Origin: Candidatus Saccharimonadales bacterium
GTDB taxonomy: Bacteria; Patescibacteriota; Saccharimonadia; Saccharimonadales; UBA7683
Assembly (NCBI GenBank): GCA_046350615.1
Contig: JAXMAA010000001.1
Span: 72,480 to 136,479, forward strand
Length of the DNA: 64,000 nt
Direction of reading: 5' to 3'
Part shown: piece after piece, positions 1 to 64,000 of the stretch
How positions within the stretch are numbered: position 1 is the first letter of the stretch
How the letters are laid out: every line of letters starts with the position of its first letter
Translations under genes and position numbers: made by a program
Notes under the pieces: model-generated
Databases searched by the model: none
Told to the model about the DNA's origin: nothing
The model's input: the letters and a program-made list of their open reading frames with translations, nothing else

Positions 1-1
1 G

Positions 2-430
2 TTGCTCACCACCGGAAAGCTCGCGCGGAAAGTTCTTTTCTTTACCAGTCAGGCCGACGAGTTCAATCACTCGTGGAACAGTGAGATTGATTTCTTTATT
101 GGTCATACCAACTATCTCAAGGGCAAATGCGATATTTTCAAACACCGTGCGGTTAGGAAGCAACTTAAAATCTTGATAGATTGTACCTATTTTACGACGC
201 AGCAACGGAACCTCTTTGTCTTTCAGCCGATCATAATCAATGCCGCCAACCACAATTTTGCCAGAGGTCGGCTTTTCTTCACGTGTTAGAAGTTTGAGTA
301 ATGTTGACTTACCCGCCCCAGAACTTCCCACTATCAAAACAAACTCTTTCGACGCAATATGAAGCGAGACCCTATCTAGTGCCAGGCCTTTTCTGCCATA
401 CCGTTTTGTAACCCTATCAAGCAATATCAT
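2..430 (-). CDS. ftsE: cell-division ABC transporter ATP-binding protein FtsE, N-terminal 143 aa (gene continues beyond the left edge)
   Basis: This ORF is absent from the supplied track because it has no stop in the window. My minus-strand translation from the ATG at 430-428 reads MILLDRVTKRYGRKGLALDRVSLHIASKEFVLIVGSSGAGKSTLLKLL...IGTIYQDFKLLPNRTVFENIAFALEIVG...RELSGGEQ. It carries a Walker A, a Q-loop and the ABC signature LSGGEQ at the window edge, and the overall pattern is FtsE-like. Confidence 0.8.
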   Translation of the reverse strand, partial: MILLDRVTKRYGRKGLALDRVSLHIASKEFVLIVGSSGAGKSTLLKLLTREEKPTSGKIVVGGIDYDRLKDKEVPLLRRKIGTIYQDFKLLPNRTVFENIAFALEIVGMTNKEINLTVPRVIELVGLTGKEKNFPRELSGGEQ

Positions 431-496
431 GCTTATGTATTGTACCAAAGATCAGACCAGGATCAAAAAGATCCCTGCTCCTGTTTTTTTACAACT

Positions 497-724
497 TTAC
501 GTAATGCGGACAACACAGCCAACAACGGCGCATTTCCCACACTGCTGCGCGCGCTCATTTGCTGCTCGTGCAAGAATAGATTGGTGCAAGCCCTCTCGCC
601 CACCACAGCGCATTGCATCGTCTTCCACAATTACAGGGATCAGCTGATCCATAGCCCAGCGGTTATACTCAGGCGCATCGTCGTTGCCTTCAAAGGCGTC
701 TCCAAGATTAACCACTTCCGCCAT
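497..724 (-). CDS. hypothetical small protein (75 aa) with a Cys cluster, starting 4 nt after the sigma-factor stop
   Basis: From the ORF track. It has an acidic N-terminus and a QQCGKCAVVGC tail. Its ATG at 724 sits next to the TAG of the upstream gene at 728-730. I recognise no family. Confidence 0.35.
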   Translation of the reverse strand: MAEVVNLGDAFEGNDDAPEYNRWAMDQLIPVIVEDDAMRCGGREGLHQSILARAANERAQQCGKCAVVGCVVRIT

Positions 725-727
725 TCG

Positions 728-2479
728 CTAGAGCCTATCCACAACATACCATTCTACTGATTCGAAGCCGCTCTCCGGACCAACATACTTAAGCGCCTCG
801 GCAAATAAATCGGTAATATCGGGCACTTCCACCTCACTCGAAGCATAACGTGTAATAAGCTCTTCTAGAAACGCCTCCTGATCTGGCGTGAAGACGTACG
901 TCTCTGGTTCTTGTGATACTGCTTGTGCAGAATCTACTGTGTGCTCCGCTTTTGGCTCTGAGGGTTCGATGTGTTTACGAGGCACAGCGTATTTGTTTTG
1001 TAGCGCTTTTTGTAGCGCTGGCGAATTTGCCTCTCGCTCTGCAAGAATAAGCGCATACACTGCATTCTGCTCTTCTCGTCTCTGTCTAATCCACCCAACC
1101 TCGTATGCCGGATCAGGTAGTGCCCGTAGTTTTTCGATGAATTCATCGAGATACTGCGCAACCGCCGGTATGCGAACGTCTGGCGTACCACCAATAAGCT
1201 GACGATGCTTTCTAATATCAATGCCAGGAGCACCATCTTGCTGCACTTCACGCAGCAGGTCACAAAGCTGCGATGAAGGATCATCAGCAAGTACAAGCTC
1301 TATAAGCGAGCCAATAGGAAGCAGCCCTACATTATGTACGCAACCCTTTATTTGTTCGAGATAATCACCAAATGCATGTTCACGAGCCTGGAGAAGTTGT
1401 AGCCGCGTTCGAACGTTCGCCTCCTCTTCTTTTTTAATTGAGGTCGTCTGTGAGATGCGCGGCGCTTGTTGATCGTTTTTTGGAGATTCTAGCGACGGGA
1501 GTAGCTCAAGCGGATCACCAGACAGATGTTGTCGTGGTAATACGATGAATCGCATCTTAGTGAGAGCTTTAGCTTCAATCTGCCGCACTCGCTGCCCTGT
1601 GATACCGTGGGTCGCCCCAACTTCCGCAAGTGTCTTCGGTATACCATCCGCAAGACCGAAGCGGAGCTCGAGTATCTCACGCTCTCTCGTACTCAGAGAT
1701 TCTAGCAAAATCTGCATTCCTTCCTGCAAAACCAGTTCGTGCAGAATCTCATCCATCATTTCGCCGTGGGTGTTGGTAACATATGTCTCTTCTATATCGC
1801 CATCTACTGCCATTCGCCTTGTAGGCCTTCCTTCAAGATCAAAATACTCATACCGGGTACCAAAACCACCATCGAGTGAACGAATATGCGCAAATGTGTG
1901 ACCCACCGCCAACATACCCACGGTATCAAGATCACGCTGATCCGCAATTTCAAAAGGAGACGCTGACGGATTCGCACGCCTTGCACGATGATATTTCTGG
2001 GCAACATTCTCGGGTATGTGCACGAGGTAACCGTGCTGGTGAATAATTCTCTGCATTCGTCCTTGAATTCGAGGATACGCATGCGTTGAAAGTCGCGTGC
2101 CTCGCTCGGGGTCGTACGTCCAAATGGCCTCGCTCATGGCTGCCCATGCCTCTTGCTCTAAATCGCTCTTTTCAGCATACTTCAGATACGCTACATATTT
2201 ATTGGCAAAATAATACGCAAGAGGTGCGTGCAACTCCACAAGCTGTTTATGTGCATCAACGGCTTCGCTTGTTGCGTGTTTTTTATATAGTGTAAGGCGC
2301 TCATAGATCAATTCGTTCGGTAAAATATCAGCTTTATCCAGCGTGCGGTATTCATGCATTGCCGCTTCTCTATCAACACCGCCATCAACTATAGCGAAGA
2401 GTCTTTTGGTTTTTGCATCACGATAGACGTCGCTCTCAGGCGGACTGTTTAGGGTATTTTGTTCTGGTGTTTTCTTCAT
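728..2479 (-). CDS. RNA polymerase sigma-70 family factor with a long uncharacterised C-terminal extension (583 aa)
   Basis: Region 2 is present (DLEQEAWAAMSEAIWTYDPERGTRLSTHAYPRIQGRMQRII, YLVHIPENV), as is the region 4 HTH (REREILELRFGLADGIPKTLAEVGATHGITGQRVRQIEAKALTKMR). About 255 further residues follow that carry no motif I recognise. Confidence 0.8.
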   Translation of the reverse strand: MKKTPEQNTLNSPPESDVYRDAKTKRLFAIVDGGVDREAAMHEYRTLDKADILPNELIYERLTLYKKHATSEAVDAHKQLVELHAPLAYYFANKYVAYLKYAEKSDLEQEAWAAMSEAIWTYDPERGTRLSTHAYPRIQGRMQRIIHQHGYLVHIPENVAQKYHRARRANPSASPFEIADQRDLDTVGMLAVGHTFAHIRSLDGGFGTRYEYFDLEGRPTRRMAVDGDIEETYVTNTHGEMMDEILHELVLQEGMQILLESLSTREREILELRFGLADGIPKTLAEVGATHGITGQRVRQIEAKALTKMRFIVLPRQHLSGDPLELLPSLESPKNDQQAPRISQTTSIKKEEEANVRTRLQLLQAREHAFGDYLEQIKGCVHNVGLLPIGSLIELVLADDPSSQLCDLLREVQQDGAPGIDIRKHRQLIGGTPDVRIPAVAQYLDEFIEKLRALPDPAYEVGWIRQRREEQNAVYALILAEREANSPALQKALQNKYAVPRKHIEPSEPKAEHTVDSAQAVSQEPETYVFTPDQEAFLEELITRYASSEVEVPDITDLFAEALKYVGPESGFESVEWYVVDRL

Positions 2480-2507
2480 GTGCTCTTATTATAGCACATA
2501 TGCGTAA

Positions 2508-3566
2508 TTAACGCAAGAACGGGTCGAGATCGCCATCGAGTATTTTTTGTGCATCTTTTACTTCGAACTTGCTGCGGGTATCTTTCACCAATGTGTACGG
2601 ATGCAGTACGTAGTTACGAATTTGGTTGCCCCATGCGGCCTCTTGGTTGGGGCCTTTGAGTTCCGATATTCTTTCGGCATGTTGCTCCATTTGCAGTTGC
2701 GCTAGTTTTGAACGCAGAATCTTCATGGCAACCTCTTTATTCTGTATTTGCGATTTCTCATTTTGAATTGAGACCACAATATTTGTGGGAATATGTGTAA
2801 TACGCACCGCCGAATCGGTTGTGTTCACGCTTTGGCCGCCGTGCCCAGACGAACGATAGGTGTCAATTCTTAAGTCTTTCTCGTCAATCTCAACTTCATC
2901 AGGTGTATCAATTTGCGGCAGAACCTCGACCATCGCAAAACTTGTTTGACGCAGATTATCTGCATTAAATGGGCTCAGTCTGACTAAACGATGTACGCCG
3001 TGTTCTCCCTGCAATTTACCGAAAGCATTGACACCGCTGATTGAAACTACCGCCGATTTTATCCCAGCTTCATCACCAGTCGATTCTTCCAAAAGCTCGG
3101 CTTTATAGCCCGCTTTCTCAGCCCATCTCAAATACATCCGCAGCAACATTGCTGCCCAGTCCATAGCATCCACTCCTCCGGCCCCAGCCTGTAATCTGAG
3201 TACCGCATCGTGACCATCATATGGACCGTTATATTTTAGCTCCTGCTGCAACTCCTTATATTTCTCAAAAACGTGCTTAGACTGCGCTTCGATATCACTT
3301 TTAAGTGATACGTCATCTAACTCCGCCAGCTCTCTGAGATCTGAGATCTGAGACCTGAGGTCTGCCCAAGGCTGAACCGCCGCAGAAAGTTTCGCTTGCT
3401 GCTTAGAAAAATCCTGCGCCTGCAAGTTATCTTTCCAAACATCCGGATCTTCCAATTGCTTCGTAAGAGACGAGAGCTTTTCTACTTTTTCTGCCAAGCC
3501 CGCCTCTTGCCAAGCCGCTTCAAACTCACTCTGTAAATTCGTGATCTGTTTTTTCAACTCCTGCAT
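2508..3566 (-). CDS. prfB: peptide chain release factor 2
   Basis: It has the GGQ motif (SGHGGQSVNTTDSAVRITHIPT) and the RF2-specific SPF tripeptide (RLSPFNADNLRQTSFA). The frame is continuous, with no internal frameshift site. Confidence 0.95.
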   Translation of the reverse strand: MQELKKQITNLQSEFEAAWQEAGLAEKVEKLSSLTKQLEDPDVWKDNLQAQDFSKQQAKLSAAVQPWADLRSQISDLRELAELDDVSLKSDIEAQSKHVFEKYKELQQELKYNGPYDGHDAVLRLQAGAGGVDAMDWAAMLLRMYLRWAEKAGYKAELLEESTGDEAGIKSAVVSISGVNAFGKLQGEHGVHRLVRLSPFNADNLRQTSFAMVEVLPQIDTPDEVEIDEKDLRIDTYRSSGHGGQSVNTTDSAVRITHIPTNIVVSIQNEKSQIQNKEVAMKILRSKLAQLQMEQHAERISELKGPNQEAAWGNQIRNYVLHPYTLVKDTRSKFEVKDAQKILDGDLDPFLR

Positions 3567-3583
3567 GCTGCTAGTATACAGCC

Positions 3584-4876
3584 TCAGCGAATAAGCTCAT
3601 ACGCCCAGGGTTGAGACCGACCAAGCTTTTGGTAATCAAACGAGCTTTCAGGAACCTCAAAAGATAGTTGATACTCAGAACTGCGTCTTTGTGCCATATG
3701 ATACGCCGTGCGAAGCTCCCCTGTTTCGCCAACACATTCAAATGGCTTCATAACACCGTCGATCCCCAGTAATCCCTTAAATGTTTCCGTAAGGCCTGGC
3801 TTTGCAAACAAATCCTGGCCGCCAAAGAGCATTCTAAGCTGCTCCGGTTCTATAAACGGCGCAAACAAAAGATAGCTATTGGCACATTTCGGGCAATCAC
3901 CACACCATTGAAGCTGGCTATTATCCGCGCCTTGCTGATAATTAGCTTGGTTACATGAGGAAAATGTGTGCCCAAATTGCTCCCAGGCATGCTTTGTGAA
4001 AAGCTCGGCAATTTTAAGTTCCGAAAAACCCCGTAGAGGCGAACCAATCTGCATATCCGCCGAAACATACCTCTGAACATATTCACTTAACAATTGCTCG
4101 GCCTGCCACGCTTTTGACCATTGGTGATTAACTGGCATCTGTCCAATATATTCATGCGGCTCCTCGCCCTCTTGGCCGATCGCTGCCAATACCATGTTCT
4201 GACCATGGAGAATGGCATCAATCAGCGCATACGCCTCTACTATGTACGTTACTGGAACATGTCCGTTGAGGCCGCCGTTTGCCTTTGCCTGCATAAGCGC
4301 ATCTCTATCAATGTTTCGCTGAATAGTACGAAGTGGTGTACCAAGTGTATCAAGAACCCGCGGGTGCGCCTGGCCAGAGGTAACATAGAGCGGTGTGAAA
4401 TCATGTTTCTTTTCACGAAGAAGTGTCGCCAGAAGTAGCGAATCTTTTCCGCCGCTTTGCAGAGCAACCGTACCAAGACCCTGATATGATGCCGCCGTGC
4501 GATGGACTCCTTCGCCTGCAAATACAGCTACATCCTCGAGTGCAAGATTGTTTTCAAACAAGAATTGGCTGAGACCTTCGGTGTATACTTTTTGCAAAAA
4601 CTGCGCCTGCCACAAATCTGGTTGGGCGTTCTTAAAAATCACTTTTTTGGTTGGGAAAGCTTTATAATACGATGCTCCCGCCACATAAAAAGCGAGTTTT
4701 AGTGCGCTTTCAAGCACTGCGCTACTTTGGCCAACTTGGCTTTGTTCGTCAAATACAGCGGTTTCAGAAAAATGTCTCTGGCCGTCAAAACTGTAATTAA
4801 ACCGGGCAGTATGTGTTGCCTCATCATAGCTGTATGATTCAAAAACAAACGCCACGTATCGCGATTGATAACTCAT
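3584..4876 (-). CDS. PP-loop (SGGKDS) ATP-pyrophosphatase-superfamily protein, translationally coupled to murD; candidate MurL-type UDP-MurNAc-L-Ala-L-Glu epimerase
   Basis: It carries the motif LQSGGKDSLLLATLL. Its start overlaps the murD stop (ATGA at 4873-4876). The C-terminal half is Cys-rich (SSCNQ...WCGDCPKCANSY). Confidence 0.5.
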   Translation of the reverse strand: MSYQSRYVAFVFESYSYDEATHTARFNYSFDGQRHFSETAVFDEQSQVGQSSAVLESALKLAFYVAGASYYKAFPTKKVIFKNAQPDLWQAQFLQKVYTEGLSQFLFENNLALEDVAVFAGEGVHRTAASYQGLGTVALQSGGKDSLLLATLLREKKHDFTPLYVTSGQAHPRVLDTLGTPLRTIQRNIDRDALMQAKANGGLNGHVPVTYIVEAYALIDAILHGQNMVLAAIGQEGEEPHEYIGQMPVNHQWSKAWQAEQLLSEYVQRYVSADMQIGSPLRGFSELKIAELFTKHAWEQFGHTFSSCNQANYQQGADNSQLQWCGDCPKCANSYLLFAPFIEPEQLRMLFGGQDLFAKPGLTETFKGLLGIDGVMKPFECVGETGELRTAYHMAQRRSSEYQLSFEVPESSFDYQKLGRSQPWAYELIR

Positions 4877-6159
4877 GCTAGCTCCCCCACCGCTGCCTTA
4901 AATTGTTCTCCGCGATCTTTAAAATCTTTAAACATATCAAAACTTGCACAACCTGGGCTGAGCAGCACAATATCTCCATCCGCACTTTCGCTAGCAGCTT
5001 TCTGAAGGATTTGAGGCATATCCATATCTGTTAAAATCTCGAACTTGTCAAACGTAGCTGTATCAAACGACCTGCCGATCGCCGCTGCCGTCTGACCAAT
5101 GAGTAACACTTTTTTGATATTTTGTTGTTCAGTAATGGCCGCTGTTAGCTCAGAATAATCAAGCCCCCTATCAAAACCTCCGCAAATGAGCACTATTGGC
5201 TGATCGAAAGAACGAATGGCCGCGACTGTTGCCCCTGGTGCGGAAGAAAAGCTATCGTTGTAATACGCCACACCTTTAATCTCATCAACGAACTCCAATC
5301 GATGCGGCAACCCCTTAAAGTTAGCGACTGCCGACCTAATGGCTCTTATATCCTGCGTGTAGCGCCACGCTGCAGTAACAGCCGCACAAACGTTTTCGAG
5401 GTTATGCGCGCCAATCAGACCGATATCTGAAGTACTGCAAACAACCTGGCCTTCAATGACAATATCCTGCCCGTTCACATAGGCTCCTTCGGGAGTGAAA
5501 AACTTTCTTTTCCCGGCAGCAGACCGCGTCGCAATCTCGGCGGCATACCGATTTGTCGGATGATAGATAAGTAAGTCTTCTGATTTTTGATGGGTGGTGA
5601 CATTCGCTTTAGCCGCTACATACTCATCCATCGAGGCGTGAACATCCATATGATCAGCCTCAATCATCAAAACCACCGCTATTTCGGGCGATTTCTCCAG
5701 ATCCCACAACTGAAAGCTCGAAAGTTCAAACACAACAATATCATCACCTTGAACCTGTTCAAGAATTTCAAGAGCCGGCAAACCAATATTGCCAACCAAG
5801 TGCACCGTTTTCCCGGCTGCTTTTAAAATTTCAGCAATGAGCGTTGATGCTGTACCTTTACCCTTTGTGCCTGTTACGCCAATAATCTGAGCCGGACATT
5901 TTGCAAAAAACTCATTCGTTGCCGACCAAACTTTACCATCAGTTTTAATTTTATCCGGCCGCAAACTCGCTGTCCGAATCACCATATCGTAGCCTTCTAG
6001 GCGCTCAAAAGCATCTGTACCAATAACACTATCTACCCCTCCAGGCAGTGGATGAGAAGGCATTTTTTCATCAAAAACAGTAACTTCGGCGCCTTTATCA
6101 AGCCAGTACTGGCAACTCGCCTCGCCCTCAACACCATAACCAGCAATCGCAACCTTCAT
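4873..6159 (-). CDS. murD: UDP-N-acetylmuramoyl-L-alanine--glutamate ligase (MurD family; D- versus L-Glu specificity undetermined)
   Basis: It has the Mur ligase P-loop IGVTGTKGKGTASTLIAEIL, an N-terminal Rossmann segment MKVAIAGYGVEG, and the overall MurD length and architecture. Confidence 0.85.
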   Translation of the reverse strand: MKVAIAGYGVEGEASCQYWLDKGAEVTVFDEKMPSHPLPGGVDSVIGTDAFERLEGYDMVIRTASLRPDKIKTDGKVWSATNEFFAKCPAQIIGVTGTKGKGTASTLIAEILKAAGKTVHLVGNIGLPALEILEQVQGDDIVVFELSSFQLWDLEKSPEIAVVLMIEADHMDVHASMDEYVAAKANVTTHQKSEDLLIYHPTNRYAAEIATRSAAGKRKFFTPEGAYVNGQDIVIEGQVVCSTSDIGLIGAHNLENVCAAVTAAWRYTQDIRAIRSAVANFKGLPHRLEFVDEIKGVAYYNDSFSSAPGATVAAIRSFDQPIVLICGGFDRGLDYSELTAAITEQQNIKKVLLIGQTAAAIGRSFDTATFDKFEILTDMDMPQILQKAASESADGDIVLLSPGCASFDMFKDFKDRGEQFKAAVGELA

Positions 6160-6199
6160 ACTTTAATTATATCCCACCTCAATCTCAATAAAAAATACC

Positions 6200-6219
6200 A
6201 AAAAGTGTCCAATTGGATA
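6200..6219. repeat. left copy of a 20-bp repeat, AAAAAGTGTCCAATTGGATA
   Basis: It is the exact reverse complement of 6757-6776. On the minus strand it reads as a hairpin followed by CUUUUUGG, 11 nt after the stop of the 6230-6736 gene. Confidence 0.7.
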
Positions 6220-6229
6220 GATTTTAGTA

Positions 6230-6736
6230 TTAATCAAAATGATGTGATCCGAATACGGGATGCGTAAGGCTGATCGCTACGAATCTGCCTATTTTTAATT
6301 CGGAAACAATATCAAGGAGCACATCTCGGTTATCGTGATCGCTCGCCCACACGCTTTTTTGTATTTGTTTAAAACGAAGCGCTTTGAGTTCTCTAACAAG
6401 CAATCTTCTTTGGTAATCATGTGATTGCGGGATGTCGAAAAGCACTAGTACATATCCACTTCTGAGTGGTGTGGCCTCAAGTTTTTTGAATCTCTCAATC
6501 AGTATCATCGCCTCATTCTCGAAATGAACTCGTGATCCGGTCAGCACCAATAAATTATCCTTTTTCGCTTTAACAAGTGCGTTCTTTAGGCTCGACTCAG
6601 CCTTGCCCGTTTTTTCAGCCAACTCTCTAAAAAACTGGCTAGGCTTAAAGGTTAGGTTAAGATTAGCATCGGAAAACGGAATCAAGGCTTCAATAACATA
6701 GCCAAGTGCACTCCCCTGTTTTATTCGCTTTGCCAT
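6230..6736 (-). CDS. PaaX-like / Cas2-fold domain protein (putative transcriptional regulator)
   Basis: The C-terminal half, YVLVLFDIPQSHDYQRRLLVRELKALRFKQIQKSVWAS, matches the Cas2/PaaX-type pattern (hhhhYDIp...R..h...L...Gf..hQ.SVW). The N-terminal part is winged-helix-like. Confidence 0.5.
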   Translation of the reverse strand: MAKRIKQGSALGYVIEALIPFSDANLNLTFKPSQFFRELAEKTGKAESSLKNALVKAKKDNLLVLTGSRVHFENEAMILIERFKKLEATPLRSGYVLVLFDIPQSHDYQRRLLVRELKALRFKQIQKSVWASDHDNRDVLLDIVSELKIGRFVAISLTHPVFGSHHFD

Positions 6737-6756
6737 ACCAAAAGCATACTATATTT

Positions 6757-6776
6757 TATCCAATTGGACACTTTTT
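6757..6776. repeat. right (inverted) copy of the 20-bp repeat, TATCCAATTGGACACTTTTT
   Basis: It is the reverse complement of 6200-6219 and lies 21 nt upstream of the 6230-6736 gene start. A third related copy is at 48081-48112. Confidence 0.7.
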
Positions 6777-6803
6777 AGTACAATTTTTGGAAAGATTACT
6801 GAT

Positions 6804-8084
6804 TTACCAAAGCTTGGAGAGTTCGGCATGGAGATCGTCTACCAAGAGTTGTCCGCAATTGCCGAGGACGCCAAAATCCCAGAGGGCCTCTTGATGAAAT
6901 GCTCGGGCAATTTTAGTAACACGAGTGGTTGTGACCCCTTTTATGCGCTCTGGAACGCGATCGTAATCCATGATTTCACCAGTTAGCCCATATTCGTAAC
7001 TGTAGCCATTTAAGATACTGTTGGCCGTCTGAGCTCCCATCTGGAAGCTGCCGAGTGCGTAATTTTTAGCAGTTTTAAGCAGTTCTGGGGTGATGCCTCC
7101 ATCGAGGACTGTTTTAAGATGTTTAATAATCACTTGGATCGCTTTTGTTGCGTTTTCCGGACTTACCTGAAAATCAAAATCCCACACGCTGTAGTCGTGC
7201 CCCCTACTTCCTGAAGACCAGATGTAATATGCCAGACCTTTCTCGCGAATATCTCCAAGAACAAGCGAGTTCATGGTGCCAGTAAGAATATTGTTAAGTG
7301 CATTTAGAGCATCGATTTCTGCCTCCGAAATCCTACGTGGCAACAGCATACTAAAACTAACGTAAAGCGATTCAACTGTTTTATTTTCTATATAAAGCGG
7401 TCTGCCTGGCTTTTGTAATACGGTTTCTGGCAGCTCAATACGCTCGCCCTCTGGCAACACAAGCTTTCGCTCGATAATATGTTGTATCTGTTCACGCCTT
7501 CCCTTCAGATTTCCTGCTATAGCAAAACGAATGTTTTCAAGACTGTGTGTTTTTTGATAGTGCTTTTTAACATCTTGCACTGTAATATCCGAAAGCTTGT
7601 TAAGACGCGCCCGATCACCTTTTACCAAAAATCCAACGCGCTCTGAAAGTGCGATTCCGAGCTGGCGAAAATAATTACTCAGGTAACCAGTTAGCTCCTC
7701 TTTTACATTACCGATCTCAGCCTGAAACTCCTCTTGTAAAAAATGTGGCTGCGAGATTGAAAGCATTAACAGATTTAAAATTCGATCCCATTCAAAATCA
7801 GCGCATTCCCCCACATACCCCACATTGTAGGTATTAGTGTAAGCATTAGTGTAAGCCCCATTCTTCTTCACCTCTGCTTCAAACAGCCGAGCCTTGCGGA
7901 ACTCAGAGTTCGCCCCGCAGAGCAGATGCTCCATAACGTGTGGCGCCTCCCACTTACCCGATTCAGCAAGATAGTAACCAGCCCGCAAATTAAAATCATA
8001 GCTCATCACCTGCGCCTGCGGCACGTCAATAAGCAGGCCTTTCACGCCGTTTTTTAGTGTAATTTCACGAACTTTATGTTGCAT
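6804..8084 (-). CDS. M16 (pitrilysin/insulinase) family zinc peptidase
   Basis: It has the inverted zinc motif HxxEH (APHVMEHLLCGAN) near the N-terminus, and its ~425-aa two-lobed length fits M16. Confidence 0.8.
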   Translation of the reverse strand: MQHKVREITLKNGVKGLLIDVPQAQVMSYDFNLRAGYYLAESGKWEAPHVMEHLLCGANSEFRKARLFEAEVKKNGAYTNAYTNTYNVGYVGECADFEWDRILNLLMLSISQPHFLQEEFQAEIGNVKEELTGYLSNYFRQLGIALSERVGFLVKGDRARLNKLSDITVQDVKKHYQKTHSLENIRFAIAGNLKGRREQIQHIIERKLVLPEGERIELPETVLQKPGRPLYIENKTVESLYVSFSMLLPRRISEAEIDALNALNNILTGTMNSLVLGDIREKGLAYYIWSSGSRGHDYSVWDFDFQVSPENATKAIQVIIKHLKTVLDGGITPELLKTAKNYALGSFQMGAQTANSILNGYSYEYGLTGEIMDYDRVPERIKGVTTTRVTKIARAFHQEALWDFGVLGNCGQLLVDDLHAELSKLW

Positions 8085-8270
8085 ATATTACCTATTGTAC
8101 CTGCAAACCCCGAAAGGTTCTATAAAATTAGAAATGTTCGGTTGGGTGACGTGCGAGCCTTGGCGCGGTTCCATCCTAATACCGCCTCAGTATCTTTACT
8201 TTCTTTCCATTCGTACCATCAATAGCTCAGGCTGCATCTTGAACCTTTCGGACAAATCGCCGTGTGTAAT

Positions 8271-8842
8271 TCAGGCCTCTCCATCAGGATATGTCAAATA
8301 CTGTGTGGCATATTGAACAGCAACTGCAACCTCTTGCTCCAATACCCCTCGAGGCATCTGCAATTCCTTTGCAAGACTTCGCTGATTGGCTCCGGCGGCA
8401 GCAAGAAGGTCAACACCACCCGTCAATAAACCACGAGCAAACAATCGAGCTTCGGCAACCATTACTCGGCGCCGCGTTGATTCATCCACTCCTGGCTCAT
8501 CATCGAACACAAATTCTATCCGAGGCAAATCATCGCTTTGGGTCGGAAGGGCATCTAGCTTACCAAGAAAATGCAGCTGGTAGTGACCAAGTGCCTGAGC
8601 AATGGCAAAATTATCACGCCGAACACCTGTGTGCTCGTTAACCTCCACTGTAAAATCTCCTTCGGAACGTACAGTTAGCAACCGGTTGCTATCTGGTTTA
8701 CGCACACTAATTGCCCCCCCAGTTTACGGTTAATGCTTTCGAGATCGCACCGACCCCCAGCCCTATAGGCGACATATGCCTCACCAAACTCCCTGCCCAA
8801 TCTACGAAATTCTATTTCGGGATTTCTTCCGGCGACCTTCAT
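8271..8842 (-). pseudogene. ImmA/IrrE-like metallopeptidase-domain gene, split by a frameshift in a G7 run and with a degenerate HExxH
   Basis: A 55-codon ORF (ATG 8842, MKVAGRNPEIEFRRLGREFGEAYVAYRAGGRCDLESINRKLGGQ...) and the track ORF 8271-8705 (...FTVEVNEHTGVRRDNFAIAQALGHYQLHF...) lie in different frames. One extra G in the run at 8714-8720 would fuse them. The motif AQALGH sits where ImmA proteins have AHELGH. Confidence 0.5.
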
Positions 8843-8854
8843 AACAAACTCCCT

Positions 8855-11448
8855 CTAGTGCTTCTTCTTACGGTTTTGACGTTGTTGTTTTCGGACTTTT
8901 TTGATGGTGGTCTTCTTTTTAGCGGTTGGAATTTTAATGCGCTTCACGACGGTGGCATCGTAATCTTCAGCACTTGAGGCGACACCGCTAGTGATTTGGT
9001 TGGCGTTATCGGTAGATTGGCGAGCCATCTTGGTAAGTTCAGTTTCAACAGCATGTTGCACATGATGCGGCTGCAAGTGGTTCAAGCCTTTTACCACCTC
9101 ATTTCGCAAAGTTGATTGCATAGTTTCAAACAAGCCTTGGCCCTCCCGGCGATACTCTACCAACGGATCTTTCTGGCCAATTGAGCGCCAGCCAATACCG
9201 TTCCGTAGGTGTTCCATGTTCTCAAGATGCTCCATCCATAACTGATCAAGCACCTGCATAACGGCCTCCCGTTCAACCTGACGCATTAAGTCTGTACCAA
9301 GCGCCTCTTCACGATCAACATAAAGTTCATAAGAGTATTCTTTAAATCGTTTGAGTCGCTCTTTTTCATCTTCGGTTGTTTTAAGATCTTTCAGTTGCTT
9401 TTCGCTCAGCGGGAAGACTGTTTGCAGCTCGCGGTAGAACTCTTTTTTATCCAGCGGTGTAATGCGAGCCCAGGTCTCGGCCTCTTGCTCTACCATTTGC
9501 TTAATCTGCTTACTGATATCTTCAGCTAACAGTGCACGGCGGCGAATGGTATAAACGGCTTTACGATGGCGGTTCATGACATCGTCATATTGAACAACAT
9601 TTTTGCGCGAATCGTAATTGTAGCCTTCCACCTTCTTTGAGCGTTCTCGAGAGTCTTTGAAACTGCCCTATTTTCAATAGCCTGGTCATCCTCAATACCA
9701 AGTCGATCCATCAGAGCCTTCACACGATCACCACCGAAAATACGCATCAGGTCGTCTTCGCAAGAAACATAGAATTGGGTCATACCAGGATCACCCTGAC
9801 GACCACAGCGACCACGAAGCTGGTTATCAATACGGCGAGATTCATGCCGTTCTGAACCAATCACCACTAGACCGCCGAGCTCCTTCACCCCTTTGCCAAG
9901 CACAATGTCGGTACCACGTCCAGCGATGTTAGTTGCAAGTGTAACAGCTCCTTTTTGGCCGGCCTGCGCAACAATTGCAGCCTCACTTTCATTATTCTTG
10001 GCATTCAAGATCTGGTGCGGAACCTTTGCCTGAGCAAGCAAACTCGAGAGCAGCTCGTTTTTTTCAATCGAAACCGTACCGATCAATACCGGCTGGCCTT
10101 TTTTGTGCAGCTCCTTCACTTCAGCAATAAGAGCATTGAACTTACCAGCCTCATTTTTATAAATACGGTCGGTTTTATCGATACGTGCTACTGGCATGTT
10201 CGGCGGGATCTCAATCACATCAATACCGTAGATCTGGTTAAACTCCTCAGCCTCAGTTGAAGCCGTACCGGTCATACCGGAGAGTTTATCGTAAAGGCGG
10301 AAGTAATTTTGGAATGAAATCGTTGCCAACGTCTGACTCTCTTGCTGGACCTCAACACCCTCTTTAGCCTCAATTGCCTGGTGCAAACCCTCGTTGTAAC
10401 GACGACCGTGCATCAAACGGCCGGTAAACTCATCGACAATGATAATTTCACCATCGCGGGAGATAACATACTCCTTCTCGCAGTGGAATAAAGTTTGCGC
10501 CTTAAGAGCCTGATCCATATGATAGATCAGCTTAATATGCTCGGGATCATAGAGGTTATCAATTTTGAGCAGCTTCTGCACCTTTTCGACACCCTCATCG
10601 TTCAGCGCTACTGAACGGCGTTTTTCATCAAGCTCATAATCGTCGGGGGTGAGCTGGCGTGCAACCTCGGCAAACATGGTGTACCCAGAACCGCTATCAG
10701 TAGATGGTGCAGAAATAATAAGCGGCGTGCGAGCCTCGTCGATCAAAATAGAATCTACCTCATCAACAATCGCAAAATTAAGTTCACGCTGCCGTAAATT
10801 ATCAGCATCATTCACCATATTGTCGCGCAAATAATCAAAGCCAAACTCATTATTAGTACCGTAGGTGATATCAGCCGCATAAGCCTCTTTGCGAGTACAA
10901 GGCTTAAGATGCTGCATACGCTCATCATCATGTTTTTCATTGGTAAAATCAGCGTCGTATATAAACGATTCATCGGCAATAATTACACCCACACTCATAC
11001 CAAGCGCATCATAAACTGCAGCGTTCCAACCTGCATCACGCTGTGCCAGATAATCATTAACCGTTACCACATGCACGCCCTTGCCACTCAGAGCATTTAG
11101 ATACACTGGCAACGTTGCCACCAGAGTCTTACCCTCACCCGTACCCATTTGCGCCACGTTGCCTTCGTGCAACGCCATACCGCCAATTAGCTGGACATCA
11201 AAATGACGCTTACCGAGTGTTCGTTTTGAAACCTCTCGCACTACCGCAAACGCATGCGGCAGAATATCATCAAGCGTCTTCTTCTCTTTCAATTGTTTTT
11301 TAAATTCTTCTGTTTGTTTAGCGAGCTTTGCAAGGCTCATCTTTTCGTAAACCGATTCCAGCTCGTTAATTTTGACAACTTGCTTCTTCAACCGTTTAAC
11401 AGTCTTAGCCTGCGGATCTCCAAAAACAGTCTTCAGTGATAATTTCAT
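8855..11448 (-). CDS. secA: preprotein translocase ATPase SecA, interrupted by a single-base frameshift near 9636-9638
   Basis: Track ORFs 9574-11448 (DEAD motor: [38 protein letters not shown]) and 8855-9631 ([27 protein letters not shown]) together make a complete SecA. The junction reads ...[13 protein letters not shown] once one A is added. Confidence 0.9.
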
Positions 11449-11767
11449 CTCAGTATTCTTCCCTCTCTCATCTCAGAAAATAGCCCTCTTATTGTAGCAG
11501 ATGTGAAAAAGATTTTTGATGATTGATTTTTGCTTTTATAAACGATTTCGCTGCCATTACAGCTCATCAGCTTAGCTTTTACTCTAAGGATCGCCTGAGA
11601 GCTTCACCCCGAAGGGTGCGCTCTCAGTGAAGATATTTGGATATGGCGTCTCCCCGCCAACTGTTTTCCTCCGAGAGCGCAAGAAGCGCCCACATCATTG
11701 GATTACTCTACAGTCAGAGTTTCACATGTCCTTTTGAAAGGCCGGATGTGCTCCGGTAGCCAGTCTG

Positions 11768-13522
11768 CTAGTTGCTGCCGGAGTCCTCGCTGGGCTCCGA
11801 GCCAGGCTGCTGACGCTGGTCGAGCTCGTCGGCCATCGCCTGGATGCAGCTCACCAGCTGGTTGGGCGTCAGCTCACTGGGGTTCTGACCACAGAACTCG
11901 GTGTCGTTGCCGTCACCTTCGCTCTCGTTGTCGTTGCCCGTGGCACCAACGCTTACCAGCTGCGGCGTGATGTTGTCACTAGCGCTGATCTCCAGCCGGT
12001 AGACCACTCGCCCCTTCAGCTCGCCGAACGCCCGCCAGACGTCACCGTCGACAGGCGTGAACTCGACGAGCTTTCCACCGTTGCTGATGAACGTCCCAGC
12101 ATTCTTGGCCAGGTAGTCCAGCGCGTCGGCCTCCAGGTTGTCGATGTTGATCCTGCGCGGATCATCCTCACCGAGGATGTACACCGACAGCGAGTTGAGG
12201 CGTCCGCCGTCCACGACGTCGGCCGGGGTGATCGCATACGCGACGAAGAGCTCCGAAGTGCTCTTGCGCAACGTCAGCGGGGTCACCCACTCCAAGCGAC
12301 CGGTGGTCTTGTTCTTGAGCAAGTACTCACTGGTGTTGCCCGCCTGTGCCTCCGAGGTGGCCGGTTCGAAGCCGAAGCTTCGACGGTCCTCATTCTTGCG
12401 CCCGGCAGCCCACCTGGTCATGTCGCGTTGCCGCTCGACCAAGCTCATGGGGTACACCGGACCGGGGTAGTCGCCGGCCTTGGCCTCGCTGACATACGTC
12501 AGCTTGACCTGGCCGTCTTGACCCCGAACGATTATCAGCCCACCAGCCGTATCCACCGTGCGATCCTTGAACTGGATCTGCTTGGTGGTCGGGATCACCA
12601 CGATCGGCTCATCGCCGTCGCAGTAGCCCCACACGTCGGACTGCTCGTAGCGAAGCGCCGGGTAGCGCTCAGCCAACAGGTTGGGCAGCGAGTTCCCTCG
12701 CTCACCAGCGAATGCTCGGTCGAGGTCGTACTTGCCCTCGAACTTGCAAGTGGTGGTCTGGTTGGAACCATCCCACTCGCTGACGCCGCCCAGTCCCTGC
12801 TCACGACCGCTGCCGTCGAGCACACCGCTCCAGCGGGCGGGCTGCTCGCCCCACTCGTTGAGGTATGTCACCATGCCCTCGTTGAGCGAGATCCGCTGCT
12901 CGTCACCACTGGTCCGCTTGATGGCGAAGACGGCACCGTCGAGGGAGCCGATGCGCGGCTCCCAACCCGCCTGGTCCAGCTCACCCTCCTTGATGCAGGT
13001 GTGCATGTCGCTGGCGTCCACCATGTCACAGCCGAAACGGCTGGACTCGGTGGCACCCTCCAGGAGGTAGCGCACCGTCGCCGGTGTCTCATCCAGGTTG
13101 GGAACGATGAAGGTCGTGGCCCGGTTGTAGTACCGGGCCTCGTCCTTGTCGTTATCCCAACCGACGGTGGTCAGCTTGAACACGCCGCCCACAGTGGCAA
13201 GCACCATGATGATCGCGATGACCAAGCTGGCACCCTGCCGAGAGACGGTGTGGCGCTCCGTTGTGCCGTAGTACCGACCTCGGTCGTACTCCTCGACGTC
13301 CGCCATCACGATGACAGCAGAGCCGATGAAGCCAACCGTGAGCCAGGCCCACAGCCACCACGAGCCCGACCAGACATTGGCCAGCATGAACTGGTCCATG
13401 TACTGGTTGAGCTTCATGCCTTCGAAGAGGAATCGGCGCACGAGCCACACCAGGCCGTATAGGCCTGGCATCCACCCCCACCATGCGGCGAGGGCTCCGA
13501 GCTTACCCTTCCAGGTTCGCAT
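11768..13522 (-). CDS. high-GC, horizontally acquired membrane protein of unknown function (584 aa; 3 N-terminal TM helices, large extracytoplasmic domain, acidic tail)
   Basis: This is the longest ORF in the region. The predicted TM segments are LGALAAWWGWMPGLYGLVWLV, SWWLWAWLTVGFIGSAVIVMA and ASLVIAIIMVLATVGGVFKL. The local sequence is visibly G/C-rich, and many overlapping ORFs appear in other frames only here. Confidence 0.75.
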   Translation of the reverse strand: MRTWKGKLGALAAWWGWMPGLYGLVWLVRRFLFEGMKLNQYMDQFMLANVWSGSWWLWAWLTVGFIGSAVIVMADVEEYDRGRYYGTTERHTVSRQGASLVIAIIMVLATVGGVFKLTTVGWDNDKDEARYYNRATTFIVPNLDETPATVRYLLEGATESSRFGCDMVDASDMHTCIKEGELDQAGWEPRIGSLDGAVFAIKRTSGDEQRISLNEGMVTYLNEWGEQPARWSGVLDGSGREQGLGGVSEWDGSNQTTTCKFEGKYDLDRAFAGERGNSLPNLLAERYPALRYEQSDVWGYCDGDEPIVVIPTTKQIQFKDRTVDTAGGLIIVRGQDGQVKLTYVSEAKAGDYPGPVYPMSLVERQRDMTRWAAGRKNEDRRSFGFEPATSEAQAGNTSEYLLKNKTTGRLEWVTPLTLRKSTSELFVAYAITPADVVDGGRLNSLSVYILGEDDPRRINIDNLEADALDYLAKNAGTFISNGGKLVEFTPVDGDVWRAFGELKGRVVYRLEISASDNITPQLVSVGATGNDNESEGDGNDTEFCGQNPSELTPNQLVSCIQAMADELDQRQQPGSEPSEDSGSN

Positions 13523-13673
13523 CGTATCAGTTTCCTTTCAATTGGGAAATGTGAATATACGGGAAGTAACGGTCCCAACCGAGGTAAGCTCCTCAGCCAG
13601 AAGGACTTGCGCCCTCCCATATATACCGATGTGCTCTGGTACAACTACATATATGGAATGACCAAATCGATTA

Positions 13674-13697
13674 CGTGACATAATAAAAAATGTCACG
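13674..13697 (-). promoter_or_regulatory. palindromic operator-like site CGTGACAT-N8-ATGTCACG overlapping the predicted transcription start
   Basis: It is a perfect 8-bp inverted repeat separated by an 8-nt A/T spacer. It begins 6 nt downstream of the -10 box at 13704-13709. Confidence 0.45.
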
Positions 13698-13703
13698 CCT
13701 ATA

Positions 13704-13732
13704 ATTATAGCAAAAATGATCTACTTTGTCAA
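13704..13732 (-). promoter_or_regulatory. perfect-consensus sigma-70 promoter (TTGACA-17-TATAAT with TGC extension) facing the high-GC gene
   Basis: The minus strand reads TTGACAaagtagatcatttttgcTATAAT, with the -35 at 13727-13732 and the -10 at 13704-13709. Confidence 0.7.
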
Positions 13733-13937
13733 TACTCTAACCCTGTTGAGTAAATGAGGTGCTAAAAAATACTGCGACCACAATAATATCCTCTAGAGGC
13801 CGAGAAAATGACGAGTTATAAAGCAAAGCAGTTACACGAGTTTATCTGAATTTACAGATGTAACTCTAATGGTGTCCTCACTCCGTCTTACAACGATTTG
13901 CTGGAAGGTGCGATCAGCTTTAACTGACCATAAAAAC

Positions 13938-13966
13938 ATTATAGAGCATACTCTACTGTATGTCAA
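13938..13966 (-). promoter_or_regulatory. second perfect-consensus sigma-70 promoter (TTGACA-17-TATAAT), just outside the IS30 end
   Basis: The minus strand reads TTGACAtacagtagagtatgctcTATAAT, with the -35 at 13961-13966 and the -10 at 13938-13943. I see no convincing ORF before the next promoter. Confidence 0.6.
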
Positions 13967-13988
13967 GAGATCTATCCTTGAAACAGGG

Positions 13989-15100
13989 CTGCTCTCAACT
14001 ACTCAGCGCAACATAACCTCGTTGGCTGTGGCTTCTCCTTTCTCAGCGAGTAGCTGGCTAAATGCTTCATAGGGTGTCCGGAATTCTAAAGCCTTACGTG
14101 GCCTGCTGTTAAGCAGGTCTTGCACGTACTTGACCTCCACTCGACTGATCTTAGTAAACTCGGTACCTTTGGGGAAGAACTGTCTAATGAGGCCGTTGGT
14201 GTTTTCATTCGTTCCACGCTGCCAAGGGCTTTGTGGGTCAGCAAAGTAGACCTGCATCTTGGTTTGCTCAGTAAAGAGTTTGTGGCGAGCCATCTCGCTG
14301 CCGCAGTCGTAGGTCAGCGTTAGCTTCATTTGCTCTGGTAGGCTCGTAAGCTCCGCGGCAAAGCGTGCGGCTACATGTTCAGCATGTTTGCTTGCGACCG
14401 GTACTAGAATAACCGTCCGGGTTGTACGCTCCACCAATGTGCCAAGCGCCGAGTGACCGCCCTTACCAATAATAAGGTCACCCTCCCAGTGGCCGGGAAT
14501 AATCCGGTCTTCTACTTCTTTAGGGCGCTCGTCAATGCTCACCAGATCTGGTATGGGGCTGTGCTTGGTTCGGTCGCCAGCCGGTCGTTTGCTACCCCGG
14601 CTACGCCTGTGCTGCCGCAACGCTGCTTTGAGCTCTTTTTTGAGACTACCGCGAGCCAAGCAGAAGACGTACGTGTAGATGGTTTCGTGGCTAACGCGCA
14701 TACTCATGTCATTAGGATACTCGAGTTTTAGTCTGGCAGCTATCTGCTGCGGTGACCAGTGCTCAACTAAGATCTTGTGGTGTACATAATCCCTGAGCCG
14801 CTTATTAACCAACAGTTTGTTTGTCTTGCGGTGGTTGCGCTTGGCATCCGCCATTTCTTGGGCGAAGGTAGCTCGGTAATATTTGGGAGTATAGCGTAAC
14901 CGAGATAACTCTCGGCTCATGGTGCTAGTTTCACGCTTCAACTGACGAGCAATCTGACCAAGAGTGTGACCCTGAGCTAGACTGCGACTAATTTCTTCGC
15001 GTTCCTCGGCAGTGAGTCGTTTGTATGCAGTTGTTTTCATAGTAGTTATAGCCTACCAGCTGAAACTGCTTACGTTGCGTTAGTTATTTGAGAGTAGCAG
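13989..15100 (-). mobile_element. IS30-family insertion sequence (~1.1 kb)
   Basis: It contains a single transposase ORF and imperfect terminal inverted repeats: CTGCTCTCAACTACTCAGCGCAAC (13989-14012) versus the reverse complement of 15074-15100, CTGCTACTCTCAAATAACTAACGCAAC. The transposase stop lies inside the left IR. Confidence 0.75.
14003..15040 (-). CDS. IS30 family transposase
   Basis: It has an N-terminal HTH (LTAEEREEISRSLAQGHTLGQIARQLKRETSTMSRELSR), the segment HWSPQQIAARLK, and a DDE core (HWEGDLI...TLTYDCGSEMA...GTNENTNGLIRQFFPKGT). Confidence 0.95.
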   Translation of the reverse strand: MKTTAYKRLTAEEREEISRSLAQGHTLGQIARQLKRETSTMSRELSRLRYTPKYYRATFAQEMADAKRNHRKTNKLLVNKRLRDYVHHKILVEHWSPQQIAARLKLEYPNDMSMRVSHETIYTYVFCLARGSLKKELKAALRQHRRSRGSKRPAGDRTKHSPIPDLVSIDERPKEVEDRIIPGHWEGDLIIGKGGHSALGTLVERTTRTVILVPVASKHAEHVAARFAAELTSLPEQMKLTLTYDCGSEMARHKLFTEQTKMQVYFADPQSPWQRGTNENTNGLIRQFFPKGTEFTKISRVEVKYVQDLLNSRPRKALEFRTPYEAFSQLLAEKGEATANEVMLR

Positions 15101-15141
15101 GATACTTGGCAGGCTCAATATGACAACGCGCCAATCAAAGG

Positions 15142-15522
15142 CTATATTTGATCTTCAGACTGTTGACGGGAGCGGCGGAAGCGACGCAGGATGCCGCGGT
15201 GATCTTGTTTATCGCCACCGTGAGAGGCTTTGTATTTACGGAGTTGATTCTTAATTTTGGTTTCAACAATATCAATTGCGGCAAACATATTTACTGTTGA
15301 TTGCTTGGCCGTAACCTGCTGCTCAGGCAGATGCACAATAATTTCACATTGATTTCGATCACTCTTCGTCTTAAGTTCAGAGAGCTTTACTTCAACATGC
15401 ATCGATTTACGAGCATGGCGGGGTACGAATCGGTCAAGCCGACCAACTTTTTTAGTAACATACTTTTTTAAATCGTCGCTGACTTCGTAATGTATTCCTG
15501 AGATCTCGATATGTGAAATCAT
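15142..15522 (-). CDS. hpf: ribosome hibernation promoting factor (short HPF/RaiA)
   Basis: The sequence MISHIEISGIHYEVSDDLKKYVTKKVGRLDRF...VEVKL...AAIDIVETKIKNQLRKYK is typical of HPF. A strong SD, AAGGAGGG, precedes the start. Confidence 0.9.
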   Translation of the reverse strand: MISHIEISGIHYEVSDDLKKYVTKKVGRLDRFVPRHARKSMHVEVKLSELKTKSDRNQCEIIVHLPEQQVTAKQSTVNMFAAIDIVETKIKNQLRKYKASHGGDKQDHRGILRRFRRSRQQSEDQI

Positions 15523-15602
15523 CTACCCTCCTTTTGTTTGCACTCATATTATACCTTAGATTAGAGCTTAGTTCTGAGTTCTTAGATCTTAGAGGAACAC
15601 TT

Positions 15603-16901
15603 TTAGATACGTTCTTTGCCGCCCATAAACGGCCGGAGCACTTCAGGGATAATGACATCACCCTCCTCTGTTTGGAAGTTTTCGATAATTGCGATTGGCC
15701 CGCGACTGAGTGGCAAAGCGGTTGCATCGTTCGTGTGGACTAACTCAGTAGCGCCATCGGCTAACTTCACTCTTGTTTTGAGACGCCTTGCCTGATAATC
15801 CGTCATGTAATCGGCGGTGTGTGTTTCACGGTACTTCCCTTGCCCAGGCAGCCATGCCTCGATATCAACACCGCGCGCATTCGGCTTACCGATGTCTGCA
15901 GTACACTTTGTAAGCACCTGATACGGGATCTCAAGTAGTTGCATGATCTTTTCCTGGATCGCAATCAAGAACAAGTGCTCTTGAAGTCCGTTAGCAGCTG
16001 TTGTCAGACTCTCCATTTCGAGTTTATCAAACTGATGCATCCGGAACATGCCTTCCATATCTTTGCCATACGTACCAGCCTCACGCCTGAAAGATGTAGC
16101 GTAGCCAATATATCGAACTGGCAAATCTGCCTCTGCAAAAGTTTCATCTACATGCATACTACCAAGTACGTGCTCGGCACTCCCTTGCAGCCAAAGATCT
16201 TCATCTTCAATTTTATAGCGATCATCGCGAGGCTCCAGGCGATCCATGGCATCGTAAAGATCCGTTCTGAGCATAAATGGCGGCAGCACTGGCACAAAAG
16301 GCTTGTTGGTTACTTTAAGATCATTTTCAGCAATGATCTCATCAAGAAATGTCTGATCAGAGAGCTTCGACATAACAAATTGAATGATTGCAAACTGAAG
16401 CTGCACCAGATCTCCTTTGAGATATGTAAATCGTGAGCCACTTACTTTAGCGGCACGCTCTTTATCCATCCAGCCCTTAGATTCTGCAATCTGTGCATGA
16501 TTTTTTGGCTTAAAGCTAAACTCGGCAGGCTTGCCAATAGTTTTTGAAACCACGTTCTCTTCTTCGGTTTTTCCGATTGGTACATCATCAAGCGCTATAT
16601 TTGGCACAGCCTTAAGAACTGAGAGGTATTCAACTTCCGTCGGAGCAAGTTCAGATTCAAGTTCGCCGAGTGTTTCTTTTATGCGCCTGCCTTCAGCAAT
16701 CAGCTCGGGCGATGGTTCGCCATTCTTCATTTGGGCGGCAGTTTCATTGCGAGCCTTACGAAGTTTTTCGACCTCTTGTAAAAGCTCTCGGCGCTTGAAA
16801 TCAAGCTCTAAAAGCTTATCTATATCGACCGCTACGTTTTTAGCAGCAGCAGCATCCTTTACTTTTTTTGTGTTTTCTCTGATAAATTGAATGTCTAACA
16901 T
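15603..16901 (-). CDS. serS: serine--tRNA ligase
   Basis: The protein begins MLDIQFIRENTKKVKDAAAAKNV, has the coiled-coil arm, and carries class II motifs (FRREAGTYGKD, HQFDKLE). I prefer the ATG at 16901, which is preceded by GGAAGAG, over the track start at 16931. Confidence 0.93.
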   Translation of the reverse strand: MLDIQFIRENTKKVKDAAAAKNVAVDIDKLLELDFKRRELLQEVEKLRKARNETAAQMKNGEPSPELIAEGRRIKETLGELESELAPTEVEYLSVLKAVPNIALDDVPIGKTEEENVVSKTIGKPAEFSFKPKNHAQIAESKGWMDKERAAKVSGSRFTYLKGDLVQLQFAIIQFVMSKLSDQTFLDEIIAENDLKVTNKPFVPVLPPFMLRTDLYDAMDRLEPRDDRYKIEDEDLWLQGSAEHVLGSMHVDETFAEADLPVRYIGYATSFRREAGTYGKDMEGMFRMHQFDKLEMESLTTAANGLQEHLFLIAIQEKIMQLLEIPYQVLTKCTADIGKPNARGVDIEAWLPGQGKYRETHTADYMTDYQARRLKTRVKLADGATELVHTNDATALPLSRGPIAIIENFQTEEGDVIIPEVLRPFMGGKERI

Positions 16902-17210
16902 AACTCTTCCTGTTGTTGGTTGGTGCTTCACCTGTTTTCGGACTCTTCAACCAGCGGCACTGGTTGTGTCACTAGCGAGTCAAAATTGATGAACTACCTT
17001 GTATCATCGACTTAAAGTATACCTTAAGCGACAGATCGAGACCATAATGAAAATGCCAATTCCGCAGACTAGTGCTCTCTAAGTGATAAGGAGAGGCAGA
17101 ATATTGCTTCAGCCTATATGCCGGATGTATGACAATATATAGTCATGCATCTATTTTCTAGATAGAGAATTACATTAGCGACTAGCGGGCACTACCTGCC
17201 TGGCATCACA

Positions 17211-18386
17211 CTATTCATTTACATCTACCCGAGCACTCGTTGCGCTTGGCATAATGCGCTCAAACTCCTCTTTCAAATCAGTAACTGAAATTGATTTTTT
17301 TGGTCTTTCAATCAAAACATCTTCGGCACCGAAACGGAACTCACTGCTGAAATCAACTGTAATGTCTTTATCGTCCGCGCTCACACGAAACTTAGTTGGC
17401 CGACGTGTTTTTTTGCCAACCCAAAGTTCCACAACTGGTTTTGACGCTTCTTTAGCGACTCCATCTTTGGCATCTTTAAAGCCTTCGGCGATCTTCTTTT
17501 CATCAAGCTCGCAATCTTGTTTGATGGTTTTGAAAGATTCAAGCGTGATGACTTCTTTGGCGAAACTCTCAGCCGCAGCATTATTAAAATCAAGCTTGTA
17601 ATGAAAGCTGCTTTCGTTTGCGGCAGTCTGGTTCTTTAATTTTTCACTGACTACAATAAACTGATTCTCATTAAAGAGTTTTTTGAGTTGTTTTGAATCG
17701 TCTTTTGATATTTTGAAGCTTTTTAGCGCCTCGGTGCATGTATCAACCTCATCTTTACTAGCACTTGAAAGCTTGCTGATGTCATTTTTAGTAATTTTGA
17801 TCCAACGGTTATCAACCTTAGCTACGATCGGGTTAACATACTCTCCGTAAGCCGCAGCCTCGGGATTGTTCAAGAGCAACTGGTCTACTAGGGCCTTGAG
17901 CTTTTCGACCTTAAAATACACCTCATCTTCTCCAAATACGACAGCGGAGGTTTTGACCGTGTACATTCGGCCTGCAAAATCAAGTGTGATATCCGCACTT
18001 CCTTGCCCATCCTCACCAGTCGCCTTACCCTCAAAAGCCACTTTTACTTTCACCGATTGGTCTCCCTTGTATTCATACGTAAGTGAGCCAAGGGTAGTGC
18101 TTGAACTCTCTTCGCCAAAAGAGCTGATTGTATTTGCCAATGCATCAGCTAGAACCTTCTCGGGCTTGTTGTTTTGATAGTTATAAAATGCAAAGGCCCC
18201 ACCTCCGGTCAGCAGAACCACAAACGCGAGTGCAAAGCCAATAAATAGACCTTTTTTATTCGACTTTCGTAAGTTTGCTGGCTCGGGTGGCGTAACGAAA
18301 GTTGCTGGGGGTGGCGTAGGAGTCTGTGGTACAGCTTCTGACACTGAAGCCTGAGCCGGTTCTTGCGGGTTTTGAAAATCATCCAT
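17211..18386 (-). CDS. hypothetical single-pass membrane protein (Pro-rich N-terminus, one TM, ~310-aa outside domain)
   Basis: The TM segment is GLFIGFALAFVVLLTGGGAFAFYNY. It is the last gene of the ABC ATPase/permease cluster. I recognise no family. Confidence 0.6.
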   Translation of the reverse strand: MDDFQNPQEPAQASVSEAVPQTPTPPPATFVTPPEPANLRKSNKKGLFIGFALAFVVLLTGGGAFAFYNYQNNKPEKVLADALANTISSFGEESSSTTLGSLTYEYKGDQSVKVKVAFEGKATGEDGQGSADITLDFAGRMYTVKTSAVVFGEDEVYFKVEKLKALVDQLLLNNPEAAAYGEYVNPIVAKVDNRWIKITKNDISKLSSASKDEVDTCTEALKSFKISKDDSKQLKKLFNENQFIVVSEKLKNQTAANESSFHYKLDFNNAAAESFAKEVITLESFKTIKQDCELDEKKIAEGFKDAKDGVAKEASKPVVELWVGKKTRRPTKFRVSADDKDITVDFSSEFRFGAEDVLIERPKKSISVTDLKEEFERIMPSATSARVDVNE

Positions 18387-18473
18387 ACATACTCCTTTAT
18401 TGTTACGTTAGAGTATAGCTGGGCCAGTAAAAAGCACAAGCGATATTTTCAATCGTTTGATTTATGTATAATT

Positions 18474-19841
18474 TTATTCGGTTCTTAAGGCTTCGACTGG
18501 GTTGAGCCTGCCTGCTTTTCGTGCTGGTAAAATACCGGCAAAAATTGCCACCAGCATCAAGCCAACCACCAACGCTATAATTGGCAGTGGTTGGAACACA
18601 AGCAAGCTATTGCCTGCGCCAAGATCTACAGTTTCAGTAATCCACGGGTTCAGAAGCGTACCTAAGGCAAAGGCTAACCCCGAACCAAGTGCGCCGCCGA
18701 GCAGACCGATCCATGCTGCCTCAACTCGAAACAGTCGTGAAATGTCCCTTCGCCGCATACCAAGTGCCTTCATTAACCCAATCTGCTGGGTACGCTCAAG
18801 TACGCTAATATACTGCGTATTAATCACACCAAACACAGAGGCAATAACAGCCAAAAAGGCGAAGCCGACAACTATTCCTTGTAAGATATTGATAAACTGC
18901 ATTAAAAATTGCTGAGTTTCTTTGGCGGAAAGTGTGGTATAGCCCATTTTCTTTAATGTATCTTGTGCCGTACTAAGCTTTTGTGCATTTTCACCGCCCT
19001 TAATGCGCACGTAGACAGAGGTATACTTTTGGTAATCATCGGTTCCTTTTGTTGAGATTTCCTTCAGGCGGAGCGCCTCCTCATTATTGATAAGCAAGTA
19101 TAGTTCCGTGCCAGGTTGCGCAGTTACAGGCTTTTTAAGAACACCCACTACAGTAAAAGACTCCTCTTTTAATGAGCCTGAGCTTAATGCGGCTAGCTCT
19201 TCTGGTGAAATACCTCCGGCAATGCGACTTGCCAGTTCGACAGGGTCTACCGGTGATCTGAAGGCCCCTGTCACGGTTTTACCAATCGCATCTTCAGCAT
19301 TCTTGAAACCCAGTGGTTCAAGAAAACCCTCCGGCATCAGGACCGATCCACCTTTAAGCGGCTTCGGCATGGTACCGGCTAGAAGATCGGGGCTCTGGAA
19401 TGGATTGAGAGCACCGAGTGTTGCCACGTACTTCTTTTGACCCTCTCGAGTTATATAGGCAGCGTTCACACTGACGCCTTCTCGAAGAGATTCCACCTCT
19501 TTTAGCTCTCGTATTTTTTGCAGATCGTCTTGCGAGAGACGCTTCACTTGAATTGCCGCACCCGCACTGCTGCTCGATGCGCCAAAGCTTGGATCGTACT
19601 CAAGGGGCTTGCTAGCATCTGCCGCACCAAGTATTTGCTCGTCTTTTGTAATAATCAGCTCGGCTGGATCAAAATTATCACTAATAACACCATCTATAAA
19701 TTGGCGTGCGCCAGTGCTCGCAGCCATGGTAAGTGTGAGAGTAAACGCTCCAACACCGATAGCAAGTGCCGTTAAAATGGTACGGATTTTGGCATGACGC
19801 AGACTTCTGCCCGCTCGCCTGGCAATATCGATAATTTTCAT
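18474..19841 (-). CDS. ABC transporter permease, FtsX/MacB-like
   Basis: The architecture is an N-terminal TM, a large extracytoplasmic domain, and a C-terminal FtsX-type 3-TM bundle (IGLMKALGMRRRDISRLFRVEAAWIGLLGG). Confidence 0.85.
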   Translation of the reverse strand: MKIIDIARRAGRSLRHAKIRTILTALAIGVGAFTLTLTMAASTGARQFIDGVISDNFDPAELIITKDEQILGAADASKPLEYDPSFGASSSSAGAAIQVKRLSQDDLQKIRELKEVESLREGVSVNAAYITREGQKKYVATLGALNPFQSPDLLAGTMPKPLKGGSVLMPEGFLEPLGFKNAEDAIGKTVTGAFRSPVDPVELASRIAGGISPEELAALSSGSLKEESFTVVGVLKKPVTAQPGTELYLLINNEEALRLKEISTKGTDDYQKYTSVYVRIKGGENAQKLSTAQDTLKKMGYTTLSAKETQQFLMQFINILQGIVVGFAFLAVIASVFGVINTQYISVLERTQQIGLMKALGMRRRDISRLFRVEAAWIGLLGGALGSGLAFALGTLLNPWITETVDLGAGNSLLVFQPLPIIALVVGLMLVAIFAGILPARKAGRLNPVEALRTE

Positions 19842-19843
19842 GG

Positions 19844-20554
19844 CTATGCCCCCACCTTTCTGCGTGTGCTACGTGACGACTTCTGTTCGATAGTCGCAAT
19901 CTTGCCATCTTTAACATAAATACGCACATCACATTTTTGAGCCAGCTCTTCATCGTGCGTCACAATTATTAAAGTCATGCCTTTTTGCTTATTAAAGCCA
20001 AATAAAAGATCTTCTACTTTTTGCCCGGTTACAGAATCGAGATTGCCAGTTGGTTCATCTGCAAATAAAATCTCTGGCTCGCCAACAATCGCCCTGGCAA
20101 TTGCAAGACGCTGTTTTTGGCCTCCAGAAAGATCGCGAGCACGACTCTTCTTTTTATCAAACAACTCTACTTCCTTCAGAGCCTGTTCAACCATCTTTTT
20201 CCGTCGAGTACGTGAAATTTTAGCTATCTCGAGCGGCAAACTCACGTTGTCAAAACAGCTTTCGTTGGCTTGTACAAAAAAGCTTTGAAAAATAAAACCA
20301 ATTTTTTCAGAACGAAACCGATCAACCTGTTTTGGTTTTAAATCGAGAATGTTAATACCATCTACCAAAATCTGCCCCGTTTGCGGACGATCCAAGCCAC
20401 TCATTGCGTGCATTAAAGTGGACTTCCCAGAACCAGACTTACCAATAATCGCCACACTTGACCCAGATGCTATCTTAAAGCTAACGTCTTTTAGGGCATG
20501 AAATTCCGTCTTCTTTTTCCCATACTTCTTACTGATATTTTTAACTTCAATCAT
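19844..20554 (-). CDS. ABC transporter ATP-binding protein (MacB/LolD-type)
   Basis: It has Walker A GKSGSGKSTLMH, the signature LSGGQKQRLAIARA and Walker B ILFADEPTGNLD. Confidence 0.92.
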   Translation of the reverse strand: MIEVKNISKKYGKKKTEFHALKDVSFKIASGSSVAIIGKSGSGKSTLMHAMSGLDRPQTGQILVDGINILDLKPKQVDRFRSEKIGFIFQSFFVQANESCFDNVSLPLEIAKISRTRRKKMVEQALKEVELFDKKKSRARDLSGGQKQRLAIARAIVGEPEILFADEPTGNLDSVTGQKVEDLLFGFNKQKGMTLIIVTHDEELAQKCDVRIYVKDGKIATIEQKSSRSTRRKVGA

Positions 20555-20688
20555 TTACTCGATTGCCTCCATTCCGTGCCAGAAGGCCACGAAACTACTA
20601 ACATAATGAATCTCTTGCTTTCTCTTACCTACCTAGTATAGCGGATTTAAAAACTAATCACTCTTGGCATCAACGAAAGGTTCTGACT

Positions 20689-22677
20689 CTACTTCCAGAG
20701 TTGGAAATTTTTAGTAATTTCTTTGAGCTCATCTGATTTTCCGAACAACGCCAGTGCCCAGAAATCAACATCTTCAATAGCAGTTTTCTTGAGTAGTTCC
20801 ATCTCCTCTTTTGAAGAGCCGATGGTCATAGTTTCGACAAAGGCGTTGTTAGGTAAACTAAGTTTCTGGGCCTTTTTGTAAGCTTTTAGCAGCTCTTTGG
20901 AGTTCGCTGCTTTAAAAATAATGGCCGGATGATGTGCGATGATTACATCAAGCTCACCAGTTTTGTCTTGATATTCAAGAAAATCAAATCGACCGGGGTT
21001 ATGCATTGTACCCACCAGGCCCGCAACCGCATGATTGGCGGCGTTAATAAGCCTGCCGGTTTCAACGCCTTCTTTAAGAATTACCACCATCTGATAGGCT
21101 AGGCGATGCTCTTCGCTCATAAGCTCACTTGTTGGCGAAAGCGTATTTGGCCGGCGAGTGCTACCATGGCTTAACTGAACCTCTGGATAGATAGCTTTGG
21201 TAACCTCGTCAATCTCAGCTCTGAGCTGCGGGAATGGCACCCCTTCGCGTGCTGTTACACCTTCAAAAATCCAAAACACTCTTTCGGAAAAACCAAGTCC
21301 ACATGCAGGTGGCATACCGTATTCAAGCATTTCCACGTAGTCGATATCGAGCATTTGCGCCTCATCATCACCAGCATCGCGCATTTTTTGCTGTTCCAAG
21401 AAACGATTAAGCTGATCAACCGGGTCATTCAGCTCACTCCAACCGTTACATAGTTCGCTACCGCCAATGACTGCCTGAAATCGCTGCACAAAATGAGGGT
21501 TAGTATCATCCGCTTTACTGAGGGGAGAAATAAATGTTGGTGTGTTAATAAGCCAGACTGGACCAGCCACGGTTGCACGAACCCTCTTCCAGAGCTTATC
21601 AATACCGCGCGAAATATTCTCAGTTTTTTCTACTTCGAGCCCGTGCTTCTTCAGTGCGGCCTTCACTTCGTCGATTGTGCAGTCGAACACCTCGATACCG
21701 TAATGTTCGCGAATAACGGTCGCATAATCCCATCGCTCCCACGGTTTGCTCATATCAATTTCTTGGCCGTCGAGAGTAAACTGCAGAGTACCGAATGCTT
21801 CTTGCAGCACTTTTTTGAACATCTCCTCCATGAATACCATGCCATCTTGCCAGTCTGCATATGCCCAGTACCATTCCATTGCAATATGCTCCGGTAAATG
21901 TTCATCCGAGTAGTTCTCGTTTCGAAAACGTGGACCAATATCAAAGACTTTTTCATACCCAGCGCCAATCAAGCGCTTTAAGGGTAGCTCGTGTGAAATA
22001 CGAAGGTAAAAATCTTGATTCAAAGCGTCCATGTGCGTTACAAATGGATTCGCATCGGCGCCGCCGGTAGTATGCTCCAGCACTGGAATATTAATTTCCG
22101 TAAAATCATTGTTCAGAAGAAAATCGCGTGTTGCCTGCCAAAACTTTGAGCGTCGAATGAATCGTTGGCGAACATCTTCATTGACGTTCATGTCCACGTA
22201 GCGCCGACGCATGCGCTCCTCTTTATTCGTAAAGCCGTCTTGTGCTGTGGGCATTGGTCGAAGCGATTTAGTCAAAAGCCGCAAATTCTGCACATCAATT
22301 GAAATCTCACCAGTTTTGCTTTTTATAATTGGTCCTGTTGCCTCAATAAAATCACCTCCATCCAGAAGATTGAGATGCTCAAGTCCAATAAAGCCGGCCT
22401 GAGGATTTGTGGGCCGCACTCCGCCATCTTTCAAGAAGAGCTGTACCTGCCCTGATGCATCCTTCAAAACTATGAAGGCAAGTTTGCCAAACTTACGAAT
22501 GCCGATAATTCTGCCTGCAACCGTCGCTATTTGGTCTTCTAAGACATCAAACTTAGCAATAACGTCACCCATCATATGGGTTCGGTTCGATTTTGCGGGG
22601 TACGGGTTAAGGCCCAGCTTTTTTAGCTCTCCCAGTTTTCTTAGGCGCTCATCGCGCAGTTCTTTCAAGTTCGCCAT
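20689..22677 (-). CDS. lysS: lysine--tRNA ligase (class II) with a ~145-aa C-terminal DUF2000/PTH2-like extension
   Basis: The N-terminus has the OB anticodon-binding domain (VAGRIIGIRKFGKLAFIVLKDASGQVQLF) and the class II core (FRNE, GGSELCNGWSELNDP, GLGFSERV). About 145 extra residues follow. Confidence 0.9.
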   Translation of the reverse strand: MANLKELRDERLRKLGELKKLGLNPYPAKSNRTHMMGDVIAKFDVLEDQIATVAGRIIGIRKFGKLAFIVLKDASGQVQLFLKDGGVRPTNPQAGFIGLEHLNLLDGGDFIEATGPIIKSKTGEISIDVQNLRLLTKSLRPMPTAQDGFTNKEERMRRRYVDMNVNEDVRQRFIRRSKFWQATRDFLLNNDFTEINIPVLEHTTGGADANPFVTHMDALNQDFYLRISHELPLKRLIGAGYEKVFDIGPRFRNENYSDEHLPEHIAMEWYWAYADWQDGMVFMEEMFKKVLQEAFGTLQFTLDGQEIDMSKPWERWDYATVIREHYGIEVFDCTIDEVKAALKKHGLEVEKTENISRGIDKLWKRVRATVAGPVWLINTPTFISPLSKADDTNPHFVQRFQAVIGGSELCNGWSELNDPVDQLNRFLEQQKMRDAGDDEAQMLDIDYVEMLEYGMPPACGLGFSERVFWIFEGVTAREGVPFPQLRAEIDEVTKAIYPEVQLSHGSTRRPNTLSPTSELMSEEHRLAYQMVVILKEGVETGRLINAANHAVAGLVGTMHNPGRFDFLEYQDKTGELDVIIAHHPAIIFKAANSKELLKAYKKAQKLSLPNNAFVETMTIGSSKEEMELLKKTAIEDVDFWALALFGKSDELKEITKNFQLWK

Positions 22678-22683
22678 ATAGTC

Positions 22684-23121
22684 CTATTCTACCACTGTTC
22701 TGATGAAATCAGAAAGTCCAATGAATACACCAAGATGCATGTGAGTTGGTTCTTCGCGAGGCATAACATGGCCAAGAATATCCCACTTAGTCCACGACCC
22801 TTCACCAAAGTGCGCATGCAAACAATCATATGTATCATACGCAAATTTCCTCATTTCATGGTTATTGGAGCCAACATCACCAACACCAGCAACAACAGGC
22901 CCTGGTAACCGAAATGGGAAATCAACAGTGCTATCCAAAAGCGGCATAGCCTCATTTTCAACAATAAACTCCCCGACTCTATAAAGCTTACTGAGTGGTG
23001 ATGTAACTGCTTCGAGCATTGCAGACCTAATTGCTTCATCGCGTTGCATAGAAACGGGTATTCCCCTTTTTACAGCGCCAGGATTCGGCGGCAATACAAT
23101 CACGTGTTCAATATTTTTCAT
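22684..23121 (-). CDS. hypothetical protein (145 aa from MKNIEHV)
   Basis: From the ORF track; I prefer the ATG at 23121. No family is recognised. A C-terminal HMHLG resembles a degenerate HIT-like motif, but I do not rely on it. Confidence 0.5.
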   Translation of the reverse strand: MKNIEHVIVLPPNPGAVKRGIPVSMQRDEAIRSAMLEAVTSPLSKLYRVGEFIVENEAMPLLDSTVDFPFRLPGPVVAGVGDVGSNNHEMRKFAYDTYDCLHAHFGEGSWTKWDILGHVMPREEPTHMHLGVFIGLSDFIRTVVE

Positions 23122-23176
23122 GTCATTATTCAATCTATAATTCAGTAGCAAAGCTGAGCTACCCTCGCTTCACAAA

Positions 23177-23213
23177 CTCCCCTTAACTACAGTCCGGCAC
23201 GGGGATGACAAGG
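23177..23213. repeat. degenerate member of the ...GGGRATGACAA hairpin repeat family
   Basis: The sequence is CTCCCCttaactacagtccggcacGGGGATGACAAGG, which has the same stem plus ATGACAA tail seen at 31398, 53838 and 61582. Confidence 0.4.
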
Positions 23214-23236
23214 TGGGGGTAGTTCAGATAGCAGAG

Positions 23237-24349
23237 TTAATTATCTGAAGAGCGGGATGAGATTAGGTTAAGAAATGTTTCGTAACCACATACGAGATTC
23301 TCAAGCGATGTCACACTAACCCACTCATCCGCAGTATGGGCATTCCCGCCTTCTGGCCCCCAGGTGATGACTGGCAAACCTAGGCTTGCGAGTACATTAT
23401 CGTCACCGACGCTCTTTCGTTCAATATAAGTAACCGGCTCATTATATACTTGCCTGATAGTCTGCTCAAGAACGTCTTGATACGGGAATGTAGAGTTGTG
23501 ATAACCAGGCAGGTAAGGAGTTTTACGCGGTGCGACGACTACATGAGCATTACTGCCAGCAAGCTGCTGAAGCTTTGCTTGTATGCCCTCAATACCCTCA
23601 CCATACGCAGCCAGAACCTCAACTTGACAAGAGGCAGCCTCAGGAACACTCATACCAACAACCTCACTCTGCACCGAACGTATCTGCGCCGTAGAACCAT
23701 GCGCGTCAAACATTTCATGACGAGTGGTATAGAAACTTCCCAAAAATTTTTGCATTCGCTCAATAGCATCCACGCCATCTTGGTAATTGGCGAGATGTGC
23801 ACTTTTACCCTGAAAAACGACATCGAACAAAAACCGCCCCGTTCTACCAATAGTTATATGTGAAGATCCACCCACCAAACTTGGCTCAGCAGACACAACC
23901 AAGCTGACATCTTGAAAGAACTGTTCGTTGTTTCCGGCTGCGTACCACGCTCCTTCGGAGGCCTCCTCCTCATCAACCGCCAAAAATACCTTTACGTATG
24001 CCGTCGTATGGCGAGTCGCTTCTAAAAACGCCGCTATTCCACCTTTCATATCGAATGCGCCTAGTCCGTACAGCCTCCCATTTTCGCAGCGAAGCTCAAG
24101 TGGATCACCACCCCAACCTTGAGCTGGTGCTACCGTATCTTGATGTCCGTAAAATAGTATCGCTTTGCTTTTTGGGTGATCGTTTTTAACAGCATACAAA
24201 TTACTTCGCCCTTCAGAAACCTCTTGAACTTCAACCGAAAAACCCGAATCTTCTAGTAACTTTTTGAAGAGTGGCGTTATCGCCCGCTCGCTGCCAGTAC
24301 GTGAATCAGCTGCCACTAATTTGGTGAGGTTATTAAGAATATTGTTCAT
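23237..24349 (-). CDS. M20 family metallopeptidase (ArgE/DapE/ACY1-like)
   Basis: Supporting motifs are ILFYGHQDTVAP, GAFDMKGGIAAFL and AVDEEEASEGA. Confidence 0.8.
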   Translation of the reverse strand: MNNILNNLTKLVAADSRTGSERAITPLFKKLLEDSGFSVEVQEVSEGRSNLYAVKNDHPKSKAILFYGHQDTVAPAQGWGGDPLELRCENGRLYGLGAFDMKGGIAAFLEATRHTTAYVKVFLAVDEEEASEGAWYAAGNNEQFFQDVSLVVSAEPSLVGGSSHITIGRTGRFLFDVVFQGKSAHLANYQDGVDAIERMQKFLGSFYTTRHEMFDAHGSTAQIRSVQSEVVGMSVPEAASCQVEVLAAYGEGIEGIQAKLQQLAGSNAHVVVAPRKTPYLPGYHNSTFPYQDVLEQTIRQVYNEPVTYIERKSVGDDNVLASLGLPVITWGPEGGNAHTADEWVSVTSLENLVCGYETFLNLISSRSSDN

Positions 24350-24357
24350 ACACTCCT

Positions 24358-25323
24358 CTATCTTATCGCACGTGTCACTTTAAATGTTGGAAAAAGATTG
24401 CGTATTTCACCAGAGATTGGCACAACTGATCGTAAAATGCCCTCAATCCCCAGCAACCCAGCATTGTGAGCGGCTTGCCGAGCCGAGCGTCTGCCGCTTC
24501 TTTTAGCAGCCGCGTGCACACCAACATCAGAGCCATTACATTCACCAAAAATAACATCGGCACCATCTTTTTCGGCCATCACAACAACTGCAGCCGCACA
24601 CATACCATAATAGCCTTTGCCACGGTGGTCGGGGTGCGTTGCTGCCTCGGTAACCTCTGCGAACCGTAGGTCACCAATAGATCCAACCTGAACCTGCGTT
24701 CGATAATAAGCCGCAACCGAGGCTATGATGCCACCGGCACGCAATACTATTAACTGCATACGCGGATCCTCCAGCATCTCATCAACCGTCTCAAGATCCA
24801 TGCCAAAGGTCGGCTCATACAACTCATGTAGTTGCTGCCTGTCCTGATCAGTCGGTTCATCCAATACTTCAAGCTCTTCGGTCTCGAAAAGATCACGAGA
24901 GATCGTATTCTGCTGCGCCCGCCAAATACCATCAATAACACCCGTTTCGGGCGCCATAGCAAGCGCTCGCCTCGAATCTGTCGCGCTGCCCAAATATGCT
25001 ATCCATAGGTGGTCTTGGGGGTTGACACCTTCTGGGCAGAGAGGATATGCAGCCTCTACAAGCTGCCCTGTATTATGATGTTCTTCCAAATACCCTGCTA
25101 GTGCACTAAACGGCGTGATAATTCGCATACTAACTTTCTCGGTATCCGGCAAGCCCAGTGCTTCTTCCACAATTCCTTCGCCGAGTATTTCAATAGATTC
25201 GGGCTGTTCCACCACCAACGGATAAAATGCTTTACGCCGAGCATCACTCGCCACCGACGGCGGGAATGACTCCTCCGCCGTCGGCCGAACGCCACTCGGC
25301 AACCATAATTCACTTTTACTCAT
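24358..25323 (-). CDS. hypothetical protein with a C-terminal GNAT acetyltransferase-like domain
   Basis: The segment FAEVTEAATHPDHRGKGYYGMCAAAVVVMAEKDGADVIFGECN fits GNAT motif A. The N-terminal ~190 aa are unassigned. Confidence 0.55.
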   Translation of the reverse strand: MSKSELWLPSGVRPTAEESFPPSVASDARRKAFYPLVVEQPESIEILGEGIVEEALGLPDTEKVSMRIITPFSALAGYLEEHHNTGQLVEAAYPLCPEGVNPQDHLWIAYLGSATDSRRALAMAPETGVIDGIWRAQQNTISRDLFETEELEVLDEPTDQDRQQLHELYEPTFGMDLETVDEMLEDPRMQLIVLRAGGIIASVAAYYRTQVQVGSIGDLRFAEVTEAATHPDHRGKGYYGMCAAAVVVMAEKDGADVIFGECNGSDVGVHAAAKRSGRRSARQAAHNAGLLGIEGILRSVVPISGEIRNLFPTFKVTRAIR

Positions 25324-25363
25324 ACTTTCCCTCTTTTATCAAAAGTTTAGAAACTTTTGCTTT

Positions 25364-25849
25364 CTAGCTTTCGTCTCCAATCGAAACCCGATCGATATCA
25401 ACAACATTTCGAAGCGTAATCACGGCTCCACTCGTTAATCCTTCAGGCGCAATCTGCCAAGTAGCCTCAGGACGCTGCCTTGTGTTGCCAAAAATTGGGT
25501 CGTCTGTCTCGATTGTTGTTACGTCAATATATAGTCTTTCCGGCCCATCCGCCAAACCATAATCTCCTTCTGGCAGTAACGTTATGCCACGTGGCGCCTC
25601 CTGTTGGCCTGCGCCATCCAGACAAGTTACGTCAACACTAGCTACAGCTCGACGCCTACCTTGCGTAGAACCAATAACTGCAACCCCTGTGTCTTCTGGA
25701 CACTCCACACCCATAGTGAATTGGTTAGAAACTTCTCTAGATTCACCACAACCTGCGAGCCCCATCCAGGCAAGAAACGCCATTCCTATTACTCCAAGAG
25801 TACGATTGCGACGTGCTCTATTTGGATATTGTCTTTGTAAATTTTCCAT
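25364..25849 (-). CDS. putative lipoprotein
   Basis: The signal peptide carries a lipobox: TLGVIGMAFLAWMGLAGC. Confidence 0.7.
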   Translation of the reverse strand: MENLQRQYPNRARRNRTLGVIGMAFLAWMGLAGCGESREVSNQFTMGVECPEDTGVAVIGSTQGRRRAVASVDVTCLDGAGQQEAPRGITLLPEGDYGLADGPERLYIDVTTIETDDPIFGNTRQRPEATWQIAPEGLTSGAVITLRNVVDIDRVSIGDES

Positions 25850-26067
25850 AAAAATCCTTCATCAATTAATGTTTGGTCAATAGCCGGCAATCAACTCTGA
25901 TTCCCCTTCTACGACACAAACATCTTAATTTTTTAGTAAATTAAAACTCCCCGGTCTTTATGTCGCAGCACCAGGGAGTTTTATAAGTAATATAAAGCAG
26001 GCTTCAGGTACTACGACCGAAGCTTTGCCTTTACTATTACTAGATGAATCATATTCATGATTGTTGA

Positions 26068-26096
26068 ATTGTATACCTATTTTATATTATTGTCAA
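26068..26096 (-). promoter_or_regulatory. sigma-70 promoter TTGACA-17-TACAAT reading toward the lipoprotein gene cluster
   Basis: The minus strand reads TTGACAataatataaaataggtaTACAAT. It overlaps the 3' end of the TrmB-like gene. Confidence 0.55.
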
Positions 26097-26871
26097 CAAC
26101 TTTTGCTTGTTGCCAAATTGATTCAAATTGAGCCTGAAATAGGCGTACGGCAAATGCTTGATTTAATACGAGGCTGAGGCGATCTACTGTATTAGCAGGA
26201 TCACTGAAAGTTATCATAGCGGCTAAACCATCAATAATAGTTATGTGAAAGCCGCGCTCTTCTCTGTAATGCCGCACTGAAACCCCGAGCCTTTGCCACT
26301 TACTCACAATGTGGTAGTTCGCCGGCTGTAGCTCTTGCACCACATGCCGAATGTAAACGCCACGCGCTATCGCCTCTCGTTGCACGTGGTGCAAATCATC
26401 TGAAAATGCGATTCCGATCGCAAAGACATCTATTGTTTTTTGTGCCTGATGAGCCAACTTCATATACTCACGATACATCGACTCCCGACCCACAATCAGC
26501 CGTGCACCACCCGTATCTGTAGTACCCGTAAGATCACCGCCAATCGCCCGGCCAAGCAGCCCCGCCAGATCATGTACATGAGTGCTGTAAGCAGCCCTCA
26601 AGCCATTCTCCCGAGCAATTACTTCGTAACGGATCGGCCGCTTCGCCACAAACCGAATAAGGTTCTTCTCCTCGAGTGCCTCAAACATCCGATATACTGC
26701 ATTCGGAAACACCATTAGCTGCCCCGCTACATCTTGTGCACTCATTGGGCATCTCTTTGCTGCCATCACCGTATATAGCTGCAGTTCATGATCACTCAGC
26801 CCAAGCAACCGTAAATACTCCAGCACTTCATCTGGCAACTCAGGAACATATATTGATTGAGCTGTGCGCAT
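26077..26871 (-). CDS. TrmB-family transcriptional regulator
   Basis: It has an N-terminal wHTH (LEYLRLLGLSDHELQLYTVMAAKRCPMSAQDVAGQLMVFPNAVYRMFEALEEKNLIRFV) and the C-terminal effector-type domain length expected for TrmB. Confidence 0.75.
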   Translation of the reverse strand: MRTAQSIYVPELPDEVLEYLRLLGLSDHELQLYTVMAAKRCPMSAQDVAGQLMVFPNAVYRMFEALEEKNLIRFVAKRPIRYEVIARENGLRAAYSTHVHDLAGLLGRAIGGDLTGTTDTGGARLIVGRESMYREYMKLAHQAQKTIDVFAIGIAFSDDLHHVQREAIARGVYIRHVVQELQPANYHIVSKWQRLGVSVRHYREERGFHITIIDGLAAMITFSDPANTVDRLSLVLNQAFAVRLFQAQFESIWQQAKVVDNNIK

Positions 26872-26981
26872 AATTACATTTTAACATATTTTTGTTAAAA
26901 CATATTAAAAAATTATTCGTATATTTACACAAATTTTATATGCTGAGTGTAGAGGTTTAGCACCTCAAAGGAGTTACGATT

Positions 26982-27068
26982 ATGAAAAACGTACAAGATA
27001 TATCCCCTACCGTTGACGAAACCGTTTCAAGAAACTTCGAAAGCATTGATATAACCTACAATGACTAA
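26982..27068 (+). CDS. 28-codon small ORF (MKNVQDISPTVDETVSRNFESIDITYND) with a strong SD
   Basis: It is not in the track because it is under 60 aa. AAAGGAG lies 7 nt upstream of the ATG. It sits 93 nt upstream of the CysK-like gene on the same strand. Confidence 0.4.
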   Translation: MKNVQDISPTVDETVSRNFESIDITYND

Positions 27069-27161
27069 CCCGCCCGCAAAGGGTTTATACAGCCCGGCAC
27101 CCAACTTGAGGGCTACACTACTCAATCACCTAAAGTAGTCCTTGCAACTGATGGTGCGCTT

Positions 27162-28280
27162 TTGCTCGATGGCAAAACCATTAAGGTGGGGCAGCTTTTT
27201 AACCTACCGACCCACCAATCCATGAGGTTAGAGACTGGTCACGAAGGCTTTCGCTATATCTCCAGAAAAGTCGCCCCAGAAGCAGCTCAAGACGGTGAAT
27301 CACGTTTGGCACGGCTCGCAGCTAGCGGAATTGGAGATGCGGCCTGGTGGCAGCTTCCCCGGGAAGAACAATTTACGCGGCTTGAAGCAATAATTGGCTA
27401 TACGCCCCTTGAGCGTATCCAGCTTGATACTGGCCTCAGCGTGATGACCAAAATGGAGCACCAGAATCCTTCAGGTTCGCACTATGACCGTGCCTACTTT
27501 GCCACCATCAAGCACTTTGAAGAGATTGGGTTCATTCAACCTGGCGATGAACTACGTGACATTACCTCGGGCAGTGCTGGCATCTCACTAGCATTAATAA
27601 GCCAGCTTCTTGGGTATAAATCGCGTATTATCGTCCCGGCCGAACTACCAGCCAATCGCCTTTACCCTATGCTGCAGTTTGGCGCACAACTCGTTAGTTC
27701 AGGTGAAGGCTACGTGCCCCACGCCAGTATTGTTCAAACAAATGAAATCTTGGGCTTTAGGGAAGATCCCGAATGGCAAGAGACTCGCCCAGCCGACAGG
27801 AGCGGCCGTGCCCTGACTTTTGAAAAAGACGGCGTAAGAATCTGCCACCTTAATCACTCCAAAAATGAACTCTCTCCAGCCTCGTTCGCACCAATCGCTA
27901 GTGAAATACTCGATGATACTCCAGATATCAGCCATATAGTACTTGCTGAAGGAAATTGGACCACCATATCCGGCATTGCGAAAAGGCTTCGTATGCTCAA
28001 ACCATCCGTACACATAACCGGATACTCGGGTGAGTTCACTGATGGCAAAACCGAAAACTACGGAACCAATGTGCCAGATGTTCCTCTGCGTTTTAAAGAT
28101 CTGGAGTTGCTCGATGCCGATGTAATTGTTAGCTCGAAAGATCGTGATGCAATGCGGTGCTATGCTCCGCATCTCGGCCGGAGTTCACTAATGGGGCTAG
28201 CTGTCGCAGAAAGTATACTCAGAAATAACCCAAACGCAAATGTTGTTACGCTAGGCTATGATACAGCTGAAAGATACTAA
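27162..28280 (+). CDS. fold-type II PLP-enzyme (cysteine synthase/CBS-like) homologue lacking the Schiff-base lysine
   Basis: The segment GYTPLERI...KMEHQNPSGSHYDRAYF...ITSGSAGISLALISQLLGYKSRIIVP aligns to the CysK block xxTPL...KxExxNPxGSxKDR...TSGNTGIALA. Tyr108 (27483-27485) occupies the lysine position. The start codon is uncertain (TTG at 27162). Confidence 0.65.
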   Translation: MLDGKTIKVGQLFNLPTHQSMRLETGHEGFRYISRKVAPEAAQDGESRLARLAASGIGDAAWWQLPREEQFTRLEAIIGYTPLERIQLDTGLSVMTKMEHQNPSGSHYDRAYFATIKHFEEIGFIQPGDELRDITSGSAGISLALISQLLGYKSRIIVPAELPANRLYPMLQFGAQLVSSGEGYVPHASIVQTNEILGFREDPEWQETRPADRSGRALTFEKDGVRICHLNHSKNELSPASFAPIASEILDDTPDISHIVLAEGNWTTISGIAKRLRMLKPSVHITGYSGEFTDGKTENYGTNVPDVPLRFKDLELLDADVIVSSKDRDAMRCYAPHLGRSSLMGLAVAESILRNNPNANVVTLGYDTAERY

Positions 28281-28732
28281 GCGATTTCTTGCACTTCGTA
28301 GGTTTTGGCACCAGCTGGGAGGGTAATTTCTACCTTATCTCCAACTTTTTTGCCAAGCAAGGCTTTGCCGATTGGAGATTCGTCGGAGATTTTTGCTTCG
28401 AGCGGATCAGCCTCAACTGAATCAACAATGTGATACGTGACAGGCTTTTTGCCGCCCTTGAGGGTGACTGTGCAGCCAATCCCAACAGTGTTTTTAGTAC
28501 GCTTAGAGATAACCTCGGCATTCGCAAGAATATGTTCTATTTCAGCAATTCGATTATCCACCCGCTCTTGCTCTTCTTTTGCAGCATGATATTCAGCATT
28601 TTCAGAAAGATCACCTTGATCACGGGCAGTTTTAATTGATTCAATCACATCCAAAAGCTTTGCCTTGAGTTCACTAAGCTCAGCCTGTAGTTCCGTAACG
28701 CCTTCTTTTGTGAGTTGAAATTCTTTTTTCAT
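28277..28732 (-). CDS. greA: transcription elongation factor GreA
   Basis: The sequence is MKKEFQLTKEGVTELQAELSELKAK...ARDQGDLSENAEYHAAKEEQ...ISDESPIGKALLGKKVGD. I prefer the ATG at 28732, which is preceded by AGGATAAGGG. Confidence 0.93.
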   Translation of the reverse strand: MKKEFQLTKEGVTELQAELSELKAKLLDVIESIKTARDQGDLSENAEYHAAKEEQERVDNRIAEIEHILANAEVISKRTKNTVGIGCTVTLKGGKKPVTYHIVDSVEADPLEAKISDESPIGKALLGKKVGDKVEITLPAGAKTYEVQEIA

Positions 28733-28837
28733 GACCCTTATCCTGTTTACTTTGCGACCCAGTAGCAACCAAAAACGAGTAAAAAATAAACGCGTTATAA
28801 ACGCATTTTTCGCGTAGTTGGTTCTCTACGTGCCACG

Positions 28838-28866
28838 ATTGTAGCACGCCGATTTTGGTTTGTAAA
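28838..28866 (-). promoter_or_regulatory. greA promoter TTTACA-17-TACAAT (TGC-extended -10)
   Basis: The minus strand reads TTTACAaaccaaaatcggcgtgcTACAAT. Confidence 0.5.
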
Positions 28867-28899
28867 TGAGCATTTATACCATATTTTGTGCACTATATA

Positions 28900-28931
28900 T
28901 AGCCTATACACCACATATGGTGTATAGGCTA
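28900..28931 (-). terminator. proS terminator hairpin (perfect 14-bp stem)
   Basis: TAGCCTATACACCA-CATA-TGGTGTATAGGCTA starts 5 nt after the proS stop. The downstream sequence on the minus strand is U/A-rich (UAUAUAGUG). Confidence 0.55.
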
Positions 28932-28935
28932 AAAG

Positions 28936-30633
28936 CTATTCAATACCCAGCTTTGCAAACAATTCAGCCTCAGTAATCAGCTCGGCCTCTTCACTTATGC
29001 GAGCCTTGTATTCAAGCTTGCCTTCGGCAAGTGTACGGGCGCTCACCACCACACGGTGTGGGATACCAATCAAATCAGCATCGGCAAACTTCTCTCCCGC
29101 TCGCACATCTCTATCATCATAGAGCACCTCAATACCACTCTTATGCAACTTCTGATAGAGCGCCTCGGCCTCATCATCAGCCCCGAGCGAGATCAAATGC
29201 ACCCGAGCCGGCGCAATATTCTCCGGCCACACTAGACCACTCTCATCAGCAAAGTGTTCGGCAATCACGCCCATAACCCTACTTACACCAATACCGTAAC
29301 AACCGGCAATAATTGATTCTCGTTCACCCTTCTCGTTGGTAAAGTAGACGTCGAGCGCATCGGTATACTTCGATTCGAGCGGGAAGATATTACCAACCTC
29401 AACCGCTCGCTTAACCTCATACACCTCACCCGTTTCTGGGTGCAAATCACCTTCTCGAGCCATCTTAATATCATAAAATTGCTCTGGAGTTTTAATATCA
29501 CGGCCCCAGTTAACGTTAATACTGTGATAATTGGTATGGTTAGCACCCATTTCAAAGTTAACGCGGTTGGCACAAGATTCATCAATGAAGATCTCAACGT
29601 CATTAGCGAGGTTCAACAATCCCGCATAGCCCACTTCAGCACCCGTAACCCGGCGCACAACATCCTCTTCTGCTAGTTTCAGCGACTTTGCACCCACAAC
29701 TTTTCGGAGCTTGATTTCATTAATATCGTACCCCCCTCTCACTGCGGCTGCGATAATGCGACCATCATCCGTTTGGTACAGCATGGTTTTTGTTGTTTTT
29801 TCAACTGGGATGTTCAAAAATTTAGCAAGCTCAACAACACCTATGATACCCTTGCCTTCAACTTCTTCCATCGTACGTGGCTGTTCGTCTTCTGGAATTT
29901 TAGGAGCCAACGCTAAAGTAACCTCTTCGTTAAAACACTCTCCTGTGCTTGGTACGCAAAATAGCGTATCTTCACCAATCTCACTGATTGTTTGAAATTC
30001 ATCACTGTAACGCTCGGTGAAGATGCCTCCATCTGCCTTGGCTCGGACCGTTATTTCACTAAGCCCAAGCCGCTCAAAAATACGGTGATACGCTACGGCC
30101 GCCCGTTCGTATAGCCCCTCATGCTCCTCTTGGCTTCGAGAGAAGCTGTACATATCTTTCATGACAAATTCACGGCCACGCAGAATACCGCTTTTGGCCC
30201 GTAGTTCATTGCGGAACTTGTTTTGAATTTGATATACAAATATAGGCAGATCTTTGTACGAACTGACATAACTTGAAAGCATATCAACAATCGGCTCCTC
30301 GTGCGTCAAGCCCATCCCAAGTTCGGTTCCATTAACCAGCTTCGTCTTAAACCAGTTATCGACTTTTGCATCATCCCATCTATCAGTTTTTTCAAAAATA
30401 TCACTTGGCTGCAGAACGGTCATCTGCACTTCTTGACCATCAATGGCATCCATTTCTTCTCGGATAATATCCTTGATATTGTCCAAAACTTTCAGCCCAA
30501 GCGGCATAAATACGTAAACGCCAGCCATTTCTTTATGGATATAACCAGCTCGAATGAGTAACTGCGCACTTTTAGCAACCTCATCAGCAGGTGCATCTTT
30601 TAGTGTTTTCGTAAAAAGTTTCGAGTACTTCAT
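28936..30633 (-). CDS. proS: proline--tRNA ligase (bacterial type with editing insertion)
   Basis: The N-terminus reads MKYSKLFTKTLKDAPADEVAKSAQLLIRAGYIHKEMAGVYVFMPLG. Class II motifs are present (FRNELRAKSGILRGREF, GCYGIGVSR). Confidence 0.95.
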   Translation of the reverse strand: MKYSKLFTKTLKDAPADEVAKSAQLLIRAGYIHKEMAGVYVFMPLGLKVLDNIKDIIREEMDAIDGQEVQMTVLQPSDIFEKTDRWDDAKVDNWFKTKLVNGTELGMGLTHEEPIVDMLSSYVSSYKDLPIFVYQIQNKFRNELRAKSGILRGREFVMKDMYSFSRSQEEHEGLYERAAVAYHRIFERLGLSEITVRAKADGGIFTERYSDEFQTISEIGEDTLFCVPSTGECFNEEVTLALAPKIPEDEQPRTMEEVEGKGIIGVVELAKFLNIPVEKTTKTMLYQTDDGRIIAAAVRGGYDINEIKLRKVVGAKSLKLAEEDVVRRVTGAEVGYAGLLNLANDVEIFIDESCANRVNFEMGANHTNYHSINVNWGRDIKTPEQFYDIKMAREGDLHPETGEVYEVKRAVEVGNIFPLESKYTDALDVYFTNEKGERESIIAGCYGIGVSRVMGVIAEHFADESGLVWPENIAPARVHLISLGADDEAEALYQKLHKSGIEVLYDDRDVRAGEKFADADLIGIPHRVVVSARTLAEGKLEYKARISEEAELITEAELFAKLGIE

Positions 30634-30674
30634 GTTTTCCCTCTTTCTTACACCTATTGTACTAGATAGCGATC

Positions 30675-31085
30675 TTACCTGTCATGGGTTTCGAGATTTC
30701 CCATTCCAGGCATCCTGCGTTGGGTAGATACACGGGCTGTAGCAATAGTTCGAAGCCTTCTGCTTCGCAGCCCTTTAAGAGCAGTTGCGCCAGCCAGATG
30801 CATGAGCCTTCGCGCAACTCGCTCCTGTATCTGATCGCCAATACTAAGATCAGCACAGTACATCTCGACCGCCTCTTTCTCAAGAGCATTAGCCCAACGC
30901 ACACCGCCCCTTAGCTCATCTATCGTAATTGCGCCACTCATCACCTGACACTTAAGTTTTTCGGCTTCATCTTGTGCCATCTCTGAGAGATCCCAACCCT
31001 CGTTTAACGCCCAGTAAGCATCCTCCGCTGTCCATCTGCCATCTTCCAACCCCACTTCAACTAACCTGGTTTTATTCTCAGCCAT
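30675..31085 (-). CDS. hypothetical protein (136 aa)
   Basis: From the ORF track, with SD AAAGGA upstream. No family is recognised. Confidence 0.5.
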   Translation of the reverse strand: MAENKTRLVEVGLEDGRWTAEDAYWALNEGWDLSEMAQDEAEKLKCQVMSGAITIDELRGGVRWANALEKEAVEMYCADLSIGDQIQERVARRLMHLAGATALKGLRSRRLRTIATARVSTQRRMPGMGNLETHDR

Positions 31086-31397
31086 ACTAAAATATCCTTT
31101 ATCAACTTCGGAAAGGTTTGGGCATAAAAATACCCCTTGGCTGGGGCGTCCGATCTGATTTATTTTAGTTTAATGGTAACAAACCCCAGCTGCTATACAG
31201 GAGTCGGTACGGGCAATACAGATAGTGTGTATTGGTAACTCATACTTTCATTATAGCACGAATTGAAATAATATGCAACTTACGCTTATTTTCCTATTAA
31301 ATCCTAAGGTCGTCGTTCTCAGGTTGCTAATTTGGTAACTAAAAGCGTCAGTTATAGTCTGAGATAGCGAACTGTACATAGAATCTAGTAATACTCT

Positions 31398-31424
31398 GGA
31401 TTCCCGATCTAGCCGGGAATGACA
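31398..31424. repeat. hairpin repeat GGATTCCCGatctagcCGGGAATGACA
   Basis: It shares ATTCCYGATCNAGCCGGGAATGACA with 61582-61610 and the CCGGGAATGACAAA tail with 53838-53883. Confidence 0.7.
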
Positions 31425-31435
31425 GCTGCAGGTTA

Positions 31436-32134
31436 TTATTTGCCCCAATGAAGAAACAGGACACCGAAGGCCAAAAAGTTTTTGAGAGCATGGAGTAAGA
31501 CTGCGGGGAGCAAACTCTTACTATATTCAGCAAGCAAGCAAAGTAAAATGCCGAGTGCAAAGGTATCTACGGCCACGTTCGCCTGCCCATGCGCTAATGC
31601 AAAAGCGAAGCTCGTTATGAAAGCACTCACTACGAGAGGAAGCCGTTTGCGGAGTCCATGAAACAAAACTCCCCTGAACAGCATCTCTTCAAACAAAGGC
31701 GTTATAACAACCAACACAACAAATGCAAGAATTGTGCTATGACCTCCACTCGCTGCGAGACCTATATCTTGTGCCTGGTCTGAATTGAAGCCCGGTATTT
31801 GCTGCGCAACACTCATTAGAAGCGATGAAGCTACTATATACAGTGCAAATGCTACGGGAACCAAACCAACGTAGCGTAACTTCCCTGCCGAAACGCCGAT
31901 ATCACGCCATCGAAACCTAAGTAACTTCATGCCAGTTGTCAGCAGTATCAAAAACGCCACAAAGACCCCAATAAGCAAAAGCATCGACTGGGCGTTTTTA
32001 CTTGGGGAGAAGCGAATAAAGGGCAGTATGATGGCCAAACCAAGTAGCTGTGCTGTAAAATAAAGCACTACCGAGCTCAGTATGACTACTACGGGATTCT
32101 TCCAAAAATCTCGGTTCTCAGCAAGGTGTGGCAT
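31436..32134 (-). CDS. CPBP family intramembrane glutamic endopeptidase (CAAX/Abi-type)
   Basis: It has the motifs ITPLFEEMLFRGVLFHGL and FAFALAHG in a multi-TM protein. Confidence 0.85.
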   Translation of the reverse strand: MPHLAENRDFWKNPVVVILSSVVLYFTAQLLGLAIILPFIRFSPSKNAQSMLLLIGVFVAFLILLTTGMKLLRFRWRDIGVSAGKLRYVGLVPVAFALYIVASSLLMSVAQQIPGFNSDQAQDIGLAASGGHSTILAFVVLVVITPLFEEMLFRGVLFHGLRKRLPLVVSAFITSFAFALAHGQANVAVDTFALGILLCLLAEYSKSLLPAVLLHALKNFLAFGVLFLHWGK

Positions 32135-33208
32135 CTAAAAGAACCTTTTGATGTCTACCACCGTGATCACGGCCGCTAGTGCCAGCAAAACCAACATTCC
32201 CGTACCGTGAATCTTTTCCTCAAGTTCTTTACTGAGCGGCTTTTTAAGCAGCCGAAACAGAGCCAGTACGAACAATCGACCACCATCGAGAGCAGGTATC
32301 GGCAAAACATTCATCACCGCCAAGGAAACTGAGATCACACCAATCAGAAATAGCACAAAGACCAGCCCGTGCTTAGCAAGATCTTTCAGCACCACCACAA
32401 TTCCCACCGGCCCAGTTACAGCCTGGCCAGCCTCAGAGGCTCTTCCAGCAAAAAGATTACCAACCGCGCCACCAAGACCCTCGAGTGTCGCCCAAGTAAA
32501 CTGTGCCGTGGTACCAACTCCCACAATTGGTGCCGACCATGTAGAGCGAATCAGGGTTTGCTCGCCCGGAGCCACGCCAAAGTTGCCTTTCTCTGGATCA
32601 TTGCGCAATGTCACCTGCTTGGTTTGTGTGTGTCCGCTATGAGAGAAAGTCACTGCAATACTTTTGCCAGCCTCTGCCTTTGTAATACTTCGAAGCTGCT
32701 GGCCGCTCTTCACATCAACATTATTAAGCGAGAGGATTCTATCTCCTTGCTGAATACCATTTTTCTCAGCTGGAGAATTGGGTTCGATATACCCCGCAAA
32801 AACCTCTTGGCGCATCGTTCTGGCATCAGATGCAATCTTAAACTGATTATCAATCAGCTGTGGCATGCCAATCAGTGCTACAATCGTGAAAATAACTGCC
32901 GCCGCCACCCAGTTCATTAAAACACCGGCAGCAAGAATCCATGCTTTGCGTGGCAAGCTCGCAGCACCAAAACTGCCTTTTTCTGTTGCCGCATCGTGCT
33001 CACCCTTCAGCTTCACAAACCCACCAAGCGGAAGCCAGTTGAGGGTATATTCAGTGCCGTTCTTCTTAGTTAGAACCTTTGCCCGGGGCGGAAAACCAAT
33101 GCCAAACTCCTCTACTTCAACTCCACCCTTTTTTGCTGCAATAAGATGTCCGTACTCATGAACTACCACCAATAAAACAAATAAAACCAACCCAAAAAAT
33201 ATAAGCAT
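32135..33208 (-). CDS. rseP: RIP metalloprotease RseP (M50 site-2 protease)
   Basis: It has HExxH in TM1 (VVVHEYGHLIAAKKGG), a PDZ segment (GIQQGDRILSLNNVDV) and C-terminal NVLPIPALDGG. Confidence 0.92.
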   Translation of the reverse strand: MLIFFGLVLFVLLVVVHEYGHLIAAKKGGVEVEEFGIGFPPRAKVLTKKNGTEYTLNWLPLGGFVKLKGEHDAATEKGSFGAASLPRKAWILAAGVLMNWVAAAVIFTIVALIGMPQLIDNQFKIASDARTMRQEVFAGYIEPNSPAEKNGIQQGDRILSLNNVDVKSGQQLRSITKAEAGKSIAVTFSHSGHTQTKQVTLRNDPEKGNFGVAPGEQTLIRSTWSAPIVGVGTTAQFTWATLEGLGGAVGNLFAGRASEAGQAVTGPVGIVVVLKDLAKHGLVFVLFLIGVISVSLAVMNVLPIPALDGGRLFVLALFRLLKKPLSKELEEKIHGTGMLVLLALAAVITVVDIKRFF

Positions 33209-33237
33209 GAATACTAGTATATAGGGAATTGTGGCGA

Positions 33238-33282
33238 GTTGGTAGTGGGTGTAGTTGGTAGTGAGTAGTTTGTGGTTGGTAG
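33238..33282. repeat. three copies of the octamer GTTGGTAG (CUACCAAC on the rseP mRNA strand)
   Basis: The copies are at 33238-33245, 33254-33261 and 33275-33282, in the spacer between uppS and rseP. Confidence 0.6.
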
Positions 33283-33390
33283 CTAATAGCCGACCTCCTA
33301 CGTATTGTTTGCTGCGTACTACTCTTTTCGCTCATATATTAGAAGAGCTTCGCCAAAGCTACGGACCACAAGCAACCTGTCATTTGGTAT

Positions 33391-34087
33391 CTAATTGCCA
33401 CCGAAGCGGCGCTGGCGATGAGAGTATTCTGAAAATGCCTCATGCAGATCAGCCACCGTAAAAGCCGGCCATGGTTTTGGCGAAAAATAAAGTTCGGCGT
33501 AAGCCATGCGTGGCAACATAAAACCACTCAGGCGCTGCTCGCCACTAGTGCGAATCATCAAATCTACCGGCGGAATCTCTGGTAGATACAAATGCTCCTT
33601 GACCAGATCATCGGTTATATCCTCGGCCCCGATACCAGTTTGAACAATATTTTTAACCGCATCCGTGATCTCACGAAATCCGCCATAATTAAAGCAAAGT
33701 GCCAGCATGCCGCCTGTATTATTCCGCGAATCCTCCTCCGCTTGCCTCCAAGCATCAATCACCTTTTTTTGGCACGCGGTCTTCAATCCCCAGCACAACA
33801 ATCTTGATGTTTTCCGCAATCAGTTCACGCAAATCACGCTGCGCCATTTTGATAGCCAGATTCATTAAATAATCAACCTCTTCTTTGGCACGATTCCAGT
33901 TTTCAATCGAGAAGATGTATGCACTTACATAATCAACCCCACTATGAAATGCCTCACGGGCAATCGTTTTAAGGTTTTCATAACCTCTGCGATGCCCCTC
34001 AAGCGTCGGCAGCCCTTCAGCTCGAGCCCACCGCCGATTACCATCAAGAATCAAGCCAAGATGCTGCGGAACATTAAATTCGCTCAT
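33391..34087 (-). CDS. uppS: isoprenyl transferase (undecaprenyl-diphosphate synthase), interrupted by a frameshift in an A7 run
   Basis: Track ORFs 33755-34087 (HLGLILDGNRRWARAEGLP...GHRRGYENL...SIENWNR) and 33391-33819 (NYGGFREI...DLMIRTSGEQRLSGFML...AELYFS) together form a complete UppS. Removing one A at 33764-33770 gives ...DRVPKKVIDAWRQ... Confidence 0.88.
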
Positions 34088-35151
34088 CGACTATACGCTT
34101 TACCATCTCGGAAAATACTAGATATTGAACCATTAGTTGCAATTTCAAAAATTGCAGCACCAATGATTGGCGCAATTTTAACCACTTCCAGCCTTGACCC
34201 TAGGGCTTCCGCACTTTTGACCTGCGGGACCGTATCACTAACAATTATTTTATCAACCTCAGCCTCAGACAGCCTCTCCAGTGCGGGTTCTGAAAATATG
34301 CCGTGAGTTGCCGCAACAACAATTTTCTCAGCCCCAGACCTTCTCAATATCTCTATTGCAGACTTCAGTGTTCCTGCCGTATCTATCATGTCATCAACAA
34401 GCACACACGTTCTACCACCAACATTTTCTACACGCTCAGCATGTTTTACACCGCCCTCTTTATCCCTCGTTTTAGCCATTACATCTATTCTTCCACCAAG
34501 ATAGTCAGCAAAGTGCTCCGGTAAACTTAATCTACCCCCATCAGGCGCTATAAAAATCACATCTTCTGGGTCTACACCCTCACCTTCAAGATAGCCCTTA
34601 GTTGCAACTTGCAAACTATCAACTGCCGAGAGATTATCAGCAAGTGGGTGATGTGAGATAGTTTGTTGACAATGGGCATCAATAACCAGAAGTCTGCCCA
34701 TTCCAACAGCTGCCATGATATCTATATGAGCAATGGCCGATACCGGTTCTCGACCGTGCTTCTTTCTATCCTGTCGTCCATAACCGAACTGAGGCTTTAC
34801 AACAGTAACAGAGCTTGCCGAAGCCCTGTGAGCAGCGTCAACCATAATAACCGTTTCCATAATGGAGTCGTTCACTGACCATGGAGCGTCATCGGCCCGG
34901 CCCTCTAAGGATCTATGCCTTCCGGCTGCATCAGTTTGAATAATAAAGACATCTTTACCTCTTAGCGACACGTCTGCATACTCTAGCGTCAGCTCAGTAT
35001 TTGGAAATTGCTTAGAATGAGGGTCGGTCGCCTCGGCACCAACTGCACCAGCAGCACTTTCGGCATGTTCGGGATATGTACTACCACCAACAATCACAAC
35101 CCCAGCAGCTTGTTCTGGCGTAAAAATTCGTCCGCTCATTACTTCAGGCAT
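34084..35151 (-). CDS. prs: ribose-phosphate diphosphokinase (PRPP synthetase)
   Basis: It has the PRPP-binding loop VLVDDMIDTAGTLKSAIEIL, plus VVKPQFGYGRQDRK. Confidence 0.88.
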   Translation of the reverse strand: MPEVMSGRIFTPEQAAGVVIVGGSTYPEHAESAAGAVGAEATDPHSKQFPNTELTLEYADVSLRGKDVFIIQTDAAGRHRSLEGRADDAPWSVNDSIMETVIMVDAAHRASASSVTVVKPQFGYGRQDRKKHGREPVSAIAHIDIMAAVGMGRLLVIDAHCQQTISHHPLADNLSAVDSLQVATKGYLEGEGVDPEDVIFIAPDGGRLSLPEHFADYLGGRIDVMAKTRDKEGGVKHAERVENVGGRTCVLVDDMIDTAGTLKSAIEILRRSGAEKIVVAATHGIFSEPALERLSEAEVDKIIVSDTVPQVKSAEALGSRLEVVKIAPIIGAAIFEIATNGSISSIFRDGKAYSR

Positions 35152-35157
35152 ATTCCG

Positions 35158-35709
35158 TTACACCGTCATGATTTCTTGTTCTTTGGCTTTTGCCGCAGCT
35201 TCCACCTTGCTGTTGAACTCGTTGATTGCTTCTGCAACCTGTGTCTCCGTCCGCTTCACATCATCTTCTGAAAATTCTTTGGTATCTTTTAAGCGCTTTG
35301 CTTCTTTAATGGCATCGTGACGGATATTTCTCAGAGTGATTTTTGCCTCTTCAACAGTGTCGCCAAGACTTTTTACAATTTGGCGGCGCAGCTCTTCGGT
35401 TAGCGGTGGCATTGGCACACGAACCACCCGCCCATCGTCTGAAGGATTCAGGCTCATAGTTTGATCATTTCGGATAGCCGTAGCAATTGCTTGCAGATTA
35501 GTTGGATCGAACGGTGTGATCTGTAGCAGCTGCGGTTCTGGTGCCGTAATGTTTGCAACTTGGTTAAGAGGCATCAGCTGCCCGTATACTTCAACCCGAA
35601 TTCCCTCAACAATACTTGGATGCGCACGTCCGGTTCGCACCTTTTTAAGTTCGTCTTCAAGATGATCCACCGCAGCCTGCATCTTCACTTTATAACTTTG
35701 TAAATCCAT
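35158..35709 (-). CDS. frr: ribosome recycling factor
   Basis: Supporting sequence includes VRTGRAHPSIVEGIRVEVYG, PPLTEELRRQIVK and RNIRHDAIK. The SD is AAAGGAG. Confidence 0.95.
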   Translation of the reverse strand: MDLQSYKVKMQAAVDHLEDELKKVRTGRAHPSIVEGIRVEVYGQLMPLNQVANITAPEPQLLQITPFDPTNLQAIATAIRNDQTMSLNPSDDGRVVRVPMPPLTEELRRQIVKSLGDTVEEAKITLRNIRHDAIKEAKRLKDTKEFSEDDVKRTETQVAEAINEFNSKVEAAAKAKEQEIMTV

Positions 35710-35758
35710 TCAAGCTCCTTTAACTAGCCCCATTATAACAGATAGGTGAGCTTCAGAT

Positions 35759-36004
35759 TTAAAAATCACGATACGTTTGATCATCTCGCTTGGCAATAGA
35801 TTTTATTTCACAAATCCCATCAGGCCTTTTGAGATAAATCAACCTGATTTCGCCAATCCTAACTCTAAAACAGTCTTTATTACCTTTGAGCTTTTTTATA
35901 TCAAGCCCGGCCGTGTTACCTTGTCGAATTTGAGCTATAATTGCAAAAATTTTGAGATTAGTCTTTAAGGGAAGTCTGCGGAGTGCTTTTTCGTTCTTGT
36001 TCAT
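35759..36004 (-). CDS. type II toxin, RelE/ParE superfamily
   Basis: The 81-aa protein carries KLKGNKDCFRVRIGEIRLIYLKRPDGICEIKSIAKRDDQTY, which matches the RelE/ParE pattern (yRlRvGdyRviY...i..I.hR...Y). Confidence 0.75.
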   Translation of the reverse strand: MNKNEKALRRLPLKTNLKIFAIIAQIRQGNTAGLDIKKLKGNKDCFRVRIGEIRLIYLKRPDGICEIKSIAKRDDQTYRDF

Positions 36005-36266
36005 CTATGACCTTTTGCAGGAGCGTCATAAATGTTTCAGCTGGCATACCGCCACTTGGCAGATTACTAAAATCTGCCACAGTTTGCCAGTTTTCGCTCA
36101 CTGGATCGCCCCATTCATCCAGTTTCGCTTTTCTGATTTTTTCCAACAAAGCCTGACGAATAATATCACTTCTGGAAGTGTAATCACGCTTCGCCAAGGC
36201 ATCCACTCTCTTGAGCAGTCCTTTTGGCAACGTAATATTAACCGTCTGACTTTGTGTACTTTTCAT
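35958..36266 (-). CDS. ribbon-helix-helix (CopG-type) antitoxin
   Basis: The RHH motif is VNITLPKGLLKRVDALAKRDYTSRSDIIRQALLEKI. It lies directly upstream of the toxin and overlaps it. Confidence 0.75.
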   Translation of the reverse strand: MKSTQSQTVNITLPKGLLKRVDALAKRDYTSRSDIIRQALLEKIRKAKLDEWGDPVSENWQTVADFSNLPSGGMPAETFMTLLQKVIDEQERKSTPQTSLKD

Positions 36267-36299
36267 ACATAAAATGTATCATATACATATATTTTATGT
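36267..36299 (-). promoter_or_regulatory. nested palindrome (ACATAAAAT-N15-ATTTTATGT) abutting the antitoxin start; candidate TA operator/promoter
   Basis: It is a 9-bp inverted repeat with an inner GTATcatATAC palindrome. A TATGAT -10-like box lies 11 nt upstream of the ATG. Confidence 0.4.
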
Positions 36300-36387
36300 C
36301 AAATAACTACTATGCACCAAACCTGACAACGATAATCCTTGCCAGCAAAAGTACGCTCCATAAATGCACTCAGCAAGTTTCTCAGTT

Positions 36388-37254
36388 TTACAGTTTGGCC
36401 CAAAGAGCGGATTGCAGTGCACTTTTAAATTGCAGTTCTCGTAGTTGTGGGTTGCCACCTTCCCAAATTCTTCGGGTACTGTGCGAAAACCAGAAGCCCG
36501 CCAGCACCAATGCTGCTATGGGGTCGAGACGTTCAGCACAATGCTCTTCAACAGTGAACCCGCTATGCGCAACATCCACCAGAAGCGCAACCTCTTCAAT
36601 ACCTTTCCTGCCCATACCCATCCAGTTCCAGTCAATAAGCTGCACGCTCCTGTCTTTAGGATTGTAAGCTAAGTTATCAGATCGAACATCTGAATGTGTC
36701 AGTGCAAATTGATCTCTTTCGCTTAAATATGCCTCAGTTACATCTGCGTATGTTTGAATGTTTGCTTTGATTGCCTTTGCGTACCCAGGGTGATCCGCTA
36801 ACTTATCGAGTAATTTTTCCTGATATTTCGGTTCATCTACAAGCTCTTGCCAGCCGTTAGCCACATCAAAATCCGAAAGCACAGCTCGATCTTCTTCTGT
36901 GAGTGCCATACTAGAAAGTTCATCCAACGCCTGAAAAACTGCATCAACTTTTTGAGCATTCCAGCGATTTGACCAATCAAGATGTGAGAGATCAGGCAGT
37001 ATAAAACCATCTTGTTTTTCGAGCAGGATCTCGGGAATGTGCAGGTAGCCTTTCTGCTTGAGCCATTTATATGCCACGAGTTCTTTTGCAATGAATCTTT
37101 TGCTGTCTGCATCTGTTGCAAGCTTTATAAAAACGGTCGTACCATCTGCAAGCGTGATAATCCCCCGTTTTGCAAGCGAATAGCCGCCAGTAGTTGGCCG
37201 AAACGTATCCATTGTAGCATCAACCATCTGCCAGGTGATTTGCCTTGCACTCAT
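36388..37254 (-). CDS. aminoglycoside-phosphotransferase/choline-kinase-like (protein-kinase-fold) phosphotransferase
   Basis: The catalytic loop LTHSDVRSDNLAYNP is followed by VQLIDWNWMG, the APH-type HxDxxxxN...IDW pattern. Confidence 0.7.
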   Translation of the reverse strand: MSARQITWQMVDATMDTFRPTTGGYSLAKRGIITLADGTTVFIKLATDADSKRFIAKELVAYKWLKQKGYLHIPEILLEKQDGFILPDLSHLDWSNRWNAQKVDAVFQALDELSSMALTEEDRAVLSDFDVANGWQELVDEPKYQEKLLDKLADHPGYAKAIKANIQTYADVTEAYLSERDQFALTHSDVRSDNLAYNPKDRSVQLIDWNWMGMGRKGIEEVALLVDVAHSGFTVEEHCAERLDPIAALVLAGFWFSHSTRRIWEGGNPQLRELQFKSALQSALWAKL

Positions 37255-37278
37255 AAAGTTAATTGTAACAGATTATAT

Positions 37279-37875
37279 TTAGCTGATTTCGCCGAGTTCT
37301 ACCCGTTTGAACTGGCGGATAACGGTGTTCTCACCGAATTTGGCGATGTTTTCTTTGAGGTATTCGCCCACGGTTTGATCAGGGTTTTTGATGTATGGCT
37401 GATCAAGCAGACACTTTTCGGCAAAATGCTTTTTGAGCATACCTTCTACAATATTTTCAATCATATTCTCTGGCTTGCCTTCATTCTTGGCTTTTTCAGA
37501 AAATTCAGCTTTAACTCGCTCACGCTCTTCTGCCGGAATATCTTCAACCGAAACGTACTCTGGTGCTGAAGCCGCAACATGCATCGCAATATCGCGAACA
37601 AATGATTTAAAACCATCCGTTCGAGCCACAAAATCAGTTTCGCAGTTCACCTCTACCAAGGCACCGATGCGCTCGCTATGCACGTATGCATCCACTATCC
37701 CCTGGCGGGCTTCTCGCTCACCTTTTTTCTCAGCCTTAGTTAAACCTTTTTTACGGAGTGCCTCAAGAGCTTTATCAAAATCACCGTCAGCCTCGGTTAA
37801 TGCGACCTTCGCATCAGTAAGACCAATACCCGTGAGATCTTTTAATCGTTTAATTTCTTCAATGGATACTGCCAT
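37279..37875 (-). CDS. tsf: translation elongation factor Ts (short form)
   Basis: It has the UBA-like N-terminus MAVSIEEIKRLKDLTGIGLTDAKVALTEADGDFDKALEALRKKG and the segment VEVNCETDFVA. I prefer the ATG at 37875. Confidence 0.93.
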   Translation of the reverse strand: MAVSIEEIKRLKDLTGIGLTDAKVALTEADGDFDKALEALRKKGLTKAEKKGEREARQGIVDAYVHSERIGALVEVNCETDFVARTDGFKSFVRDIAMHVAASAPEYVSVEDIPAEERERVKAEFSEKAKNEGKPENMIENIVEGMLKKHFAEKCLLDQPYIKNPDQTVGEYLKENIAKFGENTVIRQFKRVELGEIS

Positions 37876-37888
37876 GTTCTCTCCTCGT

Positions 37889-37959
37889 GTCATTCCGAAC
37901 TTGATTCGGAATCTAGTCTAATTATTTCATGGGATCCTGAATCAAGTTCAGGATGACAA
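37889..37959. repeat. 71-bp MITE/REP-like element with terminal inverted repeats GTCATTCCGAA...TTCAGGATGAC and two internal hairpins
   Basis: The sequence is GTCATTCCGAActtgaTTCGGAATctagtctaattatttcatggGATCCTGAAtcaagTTCAGGATGACAA, located between rpsB and tsf. Its closest relative is at 56907-56975. Confidence 0.75.
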
Positions 37960-37963
37960 CCAG

Positions 37964-38674
37964 CTATTCTGCTTTTGGTGCTTTTGCGCTTGCTTTACCT
38001 TCAGAGATTGCCGATACAACGTACTCAAGCAAAATCTGGACTGCCTTGACGGCATCATCGTTGGCAGGAATTGGGAAATCGATACCACTTGGATCGGCGT
38101 TGCTGTCTACCACGCCAATCACTGGCACGCCAAGACGTTTCGCCTCTTTAACCGCTAGATGATCAGTAACCACATCTGTTACATACACTAGCCCAGGTTT
38201 GCCATGAAGATCTTTAATACCACCATACAGCACGTTCATCTGATCAATTTCTTCTTGGAACCGCTGCACTTCAAGCTTGCTGTAACGGTTAGCTAACTCA
38301 CCACTTGCCATTTTGTTTTCAAGATCTTGCAGGTGCTTAATACGGCCATTCATAGTAGTAGTGTTGGTTAGCATACCGCCAACCCAACGGTTCACTACGT
38401 AAGGCATTCCCGTTTCTTCTGCTGCCTTTTGCACCAAAGCCTTTGCTTGTCGCTTTGTACCAACCAAGAGAACTTGTTTACCGCCAGCCACAGCTTTTAC
38501 CACCTCTGGCAACGCAGCCTCAAGCGCTTCAACCGTTTTGGTCAAATCAATAATGTGATTGCCAGCCCGTTTACTATGAATAAACGGCGCCATCTTTGGG
38601 TGCCATCGGCTTGTTGTGTGGCCAAAATGTACGCCACTCTCAAGTAATTTTTTCATATCGACAGATACTGCCAT
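37964..38674 (-). CDS. rpsB: 30S ribosomal protein S2
   Basis: Supporting sequence includes LLESGVHFGHTTSRWHPKMAPFI, LLVGTKRQA and VIGVVDSNADP. Confidence 0.96.
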   Translation of the reverse strand: MAVSVDMKKLLESGVHFGHTTSRWHPKMAPFIHSKRAGNHIIDLTKTVEALEAALPEVVKAVAGGKQVLLVGTKRQAKALVQKAAEETGMPYVVNRWVGGMLTNTTTMNGRIKHLQDLENKMASGELANRYSKLEVQRFQEEIDQMNVLYGGIKDLHGKPGLVYVTDVVTDHLAVKEAKRLGVPVIGVVDSNADPSGIDFPIPANDDAVKAVQILLEYVVSAISEGKASAKAPKAE

Positions 38675-38807
38675 CTGTTAAATCCTTTCGTTCTTCACGG
38701 AAAAGCTACTGCTGAGAAAATAAAGATATTTTCACCAGAGAAGGATCCCCTCTCCCGCTGATTAATGATTACTCATATAGAGTAACAGATATAAGAAGGT
38801 TGATCAA

Positions 38808-39239
38808 CTACTTACCGATAGAACGAGCACTAATAATCACACCAAACCCCGCTGCGAGGAGTATCAGACCAAAAAATTGTAAGCTGGAAACTTTTTCTTT
38901 AAAAATAAAGTAGCTTGCGATAGTTGAGAGAAAGATCGCACCGCCGAACACGATTGGTGCAACAATCCCTACCTTATTTACCGTGTAGGCCTTGTTAATT
39001 GCCATCACAAAAAAAGCGATCGAGACACCGCCCAGCATCGCAAAAACAATTCCGCTTTTACTATTTACGAATAGTTTTTTACCCAGCAACGGAATAACTG
39101 CCGCTATTGGCACCACTGCGGAAATCAAGTTAGTAATTGCAGCAGCAAGATTAGTGTTGGCATTTCTGGAAGCTGCGACTCCAAACATAATACCAATCGC
39201 ATAAAAAACCATCGCGAGAAGAATATATACCATTACCAT
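38808..39239 (-). CDS. small multi-TM membrane protein, EamA/DMT-like transporter half
   Basis: The 143-aa protein has 4-5 hydrophobic helices and a pattern resembling the EamA domain. Confidence 0.5.
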   Translation of the reverse strand: MVMVYILLAMVFYAIGIMFGVAASRNANTNLAAAITNLISAVVPIAAVIPLLGKKLFVNSKSGIVFAMLGGVSIAFFVMAINKAYTVNKVGIVAPIVFGGAIFLSTIASYFIFKEKVSSLQFFGLILLAAGFGVIISARSIGK

Positions 39240-39363
39240 AACTGTAGCAGATTGCTAACTAAATAACATCCGTGGAATAACCAGATATTTTCACGAGCTT
39301 AAGATGGTGTATTAAAATGGTTGGTGTTTTAAGGTTCGGGTAGAATTAAACGCCTGAAATGTA

Positions 39364-39392
39364 TTGACTTTCTTATACAAGCATGCTACTAT
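39364..39392 (+). promoter_or_regulatory. strong sigma-70 promoter TTGACT-17-TACTAT (TGC-extended)
   Basis: The sequence is TTGACTttcttatacaagcatgcTACTAT. It is followed by a UUCG-tetraloop hairpin, TTGGCttcgGCCAA, at 39407-39420. Confidence 0.65.
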
Positions 39393-39427
39393 TTAGTCAA
39401 GCTCAATTGGCTTCGGCCAACAGAGTA

Positions 39428-39599
39428 AAGAAGGAGGGCGAGTTGATCTCGCTAACTTGTGCTCATTCGTATGAATTCGAGCACAGCAGCTCGAAGATCC
39501 TTGTCGAGGTAGATCTCGAATCAAATATATTCATATTCTGAAGATCCCTACGCTAGCCACCCTCCTTCTTAACAACCAAACTAATACGCAAGGTGGCTA
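39428..39599 (+). promoter_or_regulatory. structured leader with mutually exclusive SD/anti-SD pairings upstream of the T4CP-like gene
   Basis: AAGAAGGAGGG (39428-39438) is the exact complement of CCCTCCTTCTT (39560-39570). TAGCCACC (39554-39561) is the exact complement of GGTGGCTA (39592-39599), which contains the SD of the 39604 gene. Confidence 0.5.
39443..39541 (+). CDS. 32-codon leader sORF (MISLTCAHSYEFEHSSSKILVEVDLESNIFIF)
   Basis: It is not in the track because it is under 60 aa. It starts at TTG, 5 nt after a strong AAGGAGGG SD, and ends in TGA at 39539-39541. Confidence 0.35.
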   Translation: MISLTCAHSYEFEHSSSKILVEVDLESNIFIF

Positions 39600-39603
39600 C
39601 GGC

Positions 39604-42291
39604 GTGACAATATTTTTGATCTTACTTCTAACATTGCTTGCTACGGGAGCAATATTTTTTATTTTCAACCTCTTTTTAGACACAAAAAAGAAACATGCGT
39701 GGTTTAATGCCATGGAATCGAAGGTGCTACTTATAGAAATACCTCGCACAAACGATAAAAAAGAGCTTTCGGCCGAACACATGTTTGCAAGCTTGCACGG
39801 TATTTTAAAAAACAAACGCGAGCTAAAAGCGCATCAAGAATATCAAGAACATATCGGGTTTGAGATTGTCAGTATCGGTAATAAAATTCAGTTTTATATC
39901 TGGACACCGGCTATGCTTACCTCTTTTGTGGAAGGGCAAGTATATGCTCAATATCCCGAGGCTCAGATTAAACAAATTGATCCGGAAGATGATTATGTTC
40001 ACCAAATACCCGAAGGCCACTACCGTCAAGTAGTCGAGATCGGCTTAACCGAAAATGAGACTCTGCCAATTAAAACATTCCTCAGCTTTGAGGTGGATCC
40101 ACTCGCCGCCATTACGGCAACACTTACCAAGCTCGAGGCAGAAAACGAGATGCTTGGTATTCAAATTCTGGCCAGACCTGTTGATGATACATGGCACAAA
40201 AATTCAGCCAAAAAAGCAGAGTTAATTAAAAATGGCGGTGGTTCATCAATCTCAAGACATGGCTGGCTTGCGCAAACCACAGGCGCACTTTGGAAGCCAC
40301 CGGAAGAAACCACCACTGCGACAAAATCTGAAATTTCAGAACGTGACAAAACTCGCATTACAGCTATTGAAGAAAAAAGCCGCAAACTTGGCTATCAAGT
40401 TAAAATCCGGGTTATTTATAGTAGTCCGCCCGAGGTACAACTCAGCTCAAGAATGAAGATTCAAGCACTACTAGGGGCATTTAAGCAGTTTAATACCACC
40501 AATTTGAACGGCTTTAAACAAACCACCAGCAAGCTAGAAGATTTTGATAAATATAAAGCTCGTAGTTTCTTCGATAAAGGTTTTATACTTAATATCGAAG
40601 AGCTCGCTAGCGTGTACCACCTCCCCCACAGCAACGTAGCCACCCCCGGAATCGTCTGGGCACGTGCACGAACCGGCGAGCCACCATCAAACTTACCTAT
40701 CTATACGCCGGGTTCGGTTGATATCAGCCCTATCGGCGTTACAACATTCCGAGGTGATTATCAGTACTTTGGCCTTACCCGTCGCGATCGTGGCCGTCAC
40801 GTATATATTATTGGTCAAACTGGCGTTGGTAAAAGTGGTCTACTAGAGCTTATGACGTCGGCAGATATTACCACCAATCAAGGATTTGCGCTGATTGACC
40901 CGCATGGTGATTTTGCCATCAATACCCTCCAACGAATTGCCCCAGAACGAATTAAAGACGTTATCTATTTCAATCCGGCCGATACCGAATTCCCCATTGG
41001 TTTTAATCCACTTGAGGTACAGAACGAATCGCAAAAAACACTGGTAGCTTCAGAAATCATCGGTTCGCTCAAGAAAATGTTTGATAGCTGGGGGCCACGC
41101 CTCGAATACATTTTGCGCTACACCATCCTCTCTTTGCTAGAATACCCCAACACAACCATGCTTGATATCACTCGCCTGCTGACCGATAACAAGTTTCAGA
41201 AAGAGGTCGTGAGCCGAGTGACCGACCCTGTTGTTCGCAACTTTTGGGATAAAGAGTACGCCAGCTGGAACGAAAAATTTAGAACTGAAGCTGTTGCGCC
41301 AATTTTAAATAAAGTCGGCGCCTTCACTGCAAATCCTATCATTCGCAATATCGTTGGCCAGCCAACCAGTGGCTTTAATGTTCGTCAGGTTATGGATGAA
41401 GGCAAGATCTTGGTTATGAACCTTTCGCGCGGCTTAATTGGCGAGGATAACGCCGCTATTCTTGGCTCCCTGCTAGTTACCAAAGTACAGCTTGCTGCCA
41501 TGAGCCGAGCCGACATTGCAAAAGTTGAAGATCGCCGCCCCTTCTACTTTTATGTTGATGAGTTTCAAAACTTTGCCACCGAATCGTTTGCAACCATCCT
41601 CAGCGAGGCTCGCAAATATGGCCTCAACCTCACCATTGCTAATCAGTATATTTCCCAGATGATACCCGAGGTCAGCGGTGCCGTATTTGGCAACGTGGGA
41701 AGCATTATATCGTTCCGGGTTAGTCCTGAGGACGCAACCTCATTGCAAAAATACTTTGAACCGCAGTTTGAGGCTGCCGACTTAATTCAACTCAATAACC
41801 GCGACTTTCTGGCGAACCTTTCAATCGGGGGTGAAAAAACTGTACCATTTTCAGCCCGAACCATGGATTTGCCCGGATATATAGAGGGTTCAATTGCACA
41901 GATAATAGTACACAACCGTCAACTTTTTGCACACCCTAAGGCTGAGATTGAAGCCTTAATTCGCGGGACAAAAGAACATCCCACAAGCAGTCAACAAAAA
42001 TCAACTCCCACCACGCCACGGGTTTTTGATAGAAATACTGCCACACAGAAGCTTGCCCGTTCCGCTCTGGGTGTTGAGCAACTCACGCATGCTGTTCCCG
42101 AACAAACTGAGTCTGTCGGCGCCATCAACACAAAATCTTCAGATCAAGCGCCCATCGAAAGCACAAAGAAGAAGAAAACTCGCCGTGGCAAACGTGGCGG
42201 CAAGAAAAAAGCCCAAGCACAACCTCCAGAAGGCCCACCCACAGCTCCTAACTCAAACAATAGCGAAGAGACAGTGTATCTCCGGAAGTAA
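39604..42291 (+). CDS. membrane-anchored P-loop ATPase of the VirD4/TraD/TraG (type IV coupling protein-like) family, 895 aa
   Basis: It has an N-terminal TM (IFLILLLTLLATGAIFFIFNLFL), Walker A HVYIIGQTGVGKSGLLELM followed by IDPHGDF, Walker B FYFYVDEFQNFAT, the segment LTIANQYISQM, and a basic low-complexity tail KKKKTRRGKRGGKKK. Confidence 0.7.
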   Translation: MTIFLILLLTLLATGAIFFIFNLFLDTKKKHAWFNAMESKVLLIEIPRTNDKKELSAEHMFASLHGILKNKRELKAHQEYQEHIGFEIVSIGNKIQFYIWTPAMLTSFVEGQVYAQYPEAQIKQIDPEDDYVHQIPEGHYRQVVEIGLTENETLPIKTFLSFEVDPLAAITATLTKLEAENEMLGIQILARPVDDTWHKNSAKKAELIKNGGGSSISRHGWLAQTTGALWKPPEETTTATKSEISERDKTRITAIEEKSRKLGYQVKIRVIYSSPPEVQLSSRMKIQALLGAFKQFNTTNLNGFKQTTSKLEDFDKYKARSFFDKGFILNIEELASVYHLPHSNVATPGIVWARARTGEPPSNLPIYTPGSVDISPIGVTTFRGDYQYFGLTRRDRGRHVYIIGQTGVGKSGLLELMTSADITTNQGFALIDPHGDFAINTLQRIAPERIKDVIYFNPADTEFPIGFNPLEVQNESQKTLVASEIIGSLKKMFDSWGPRLEYILRYTILSLLEYPNTTMLDITRLLTDNKFQKEVVSRVTDPVVRNFWDKEYASWNEKFRTEAVAPILNKVGAFTANPIIRNIVGQPTSGFNVRQVMDEGKILVMNLSRGLIGEDNAAILGSLLVTKVQLAAMSRADIAKVEDRRPFYFYVDEFQNFATESFATILSEARKYGLNLTIANQYISQMIPEVSGAVFGNVGSIISFRVSPEDATSLQKYFEPQFEAADLIQLNNRDFLANLSIGGEKTVPFSARTMDLPGYIEGSIAQIIVHNRQLFAHPKAEIEALIRGTKEHPTSSQQKSTPTTPRVFDRNTATQKLARSALGVEQLTHAVPEQTESVGAINTKSSDQAPIESTKKKKTRRGKRGGKKKAQAQPPEGPPTAPNSNNSEETVYLRK

Positions 42292-42323
42292 TGTCTGAGC
42301 CCGTACCTGAAAAGTTCCTTTTT

Positions 42324-42413
42324 GTCATTCCTACTTAGGCGGGAACTCAGTTCAAATAGTAGATCCCGGATCCACGGCATGTCGCCATGGCATGCAAGTC
42401 CGAGATAACAAAA
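42324..42413. repeat. 90-bp member of the GTCATTCC...ACAAAAG repeat family
   Basis: The sequence runs GTCATTCCtacttaggcGGGAAC...GGATCCACGGCATGTCGCCATGGCATGCAAGTCCGAGATAACAAAAG. Its core is ~80% identical by eye to 53838-53883. Confidence 0.65.
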
Positions 42414-42442
42414 GATTGGTTCGAAAATCAGGTGATTGAATA

Positions 42443-42471
42443 TTGACTTCTTCATCTGTTAGTGCTAGTAT
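42443..42471 (+). promoter_or_regulatory. rpmE promoter TTGACT-17-TAGTAT (TGC-extended)
   Basis: The sequence is TTGACTtcttcatctgttagtgcTAGTAT. Confidence 0.55.
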
Positions 42472-42547
42472 TGTCAGGTTATATCTAAGCGCGCCTGCAG
42501 CCCTGTCCACTGCTAACCGCCCAAACTAATTGGACTTGAAGGTATTT

Positions 42548-42916
42548 ATGAAGAAAGATCTGCACCCAACAGATTACCGCCTGGTTGTGTTCCAGGATAC
42601 ATCAAGTAATTTTAAAATTTTGACCCGCTCTACCGCTGCCTCAAACGAGACTATCAAGTGGGAAGACGGCAACGAATATCCGCTCATTAAAGTACACGTT
42701 TCAAGCGCCTCTCACCCATTCTTCACCGGTGAAGAAAAAGTTCTCGACATCGAAGGCCGCGTCGACAAGTTCAAAGCCCGCGCTGAAGCTGCCGCGAAAG
42801 CCAGAGAAGAAAAGCAAGCAAAAATCGCAACTGCCAAAGAAACTGAAAAGAAACCAGCAAAGAAAACTGCTGAGAAAGAAGAAACAACCGAAGTCGAAAC
42901 TAGTTCACAGGAATGA
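42548..42916 (+). CDS. rpmE: 50S ribosomal protein L31 (type B, no CxxC) with a Lys/Glu/Ala-rich C-terminal extension
   Basis: The protein reads [17 protein letters not shown]...[24 protein letters not shown], followed by ~45 charged residues. I prefer the ATG at 42548, which is preceded by GAAGG. Confidence 0.9.
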
Positions 42917-44161
42917 GCTACTTCTTTGCTGCTGGTAATCCCAGTTTTGAATTACCGTTGGCCTAATTGTTTGGAGCCACTCTTCTGCACTTGCGCGCTG
43001 CAAATCTTCGAGGCGTTGGAGTGCAGCCTTTGCCATTTCATCTACCTCATATGGACTAAGGTATTGAAAGTAATTATCTTGCATATTCATTAAAGTATAA
43101 CCGGAAAGCGATTGATCAAAATGGCGTCTCTGGTCTTCTAAAGTATACCAGCAAGCAAAGCCAGTCTTACCAACTAATCGCTCCGACTCATCGAGACCAT
43201 AGCCCGTTCTCATTTTGAGGCTCTTCACAGTGCCATCTTCGTCAAATTCAAATTTTGGCGTTTGGCGTATATTATCCGCTTCTTCGTATTGCTTTAGAAT
43301 ATTCGCCACAGTTGCCTCATCGTAAACTTGTGCGGTTAGAAAGCCAGCGAATTCTTGCATTTGATCAGCCGAAGCAAATCGCATAACAAAATCTTCTCCA
43401 TAAACCACGAAGTTGGCAATTTTATCAGAGCTACTTTTTAGAACGCACGTTTTACCATTAAGCCTGACGTATTTTATGTCCCCGTTTTCAACCCCAACTA
43501 CATCAGTTTCACGAACTGAGTCTTTATTTTTTATTTCAACAACCGGTAGTTTAAGTCTATTAGCGTGAGCCCTAATAATGTTTGCCAGAGATTCATCAAA
43601 TGGTTTACCATCTGAGTTCACTTTTATGAAAAAGCCTTGTAGCTCGAGATTACCAGACTCAGTTGACCCAAGACCCACAACTTCGTTATAAGTATTTTCA
43701 CTTGACGCCGCTAGCAACTGATCTGGATCAAACTTTACATATCGCTCTGATTGTTTTCGCAACATATCTATATCACCACCATGTGTACCGACATCCCGCG
43801 AATGCGTTAAAATGACGTTATCTTCTGGCGCCGTTACAATCAACCCCGCATTTCCCCACGTACCGGTATGATCTTGATCTATTAATGACATAGACACTGC
43901 GACTCGATCACCTACTCTTTCCGGGTTGTCTATTAAAGATACAGTTTGGTCGCCAGGTTGCTCATCAGCACTCCCATAAATTCCTTCCTGGCTAAAACTC
44001 AACGCGGAAGCAAAAACCATCCTCTGACCTATGGGATTAATTGCGTGCACCAGATAACGGTAACTCTGTGGATTATGTTGCTCAGGCTCAGTCACATTAC
44101 CCCATAACTCAGTTCGAGGGGCTAAATGGTTTGGATTTTGAAGTGGAATATCTGCGCTCAT
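42905..44161 (-). CDS. hypothetical soluble protein (418 aa)
   Basis: It is a long clean ORF with a near-consensus promoter directly upstream. No family is recognised. Confidence 0.65.
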
Positions 44162-44193
44162 ATTTTGTATTTGTATCTAGAATTAGTATGTTA

Positions 44194-44222
44194 ATTTTAG
44201 CAAAAATTTGCTTTTCTGTCAA
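44194..44222 (-). promoter_or_regulatory. promoter TTGACA-17-TAAAAT (TGC-extended) for the 418-aa hypothetical gene
   Basis: The minus strand reads TTGACAgaaaagcaaatttttgcTAAAAT. Confidence 0.6.
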
Positions 44223-44283
44223 TATGTTCTATCAATTGTTATGGGGCTATACACACACCTCTGTTAACTGTATACTACACACT

Positions 44284-45336
44284 ATGGAAGCAGAACAGAA
44301 ATTACGAACTGAATTTGCCGAACTTACTGAAGCTCTGAGTGCGCCGGATGCGTTTTCTGACCCTAAAATCGGTGAGAAGAATCGGCGGCGAGCGGAGCTT
44401 GAGGAAATTGTAACTGCATTTGACGAAAAGCACTCGTTTGAAGCGCAGCTCGAGCAGGCAAGCGAACTGCTACGCGGTAACGATAACGAGCTTTCTGAAC
44501 TTGCAAAACTTGAAATTCCCGAACTGGAAGCAAAGATTGCCGCAAATGAAGAAAAGCTTACCGAACTTCTTACGCCGAAAGATCCGAATGATCATAAAAA
44601 CTGTGTGATTGAAATTCGAGCCGGTGCAGGTGGTGACGAGGCTGGTCTATTTGTGGCAGAGCTACTCAGAATGTATCTACGTTACTGCGAAACTCACAAC
44701 TTAAAAACCGAGATTATGAGTGAAAACACTAACGATGCTGGCGGCTACAAAGAAGTTATCTTCATGGTTCGCGGTGAAGATGCTTACAAACAATTGAAGT
44801 TTGAAGGTGGTGTTCATCGTGTGCAGCGTGTGCCAGCTACTGAAAGCCAAGGCCGCATTCATACCTCAACTGTTACCGTTGCTGTTATGCCCGAAGCCGA
44901 AGAGACTGACATCGATATTAAAGAGGCTGATTTAAAAATTGATACTTACCGCGCCTCTGGCCACGGCGGTCAAAGCGTGAACACCACTGATTCAGCCGTA
45001 CGTATCACTCACCTGCCCTCTGGTATTGTAGTGACTAATCAGGATGAAAAATCTCAAATTAAAAATAAACTTAAGGCTATGAGCGTGCTTCGTTCTCGGC
45101 TACTCCAAAAGCAAATTGATGAGGAAAATGCCAAGCTTTCAGCTCAACGCAAATCACTTATTGGCTCTGGGGATAGATCAGAGAAAATCCGTACTTATAA
45201 CTTTCCGCAAGATCGCATTACCGACCACCGGGTCAATTACTCCCGCTCAAGCATTCCACAAGCCATGAACGGCGATATTGATGATATCATCGCCAAACTC
45301 CAGTCGTACGAGAACCAACTCTTAAGGGAAGCTTAG
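44284..45336 (+). CDS. prfA: peptide chain release factor 1
   Basis: It has the PxT tripeptide (RVQRVPATESQGRIHTS) and GGQ (SGHGGQSVNTTDSAVRITHLPS). The ATG at 44284 lies 7 nt after a TATACT box. Confidence 0.95.
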   Translation: MEAEQKLRTEFAELTEALSAPDAFSDPKIGEKNRRRAELEEIVTAFDEKHSFEAQLEQASELLRGNDNELSELAKLEIPELEAKIAANEEKLTELLTPKDPNDHKNCVIEIRAGAGGDEAGLFVAELLRMYLRYCETHNLKTEIMSENTNDAGGYKEVIFMVRGEDAYKQLKFEGGVHRVQRVPATESQGRIHTSTVTVAVMPEAEETDIDIKEADLKIDTYRASGHGGQSVNTTDSAVRITHLPSGIVVTNQDEKSQIKNKLKAMSVLRSRLLQKQIDEENAKLSAQRKSLIGSGDRSEKIRTYNFPQDRITDHRVNYSRSSIPQAMNGDIDDIIAKLQSYENQLLREA

Positions 45337-46325
45337 GCCGCATTGTTGAGGCTTTGCATGACAGGTTCTGTGGCATCCGCGACGACAGGGCCAAGCCTAC
45401 CCCCCACATAGCCTTTGATCGTATCTTCAGCAACACTCTTGGCAACACCGACAAATGGTCGTTTTTTCCCTTCTAAATCAAAGAGGTCGCTAATGTGGCG
45501 TTTTGTCACCTCACCAATGATCTGTGCTATCTCATGCAGATTCAGGTTGTAATCCTTTGAGCGCTCAACAACTGCCAAGGCAATCTCTTCATGTAAAGAT
45601 TTTATGTCATCGGAAGCTTTTAGACGATACAATGAGTCCGCCCTTTGTTCTGATGCCAGCTCAAATCCTAGACTCTTCTCATCATCACGTATTTCTCGGA
45701 GATAGCCCTCATCCTCTTCTTCCATAAATCGCTCCCCGAACTTTGCTCCCACACCCTTAACGAGCTTACCGACTGGCTCAGATAAAGTCTTCTTTGCAAT
45801 CCCAGCCGCAATGGTTACTCCTAGACCCAATCCAGCGGCATGAGATTGGTCAATTTGTGATATACCAACATCAAAGCCCTTAACAGTTGCTATCGATGCA
45901 GAAGTAATCAATGCGAACATCGCCGCTCGTCCCAGCAAGCGTCCACAACGCGTCACACGCGCCTTTTCTACGGCCTCGCGGATATCTGAAGACTCGCCCA
46001 CTCGCTCATCAACTCCGGCATATATATCATAGAGGTAGTGTTTACTCTCTTCGATAGCCCCCTGAAGTATGCTAAGCTCCCCTGCCCCGGCTTGTTCGAG
46101 CTCCTGAAGACTAACTACCATTCTGTCTGCAAGTAATGTAACGAAATCCTCAGTTAATGCGCGCGCTTGAGTCCTTTCCGAATCAGTAGCCATGCCTGTT
46201 CTAAGCTCGAATAGTGCGGCCGCTAACCTGGCTGTTGCTTCGGTTAATAACGGCTTTTCAAGGCCACCGCTCTCCTGTGGGGGTGCGCCTGAACTACTTT
46301 CCAGTATTTGAGGGGTTTCTGTCAT
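45333..46325 (-). CDS. hypothetical protein (330 aa) with two central hydrophobic segments
   Basis: I prefer the start at MTETPQ (46325), the first ATG after the promoter at 46357-46385. The hydrophobic segments are AAMFALITSASIATV and AAGLGLGVTIAAGIA. Confidence 0.6.
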   Translation of the reverse strand: MTETPQILESSSGAPPQESGGLEKPLLTEATARLAAALFELRTGMATDSERTQARALTEDFVTLLADRMVVSLQELEQAGAGELSILQGAIEESKHYLYDIYAGVDERVGESSDIREAVEKARVTRCGRLLGRAAMFALITSASIATVKGFDVGISQIDQSHAAGLGLGVTIAAGIAKKTLSEPVGKLVKGVGAKFGERFMEEEDEGYLREIRDDEKSLGFELASEQRADSLYRLKASDDIKSLHEEIALAVVERSKDYNLNLHEIAQIIGEVTKRHISDLFDLEGKKRPFVGVAKSVAEDTIKGYVGGRLGPVVADATEPVMQSLNNAA

Positions 46326-46356
46326 GTTATTTGTTTGTTTTACATTTAACTCATAA

Positions 46357-46385
46357 ATAATAGCAAAATTACATGATTTTGTCAA
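46357..46385 (-). promoter_or_regulatory. promoter TTGACA-17-TATTAT (TGC-extended) for the 330-aa hypothetical gene
   Basis: The minus strand reads TTGACAaaatcatgtaattttgcTATTAT. Confidence 0.6.
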
Positions 46386-46441
46386 TATGTATATTTTATT
46401 GCATGGATATTTATTATTTCTCCTGTTATACTCTATTGTCA

Positions 46442-47230
46442 ATGGATACCATCATCGCCAGTTTAGCTAATCCGAAGATTAAATGGGTAAAAGGCCTGCA
46501 TAAAAACAGTAGCCGTCGAAAAGAGGGTGTATTCTTAGTTGAGGGCGCAAAAGAGATTGCCAGCGCTTTAAGTGGCGGTTATATACCGCGACATGTCTTT
46601 GTCTGCCCGGAGATTTATGCCGAGGAACTAGTACTGAAGGGGGTAGCCCCTCGGATTCACACAGTCAATAGAGAGGTCTTTCAAAAAATTACTTACAGGG
46701 GTAGTTCTGATGGAATTCTGGCTATATTTGATGCCACACAAAAAACACTTGATGACCTAGAGCTTGGAAATACACCTTCATTTATTATCGTCGAAGGAAT
46801 TGAAAAACCGGGAAATCTTGGCGCAATCATTCGAAGCGCTGACGGTGCAGATATTGATGCAGTTATTGTCTGTAACTCAACCTGCGACATATTCAATCCA
46901 AATGTCATCCGAGCTAGTCTTGGAACGGTATTCACGAAACAGGTTGTAACAGCAAGTAATGAACAGGTGTCCGACTTCCTCGCTAAACACGAAATTACCA
47001 CTTACTCTGCATTGCTTTCGGAAAGATCCTCTGCATATACTGCAGTAGATTTTACGATACCTACGGCCATTGTTCTTGGCACCGAACACGATGGCCTAAG
47101 CGAATTCTGGCAACAACGAAGTATTCCAGTAGTTATTCCAATGCGCGGAAGTAATGACTCCCTCAATGTAAGTAACGCAGCAGCGATCCTTGCTTACGAG
47201 ATAGTCAGACAACGAGACCTACTCACATGA
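46442..47230 (+). CDS. TrmH/SpoU family RNA 2'-O-methyltransferase (RlmB-like)
   Basis: Supporting motifs are EGIEKPGNLGAIIRSADGADIDAVIV, LGTEHDGLS and IPMRGSNDSLNVSNAAAILAYE. Confidence 0.88.
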   Translation: MDTIIASLANPKIKWVKGLHKNSSRRKEGVFLVEGAKEIASALSGGYIPRHVFVCPEIYAEELVLKGVAPRIHTVNREVFQKITYRGSSDGILAIFDATQKTLDDLELGNTPSFIIVEGIEKPGNLGAIIRSADGADIDAVIVCNSTCDIFNPNVIRASLGTVFTKQVVTASNEQVSDFLAKHEITTYSALLSERSSAYTAVDFTIPTAIVLGTEHDGLSEFWQQRSIPVVIPMRGSNDSLNVSNAAAILAYEIVRQRDLLT

Positions 47231-48066
47231 GTATCGGTGCACTGGGTAGCTGGCTTCAGATAAACACTGCGCGACTTGCCGAATCTGGGATTAACTCGGC
47301 ACGTTTGGATTGTCTCGTACTTCTTGAATATGTGCTTAGAGAAGAGAGGTCATCGATCCTTGCGCATCCGGAACGTAAGCTTGAAGGGCATCACTTGAAA
47401 GAACTGAATACCATGATTATGCAGCGCTCTAGGCGTACTCCGCTTGCATACATTGTTGGTTCAAAAGAGTTTTATGGGCATCATTTTATGGTGAACGAAA
47501 CGGTACTCATCCCTCGTCCAGAGTCCGAGGCGATGCTTGAACTACTTCAAAAGTTTGCTCGGAAGAACAAGATTCAAGCTGTTATTGATATAGGAACCGG
47601 CTCTGGCTGCTTGGCAATCTCAGCCGCACTAGCCCTTCCGGATATCCATATATGCGCCACCGATGTATCTAAAGATGCATTAAAAGTAGCCCGGAGAAAC
47701 TCCCTCACACATGATGCTCGTGTGAAGTTCTATCTATCTGACCTCCTCATAGATATTCCTGAGGTAGAGTTACTCAAACCGTATGTACTGATTGCAAACC
47801 TCCCCTACGTCCCAGAGGGTCTAGTAACTTCTCCTGAGATCACCAAAGAACCAGCAATGGCCTTATTCTCAGGCAATGATGGCCTCAAACACTACCGGCA
47901 GTTCTGGCACCAAATTGAAAACCTCAAAAATAAACCGCTCGCCGTTATCACTGAGAGCCTTATCTCACAGCACTCAGCATTAAGCCATCTCGCCGAAACT
48001 ACAAACTACAAACTACAAACTGCTCAAGATCTCGCTCAACTCTTCATTAAATCTTCCGCATTATGA
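47227..48066 (+). CDS. prmC: release-factor glutamine N5-methyltransferase PrmC (HemK)
   Basis: It has the SAM motif VIDIGTGSGCLAISAA and the NPPY-type motif IANLPYVP. The segment LAYIVGSKEFYGHHFMVNETVLIPRPESE is typical of PrmC. Confidence 0.88.
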   Translation: MSIGALGSWLQINTARLAESGINSARLDCLVLLEYVLREERSSILAHPERKLEGHHLKELNTMIMQRSRRTPLAYIVGSKEFYGHHFMVNETVLIPRPESEAMLELLQKFARKNKIQAVIDIGTGSGCLAISAALALPDIHICATDVSKDALKVARRNSLTHDARVKFYLSDLLIDIPEVELLKPYVLIANLPYVPEGLVTSPEITKEPAMALFSGNDGLKHYRQFWHQIENLKNKPLAVITESLISQHSALSHLAETTNYKLQTAQDLAQLFIKSSAL

Positions 48067-48080
48067 CCAAACTAACATAC

Positions 48081-48112
48081 TAAAAAATGTCCGATTGGAC
48101 ACTTTTTAGTAT
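48081..48112. terminator. bidirectional terminator hairpin between convergent prmC and htrA; third copy of the GTCC-ATTGGAC repeat
   Basis: In TAAAAAATGTCCgattGGACACTTTTTAGTA, a short stem is flanked by an A-run and a T-run, so a U-tract follows the hairpin on both strands. It shares TTGGACACTTTTTAGTA with 6765-6781. Confidence 0.5.
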
Positions 48113-48142
48113 TTTTAATTTTGTATGGAGGCATGGAAGAGA

Positions 48143-49369
48143 CTACGAGCCTGAAGGTGCCTCTGCTAACGTTACTTTGAGCTTTTGTTCTTTATCGCCC
48201 CGGATAATTGTTAGTTCTATTGTATCCCCTACTTTATAACGCCCGACTACCGAAACAAGTGGAACCGTCTCGCTTAGTTCAGTACTATTAACCGCCGTAA
48301 TGATATCTCCTGCACGTATACCAGACTTCTCTGCTGGGCTGCCACTCACTACTGAGCCCTCGTCTTTGCTGATATATGCACCTTTCTGAACGCTGACACC
48401 AAGTTGCTTGGCAGATTCTGCATTTAGCATGACATACTGTACTCCAATGTATGGACGTGTTAGTTTGCCGGTTGTCTTCGCACTCGTGACTATCCCCTTT
48501 GCTTCATTCACCGGAATGGCAAATCCTATATTTTGGGCATCCGCTGCAACCGCAGTATTAATGCCAATCATCTCGCCATTGAAATTGAGAAGAGGACCAC
48601 CCGAATTTCCGGAATTAATTGCGGCATCTGTTTGAAACAGGTTTGTGAGTTCCTCACTTGAGCCACCAGCTTCATCAGAAGCGCTCACTGGCCTACCCAT
48701 TCCAGAGATAATTCCTGACGTAACCGTATTCTGGAACTGGCCAAGTGCATTACCAATAGCAATTACCTTCTGGCCCGTTCTGACCTTGTCAGAATCACCA
48801 AGCGTAATTGGTTTAAAATCTTTAGGATTAGTTACTTTTAAAATTGCAAGATCGTTAAGCGGGTCACGGCCAATAATCTGCACATCGGCGTACTTTACTC
48901 CATCTGAAGTAACGACTGAAACCGCACTCGTTCCTTCAGCTACAACGTGCTTATTAGTTAGTATCAGACCGTTGGCATCGATAATAACGCCTGTTCCAGC
49001 TGCTTGACTCGTGCGCATTCTTGTACCATAAAGCGAACTGCGAAGCGTTGCTTGCTGTTCGGTAAGAATCGATACCACGCTAGGGCTCACTTTCTGAGCA
49101 ACATCGGCAATTGCCTCGCCCTCCTGCACGACAGTCTGCCGCACTCCTTCTATATTGTTCTGTGCATTTGTACCTTTGCCGAGTAGATAGGCTGCCGACA
49201 TACCACCTGCCGCAAGTAACAGTACGGCCATACTCGCAATGACGCCTCCAATGATAGCCGCTCTTAATCTAATACGTCTTGGCTGTTTTTGAGCTTTTAT
49301 TGATGCGGGCTGCACGGCTGAAAAATCATGCCCGTTCTGCTGACTATCTTCGTTCATTGCGTACTCCAC
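48143..49369 (-). CDS. htrA: HtrA/DegP-family trypsin-like serine protease with PDZ domain, membrane-anchored
   Basis: The catalytic Ser motif is GNSGGPLLN, with His at TNKHVV. There is an N-terminal TM (AAIIGGVIASMAVLLLAAGG) and a C-terminal PDZ (GIRAGDIITAVN). Confidence 0.9.
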   Translation of the reverse strand: MEYAMNEDSQQNGHDFSAVQPASIKAQKQPRRIRLRAAIIGGVIASMAVLLLAAGGMSAAYLLGKGTNAQNNIEGVRQTVVQEGEAIADVAQKVSPSVVSILTEQQATLRSSLYGTRMRTSQAAGTGVIIDANGLILTNKHVVAEGTSAVSVVTSDGVKYADVQIIGRDPLNDLAILKVTNPKDFKPITLGDSDKVRTGQKVIAIGNALGQFQNTVTSGIISGMGRPVSASDEAGGSSEELTNLFQTDAAINSGNSGGPLLNFNGEMIGINTAVAADAQNIGFAIPVNEAKGIVTSAKTTGKLTRPYIGVQYVMLNAESAKQLGVSVQKGAYISKDEGSVVSGSPAEKSGIRAGDIITAVNSTELSETVPLVSVVGRYKVGDTIELTIIRGDKEQKLKVTLAEAPSGS

Positions 49370-49416
49370 TTTACTTAAGTTACACCATACATACCAAACC
49401 TGAGAATCAGCTTAAG

Positions 49417-50190
49417 CTACAAACGAGCAGACCAGCGCGCTGTTATGAGGATAATTGCCAGAAGTGCGGCAGCAAATAGCCCATTTTCAAGTACAACAGC
49501 CTTATACACCGCCTCTTTTTTATAGGAATGGTAAACGCTACCCAAGCTTACCGAGACAATTGAAATGATACATACCATCAGCGCTAAGTTAGTGTTAAAG
49601 ATAACATAGTACTGAAGCCAGTGAAGCGATAGCCAGGCCAGCAAAGTACTCAGGAAGCCCCAGGAGAGTCCAAGGGTTCGATAATGAGGCTCTTCATAGT
49701 TGGTAAAAAAGTGGCGAGCGGCAGACCACGTAATGAGCCAGGTAAGTGCACAGATAAGAATCGGATACTTCACGAAAGAAGGAATCATAAAGATAGCAGA
49801 TAACCCAATCAACTGCGCCCAAAATGCCTGTGCGCCAACCCACAACTCGCTTGATTGTGGCTTTAGAAAGAGGAGCCAGACGAGATATAAGAGCGACCAA
49901 AAAACTGCCAGCCATTCATGAGGTGCCTGGAAGATCATAACAATACTGCCGATGCCCACAATACTATCTACCAAATTTGCACGGATATTCGGCAGCCAAA
50001 AACGTGGTTGAACAGCGAATATACGCCATTTGCTGAGAATAACCAGCAATGCAGCCAGCAGAACTAACTCCCAATATGTAATCATGGCATAAATGACCGC
50101 CACGAACACAACATTAACCCCAATATGAAGTACATCACCCATATCGAAGCCAGGTTTTTTACCCCAAAATCTTTTTTTTGCCTGCAACAT
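49417..50190 (-). CDS. hypothetical polytopic membrane protein (257 aa)
   Basis: It has 7-8 hydrophobic helices. No family is recognised. Confidence 0.6.
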   Translation of the reverse strand: MLQAKKRFWGKKPGFDMGDVLHIGVNVVFVAVIYAMITYWELVLLAALLVILSKWRIFAVQPRFWLPNIRANLVDSIVGIGSIVMIFQAPHEWLAVFWSLLYLVWLLFLKPQSSELWVGAQAFWAQLIGLSAIFMIPSFVKYPILICALTWLITWSAARHFFTNYEEPHYRTLGLSWGFLSTLLAWLSLHWLQYYVIFNTNLALMVCIISIVSVSLGSVYHSYKKEAVYKAVVLENGLFAAALLAIILITARWSARL

Positions 50191-50260
50191 AACTCTCCCC
50201 TAGTATAGCACCCTTGCTACAAAAATCGACAGCGAAACAACTTCATAACTACATCTACGA

Positions 50261-51973
50261 TCAATGAGATGAGGCGTTATTTAACTGGTTATTTTTACCT
50301 ATTGCTATCACAAAATCTGCATCATAGTTTGCTGCTTCTGTTAGTGTGTTCTGATCTGTGGTGGCAATCGCACCAAAGTATTTTTCAAGGTATTTCTTGG
50401 TACTATTCTTATTGGTGCTTTTTGAAAATATTGTGGTTGAATCACGAGGAGCTGCGTTGCCCACATCTTCCACGTTCAAGCCTTTTTCCGCCAACTGGTC
50501 GGCCTGAGTCTGTGCCAGCCCGACAGTTCCACTTGCATTCAAAATTACAACCGTTGCCCCCTCACGAGTAACTGGATCAGTGCTAATGAGCTTATTAATA
50601 TAATTCTTGATTTGACTAAAGTCTGTGACTCCCGCAACAGGGCGTACAGCACTTTGTCCATCAGCGGAATTAAACGTTTGCACCAAGTTCACATCGTCAT
50701 CGGTTAAGCCAATTGATTGAATGTTTTTGCTATCAATCTTCTTGCCCACCTCGTAGAGCCGACGCAGTTCGTTCGTTTTAAAATCGGTCGTAACATTATT
50801 ACCAGCAGCATCAAGCAGGCTGCCTAATTTTGCGGGATTTGAGAGAATACCAATGTTCAGCGCCTTATCTTTAAGCGCAAGCAACATCTGTCGCTGGCGT
50901 TCAGTTCGCCCAAAATCATTACCTGTTCCATAGGTTGGATAACCTGTAAAATCACCACGCGCCCGAGCTAGATCGAGCGCTTGTTCCCCATTGAGGTGCA
51001 GCTGCCCATTTGGATACTTAACTTTATAGCAGCGGTACTTACATTCCCAGTCAAAAATGCGATCGAGAATGCCATTTGGACTATCTGTTTGCAAGTTAAT
51101 ATCTATACCATTCACCGCATCAACCGCATCCCGAAAGGCCGTGTAATTAATTTTGGCGTAATAGTGAATATCCAGGCCAAAGCTATCTTCCACAATCTTC
51201 TCTAGCAAGCCGATACCTCCTGCTGCATACCCATCTTCATTAAATGCAATCTGCTCGCCACAGGTGTATGCCGCATTAATCTTCCCCTGGTATCCAACGG
51301 AGCAGCCTCGTGTTTGATAATTAACCCATAAATCACGTGGAATACTTATCATAAAAGCGCTATTATTTTTGGTATCGAGGCTCACTACCATAATCGAATC
51401 CGTAAGCTTTGCACCATCATGACCCGGATCGTCTTCGGAGGTACCTGCTAGTAAAATATTAACTCGGCCCTCATCTTCACCTTTAAGTTTTGTGCTATCA
51501 AGAATGCCGAGAATACTGCCATTAAAAACTTTGGTCGCATTTTTAAGAACTTTCCAGCCCAAGAACCCGCCAACTAATGCACCCAGAAGCACTACCGCGA
51601 ATAGTAATCTTCTGAGTATTTTTTTACGACGTGAAGGCTCGGGTTTGCCTTTTCGAATACGACGTTTTTTAAATATTTGCCAGAAATGTGGTTTTTTTGG
51701 CTCAGCACCTTCCGCTAGTTGCCGCCGCGACCGGCGCATTTCTCCAGCTGCCTGTATCTCTTCGTCATCGAGTACCACGGTATCGGGGTCGTTGTTAACC
51801 CAACCATCTTCTTCAATTCTAAGGGGTAGCGTTGCACGCGATCTCTTGCTCTTAGCTGCCTCCGCATGGCGTGACTGAACTGAGCTCTTATCGAGTGATG
51901 CTCTCCTTTTTGAGGTGCGATTTCTTGGGACAAAGCCATCCATCGCGCTACTTGGTCTACGTCGTTTTTCCAT
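50261..51973 (-). CDS. LytR-CpsA-Psr (LCP) family cell-wall glycopolymer transferase with a C-terminal LytR_C-like domain
   Basis: A basic N-terminus and a TM are followed by RVNILLAGTSEDDPGHDGAKLTDSIMVVSLDTKNNSAFMISIPRDLWV, the LCP core. Confidence 0.88.
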   Translation of the reverse strand: MEKRRRPSSAMDGFVPRNRTSKRRASLDKSSVQSRHAEAAKSKRSRATLPLRIEEDGWVNNDPDTVVLDDEEIQAAGEMRRSRRQLAEGAEPKKPHFWQIFKKRRIRKGKPEPSRRKKILRRLLFAVVLLGALVGGFLGWKVLKNATKVFNGSILGILDSTKLKGEDEGRVNILLAGTSEDDPGHDGAKLTDSIMVVSLDTKNNSAFMISIPRDLWVNYQTRGCSVGYQGKINAAYTCGEQIAFNEDGYAAGGIGLLEKIVEDSFGLDIHYYAKINYTAFRDAVDAVNGIDINLQTDSPNGILDRIFDWECKYRCYKVKYPNGQLHLNGEQALDLARARGDFTGYPTYGTGNDFGRTERQRQMLLALKDKALNIGILSNPAKLGSLLDAAGNNVTTDFKTNELRRLYEVGKKIDSKNIQSIGLTDDDVNLVQTFNSADGQSAVRPVAGVTDFSQIKNYINKLISTDPVTREGATVVILNASGTVGLAQTQADQLAEKGLNVEDVGNAAPRDSTTIFSKSTNKNSTKKYLEKYFGAIATTDQNTLTEAANYDADFVIAIGKNNQLNNASSH

Positions 51974-52075
51974 AAATTACTTCTGCTTAGTATAACCATA
52001 TTACCAAAGCGGGTAAAGGGTGCGCTGAGATGAAAAGCTGTCCTCTCACCTAAATTACTGCTATACTTTAGCCAT

Positions 52076-52840
52076 ATGCAAGATGATCCTAACCAACCTA
52101 TCGTAGAAAATGGAAATAACGCCAGCCCGGAAATAACGCCAGCCAGCACACCAGCTCAACCAGTTGTGGCACCTCAAGCCGCACCCAACACCCAACCAAC
52201 CCCGGCAGGCACTACACCTGAGGTAAATAGCGCTCCTCGGCAAGCCCCAACACTACCCGAGACTGCTCCTGAAAAACCAAAAAAAGAGGGTGGCCTCTTT
52301 TCATTCGTTGGTACTCTGATTGCAGCTTTTATCCTTGTACAAATTATCAATCTCTTTCTTTTTCAGAGCTACAAGGTATTCGGCAGTAGCATGTTCCCAA
52401 CACTCCACGATGGTGATCGTTTAATTATTTCTAAGGTCGGGAAAACCGGCGCAAGACTGCAGGGCAAAAACTATCTTCCAAAACGGGGCGACATTATTGT
52501 GTTTATTGACCCGCAACGTTCAGATCTACAGCTTATTAAGCGTGTTATCGGCTTACCGGGCGAACGTGTTGTGGTAAAAGATGGCACATTAACCGTTTAT
52601 AATAGCGAAAAACCTCAAGGGTTCAGGCCCGACGATGCCGACTACGGCAAGAATCTTCCTCGAACCAGCGGAGAAACCGATGTAACTGTGCCAAAAGATC
52701 ACATCTTTGTAAGTGGTGATAACCGCGAAGGCAGCAATTCACTTGATTCCCGTAATGAACTTGGCACCGTTCCCGAAGAGCTCATCATCGGCACCCTGCA
52801 AGTCCGCGTCTGGCCACTCGATAGCGCTAAGTTCTTTTAG
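52076..52840 (+). CDS. lepB: signal peptidase I
   Basis: S26 boxes are present: GSSMFPTLHDGDRLII, IKRVIGLPGERV and GDNREGSNSLDSR. Confidence 0.92.
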   Translation: MQDDPNQPIVENGNNASPEITPASTPAQPVVAPQAAPNTQPTPAGTTPEVNSAPRQAPTLPETAPEKPKKEGGLFSFVGTLIAAFILVQIINLFLFQSYKVFGSSMFPTLHDGDRLIISKVGKTGARLQGKNYLPKRGDIIVFIDPQRSDLQLIKRVIGLPGERVVVKDGTLTVYNSEKPQGFRPDDADYGKNLPRTSGETDVTVPKDHIFVSGDNREGSNSLDSRNELGTVPEELIIGTLQVRVWPLDSAKFF

Positions 52841-52842
52841 CG

Positions 52843-53712
52843 CTAGAGCAGTTCTTGCATCAAAGTATTGAGGTGATCTTCATCTTTGAAGTTTATTATG
52901 AGGCGACCACCTTTGGCCATGTGCTTAACACTAACAGTCGTGTTGAGGCGTTTGGCGAGTTGCTTGGTTTCTGCAGTCTCAACCTTAGTTAAGCGCAGGC
53001 CCTCTTTGGTTTTATCCTCCTGGTTCTCGGACTTCTTTTTGTGACCTACCACGTATTGTTCTGCCTGGCGAACCGTCCAGCCATGTTTGATGATAAGATC
53101 GAGTAGCACCAATTGTTCGGCCTCTCCTTTTAGGGCCACAATCTGGCGTGCGTGGCCTTCAGTAATCACATTATTATTAAGCGCCTCTTTGGCTTTTTGT
53201 GGTAAACGGAGCAGGCGTATAATATTGACGACTGCTGATTCACTTCGGCCAACTCGTTGACCTATCTCTTTATACTCGAGATTGAATTGATCATGAAGTT
53301 TGAGATAAGCCGCTGCCAGTTCGAGCTTGGCCAAATCTTTACGCTGAATATTTTCAATCAGACTGATTTCAAGCTTTTCCTGATCACCAAACGAACGTAC
53401 AATTGCTGGAACCTTCTGAAGATCGATAAGTTCAGCTGCACGGAAGCGACGCTCGCCAGCAATAATGATATAGCCATCGCCACTTTTTGCCACAATGATC
53501 GGCTGAATAATGCCGTGTTGCCTGATTGAAGCAGCTAGCTCAGCCAGTGATTCTTGATCAAAATGTTTACGTGGCTGTTGCGGATCGGGAGAAAGTTTTT
53601 GCAGTGGAAGGTGCTCAATCTGGTCTGATGCCGAACCAACCGCTAACGCCTCCGACAGCATATCATCAGGAATTAACGCCGAAAAATCTTTACCCAAACC
53701 TTTTGCACTCAT
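52843..53712 (-). CDS. parB: chromosome partitioning protein ParB/Spo0J
   Basis: Supporting sequence includes SIRQHGIIQPIIVAKSGDGYIIIAGERRFRAA and the HTH YKEIGQRVGRSESAVVNIIRLLRLP. Confidence 0.93.
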   Translation of the reverse strand: MSAKGLGKDFSALIPDDMLSEALAVGSASDQIEHLPLQKLSPDPQQPRKHFDQESLAELAASIRQHGIIQPIIVAKSGDGYIIIAGERRFRAAELIDLQKVPAIVRSFGDQEKLEISLIENIQRKDLAKLELAAAYLKLHDQFNLEYKEIGQRVGRSESAVVNIIRLLRLPQKAKEALNNNVITEGHARQIVALKGEAEQLVLLDLIIKHGWTVRQAEQYVVGHKKKSENQEDKTKEGLRLTKVETAETKQLAKRLNTTVSVKHMAKGGRLIINFKDEDHLNTLMQELL

Positions 53713-53837
53713 TGGTTTGCCCCTGAGTGCGGAGAGCTTAGACCGGAGATCTTAGATCTTAGAAAAAAAGCTGGCTCGCTTCCACCTTCGCTAAGGCTTC
53801 GGGGGACAGGTCGCTTAAGTTTGATTACTGAGCTACC

Positions 53838-53883
53838 GATCCACGGACTTGTCGCCATGGCATGTGAGCCGGGAATGACAAAA
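53838..53883. repeat. repeat-family member GATCCACGGACTTGTCGCCATGGCATGTGAGCCGGGAATGACAAAA in the parA-parB spacer
   Basis: See 42324-42413 for the shared core, and 31398 and 61582 for the shared tail. Confidence 0.7.
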
Positions 53884-53956
53884 CCCGAGTTCATCGAAGA
53901 TCGAAGATCGAAGATCAATGATCTCTTTGCTATTTGCTGATATCTGTTATCTCTTT

Positions 53957-54724
53957 TCATAATCGCTCCATCACCTCTTTCGTCAGTGCCTTATAAGCTC
54001 TTGCCCCTTTACTCCATTTATCGTACTCGCCCACTGGCTTTCCGTGACTCGGGGCCTCAGCCACCCTAATATTACGCGGAACTGTTGTTTCGAACAAACG
54101 ATTCTTAAAGTGTTTCCTCAGCTGTTCTTCTACCTGAGCGGAAAGCGTCGTACGCGAATTATGCATGGTCATAACAACCCCCAATATTGCAAGCCGCGGA
54201 TTGAGCACCTTTCGCACCAGCTTCATAGTCTCCAAAAGTTGACCCAGCCCTTCAAGTGCATAGTATTCAGTTTGCACAGGAATGATCACAGATTGTGCAG
54301 CCACTAAAGCGTTAACTGTCAATAAACCAAGGCTCGGCGGACAATCGATAATAACCACATCAAACTGAGCCTCCGCTAATACCTGCTTCAAGCGAATTGC
54401 ACGATCTTTCGCCGTAGCGATCTCTGTTTCAAGTGTCGCCAGCTCGGCATCCGTGCACAGCAGTGAAAGATGCTCATACTTTGAAGCCTGCACAGCATCA
54501 GCCAAGCCCACCTTTTTGGCAAGCACGTCGCGCGTGGTACTTCCATTTTTTTCAAACCCGAGCCCACTCGTGGCATTCCCCTGCGGGTCGAGATCAACCA
54601 GCAGCACACTTTTACCCTCTTTTGCCAAATTATAAGCAACGTTCACAGCAGTGGTCGTTTTACCAACGCCCCCTTTCTGGTTTGTAACCGCTATGACACT
54701 CGCCATGTTTTGATTTTCCTCCAA
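53957..54724 (-). CDS. parA: chromosome partitioning ATPase ParA/Soj
   Basis: It has the deviant Walker A IAVTNQKGGVGKTTTAVN, plus VIIDCPPSLG. Confidence 0.94.
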   Translation of the reverse strand: MEENQNMASVIAVTNQKGGVGKTTTAVNVAYNLAKEGKSVLLVDLDPQGNATSGLGFEKNGSTTRDVLAKKVGLADAVQASKYEHLSLLCTDAELATLETEIATAKDRAIRLKQVLAEAQFDVVIIDCPPSLGLLTVNALVAAQSVIIPVQTEYYALEGLGQLLETMKLVRKVLNPRLAILGVVMTMHNSRTTLSAQVEEQLRKHFKNRLFETTVPRNIRVAEAPSHGKPVGEYDKWSKGARAYKALTKEVMERL

Positions 54725-54816
54725 ATCTACCCTTCATTATACAGTAAAAACACGAAGAAAAACGAGCCTTTCAGCCCGTCTCTATTTGCTATTTGCTGTT
54801 ATCTAGTATCTGATCA

Positions 54817-55122
54817 CTATCCGATCTTTGTAATTTCAATTACCGAATACTGCTGGCGATGGCCACGCACTTTATTCACACGTTTTTTGGCTTTGTAGCG
54901 AATTGCTGTGACTTTTCTGCCCTTCACATTCTCTTCAACAACTTTTGCCTCAACCGAAGAATCTTTTACCGTTGGCCGACCAACTTTTACATCATCGCCA
55001 TCTATAACCAAAAGTGGCTCAAACTTTAATGTTTTAACATCGCCCACCAGCTCTACCTCGAGCCGTTCTTTTTCAGCAACCAAATACTGATGGCCGCCAG
55101 ATACAATCACTGCTTTCTTCAT
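54817..55122 (-). CDS. rplU: 50S ribosomal protein L21
   Basis: The sequence is MKKAVIVSGGHQYLVAEKERLEV...KVTAIRYKAKKRVNKVRGHRQQYSVIEI. Confidence 0.94.
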   Translation of the reverse strand: MKKAVIVSGGHQYLVAEKERLEVELVGDVKTLKFEPLLVIDGDDVKVGRPTVKDSSVEAKVVEENVKGRKVTAIRYKAKKRVNKVRGHRQQYSVIEITKIG

Positions 55123-55336
55123 TATATTTTTCCTTCGTTACTTGTGCTCCGCAGCCTTAGCGCAGAAGCATCGTTTGAACTTATATCCCGAGGTGACTTG
55201 AGCCAGTCGGAGCCAAACCGTAACTTATATGTTATTAAACAAGTCGAGTAGCAGTGTAACAGATATCCTCACTACTGTAAAGTGTCACTCTTTTGTTCGT
55301 TAGATTAAAGCGAAACAACCCGTTAAAGACCTCTAC

Positions 55337-56473
55337 CTATTCGCACTGTTCATATAACTTTCCGAGCGCCCGTACGTCATCTCCGACAATACAGGTCTCG
55401 TCTATTTCACCTACCCTGTTTTGCAGCATTCCAAAAATAAGATTATTCTGTGGGTCTCTTGAAAGGAGCCGAAGTTTCTCTACAGCTACGGCAGGGAGCA
55501 TGTCGTACAACGGTACAACGCCAGCCTCACGAAGTGCAACAGACGTTTCATACTTCCGTAGATCAGTGGGCTCACCAGTTTCAGTCACTCCAAAAAACAC
55601 CACTCCTTTCTCTTTGCGGAGTTTTTCCACCAGCTCGGCCACAGACTGGCTCGGCGTAAGAGTATTAGCCGTTCCTGAATGGTAAAGGATCAATAATACC
55701 GCCTGTACATCGTGCGCCTGCACATAATCAAGCAACTCTTGATGATCCGATCTTATAGTATTTACTCCATAGACACACACCTCCTGTGGCTGGCCTTTAC
55801 AGTCGGTCACTACTTCTCGTAGGTCTTTAATGAGCTTATCTGCCACAGACTGCTGTGTGGCAACAGCCTCTTGATACTCTTGACTATTTTTTGAAACAAA
55901 AGTTGAAGCTCCATTAATATAGGGAATTTTTACAACTTCATTCGCTGGTATAAGCCTATCGTGAAAAGCTACATACACACCGCCCTGCTCTCCAGAATCA
56001 AAGCTTCTAAGTGCGAACTCTAGATTGCCCCAGGCATCAGTATTGGGATGATCAAGATTTTCATTTGATGCTGTAATGATCACTTTTTTGTCGTGTTCTC
56101 TCGCATATTCACCAAACATCTCATGGAACAATAGTGCCGTCTGCTCCAAGCTATCAGTGCCATGCGAAACAAGAACACCATCAGATTCTTCTCCTGCAAT
56201 ACTTATACCTACTTGCTCCGCTATGTGCAGCTGGTCTTCGCGTGTCAGATTCTCGCTAAGTCCCGTGTAAACAAAAGCTCGAGCACCTATTTCAATTCCT
56301 AGAGTTGCCGTGGTATCAGAATGTTCTTTGAGTAGTACTATAAGATCTTGCTCATGTCCACCTTCTCGGTGACCAGCATCTGTAGTGATTGAGGATATCG
56401 TTCCACCGGCATACACGACTTCAATTCTTGGAAGAGGTCTGTCCAGTTCACCAATTTTCTGGGTTGGATCCAT
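55337..56473 (-). CDS. L-asparaginase family protein (type I / GatD-like)
   Basis: It has the N-terminal VVYAGGTISS threonine motif and VLVSHGTDSLEQTALLF (HGTDT box). Confidence 0.75.
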   Translation of the reverse strand: MDPTQKIGELDRPLPRIEVVYAGGTISSITTDAGHREGGHEQDLIVLLKEHSDTTATLGIEIGARAFVYTGLSENLTREDQLHIAEQVGISIAGEESDGVLVSHGTDSLEQTALLFHEMFGEYAREHDKKVIITASNENLDHPNTDAWGNLEFALRSFDSGEQGGVYVAFHDRLIPANEVVKIPYINGASTFVSKNSQEYQEAVATQQSVADKLIKDLREVVTDCKGQPQEVCVYGVNTIRSDHQELLDYVQAHDVQAVLLILYHSGTANTLTPSQSVAELVEKLRKEKGVVFFGVTETGEPTDLRKYETSVALREAGVVPLYDMLPAVAVEKLRLLSRDPQNNLIFGMLQNRVGEIDETCIVGDDVRALGKLYEQCE

Positions 56474-56513
56474 CTTTTCATTATAGCATATTATATGCTA
56501 TTTTATCAATATC

Positions 56514-56900
56514 TTACCTCTGTTCTTGCTCAAGTCCATGAATTCGGTCGTGGTCAAGGCCAAAGTAATGGGCGATTTCGTGCCAGAGAGTGTGTTTTAT
56601 CTGGGCTTTAAACGCCGTCTCGTCCCCCGCTGCATGGTAGAACAAGGGCAGTTTAAAAAGAGTTATTTTATCTGGTAGAACGAGATTGTAGTTGCTACCG
56701 CGCTTGGTAAGCGGAATACCTTCGTAGAGGCCGAACAAGCTCTGGTGGCCTCTTAATTTTAGTTTTTTACGCTGATGCTCATCCGGTTCGTCCGCATAAG
56801 TAATCACTACGTTTTCTAGCCGCGAAACGTATTTTTCGGGCAGCTCATCGAGTGCCTGGCCTATGAGTTGTGAGAATGCTTCGTCAGTTGGGATTTGCAT
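56514..56900 (-). CDS. small zincin metallopeptidase-family protein (DUF1025-type)
   Basis: The C-terminal motif is HTLWHEIAHYFGLDHDRIHGLE (HExxHxxGxxH). Confidence 0.7.
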   Translation of the reverse strand: MQIPTDEAFSQLIGQALDELPEKYVSRLENVVITYADEPDEHQRKKLKLRGHQSLFGLYEGIPLTKRGSNYNLVLPDKITLFKLPLFYHAAGDETAFKAQIKHTLWHEIAHYFGLDHDRIHGLEQEQR

Positions 56901-56906
56901 ATGCCA

Positions 56907-56975
56907 TCGCTATTTCGGACCTGATCCGAAATCAAATTTATGTACTGGATCCTGAATCGACTTCAGGATGACAAA
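56907..56975. repeat. second long copy of the two-hairpin MITE/REP-like element
   Basis: TATTTCGGAcctgaTCCGAAATcaaatttatgtactGGATCCTGAAtcgacTTCAGGATGACAAA is collinear with 37889-37959. Confidence 0.7.
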
Positions 56976-57008
56976 CCATGGTTTGATAGTTTTAAGTATA
57001 CACTTAAA

Positions 57009-57035
57009 TTAGCACTAGCGCAATGAGAGTGCTAA
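57009..57035 (-). terminator. ileS terminator hairpin
   Basis: TTAGCACTagcgcaatgagAGTGCTAA has an 8-bp stem. It is followed on the minus strand by UUUAAGUG and lies 10 nt after the ileS stop. Confidence 0.4.
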
Positions 57036-57044
57036 GCCGATCCG

Positions 57045-60000
57045 TTATGATCCGGCTTTTTTGAGAGAAATTACAAGCTCTTCGCCCTCAACCTTCACGG
57101 CCATCGCAAAACCATCACCTACCTCACCTGCCTCATTTGCGAGAGTTTCAGCTTTGATGGTTTCAAGATGTTCTTCAATAGCAGTCTGTAGTTGGCCATT
57201 CTCGGTTGCTAGTTGCAGAGTTATGCGATCATCAACGTTCAGGCCAGCAGCCTTGCGTACACTTTGCACATGGCGGACCACTTCACGCATAAGACCTTCG
57301 CGTCTGAGTTCTGGCGTGATTTTTTCATCGATTGCTACTTCTTTGCCAGTCCTTACTGCTTTTACATTCAACTCATCGAGTAAGATTGGTTCAAAATCGA
57401 CATGTTCTCCCAAGCTTAGCACTGTTACGCTCGCCAGCGGCTGTCGCACTTTAAGCTGTGCCTTAGCACGAAGACTGAGACCTTCATTAACATACTCGCG
57501 AACCGTGTCCATATCATCCATCACTAATTGATTAATATGGCCGACCGACAACCAATCCTTAAGGTGGATCGATTCGCCGTCGCCTGTGAGGTTTTGATAC
57601 AGCTCCTCTGCCAGAAATGGTGTAAATGGCGCAAGAAGATAGGCCAAGCGAACCAAAACATAATGGAGCGTTTTATAGGCATCGGCTTTGTCGCCATCAT
57701 CTTCTGACTTCCCACCTTCGCCAGAGGCTACGGTGGACTGACGCCAGAAACGGCGGCGTGAACGGCGCACATACCAGTTAGAGGCATCGTCAAGAAACGG
57801 CAGAATTGGCGCAATGGCATCTGGTAAATTGTACTCGTCCATATGTTTTTCCACCTCAGCCACTAGTTGATGAAGCCTTGAAACTACCCAGATATCAAGC
57901 GGGTTCTTGAGATCTTCAACCGGATCACTTAAGACTCCGTCATACTCCCAGCCATCAACTTCGGCATACATCGTGAAGAAATCGTACATGTTCCAGATCA
58001 TGGCGAGTTTGCGCGAAACATCACTAACATCTTTATCTTGCAGGCTAAAATCTTCAGCATTCATCACCGGAGAACCGAGCAAAAGCAATCGTTCAGCATC
58101 AGCAGAATATTTATCCATCACTTCATTCGGATCGGTATAGTTACCGCGTGATTTACTAAGCTTATAGCCATCGTTACCCATCAAATTACCAGTAACAATG
58201 ACGTTTTTAAATGGTGCCTGGCCAAACAAGCCGACGTTGACCGCCTGCAAATAGTAGAACCACGCCCGCACCTGCCCCACGTATTCCACGATGAAATCGC
58301 CCGGGAAGTTAGCCTCAAACTTCTCTTTGTTCTCAAACGGGTAATGGAACTGGGCAAAGGGCATTGAGCCGCTCTCGAACCAACCATCCAGCACCTTCTC
58401 GATTCGTTTGTAGTGTACACCGTCTTTTTCAAACTCGACTGCATCGATCCACGGCCGGTGATAGTCTTCCAGCCGTTTGCCGCTGAGTTCTTCCAGTTCA
58501 TCGTAACTACCCACTACAATTTGATGTTTCTTGCCTTCTTTATCAATACCTTCCCAGACCGGCATAGCCGTTGCCCAGAAGCGGTCGCGTGAGAGGTTCC
58601 AATCTGGTGCAGCCAAGATGTTTTTTTCAAATCGTCCGTGTTTTACATGTTTCGGGAACCAATTAATTACCTCAGTATTTTGCGCCAACATTTCCTCTCG
58701 CTGGCCATCAATATTCATAAACCAGCTTGGGTGAGCTCGGTACATAAGACGTGTTCCACAGCGATGACAGTGAGGGTAACTGTGCCTGTAGTAATCAATC
58801 TTCCAAACAACCCCATCTTCGTGCAGCTTTTTAGCAATTGGCTTGTTAGCCTCCCAAACATTTTCGCCTTTCCAATCGCTCTCAGTATACAAACCGTTTT
58901 CATCAATGACATGCACTACTGGGATCTTGAGTTTCTGTGCCAATACAAAATCTTCTTCACCATAGGCGGGCGCGAGATGCACAATACCCGAGCCTTCTTC
59001 AGCACTAAGATCAGGATATTCCCAAACTTTATGTGCATTTTCGCCGCGATCTACTCCAAGAAGTGGCTCGTATTCAAGGCCAATGAGTTCTTTGCCCTTA
59101 ATATCATCACGAGTAATTTTGTATTCAAGCTGCTGATGTTTTTCATCAGTCAAAACCTTCTCGACTAAATCTTTATGCAAAATTAAATGCTCGCCTTCAG
59201 CCGTTTCAACTTCAGCGTAGGCTTCATTTTTACCAACTCCAACCGCAGTATTAGCCGGAAGTGTCCACGGAGTGGTTGTCCAGGCTAGGAGATGAGAATC
59301 GTGCACACCACTCTGTGTCTTTTTATCATAGTCTAGATTACGGTTTTCAAGAAAAATTCTGCTGCATAGAGATCCCCTGTCAGCAGCATCTTTTAAGATT
59401 GCAGGATCTTTTGACCATTGGAGATTTGCGTAATGCGTACTACCGCCTTGAAGCTTAACTTCACCCGTAAATTTCGTTATTTTATACTCACTAAGCTCTA
59501 GATCATAACCAATCCTAGAGATTTCTTTTTTACCCTCAAATTCAACTTGCTCAACGTCTATTCCTAACTTTTCTTTTGCGCCACGCTTTACCGCCTCTTC
59601 AAGCGTTTCCCCACCTCTAAGTGAAGCAGCAGCTAGACCCCAGACGTTCGGTAGGCTGTCGTCGTCCGCAAGCCTTTTCACAAAAGTAAACTCACCTGCC
59701 TCATTCTCAATATAGTAAGCAACTGCTTGTTTCTTAGTTCGCTTTAGTTTGAATTTTACGTACACACTTGGGTCGGTTACATCTTGGTATGCACCCGGAT
59801 CCATGGTAACTTCGGCTTTAGAAAGCGGTGTGGCGTCGCGTGTGCAGTACATCAGTACCCGCTCGCCTTCGTAGATTTTGCCCTTCTCAAACAATGTTTT
59901 GAAGGCCCACCAAATGCTTTCCATATATTCTTTATCCATGGTTTTATAAGCGCCCTTAAAGTCAACCCAGCGGCCAATTCTATCTACGTAATCTTCCCAC

Positions 60001-60413
60001 AAGCTACCGGTTTGCACCATGTTGTCTCGAGCCGTTGTGATGTAATCTTCAAGGCTGATTTTAGTACCGATATCCCGGCGATCTTTAATACCCAACTTCT
60101 TCTCAGTAAAAACTTCTGCCGGCAAGCCGTGACAATCCCAACCCCAAACACGCTCCACCCGCTTACCTTTCATAGTCTGATAGCGAGGAATTGTATCTTT
60201 AACGATTGAGCTCAGAAGCGTTCCGTGATGTGGCACGCCCGTAATAAAAGGAGGGCCATCATAAAATACAAAGGCGTTATCAGCCGACCGATTCTCAACC
60301 GACTTTTCAAACGTCTTATCTTTCTTCCATTTTTCCACCCAAAACTTTTCATACTCCAACGCCCGCCTTCGTGTTCCATGCTTAAACTTCATCGTTTTCT
60401 CCTTTGTTTGCAA
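57045..60413 (-). CDS. ileS: isoleucine--tRNA ligase (type 2) with a ~150-aa Nudix-like insertion before the CP1 editing domain
   Basis: Supporting motifs are HIGH (PFITGVPHHGTLL), WTTTPWTLPANTAV (editing domain) and KMSKS (YKLSKSRGN). Met8 (60392) is an alternative start. Confidence 0.95.
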   Translation of the reverse strand: MQTKEKTMKFKHGTRRRALEYEKFWVEKWKKDKTFEKSVENRSADNAFVFYDGPPFITGVPHHGTLLSSIVKDTIPRYQTMKGKRVERVWGWDCHGLPAEVFTEKKLGIKDRRDIGTKISLEDYITTARDNMVQTGSLWEDYVDRIGRWVDFKGAYKTMDKEYMESIWWAFKTLFEKGKIYEGERVLMYCTRDATPLSKAEVTMDPGAYQDVTDPSVYVKFKLKRTKKQAVAYYIENEAGEFTFVKRLADDDSLPNVWGLAAASLRGGETLEEAVKRGAKEKLGIDVEQVEFEGKKEISRIGYDLELSEYKITKFTGEVKLQGGSTHYANLQWSKDPAILKDAADRGSLCSRIFLENRNLDYDKKTQSGVHDSHLLAWTTTPWTLPANTAVGVGKNEAYAEVETAEGEHLILHKDLVEKVLTDEKHQQLEYKITRDDIKGKELIGLEYEPLLGVDRGENAHKVWEYPDLSAEEGSGIVHLAPAYGEEDFVLAQKLKIPVVHVIDENGLYTESDWKGENVWEANKPIAKKLHEDGVVWKIDYYRHSYPHCHRCGTRLMYRAHPSWFMNIDGQREEMLAQNTEVINWFPKHVKHGRFEKNILAAPDWNLSRDRFWATAMPVWEGIDKEGKKHQIVVGSYDELEELSGKRLEDYHRPWIDAVEFEKDGVHYKRIEKVLDGWFESGSMPFAQFHYPFENKEKFEANFPGDFIVEYVGQVRAWFYYLQAVNVGLFGQAPFKNVIVTGNLMGNDGYKLSKSRGNYTDPNEVMDKYSADAERLLLLGSPVMNAEDFSLQDKDVSDVSRKLAMIWNMYDFFTMYAEVDGWEYDGVLSDPVEDLKNPLDIWVVSRLHQLVAEVEKHMDEYNLPDAIAPILPFLDDASNWYVRRSRRRFWRQSTVASGEGGKSEDDGDKADAYKTLHYVLVRLAYLLAPFTPFLAEELYQNLTGDGESIHLKDWLSVGHINQLVMDDMDTVREYVNEGLSLRAKAQLKVRQPLASVTVLSLGEHVDFEPILLDELNVKAVRTGKEVAIDEKITPELRREGLMREVVRHVQSVRKAAGLNVDDRITLQLATENGQLQTAIEEHLETIKAETLANEAGEVGDGFAMAVKVEGEELVISLKKAGS

Positions 60414-60765
60414 AATGTACTTTTGTTACGAATATTCCGTTCTGCATAGATTCGAGTTCGTAATCAAGAGTTCCTTGTTCAAATATACTCCTGTAGAGTT
60501 TCTCTATTTCCGTATCATCCTCCTCACAACTGAACTCTTTCCAGCCATCATCAGGAATTTCAACGACACTAGATCCACCCATCCAATTTTCATCAACTTT
60601 ACCGATGTAATAATCTATCGTTCGATTATTCATATTTGCACCGAGACCAAATAAAAGTTCACCGGGATACATCTCGTGCAGCTCGTTCCAAAACTTTTCA
60701 AGTTCAGCAATCTGGCTATAGTTCGCATCAACTTTGACTACTCTTTTCTGCCCAAAGAATTTCAT
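60382..60765 (-). CDS. hypothetical protein, possibly GyrI-like/effector-binding fold
   Basis: The protein is 127 aa from MKFFGQKR. Its length and pattern (FWNEL...YYIG...IPDDGWKEF) are loosely GyrI-like. Confidence 0.35.
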   Translation of the reverse strand: MKFFGQKRVVKVDANYSQIAELEKFWNELHEMYPGELLFGLGANMNNRTIDYYIGKVDENWMGGSSVVEIPDDGWKEFSCEEDDTEIEKLYRSIFEQGTLDYELESMQNGIFVTKVHFANKGENDEV

Positions 60766-61187
60766 GCTACTCCCTTCCAGTAACACCTGTATTCATCTGC
60801 CTTATTGAATCCGAGATCCGTGTATCTCTGATTTAAACTTTGATCATCTGAATCGGTGTAAACGATAATGCTACTGTGACCTCTTTCTTGGGCAACTTCC
60901 TGCGCCTTCTTTGCTAGTGAGCCGCCAATAGCGAGCAAATCCTCTGCTTCGGGATCAAGGACAAATCTAATCAGCCAAAACGTGTGCGGATTATCTAAGA
61001 TCATGAATGATCCGACAATGCAGCCTGAGCTGTCTTCAGCAACATACAGGCTACCCACTCGTGCGGTCTCTTCTAGCTTTGAAGGTGTATCCCTATTTTC
61101 ATCGTAGTTACCCCCATAAGAGGCCTTGTTTTTATATAAAGCTATGAGTTTTTCAAAGTCAGAACCCTGATATAAACGAACTTGCAT
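60762..61187 (-). CDS. GNAT family N-acetyltransferase
   Basis: The protein runs MQVRLYQGSDFEKLIALY...GCIVGSFMIL...LAKKAQEVAQERGHSSIIVYT...YTDLGF. I prefer the ATG at 61187. Confidence 0.7.
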   Translation of the reverse strand: MQVRLYQGSDFEKLIALYKNKASYGGNYDENRDTPSKLEETARVGSLYVAEDSSGCIVGSFMILDNPHTFWLIRFVLDPEAEDLLAIGGSLAKKAQEVAQERGHSSIIVYTDSDDQSLNQRYTDLGFNKADEYRCYWKGVA

Positions 61188-61407
61188 TGTTTCCTTTCGT
61201 GAATAAAATAAAATCACTTCTTTTGACTGCCAGAACCCTTGGTTTCAATTTCCATGCTACTTGCTGCATGTTCCTTGCTACCTGAAATGGGCGGTACCAT
61301 CTGGCTTCCAAAAGAAGTGATTTATCCTCCGAAGCTTTATGCGAAGGAGGGTTCTTTTAGCACTTAGTTGCTGCTATAACGGGCTTACCCGAGAGGTTCT
61401 ACTTTCT

Positions 61408-61444
61408 GATCCAGATCCTTCGATTTACGCTCAGGATGACAAAA
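61408..61444. repeat. repeat-family member GATCCAGATCCTTCGatttaCGCTCAGGATGACAAAAC
   Basis: It has the same CAGGATGACAA tail as 37889-37959 and 56907-56975. Confidence 0.6.
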
Positions 61445-61581
61445 CAGAGTTCTTCCTCTTCCGTTCTCGTACGAGATCGCAGCTGATAACTGCTCAAACG
61501 GATATATGCTTATAGTACTCGTTTACAGATGAAAAGGCAATATTAAAGACTATACTACCTCGCTAGCGAGAATAAGAACTA

Positions 61582-61610
61582 AATTCCTGATCGAGCCGGG
61601 AATGACAAAG
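61582..61610. repeat. repeat-family member AATTCCTGATCGAGCCGGGAATGACAAAG
   Basis: It is near-identical in layout to 31398-31424. Confidence 0.7.
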
Positions 61611-61617
61611 GCACGGG

Positions 61618-61878
61618 TTAGTTATAAAAGCTAAGCTCGGAGATTGTGGGCCACTTACTGCGTTCTTGCCAGATTTCGATGAATGATCCATCTTCTCGCA
61701 TCGCAATAATGGCTGGGAATTGGACAACATCGTAGAGCCGAGCAACTTGTACGCCGGAAACCGTGGTGCTATCAATTAGCTCGATCGAGCGGCCTGTTTC
61801 ACGTTCAAACTCGCGTATGTACGCCTGCACCGAAGTCTCGCCTTCACTGTTTGGTCGATAAAGAATAACCGTTTTCAT
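61618..61878 (-). CDS. thioredoxin/glutaredoxin-fold small protein lacking the CxxC motif (NrdH-like position downstream of nrdJ)
   Basis: The 86-aa protein reads MKTVILYRPNSEGETSVQAYIREF...FPAIIAM. It has a beta-alpha-beta Trx-fold pattern but no cysteine at all. Confidence 0.5.
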   Translation of the reverse strand: MKTVILYRPNSEGETSVQAYIREFERETGRSIELIDSTTVSGVQVARLYDVVQFPAIIAMREDGSFIEIWQERSKWPTISELSFYN

Positions 61879-61937
61879 TCATTCAAGTATAACAGAGTTA
61901 GATGGTGGATCTTAGCTATCAGGGCCTGGTAAAAGGA

Positions 61938-61966
61938 GAAAAGAGACCCGTAAAAAGTCTCTTTTC
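61938..61966 (-). terminator. nrdJ rho-independent terminator
   Basis: GAAAAGAGACccgtaaaaaGTCTCTTTTC has a 10-bp stem. It is followed on the minus strand by UCCUUUUACC and lies ~35 nt after the nrdJ stop. Confidence 0.6.
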
Positions 61967-61999
61967 TTCTCAGATCTATTTGCCCTTATCTGTTATCTC

Positions 62000-64000
62000 C
62001 TAAGAGCAGCCGCTCGTCGTTCCACAAGATGTACACACATAGCAGCTACCTGCGCGCTGTGTTTGATTACCGCAGTTGTCGCAGAGCGGCGCAACGTCAG
62101 CGGTGGTGCTGTGTGTTGGTGTGGCAACAGTCTGCTGGTAAGCCGGAGCCGCTTTCTGGACTGGTTCAGCAGCAACCACAGGATCCTCAGTTAGTAAACT
62201 TGCTTGGTTACTTAAGGCATCGGCCTCAAGATCATCCAAACTTACCAAACCGAGCTCGAGCTGATCATCAATACTTAGGTACTCTTTTGCAAGACGCTTG
62301 AAAATGTAATCAACTATTGAAGTGGCCGTTCTAATCTCTGGGTCGTCGGTCATACCAGCGGGCGCAAACGACATGTTCGTGAGTGCATGTACGTAGCTCT
62401 TGAGTGGTACGCCATATTGCAAGCCGTAGCTTACTGAAATTGCAAGCGCATCCATGACACCGGCTAGGGTTGAACCTTGCTTAGCGATCTTGAGCCACAA
62501 CTCACCTGGTGTGCCATCTTCAAATTCACCAACTGTGATGAATCCCTTGCTGCCAGCAACCTTAAATTCCATCGTTTTAGAATTGCGAACTCGTGGAATT
62601 TCGCGGCGAACCTTCGGCGTCATTGCCACTAGCTGTTCAGTAATTCGTTCGGCTGTTTGAGCCTCATGAGCCACAAGCGGCTCATCTTTTTCTTCTTTCT
62701 TGTTAGAAGAAAGAGGTTGCGCGACCTTCGAGCCATCACGATAAATTGCAACTGCCTTAAGACCGAGCTTCCAAGAAAGCATATGTAGCTCTTCAATATC
62801 CTCTACAGTAGATTCCACAGGCATATTTACCGTTTTGCTGATTGCTCCAGAAATAAATGGCTGTACGGCGCCCATCATTTTAACGTGACCATTGTAGTGA
62901 ATCGCGTTTTCGCCCACTGCGCATGAGAACACATCGTAATGCTCTTTTTTAAGATGTGGTGCATTAATGACGTTTCCGTTTTCGTGAATGAACGCAACTA
63001 TTGCCTCGCCCTCAGCTTGGCTATAACCGAGTGTTTTCAGTGCTCGTGGGATAGTCTGATTGACAATCACCATATTGCCGCCACCTACAAGTTTTTTGAA
63101 CTTAGTTAAGCTGAAATCTGGCTCAATACCAGTAGTATCACAATCCATCATGAATCCAATGGTACCCGTTGGCGCCAAAACTGAAGCTTGAGAATTGCGA
63201 ACACCGTAGCGTTCGCCAAGTTCCACTGCCTCATCCCAACACTCTGCTGCGGCAGAAAGAAGATCTTCTGCAACCAAACGAGCATCGATATCACGGACCG
63301 CATCGCGATGCTGCGAAAGCACGCGCATCATGCCTTCACGATCTTTATTAAAGCCAGCGAACGGACCAACCTGCTTAGCAAGTCGAGCTGAAGTTGCGTA
63401 CGAATGACCGGTTAAAATTGCGGTAATTGCAGCAGCCTGTGCACGACCTTCATCGCTATCGTATGGCAAGCCTTGCGCCATCAGCATAGCACCAAGGTTT
63501 GCATAACCAATACCAAGTTCTCGGTACGCACGAGCATTTTTAGCAATCTTTTCAGTAGGATATTCACTGTAGCCAACCAAAATCTCTTGTGCAGTGAAGA
63601 TCACTTGAATTGCCTGCTTGTACGATTCCACATCAAAACTACCATCTTCGTTCAAAAATTTCAGCAAGTTAATTGAAGCGAGGTTACAAGCCGAATTATC
63701 AAGGTGCATGTATTCAGAACATGGGTTTGATCCGTTGATACGTCCGGCATTTGGTGCAGTGTGCCAGTGATTGATGGTGGTATCAAACTGCAAGCCCGGA
63801 TCTGCACATTCCCACGCACTTTCAGCAATTTGTCGCCATAAATCACGAGCTTTGAGTGTTTTATAAACCTTGCCGTCGTTTACGCCAACAAGATTGTAAT
63901 CGTCATTGTTCTCAACTGCGCGCATAAATTCATCATCTACACGAACCGAGTTATTGGCATTTTGATATTGCACACTGAAGATATCTTTCCCATCAAGATC
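62000..64000 (-). CDS. nrdJ: adenosylcobalamin-dependent (class II) ribonucleotide reductase, C-terminal ~665 aa (5' part lies beyond the right edge)
   Basis: It has the active-site block GRINGSNPCSEYMHLDNSACNLASINL, the segment PTGTIGFMMDCDTTGIEPDF, and a C-terminal Cys cluster CDNCGNQTQRAGSCYVCTSCG. The reading frame stays open to the window end. Confidence 0.9.
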   Translation of the reverse strand, partial: DLDGKDIFSVQYQNANNSVRVDDEFMRAVENNDDYNLVGVNDGKVYKTLKARDLWRQIAESAWECADPGLQFDTTINHWHTAPNAGRINGSNPCSEYMHLDNSACNLASINLLKFLNEDGSFDVESYKQAIQVIFTAQEILVGYSEYPTEKIAKNARAYRELGIGYANLGAMLMAQGLPYDSDEGRAQAAAITAILTGHSYATSARLAKQVGPFAGFNKDREGMMRVLSQHRDAVRDIDARLVAEDLLSAAAECWDEAVELGERYGVRNSQASVLAPTGTIGFMMDCDTTGIEPDFSLTKFKKLVGGGNMVIVNQTIPRALKTLGYSQAEGEAIVAFIHENGNVINAPHLKKEHYDVFSCAVGENAIHYNGHVKMMGAVQPFISGAISKTVNMPVESTVEDIEELHMLSWKLGLKAVAIYRDGSKVAQPLSSNKKEEKDEPLVAHEAQTAERITEQLVAMTPKVRREIPRVRNSKTMEFKVAGSKGFITVGEFEDGTPGELWLKIAKQGSTLAGVMDALAISVSYGLQYGVPLKSYVHALTNMSFAPAGMTDDPEIRTATSIVDYIFKRLAKEYLSIDDQLELGLVSLDDLEADALSNQASLLTEDPVVAAEPVQKAAPAYQQTVATPTHSTTADVAPLCDNCGNQTQRAGSCYVCTSCGTTSGCS

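Follow-up and report, generated by a model that had tools for sequence, protein, structure and literature searches.

The stretch of 64 kb analysed here (the window) carries, directly upstream of a gene for a T4CP-like ATPase, a real cis-acting leader RNA that has no match in Rfam and that probably tunes or gates translation of this gene through a putative effector. On balance we think it likely that the mRNA of this orphan ATPase begins with a structured, untranslated leader at positions 39399-39603, and that the fold of this leader sets translation initiation, in response to a putative effector, by pairing of a junction strand, J3/1, with the ribosome binding site of the gene (J3/1:RBS). The features on which this reading is based are collected in Table 1; those already listed in the initial annotation of this DNA were all found where it had placed them.

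Table 1. Elements of the leader and of the gene downstream (positions in the window)
Feature	Position	Strand	Details
Promoter	39364..39392	+	-35 TTGACT 39364-69; 17-nt spacer; -10 TACTAT 39387-92
P0 5′-terminal hairpin	39401..39426	+	outer stem GCUC 39401-04 / GAGU 39423-26; inner stem UUGGC 39407-11 / GCCAA 39416-20; UUCG loop
P1 5′ strand	39428..39438	+	AAGAAGGAGGG, SD-like; pairs with 39560-70
P2 stem	39439..39503	+	lower stem CGAG 39439-42 / CUUG 39500-03; bulge UU 39443-44; GAUC 39445-48 / GAUC 39496-99; bulged A39495; UCG 39449-51 / CGA 39492-94 above the GAUC block; distal hairpin UGUGCUC 39458-64 / GAGCACA 39479-85
TTG-initiated 32-codon ORF	39443..39541	+	present in the window; start is TCG, TAG or GCG in most relatives
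P3 stem, near-copy of P2	39507..39549	+	lower stem AGG 39507-09 / CCU 39547-49; bulge UA 39510-11; GAUC 39512-15 / GAUC 39543-46; bulged A39542; upper part UC 39516-17 / GA 39540-41; A/U-rich loop
J3/1 junction strand	39549..39561	+	UACGCUAGCCA plus CC shared with P1; complementary to ATPase SD and start codon
P1 3′ strand	39560..39570	+	CCCUCCUUCUU, like the 16S anti-SD; from inverted repeat, folds and alignment
ATPase RBS	39592..39606	+	SD GGUGG 39592-96; start GUG 39604-06
T4CP-like ATPase gene	39604..42291	+	895 aa; GTG start 39604; from ORF and domain matches

Results

Promoter and downstream gene

The promoter, proposed in the initial annotation and also listed by a promoter scan, carries TG at 39384-85 inside its spacer (an extended -10), and by its sequence would be a TG-extended promoter of the sigma-70 type. 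The layout TTGAYW-17-(TG)-TAnnAT is kept at equal distance in 7/8 orthologous leaders, and transcription is expected to start at about 39399-39400, so that P0 would begin 1-2 nt after the transcript start. The gene served by the leader is the T4CP-like ATPase gene, the product of which is membrane-anchored and contains DUF8128 and TrwB_AAD_bind/DUF87 domains, together with further matches of the TrwB/TraD type. The sequence GGTGGCTA at 39592-99 spans the SD of this gene, and GGTGG is situated 7-8 nt upstream of the start codon in 7/8 complete leaders and in the partial leader L088. No terminator-like site was present on the + strand in 38700-40100, and so none between the leader and the ATPase gene, which speaks against a transcription attenuator; L087 alone has a weak hairpin and UCUUU in its longer tail.

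Conservation of the leader

The comparison set consisted of eight orthologous leaders, all distinct and all taken from related Candidatus Saccharibacteria, and one truncated leader (L088). These leaders are located directly upstream of T4CP orthologs of 69-100% amino acid identity, always in sense orientation and with 33-100 nt between P1 and the start codon, and the genes on both sides of the unit of leader and T4CP gene differ between loci. The window leader folds better than its own shuffles (z = -3.5), and both P0 and P1 are part of the minimum-free-energy (MFE) fold of 8/8 leaders. In a sequence-only MAFFT alignment of the eight leaders, 90.2% of the cells of the P1/P2/P3 model were paired as compared to 42-56% when the partners were slid, six pairs carried double changes, and the observed pairing measures were reached by 0 to 5 of 500 shuffles. 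For P0 and the distal hairpin of P2, both misaligned by MAFFT, pairs were instead counted on hand-picked strands, a procedure that favours pairing. The covariation statistics are weak owing to there being just eight distinct sequences from one narrow clade, and several helices do not vary among them. The element occurs in this narrow clade only, and in the close relatives L082, L089 and L178 no leader was present upstream of the T4CP gene.

Architecture of the leader

The inner stem of P0, which the initial annotation had recognized as a TTGGC-TTCG-GCCAA hairpin at 39407-20, is conserved as a structure, as 40/40 of its cells are paired with three to four pair types per position. Its outer stem covaries as well (GCUC/GAGU, UUCA/UGAA, UAUC/GAUA), and in the 5′ strand of the stem the leaders share no more than 33% identity; the sequence of the loop is likewise not conserved.

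P1 derives from the 11-bp complementarity that had been noticed between the SD region of the short ORF and an anti-SD downstream of it. This perfect inverted repeat was reached by only 1/300 dinucleotide shuffles of the 257-nt region and thus exceeds chance; a repeat search recovered it together with the inverted repeat TAGCCACC/GGTGGCTA, and the segment TAGCCACCCTCCTTCTT is read at 39554-70. Across the orthologous leaders P1 is retained with compensatory and G.U changes (in L087, GCACUCCC pairs with GGGAGUGC), the 5′ strand shows 77% pairwise identity, and CTCCTT of the 3′ strand is kept in 7/8 leaders; the SDs of real genes in the window are of the AAGGAG type. The SD/anti-SD appearance of P1 is probably constrained in sequence beyond what pairing demands, for which reason interplay with the 30S subunit is possible.

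In the modelled fold P1 closes a three-way junction carrying P2 and P3, two stems built to one plan, in which a bulge of 2 nt is followed by an invariant GAUC/GAUC block, a bulge of 1 nt and two to three further pairs, with direct repeats in the window showing the P2/P3 duplication. In both stems the GAUC is invariant across leaders and the flanks covary: pair 39441-39501 in the lower stem of P2 is AU, GC or UG, the lower pairs of P3 are AU, GC, GU or UA, and pair 39516-39541 of P3 is UA in five leaders and GC in two, a compensatory change. Invariant positions are mostly helical (GAUC, CUCG/CGA, GCUC/GAGC), and neither length nor sequence is constant in the junction strands. The distal hairpin of P2, described previously as an internal hairpin of the short ORF, was recovered by the repeat search; a rival hairpin within P2, UUCGAGC 39476-82 / GCUCGAA 39489-95, is also conserved, so that the inner fold of P2 given here is tentative.

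Three further readings of this region were discarded. A hammerhead interpretation of CUGANGA found no Rfam hammerhead match, and L175 and L176 have UUGCCGA and CUGCAGA instead; a K-turn interpretation of CUGANGA / GAUGAUC was set aside on inspection, as the opposite strand does not have the GA that is needed; and a complementarity of 12 nt (92%) between the P3 loop and the early coding sequence is not kept in relatives and is accordingly treated as chance.

Pairing of J3/1 with the ATPase ribosome binding site

The initial annotation had also proposed a second pairing, with the SD of the ATPase gene. In the window the J3/1:RBS duplex has an energy of -14.3 kcal/mol (RNAduplex), with 39555-59 contacting 39594-98 and 39549-54 contacting 39601-06, and TAGCCACC/GGTGGCTA at its core. 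This energy was matched by 0/500 shuffles of the tail and by 19/500 shuffles of the junction strand; a repeat of at least 8 bp, like TAGCCACC/GGTGGCTA by itself, is common by chance (98/300 shuffles). Complementarity of J3/1 to the ATPase SD and/or start codon recurs in about 6/9 leaders with sequences that differ by leader (UAGCCA/UGGCUA, UAAGCC/GGCUUA, GUCUAC/GUGGAC, UUAGCACG/CGUGCUAA). For the window, L083, L084 and L176 the duplex energies range from -11 to -14 kcal/mol, and L088 and L177 pair in a similar manner. The claim of a second pairing gains support from several relatives, but in L002, L175 and L087 the pairing is weak or absent; these exceptions, together with the absence of the leader from L082, L089 and L178, make regulation by this route dispensable. 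J3/1 varies from 8 to 19 nt, and its partner moves among the SD, the start codon and a site 5′ of the SD, a shift that could in part reflect chance complementarity.

The J3/1:RBS pairing crosses P1, and the strands follow one another as in an H-type pseudoknot (5′ strand, junction, 3′ strand, RBS). In the window the two pairings have just 2 nt in common, and in L176 and L083 they do not overlap. Given this and the strand order, they need not exclude each other, and the strict mutual exclusivity that had been postulated is not supported; reasoning from topology, P1 and J3/1:RBS could form together as a pseudoknot. Nested folding treats the two as alternatives.

Searches for known families and further copies

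Searches against Rfam 15 gave zero matches at the gathering threshold in the 64-kb window, zero at E<=10 in 39200-39700 and zero at E<=1 in seven homologous loci. A covariance model of the leader, R1, was run against the window together with 95 loci, of which about 80 were distant T4CP loci, and recovered the known leaders only, all in front of T4CP genes, and there was no second copy of the element in the window. A metagenome scan for the pattern GATCTCGC..GANKATCC..CTGANGATCC gave 83 matches, none of which preceded a T4CP gene or was leader-like, and the 25 that were inspected are located in GC-rich (0.47-0.74), coding-looking sequence. Clusters of GATC are common elsewhere in the window and in the loci, and the one inspected (L081, 5810-5993) was unrelated to the leader.

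Discussion

The mechanism that we propose can be outlined as follows. The transcript from the TG-extended promoter would start 1-2 nt 5′ of P0, which may shield the 5′ end of the mRNA, and the RBS would be masked by its pairing with J3/1, either in a pseudoknot that stacks on P1 or in an alternative helix, so that the fold of the junction would set the frequency with which ribosomes start on the ATPase gene. The twin GAUC-bulge stems may provide the recognition surface for a putative effector, more likely a dimeric RNA-binding protein than a small ligand, that would tilt the RBS towards its masked or its open state; no leader peptide takes part in this scheme. Tentatively, this proposal can be extended to one to which we attach a lower probability, namely that the three-way junction with its twin GAUC-bulge stems is the sensor of a new, clade-restricted class of RNA (either a riboswitch or an operator bound by a dimeric RNA-binding protein) by which translation of the orphan Saccharibacteria ATPase is gated, and that P1 is a deliberate SD:anti-SD mimic, which could couple the decision to the availability of 30S subunits.

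Pseudoknot operators that mask an RBS are exemplified by those of E. coli rpsO/S15, the alpha-operon/S4 leader and phage T4 gene 32. As in these, the leader pseudoknot would take in the downstream SD or start codon, and stability of the fold would set translation; unlike in these, the effector protein is here only putative, the helix on which the RBS pairing would be stacked is itself an SD/anti-SD look-alike, and a three-way junction with twin stems is placed inside the pseudoknot loop, while a sequence or Rfam relationship between these operators and the leader is absent. The E. coli thrS translational operator contains two similar hairpins that are bound by a dimeric enzyme, and the presence of two near-identical modules 5′ of the RBS in our leader similarly suggests a symmetric effector competing with the ribosome; the modules are, however, bulged GAUC/GAUC helices rather than anticodon-arm mimics, and we know of no RNA-binding role for the product of the downstream ATPase gene. 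A three-way-junction aptamer is found in the purine riboswitch add, and pseudoknots that sequester the SD in SAM-II and preQ1-II riboswitches. With translational riboswitches the leader has in common a structured, junction-closed core with covariation-supported stems, followed by a variable expression platform, the predicted involvement of the SD in alternative or pseudoknot pairing, and a constant position 5′ of one gene family. It departs from them in that its most conserved nucleotides are inside helices and not in junctions or loops, in that J3/1 varies from 8 to 19 nt, and in having no Rfam riboswitch match and a distribution over one small clade.

The 5′ UTRs of gonococcal T4SS traH and parA are RNA switches that have been tested by mutation, in which leader stem-loops occlude the start site of a type IV secretion-related gene and set the protein level (PMC8716806). 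Occlusion of this kind is what we propose for the ATPase, although sequence and architecture are unrelated and the phylum is another one. Regulation in Patescibacteria has been described as largely unexplored (PMC11665869), and a literature search did not find a description of a cis-regulatory RNA in this phylum. The phylum abounds in T4CP homologues, most of them encoded apart from virB4, and exaptation has been suggested as regards their role (PMC12102498). The presence of a conserved, promoter-proximal leader dedicated to the ATPase gene indicates that its expression is probably controlled post-transcriptionally, and P1, J3/1 and the GAUC stems offer a concrete handle on the signal by which the ATPase is governed. 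The reach of the finding is limited to one small clade with the element missing in close relatives. For genetic work in Saccharibacteria, the leader may be of use as a native regulatory part.

A different role, which we regard as rather unlikely, would be that of a constitutive leader for stability and tuning, which protects the 5′ end against decay, perhaps binds 30S subunits in the manner of a STAB-SD and fixes translation at a low level, with neither effector nor switching. It would account for P0, with its strong covariation 1-2 nt from the presumed transcript start, and a losable tuning device fits the absence of the element from close relatives. The STAB-SD of Bacillus thuringiensis cry3A acts by binding the 3′ end of 16S rRNA, for which it must be accessible; this perfect SD-like sequence lies far upstream of the real start, close to the 5′ end of a long leader, and does not itself direct translation (PMC4113751). 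The present leader resembles it in having an AAGGAGG-type sequence at about 30 nt from the presumed 5′ end, with no start codon to go with it in most leaders. Unlike a STAB-SD, however, this SD-like strand forms P1 with an anti-SD mimic inside the leader in every predicted MFE fold (8/8) and so is not freely open to the 30S subunit, and stability alone explains neither the four invariant GAUC and the duplicated bulged stems nor the recurrent complementarity to the RBS.

We consider it improbable that the core is a free-standing small RNA that acts in trans and is read through into the ATPase gene in this clade. This possibility is raised by an element in L178, situated downstream of the T4CP gene of that locus on the opposite strand and with no ORF after it, the promoter of which has TTGACTTTCT and TGCTAC in common with that of the window, and which would specify an RNA of about 175 nt that has a hairpin at its 5′ end, a closing helix of 9 bp, GAUCUC/GAGAUC stems and a U-run (fold z = -5.7; 14.3 bits with covariance model R1). 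The homology of this element is weak, however, and the leaders themselves argue against this possibility, as a terminator or U-run after P1 is absent in 8/8, P1 is only 33-100 nt from the start codon, and the element is always in sense immediately 5′ of the T4CP gene.

The initial annotation had advanced a translational switch in which the ORF at 39443-39541 is translated as a leader peptide, and ribosome loading decides whether the shared anti-SD masks the SD of this ORF or that of the ATPase gene. The window does contain an SD, a TTG spaced 4 nt from it and an ORF of 32 codons, and, as in attenuation or coupling of the erm/cat type, SD and short ORF overlap alternative pairings, a likeness found in the window alone. 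Under nested folding the two states are near-equal in energy, and blocking of the SD-like strand in silico reduced the unpaired probability of the RBS both for the window (0.38 to 0.15) and for L083 (0.48 to 0.29). The same effect was missing in the other six of the eight leaders, however, and the ORF is not conserved as it would be in the erm/cat type. A start at SD distance occurs only in the window and L175, where the peptides (32 and 14 aa, respectively) are unrelated; L083, L084, L087, L176 and L177 have no start codon at this distance, L002 has an ATG 14 nt from the SD-like strand in a different frame, the leader of L177 has no ORF of at least 15 codons anywhere, and the alignment of the window with L083 contains a 1-nt indel within the ORF. 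With the start codon lost in relatives, the leader-peptide model is already largely refuted and must be deemed very improbable: the three-way switch driven by the short ORF is not supported, and the ORF, judged from these sequences, is probably a non-functional part of what we take to be an untranslated leader.

Least credible of all is a DNA-level element in which a DNA-binding regulator would use the GATCTCG / GAAGATCC repeats and the four GATC sites as its operators or as methylation sites, for although GATC and the flanking words are invariant at all four sites and the repeats occur in both direct and inverted orientation, this reading is rejected on account of the variable distance between paired words (25 to 105 nt, with pairing nonetheless retained), of several G.U pairs that in DNA are mismatches (C.A on the other strand) and of the strand asymmetry of the covariance model (18 bits on the minus strand vs 131), and P0 and the P2/P3 flanks covary.

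Distribution of the leader

Comparison of orthologous loci showed that the T4CP-like ATPase gene is preceded by a predicted leader RNA that lies close to the promoter, is supported by covariation and is specific to this gene. Every feature described in the initial annotation was present at the coordinates given there, and the inverted repeats were also recovered by an independent repeat search. Loci encoding orthologs of 64-100% amino acid identity were gathered by protein search and contig look-ups, and a homologous leader was found directly upstream of the ATPase gene in the window (with identical copies in L001 and L081), L002 (= L086), L083, L084 (= L085), L087, L175, L176 and L177, the leader of L088 being incomplete and ending at a contig edge. 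The genes around these loci vary (upstream an ABC transporter, rpsB or UvrD; downstream L31, SLT, YtxH and others), which argues that the element moves together with the ATPase gene. The leader is absent upstream of the ATPase gene in L082 (encoding protein P0006, 81% amino acid identity), L089-L091 (P0013, 65%) and L178 (P0012, 64%); the leaderless orthologs have an intergenic region of 122-150 nt, or, in L178, 740 nt of unrelated sequence. A covariance-model search of about 80 distant T4CP loci returned no leader, the matches of a pattern scan of a metagenome collection were all unrelated to it, and Rfam returned nothing for the window or the homologous leaders, which belong to no described family in that database. 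The element, a cis-acting structured leader, is confined to a narrow clade, is absent in close relatives and was lost or gained inside that clade.

Structure of the leader

The predicted promoter comprises TTGAYW, a 17-nt spacer with TG, and TAnnAT, at the same distance in seven of the eight leaders, and the 5'-terminal hairpin, P0, begins 1-2 nt past the inferred transcription start. In the inner stem of P0 all 40 cells are paired (40/40), each position showing 3-4 pair types, and the outer stem covaries too; the UUCG loop is not conserved across leaders. That pairing is kept despite an identity of only 33% between leaders in the P0 5' strand is the clearest proof that the object under selection is the + strand RNA; a DNA operator was considered as an alternative to this reading.

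The 11-bp perfect complementarity noted earlier between the strands of P1, the helix closing the three-way junction, was reached by just 1 of 300 dinucleotide shuffles, and the window leader folds better than its own shuffles (z = -3.5). P1 is part of the MFE structure of all eight leaders, the helix being worth 6-14 kcal/mol, and its pairs vary: 39437-39561 is GC in three leaders, AU in three and GU in two, 39432-39566 is AU, GU or UG, and L087 has GGGAGUGC/GCACUCCC. As the 5' strand is 77% identical across leaders though the pairs vary, P1 appears to be under constraint both for its pairing and for its sequence, including its SD/anti-SD look. SD-like elements without a start codon (STAB-SD) can act via 30S binding (PMC4113751); unlike these, the SD-like strand here is paired in every predicted fold.

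Within the junction, P2 and P3 repeat the same module, as seen from direct repeats D1 and D3 and from the module table. Its lower stem of 2-4 bp leads through a bulge of 2 nt (L087 and L177 have 1-3 nt) to an invariant GAUC/GAUC block, which is followed by a single bulged nucleotide that can be any base and by 2-3 further pairs. Covariation is seen both in the lower stems and in the pairs past the 1-nt bulge, 39516-39541 in P3 being UA in five leaders and GC in two, and 39441-39501 in P2 being AU, GC or UG. In a sequence-only MAFFT alignment, 90.2% of the cells of the P1/P2/P3 model were paired as compared to 42-56% with slid partners, both sides were changed in six pairs, and the observed measures were reached by 0 to 5 of 500 shuffles. 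P1 adjoins P2 with zero spacer, the strand between P2 and P3 (J2/3) measures 3-4 nt in the window, and the strand ahead of the P1 3' strand (J3/1) varies from 8 to 19 nt across leaders. The predicted inner fold of P2 has a conserved rival, the hairpin UYGAGC/GCUYGA (window UUCGAGC 39476-39482 / GCUCGAA 39489-39495), which competes with P2 and is formable in most of the eight leaders, where G.U pairs and compensatory changes in part maintain it; alternative pairings could likewise arise among the words CUCG, GCUC, CGAGC and GCUCGA. The P3 loop (39520-39531) is 92% complementary over 12 nt to ATPase codons 3-6 (39609-39620), a match that is not conserved in the seven relatives and is probably due to chance in A/T-rich sequence.

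The 32-codon sORF, which had been proposed to drive a translational switch, is not conserved. A start codon at SD distance occurs only in the window and L175, where the ORF has 14 codons and the peptide differs after MISL; the TTG is replaced by TCG in L083, L176 and L002, by TAG or TTAG in L084 and L177, and by GCG in L087, and the L177 leader contains no ORF of at least 15 codons anywhere. The start position coincides with the bulge that precedes the first GAUC, which accounts for the variation of its nucleotides. The lack of this start in most relatives suggests that the sORF is an accident of the window sequence and no part of the element; an sORF switch was among the alternatives considered.

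Features of the window and predicted J3/1:RBS pairings
Feature	Position	Strand	Remarks
P1	39428-39438 / 39560-39570		SD-like / anti-SD-like strands
sORF	39443-39541		TTG-initiated
ATPase RBS	39592-39596, 39604-39606		SD GGUGG and GUG
895-aa ATPase ORF	39604-42291		GTG start; N-terminal membrane segment + DUF8128 + TrwB_AAD_bind + DUF87
frr, tsf, rpsB, EamA-like gene		minus	flank ATPase gene
L31 type B, prfA			after the frr/tsf/rpsB/EamA-like group in flanking gene order
L31 type B gene (zinc-independent class)	42530-42916	same as T4CP-like gene	110-240 nt downstream of T4CP-like gene
418-aa ORF	42905-44161	minus	between L31 and prfA; overlaps 5' end of prfA ORF as listed; no match in Pfam or NCBIfam
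High-G+C stretch	12001-14000		G+C up to 0.58 vs about 0.45 elsewhere
584-aa ORF	11768-13522	minus	within high-G+C stretch; long overlapping ORFs on opposite strand; no match in Pfam
Pairing, window			UAGCCA/UGGCUA + UACGCU/GGCGUG
Pairing, L176			UAAGCC/GGCUUA + CCAC/GUGG
Pairing, L083			GAUUAGCACG/CGUGCUAAU; spans GUG
Pairing, L084 and L088			GUCUA(C)/(G)UGGAC on SD + GCGC/GCGC further upstream

Predicted pairing of the junction strand with the ATPase RBS

Pairing predictions suggest that J3/1 can mask the ATPase RBS in most members. The 8-bp complement to the ATPase SD on which the initial annotation had relied was present but is not unusual alone, at least 8 bp being found in 98 of 300 shuffles. 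The extended window duplex, in which 39549-39559 pairs with the SD (39594-39598) and the start-codon region (39601-39606) at -14.3 kcal/mol, was matched by none of 500 tail shuffles and by 19 of 500 junction-strand shuffles. Pairing with the start region recurs in several leaders with different sequences, but in L002, L175 and L087 it does not exceed chance expectation, and in L177 it is weak.

The strand order is P1-5', J3/1, P1-3', RBS, so that the RBS pairing crosses P1 and nested folding programs must pick one of the two, the nested folds with either pairing being near-equal (-64.6 vs -65.9). In three dimensions the two helices would have the layout of an H-type pseudoknot. P1 would be stem 1, and stem 2 would stack on P1, separated from it by 0-1 nt in the window, L176 and L083; a predicted 21-nt, A/C-rich loop would connect the P1 3' strand to the RBS strand. 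The pairings overlap by 2 nt in the window, where one helix would lose two pairs, and by zero in L176 and L083; given this overlap and the pseudoknot layout, the mutual exclusivity earlier ascribed to them is not demanded by the sequence. When the SD-like strand was blocked in silico, RBS accessibility fell in the window and L083, but only in these two.

Proposed function

We propose that P0 would protect the 5' end, as 5'-terminal stem-loops generally do, that the J3/1:RBS helix, stacked on P1, would limit initiation, and that the invariant twin GAUC-bulge stems would be recognised by an effector shifting the masking balance. A symmetric RNA-binding protein is favoured over a small ligand as this effector, because the conserved positions lie in helices and bulges of two equivalent modules, the junction strands being variable. 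As alternatives to such regulation, a leader serving only constitutive stability or tuning and a trans-acting sRNA were considered; a terminator scan found no + strand terminator between the leader and the ATPase gene. As a putative RBS-masking leader the element may be likened to r-protein pseudoknot operators, the thrS operator and translational riboswitches, and the T4SS genes of Neisseria offer functional precedents for leader control (PMC8716806). A literature search found no description of a structured regulatory RNA in Saccharibacteria.

The window is part of the chromosome of a Candidatus Saccharibacteria genome. The nearest relatives of the 895-aa ATPase in the genome collection, by protein search, are from Saccharibacteria MAGs, and its profile scores lie far under the cut-offs of conjugative TraD/VirD4 equivalogs, which argues that it is an orphan T4CP-like ATPase. 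Such ATPases are very common in Patescibacteria and mostly encoded apart from virB4, their role being open (PMC12102498; PMC11665869).

Variant elements and neighbouring genes

On the minus strand of L178 (~3975-4195), downstream of the T4CP gene and convergent with it, a promoter close to that of the window (TTGACTTTCT..TGCTACAAT) is followed by a predicted RNA of ~175 nt. A helix of 9 bp (AAGGCGAAG/CUUCGCCUU) closes this RNA, which also has a hairpin at its 5' end, GAUCUC/GAGAUC stems with 5 GATC sites in all, and a U-run past the closing helix. Its fold has a z of -5.7, it scores 14.3 bits with R1, the covariance model of the leader, and the ~330 nt that follow it, up to the T4CP gene 3' end, hold no ORF longer than 36 codons. 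The closing helix, unlike P1, is not SD-like, and this RNA may represent the leader in free-standing or relocated form. In L087 (~355-427) P1 and the start codon are separated by an extra ~100 nt. The hairpin CCAGCAC-UAAUAAU-GUGCUGG lies there with UCUUUG after it, a combination resembling a weak terminator, and GAGG takes the place of GGUGG as the SD; this stretch may be a different expression platform. An L31 type B gene is found at the equivalent place in L081, L086 and L175.

What the first reader, a model, noticed from the sequence alone, without database searches (positions are those of the whole stretch)
39604..42291. Orphan VirD4/TraD-like ATPase with a ~370-aa unknown N-terminal domain and a poly-basic tail
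Seen: an 895-aa protein has one N-terminal TM and a ~370-aa region with no motif I recognise. This is followed by a P-loop NTPase with coupling-protein-like signatures (GQTGVGKSG, IDPHGDF, VDEFQNF, ANQYISQM) and a C-terminal KKKKTRRGKRGGKKK tract. No VirB-type, relaxase or pilus genes lie nearby; the neighbours are a small transporter and rpmE.
Established: T4CP/FtsK/HerA-clade ATPases move DNA or proteins across membranes and normally sit in conjugation or T4SS loci.
Inference: this is a stand-alone substrate-translocating ATPase, possibly part of DNA uptake or export or of effector delivery in an epibiotic lifestyle. Its elaborate leader control (see the previous finding) suggests costly or conditional expression.
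Basis: partly seen in the sequence, partly recalled or inferred. Interest (0 to 1): 0.55.

Follow-up and report, generated by a model that had tools for sequence, protein, structure and literature searches.

The report
Orphan coupling-protein ATPase of Saccharibacteria
This gene encodes a membrane-anchored motor protein related to the "coupling" ATPases that feed DNA or proteins into bacterial conjugation machines; it is a conserved chromosomal gene of the tiny parasitic Saccharibacteria, lies far from any secretion genes, is already recorded in databases and papers, and its real job is still unknown.

Summary

The "unknown" N-terminal region is Pfam DUF8128. An AlphaFold model of it matches only the N-terminal domain of VirB4 (TrwK). 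The ATPase half is closest to the coupling proteins TrwB, TraD and VirD4.

The same two-domain architecture sits next to relaxase and VirB4 genes on Bacillota, Actinomycetota and haloarchaeal plasmids, so family membership is solid.

In candidate phyla radiation (CPR) bacteria the gene is chromosomal and vertically conserved. None of 73 related loci, and nothing in this 64-kb window, places it beside T4SS genes.

This orphan status is already published (Quinonero-Coronel 2025). The Southlakia ML1 counterpart I take to be the ortholog, SEML1_0293, is non-essential in Tn-seq.

I found no prior description of:
- the VirB4-like fold of the N-terminal domain;
- a conserved C-terminal motif, acidic-x-φ-x-L-R, in 107 of 120 homologs;
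- a basic tail where plasmid homologs have acidic ones;
- a two-paralog operon in Berkelbacteria.

The most likely role is an accessory, trans-encoded coupling or energising ATPase of the chromosomal T4SS. This is inferred, not shown. Interest is moderate to low.

The parts
39364..39392 (+). Promoter-like site (TTGACT, 17-nt spacer, TG-TACTAT) upstream of the gene
   Evidence: Consensus scan. The number of sites in the region is no higher than in shuffles, so this is weak evidence.
39398..39603 (+). Roughly 200-nt structured 5' leader. The predicted fold pairs GCCACC (39556-39561) with the Shine-Dalgarno GGTGGC (39592-39597).
Evidence: RNA fold energy -65.9 kcal/mol, z = -3.09, with 0 of 200 shuffles folding as well. 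Sequence patches are conserved in the 82%-identical ortholog locus L008. No Rfam match.
39604..42291 (+). CDS of the DUF8128-type T4CP-like ATPase, 895 aa, GTG start
   Evidence: identical to P0001.
39607..39678 (+). Single N-terminal transmembrane helix (aa 2-25), followed by DTKKKH. I infer an N-out/C-in topology, which puts the rest of the protein in the cytoplasm.
   Evidence: Sequence and AF2 helix 2-36. The topology rests on the positive-inside rule and is an inference.
39712..40719 (+). DUF8128 domain (aa ~37-372), made of repeated beta-alpha-beta units with a VirB4-NTD-like fold
   Evidence: PF26449 in the precomputed annotation. AF2 model with pLDDT 78. The top 13 Foldseek hits are all TrwK/VirB4, E = 1.6e-6. 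2,179 cluster representatives match at E <= 1e-3.
40675..40698 (+). GEPPSNLP motif at the end of DUF8128. Stand-alone DUF8128 proteins terminate at this point.
   Evidence: E359, P360 and P361 are invariant. Stand-alone proteins of about 414-432 aa end in ...EPPxxLP...
40756..41973 (+). T4CP-type nucleotide-binding domain (aa ~385-790). Walker A is at 40813-40839, Walker B at 41542-41574, and an all-alpha insert spans aa ~475-600 (41026-41403).
   Evidence: Pfam TrwB_AAD_bind aa 395-706, DUF87 and TraG-D_C. TrwB fold match with TMt 0.55-0.59. Motifs invariant. Coordinates.
41977..42288 (+). Disordered C-terminal extension (aa 792-895), net charge +10. It contains the polybasic tract (42166-42210) and the terminal motif EETVYLRK (42265-42288).
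   Evidence: pLDDT below 50 from aa 792. Tract statistics. The terminal motif [DE][DE]x[VE][ILV]x[LI]R is found in 107 of 120 homologs against 1.5 expected.

Best explanation
The gene encodes the Saccharibacterial member of a CPR-wide, vertically inherited family of membrane-anchored ATPases. The family descends from the coupling proteins (T4CP) of monoderm and archaeal conjugation systems.

Shown:
- One TM helix tethers a cytoplasmic DUF8128 domain, whose model has a VirB4-N-terminal-domain-like fold. This is followed by a TrwB/VirD4-type nucleotide-binding domain with an all-alpha insert and intact Walker motifs.
- After that comes a disordered basic tail of about 100 aa that ends in a conserved acidic-x-φ-x-L-R peptide.

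Inferred:
- Like other T4CPs, it forms a ring-shaped motor at the inner face of the membrane.
- It works in trans with the chromosomal, relaxase-less, MPF-FATA-derived T4SS that Saccharibacteria carry elsewhere in the genome.
- It uses the tail as a docking site for a partner or substrate.
- It is an accessory rather than indispensable energiser or recruiter, probably partly redundant with a second paralog of the same architecture.
For: - Family assignment. TrwB_AAD_bind scores above the Pfam cutoff. TrwB and DotL are the best PDB sequence hits. In the fold search, full-length TrwK/VirB4 comes first (E = 2.5e-12), and TrwB matches the ATPase half with TMt 0.55-0.59.
- Plasmid relatives. The family HMM matches, across both domains, the proteins at the T4CP position on plasmids (E = 1e-46 to 1e-85). 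It does not match the VirB4s of the same plasmids.
- Plasmid contexts. Those proteins sit beside Replic_Relax relaxase-type genes and AAA_10 or TraG-P-loop VirB4s.
- T4SS background. The CPR T4SS is MPF-FATA-like, lacks a T4CP in its cluster, and T4CP genes are often encoded away from virB4.
- Co-occurrence. VirB4 is found in 79.6% and T4CP homologs in 96.1% of 3,035 draft genomes. If each gene is independently missed about 20% of the time, about two T4CP genes against one virB4 gives an expected 95.8% (my arithmetic). The counts are therefore compatible with co-occurrence.
- Selection. Identity is 55-88% across Saccharimonadia and the catalytic motifs are invariant.
- Fitness. Normalised Tn-seq reads for SEML1_0293 fall from 5817 to 2940 to 1372, while the neighbouring genes, comEC and dprA do not decline.
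Against: - The T4SS of ML1 is essential, but SEML1_0293 is called non-essential at all three time points, with 87-120 insertions.
- The gene is never next to T4SS genes in the 73 loci examined. Only 148 of 5,713 CPR T4CP homologs lie near virB4.
- Most CPR genomes lack relaxases.
- The C-terminal tail is basic, whereas the plasmid homologs have acidic tails. The partner is therefore probably different.
- In Berkelbacteria two paralogs form their own operon in a housekeeping context. This would also fit a self-contained machine.
- There is no direct interaction or localisation evidence.
- The VirB4-NTD likeness rests on Foldseek hits to an AF2 model only. Profile-sequence comparison with TrsD and VirB4 N-terminal domains was negative.
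Confidence: 0.5

Rival explanations
1. An exapted, T4SS-independent machine. The two DUF8128 paralogs, possibly with small accessory proteins, form a CPR-specific membrane motor. It would translocate DNA or protein, or remodel a substrate, without the VirB4 system.
For: - Tandem, overlapping paralog genes occur in L079 and L080.
- Berkelbacteria carry an operon of paralog A, a conserved 171-190-aa protein, and paralog B, among ribosomal and secDF genes.
- Contexts are housekeeping everywhere.
- The family is near-universal in CPR genomes, and the authors of that study raise exaptation.
- The tail charge is inverted relative to conjugative homologs.
Against: - No substrate or channel partner has been identified.
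- The gene counts fit co-occurrence with VirB4 once draft incompleteness is allowed for (my arithmetic).
- In Saccharibacteria the two presumed paralogs are not linked (ML1 0142 versus 0293).
- That SEML1_0142 is a DUF8128 paralog is inferred only from its annotation table.
Confidence: 0.25
2. A DNA-uptake motor for natural transformation. It would pull incoming ssDNA through ComEC, acting as a functional analogue of ComFA.
For: - T4CPs are DNA-dependent ATPases (established knowledge).
- The polybasic tail could bind DNA (inference).
- dprA and topA lie upstream in many loci: 35 and 50 of 83 loci respectively.
- The string "ComFA" does not occur in the ML1 annotation tables.
- The gene is non-essential, like comEC and dprA.
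Against: - comEC and dprA insertions are neutral or increase over time, whereas insertions in this gene fall about 4.2-fold.
- The dprA-topA linkage is not immediate and is absent from this window.
- The closest characterised relatives export DNA rather than import it.
Confidence: 0.1
3. A chromosome-segregation or division translocase, analogous to FtsK.
For: - The gene lies head-to-head with the dcw cluster (murG, ftsW, mraY, ftsI, mraW) in most Saccharimonadia loci.
- It belongs to the FtsK/HerA superfamily fold.
Against: - There is no FtsK_SpoIIIE, gamma-domain or 4TM match.
- ML1 has a complete, essential FtsK, SEML1_0096.
- The dcw synteny is lost in this window and in other lineages.
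Confidence: 0.05
4. A remnant of an integrated conjugative element, or a defence-associated HerA/mad8-like ATPase.
For: - Distant homologs are plasmid-borne.
- PADLOC gives mad8 at 53 bits and weak HerA hits.
- An IS30-like transposase lies 25 kb away.
Against: - The gene is a single conserved core gene in stable housekeeping synteny across at least 599 species-level genomes.
- Its motifs are intact.
- There is no integrase, relaxase, methyltransferase or other defence partner nearby.
- The PADLOC hits cover only the generic P-loop region.
Confidence: 0.04

Closest known systems
SEML1_0293 of Candidatus Southlakia epibionticum ML1, and the 5,713 "T4CP homologues" of Patescibacteria (Wang 2023, PMC10633639; Quinonero-Coronel 2025, PMC12102498)
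   Same: Same annotation and architecture: PF10412 at aa 402-719 in SEML1_0293 against aa 395-706 here. Both are chromosomal and far from the T4SS. SEML1_0293 has the same sigma70_r4/HARE-HTH, topA and dprA synteny as the 58-62%-identical relatives of the window protein.
   Different: This window lineage has rearranged: the gene now lies between eamA-rpsB-tsf and rpmE-prfA, an arrangement shared only with L008. Orthology to SEML1_0293 is inferred from synteny and architecture. I could not align the ML1 sequence directly.
DUF8128-type ATPases at the T4CP position on monoderm and archaeal plasmids (Embleya, Shouchella clausii, Bacillus subtilis, Natrinema)
   Same: Both domains are collinear, with 25-29% identity and HMM E-values of 1e-46 to 1e-85. 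Fused and split forms both exist.
   Different: The plasmid proteins sit beside Replic_Relax relaxase-type genes, VirB4 (AAA_10), PrgI/TcpC/D/E-like genes and cell-wall hydrolases. Their C-terminal tails are acidic. The CPR protein has no such neighbours, has a basic tail and carries the terminal φ-x-L-R motif.
TrwB / VirD4 / TraD / DotL coupling proteins
   Same: The nucleotide-binding domain with an all-alpha insert, a membrane anchor, and a C-terminal extension used for partner binding in TraD and DotL (the last point is established knowledge).
   Different: Canonical T4CPs have two TM helices and no DUF8128 domain. NCBIfam T4CP models are far below their cutoffs: 51 bits against 366 for SXT TraD.
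VirB4 (TrwK of R388)
   Same: The overall two-domain plan of a roughly 370-aa N-terminal domain plus a RecA-like C-terminal domain. TrwK is the best full-length fold match (E = 2.5e-12) and the only significant match for the N-terminal domain alone. The N-terminal domain can also be a separate gene, as TrsD is for VirB4.
   Different: There is no sequence-level VirB4 signal. TIGR00929 scores 16.9 bits against a cutoff of 643, there is no AAA_10 or CagE hit, and hhalign against TrsD, TrsE and VirB4 N-terminal domains is negative. TM-scores are modest (0.35-0.42).
FtsK/SpoIIIE
   Same: The same ATPase superfamily and a membrane anchor.
   Different: None of the family's domains is detected. A genuine FtsK coexists with SEML1_0293 in the ML1 genome.

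Membership tests
Type IV coupling protein (VirD4/TraD/TraG/TrwB) | P-loop NBD with intact Walker A and B, matching a curated T4CP profile above threshold | tested here: met
   Pfam TrwB_AAD_bind scores 39.1 bits against a cutoff of 20.5. T4SS-DNA_transf scores 21.1 against 20.1, and TraG-D_C scores 24.1 against 22. The motifs are invariant.
Type IV coupling protein (VirD4/TraD/TraG/TrwB) | Reaches an NCBIfam T4CP subfamily or equivalog cutoff | tested here: not met
   SXT_TraD 51 bits against 366, CD1115 33.9 against 250, TOL TraD 32 against 647. The protein is a divergent branch rather than a member of a named subfamily.
Type IV coupling protein (VirD4/TraD/TraG/TrwB) | All-alpha domain inserted in the NBD, and a TrwB-like fold | tested here: met
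   The AF2 model has helices at aa 475-600 between Walker A and Walker B. Foldseek matches TrwB at E about 1e-8 with TMt 0.55-0.59, and also Cagbeta and DotL.
Type IV coupling protein (VirD4/TraD/TraG/TrwB) | N-terminal membrane anchor | tested here: met
   There is one hydrophobic helix at aa 2-25. Canonical T4CPs have two.
Type IV coupling protein (VirD4/TraD/TraG/TrwB) | Genetic linkage to a relaxase and/or T4SS genes | tested here: not met
   No such gene lies in the 64-kb window or beside the gene in 73 related loci. The linkage is met only for distant plasmid homologs.
Type IV coupling protein (VirD4/TraD/TraG/TrwB) | Recruits substrates to a T4SS channel | not testable with these tools
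   This needs genetics or biochemistry.
Pfam DUF8128 (PF26449) | Match to the family model in the N-terminal region | tested here: met
   Precomputed Pfam annotation assigns PF26449.1 to the identical protein P0001 and to all 120 listed homologs; the name comes. The model gave no hit in the local Pfam-A scan and appears to be absent from that copy.
VirB4 | VirB4-type N-terminal domain fold | tested here: inconclusive
   In the Foldseek search with the N-terminal model, the top 13 hits are all TrwK/VirB4 (E = 1.6e-6 to 1e-3, probability 1.0, TMq 0.35-0.42), and no P-loop proteins are hit. Sequence profiles do not detect the similarity.
VirB4 | C-terminal ATPase matches VirB4 profiles (AAA_10, CagE_TrbE_VirB, TIGR00929) | tested here: not met
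   TIGR00929 scores 16.9 bits against a cutoff of 643. There is no Pfam VirB4 family hit. The family HMM does not hit plasmid VirB4s.
FtsK/SpoIIIE | FtsK_SpoIIIE motor domain, gamma domain and 4TM region | tested here: not met
   No hits at E <= 1. The ML1 genome has its own FtsK, SEML1_0096.
HerA / MADS mad8 defence ATPases | Profile match together with the partner genes of the system | tested here: not met
   mad8 at 53 bits and weak HerA hits cover only the P-loop region. No partner genes lie in the window.

The most novel reading that the evidence does not exclude
DUF8128 ATPases may be a third, previously unrecognised branch of the T4SS ATPase family. They would keep a VirB4-type N-terminal domain on a VirD4-type motor, making them an evolutionary intermediate. 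In CPR bacteria a pair of such paralogs would have been domesticated into a near-universal, T4SS-independent membrane translocation machine. Its basic tail and terminal φ-x-L-R peptide would engage a still unknown partner.
Probability: 0.15. Interest if true: 0.7.

Novelty: new member of a known kind. Interest (0 to 1): 0.35.

Why it matters
Saccharibacteria depend on a relaxase-less type IV secretion system for growth on their hosts. What that system transports, and which ATPase feeds it, are open questions. This gene family is one of the few Patescibacteria-enriched core families with a recognisable motor domain, so it is an obvious candidate.

The details added here give concrete handles for experiments in the genetically tractable strain ML1:
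- the VirB4-like N-terminal domain;
- the conserved C-terminal docking-type peptide;
- the basic tail where plasmid homologs have acidic ones;
- the two-paralog operon in Berkelbacteria.

As a discovery, however, the orphan CPR coupling-protein homolog is already annotated, counted and discussed in the literature. The finding is therefore confirmation and refinement, not a surprise.

Tried and rejected
- **Sequence link to VirB4.** I ran hhalign with a 158-sequence DUF8128 profile against TrsD and TrsE of pSK41 and against two plasmid VirB4s. The N-terminal region gave no signal; only Walker A matched. My domain extraction also carried some ATPase residues into the profile. The VirB4 likeness is therefore structure-only.
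- **Finding the second Saccharibacterial paralog (SEML1_0142 type).** The Berkelbacteria paralog A search returned only non-Saccharibacterial proteins. The divergent representative P0181 turned out to be a rare side branch. Cluster look-up gave no names. That SEML1_0142 shares the architecture rests only on Table S2 of Wang 2023.
- **Extending the view beyond the window.** Exact-product look-ups of edge genes failed three times. The T4SS inventory of this genome could not be made.
- **FtsK replacement.** Rejected, because ML1 has an essential FtsK.
- **Defence ATPase.** Rejected on context.
- **pLS20.** Its T4CP is a canonical 786-aa protein with two TM helices. The 65-kb B. subtilis plasmid carrying the DUF8128 protein is therefore a different, Tcp-like system.
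- **Leader RNA.** No Rfam family matches it.
- **Literature.** "DUF8128" has no hits in the paper library.
Full report
**Observation**

The ORF at 39604-42291 (+, GTG start, 895 aa) is real. [quoted passage not shown]

They are invariant or nearly so in an alignment of 41 homologs. Pfam places TrwB_AAD_bind at aa 395-706 above its gathering score, with weaker DUF87, TraG-D_C and T4SS-DNA_transf hits, and nothing in aa 1-390. NCBIfam gives only far sub-threshold TraD, CD1115, CedD and VirB4 hits.

The window is a housekeeping stretch of a Saccharibacterial chromosome. It carries IleRS, RNR, SecA, a sigma factor, ProRS, SerRS, prfB, Mur ligase, RRF, PRPP synthetase, tsf, rpsB, rpmE, prfA, prmC, HtrA, LytR, signal peptidase and parAB. 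It also has one IS30-like transposase and a few ORFs with no family match. A family HMM hits only the target ORF, and VirB4, TrsD and TrsK references hit nothing significant. "Orphan within 64 kb" is therefore confirmed.

**The N-terminal domain**

The precomputed annotation names it PF26449 DUF8128. The model gave no hit in the local Pfam scan and appears to be absent from that copy.

A phmmer search with aa 1-390 against 1.84 billion cluster representatives gives 2,179 hits at E <= 1e-3. The hits are either fusions of 800-1,130 aa or stand-alone proteins of about 414-432 aa. The stand-alone proteins stop exactly at the conserved EPPxxLP motif, which is aa 358-365 here.

An AlphaFold2 model of aa 1-390 (pLDDT 78, pTM 0.74) shows a long N-terminal helix followed by repeated beta-alpha-beta units. 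In a Foldseek search against the PDB, the top 13 hits are all chains of TrwK/VirB4 of R388 (E = 1.6e-6 to 1e-3, probability 1.0, TMq 0.35-0.42). Only weak ferredoxin-like folds follow. No P-loop protein other than VirB4 is hit, so the match must be to the VirB4 N-terminal domain.

The full-length model (pLDDT 75, disordered from aa 792) matches full-length TrwK best (E = 2.5e-12, about 900 aligned columns). TrwB comes next, over the ATPase half only (E about 1e-8, TMt 0.55-0.59), followed by Cagbeta, HerA and DotL.

By sequence the ATPase is T4CP-like, not VirB4-like. TrwB scores E = 1.8e-5 and DotL 8e-4 in a profile search of the PDB, and no VirB4 is found. A profile-sequence test against TrsD, TrsE and plasmid VirB4 N-terminal domains was negative. 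The VirB4-NTD likeness is therefore a structural inference of moderate strength.

**Relatives outside the CPR**

tblastn against 72,556 plasmids finds 549 records: 237 Bacillus, 122 Streptomyces, 31 Staphylococcus, plus haloarchaea and Sulfolobus. The best hits cover aa 28-762 at 25-29% identity. The N-terminal domain alone finds 35 records, mostly haloarchaeal, where it is a separate gene next to a "TraM recognition domain" ATPase.

- On an Embleya plasmid the order is PrgI-family, XF1762, a VirB4-like ATPase (P-loop_TraG, AAA_10, TraC_F_IV), the DUF8128 ATPase, a Replic_Relax protein and NlpC/P60.
- On a Shouchella clausii plasmid the order is primase, the DUF8128 ATPase, Replic_Relax (PF13814), conjugal transfer proteins and an AAA_10 VirB4 at E = 1e-115.
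- A 65-kb B. subtilis plasmid has the DUF8128 protein upstream of TcpC-, TcpD- and TcpE-like genes.

The family HMM matches these proteins across both domains (E = 1e-46 to 1e-85) and does not match the VirB4s of the same plasmids. The architecture is therefore that of the second, coupling-type ATPase of a class of monoderm and archaeal conjugation systems. These plasmid proteins end in acidic tails.

**Distribution and context in the CPR**

A scan of one genome per GTDB species found at least 599 matches, of which 80 loci were fetched. Almost all are Saccharibacteria at 48-82% identity, with Peregrinibacteria and Gracilibacteria at 39-40%.

I called and clustered ORFs from 83 loci.

- A sigma70_r4 + HARE-HTH gene is present in 55 loci. 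It is the immediate upstream ORF in 45 of the 73 loci where the target ORF was called.
- topA is present in 50 loci and dprA in 35.
- The dcw cluster (murG, ftsW, mraY, ftsI, mraW) lies downstream on the opposite strand.
- The window's own context (tsf, rpsB | rpmE, prfA) is shared only with L008, the 82%-identical ortholog.
- Other lineages show tilS-ftsH-[gene]-murJ-lepA, or rplI-ruvX-[gene]. I recognised these neighbours by eye from the sequences; they were not tool-tested.
- No locus has a T4SS cluster beside the gene.
- L087 shows a split form (424 + 556 aa) in the usual synteny.
- L079 and L080 carry two tandem paralogs with overlapping stop and start codons. The downstream copy is the window type (43-47% identity); the upstream copy is 35% identical and has the same architecture.
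- In Berkelbacteria, including the closed genome CP011213.1, the operon is paralog A, a conserved soluble protein of 171-190 aa, then paralog B. It sits among ribosomal-protein genes and secDF.

**The C-terminal extension**

The last 104 aa are predicted disordered and have a net charge of +10.

A tract with at least 8 K/R in 15 residues occurs in 83 of 120 homologs. The body of the proteins never exceeds 7 and usually peaks at 6.

In addition, 107 of 120 homologs end in [DE][DE]x[VE][ILV]x[LI]R followed by 0-3 residues. Shuffling the tails gives 1.5 expected. The window protein ends EETVYLRK. I did not find this motif described anywhere. By analogy with TraD-TraM and the DotL adaptors (established knowledge), it looks like a docking peptide.

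**What is already known**

Quinonero-Coronel et al. 2025 (PMC12102498) report 5,713 VirD4-type T4CP homologs in 2,918 of 3,035 Patescibacteria genomes. Only 148 lie near virB4, and relaxases are almost absent. They note that the ML1 t4cp is far from virB4 and non-essential, so that "exaptation cannot be ruled out".

Wang et al. 2023 (PMC10633639) show that the ML1 T4SS (SEML1_0006-0019) is essential and lacks a recognisable coupling protein in its cluster. Their tables list the following.

- SEML1_0293 has PF10412 at aa 402-719 and lies next to the sigma/HARE-HTH gene 0294, topA 0296 and dprA 0298.
- It is flagged as a core, Patescibacteria-enriched family and is called non-essential at all three time points, with 87-120 insertions.
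- Its normalised reads fall from 5817 to 2940 to 1372, about 4.2-fold. Neighbouring genes, comEC and dprA stay flat or rise.
- A second protein with a similar layout, SEML1_0142 (P-loop at aa 381-800, N-terminal region unassigned), is essential.
- A genuine FtsK (SEML1_0096) is present and essential.

I infer orthology of the window gene to SEML1_0293 from architecture and from the synteny of its 58-62%-identical relatives. I did not align the ML1 sequence directly.

**Interpretation**

Membership of the T4CP superfamily, in a distinct DUF8128 sub-architecture, is well supported. I put that at about 0.9.

The function in Saccharibacteria is not established. I favour an accessory, trans-encoded coupling or energising ATPase for the chromosomal MPF-FATA-like T4SS, at about 0.5. 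The reasons are ancestry, the missing T4CP in the T4SS cluster, a measurable fitness cost of insertions, and gene counts compatible with co-occurrence. On the counts, VirB4 is found in 79.6% of genomes, and two T4CP genes each missed independently at that rate would be seen in 95.8%, against 96.1% observed (my arithmetic).

The main rival, at about 0.25, is a T4SS-independent machine built from the two paralogs. The Berkelbacteria operon, the invariably housekeeping contexts and the charge-inverted tail all point that way.

A ComEC-linked uptake motor (about 0.1) is weakened by the contrast between neutral comEC and dprA insertions and the declining reads for this gene. An FtsK-like role and a mobile-element or defence remnant are unlikely.

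**Verdict**

The entity is already annotated and discussed in the literature, so it is a new member of a known kind. The refinements with real but moderate interest are the VirB4-like N-terminal domain, the terminal motif, the tail charge inversion and the paralog operon.

Noticed in passing
window 39398-39603: The roughly 200-nt leader of the gene folds significantly better than shuffles (z = -3.1). The fold pairs GCCACC (39556-39561) with the Shine-Dalgarno GGTGGC (39592-39597). An upstream AAGAAGGAGGG (39428-39438) is complementary to CCCTCCTTCTT (39560-39570), which would allow alternative pairings. Sequence patches are conserved in the L008 ortholog. No Rfam family matches.
   Followed up: partly
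L001 8889-9920; L003 8879-9928; 55 of 83 related loci: A gene of about 350 aa combining Sigma70 region 4 with a HARE-HTH domain lies immediately upstream of the orthologs on the same strand in most Saccharimonadia. Its ML1 counterpart, SEML1_0294, is essential. It is absent from this position in the window.
   Followed up: partly
L088 9183-16138; L089 9617-15683; L079 1232-6528; L080 1128-6163: Berkelbacteria-type genomes carry two DUF8128-ATPase paralogs in one apparent operon. In L088 and L089 the paralogs are separated by a conserved soluble protein of 171-190 aa with no family annotation; in L079 and L080 they are directly adjacent, with overlapping stop and start codons.
   Followed up: partly
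window 8855-9631 and 9574-11448 (- strand): SecA is split into two overlapping ORFs. The DEAD, PP-binding and P-loop domains are in one ORF and the wing/scaffold domain in the other. This could be a frameshift, an assembly error or a genuine split.
   Followed up: no
window 11768-15040: A 584-aa ORF (11768-13522) with no Pfam or PADLOC match lies in a locally GC-rich segment (57.8% against about 46%). It sits next to an IS30-like transposase (14003-15040; HTH_38 + rve). This may be an acquired island.
   Followed up: no
window 57045-60413 and 20689-22677 (- strand): The isoleucyl-tRNA synthetase carries a NUDIX-domain match inside its catalytic domain (aa 228-295). The class II Asp/Lys-type synthetase is fused to a C-terminal DUF2000 domain.
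   Followed up: no
window 42905-44161 and 45333-46442 (- strand): Two ORFs of 418 aa and 369 aa flank rpmE/prfA and match no Pfam or PADLOC family. Both lie just downstream of the ATPase gene on the opposite strand.
   Followed up: no
window 35759-36266 (- strand): A small RHH/HicB-like antitoxin-type gene (35958-36266) overlaps an 81-aa ORF (35759-36004). This is probably a toxin-antitoxin pair embedded among translation genes.
   Followed up: no
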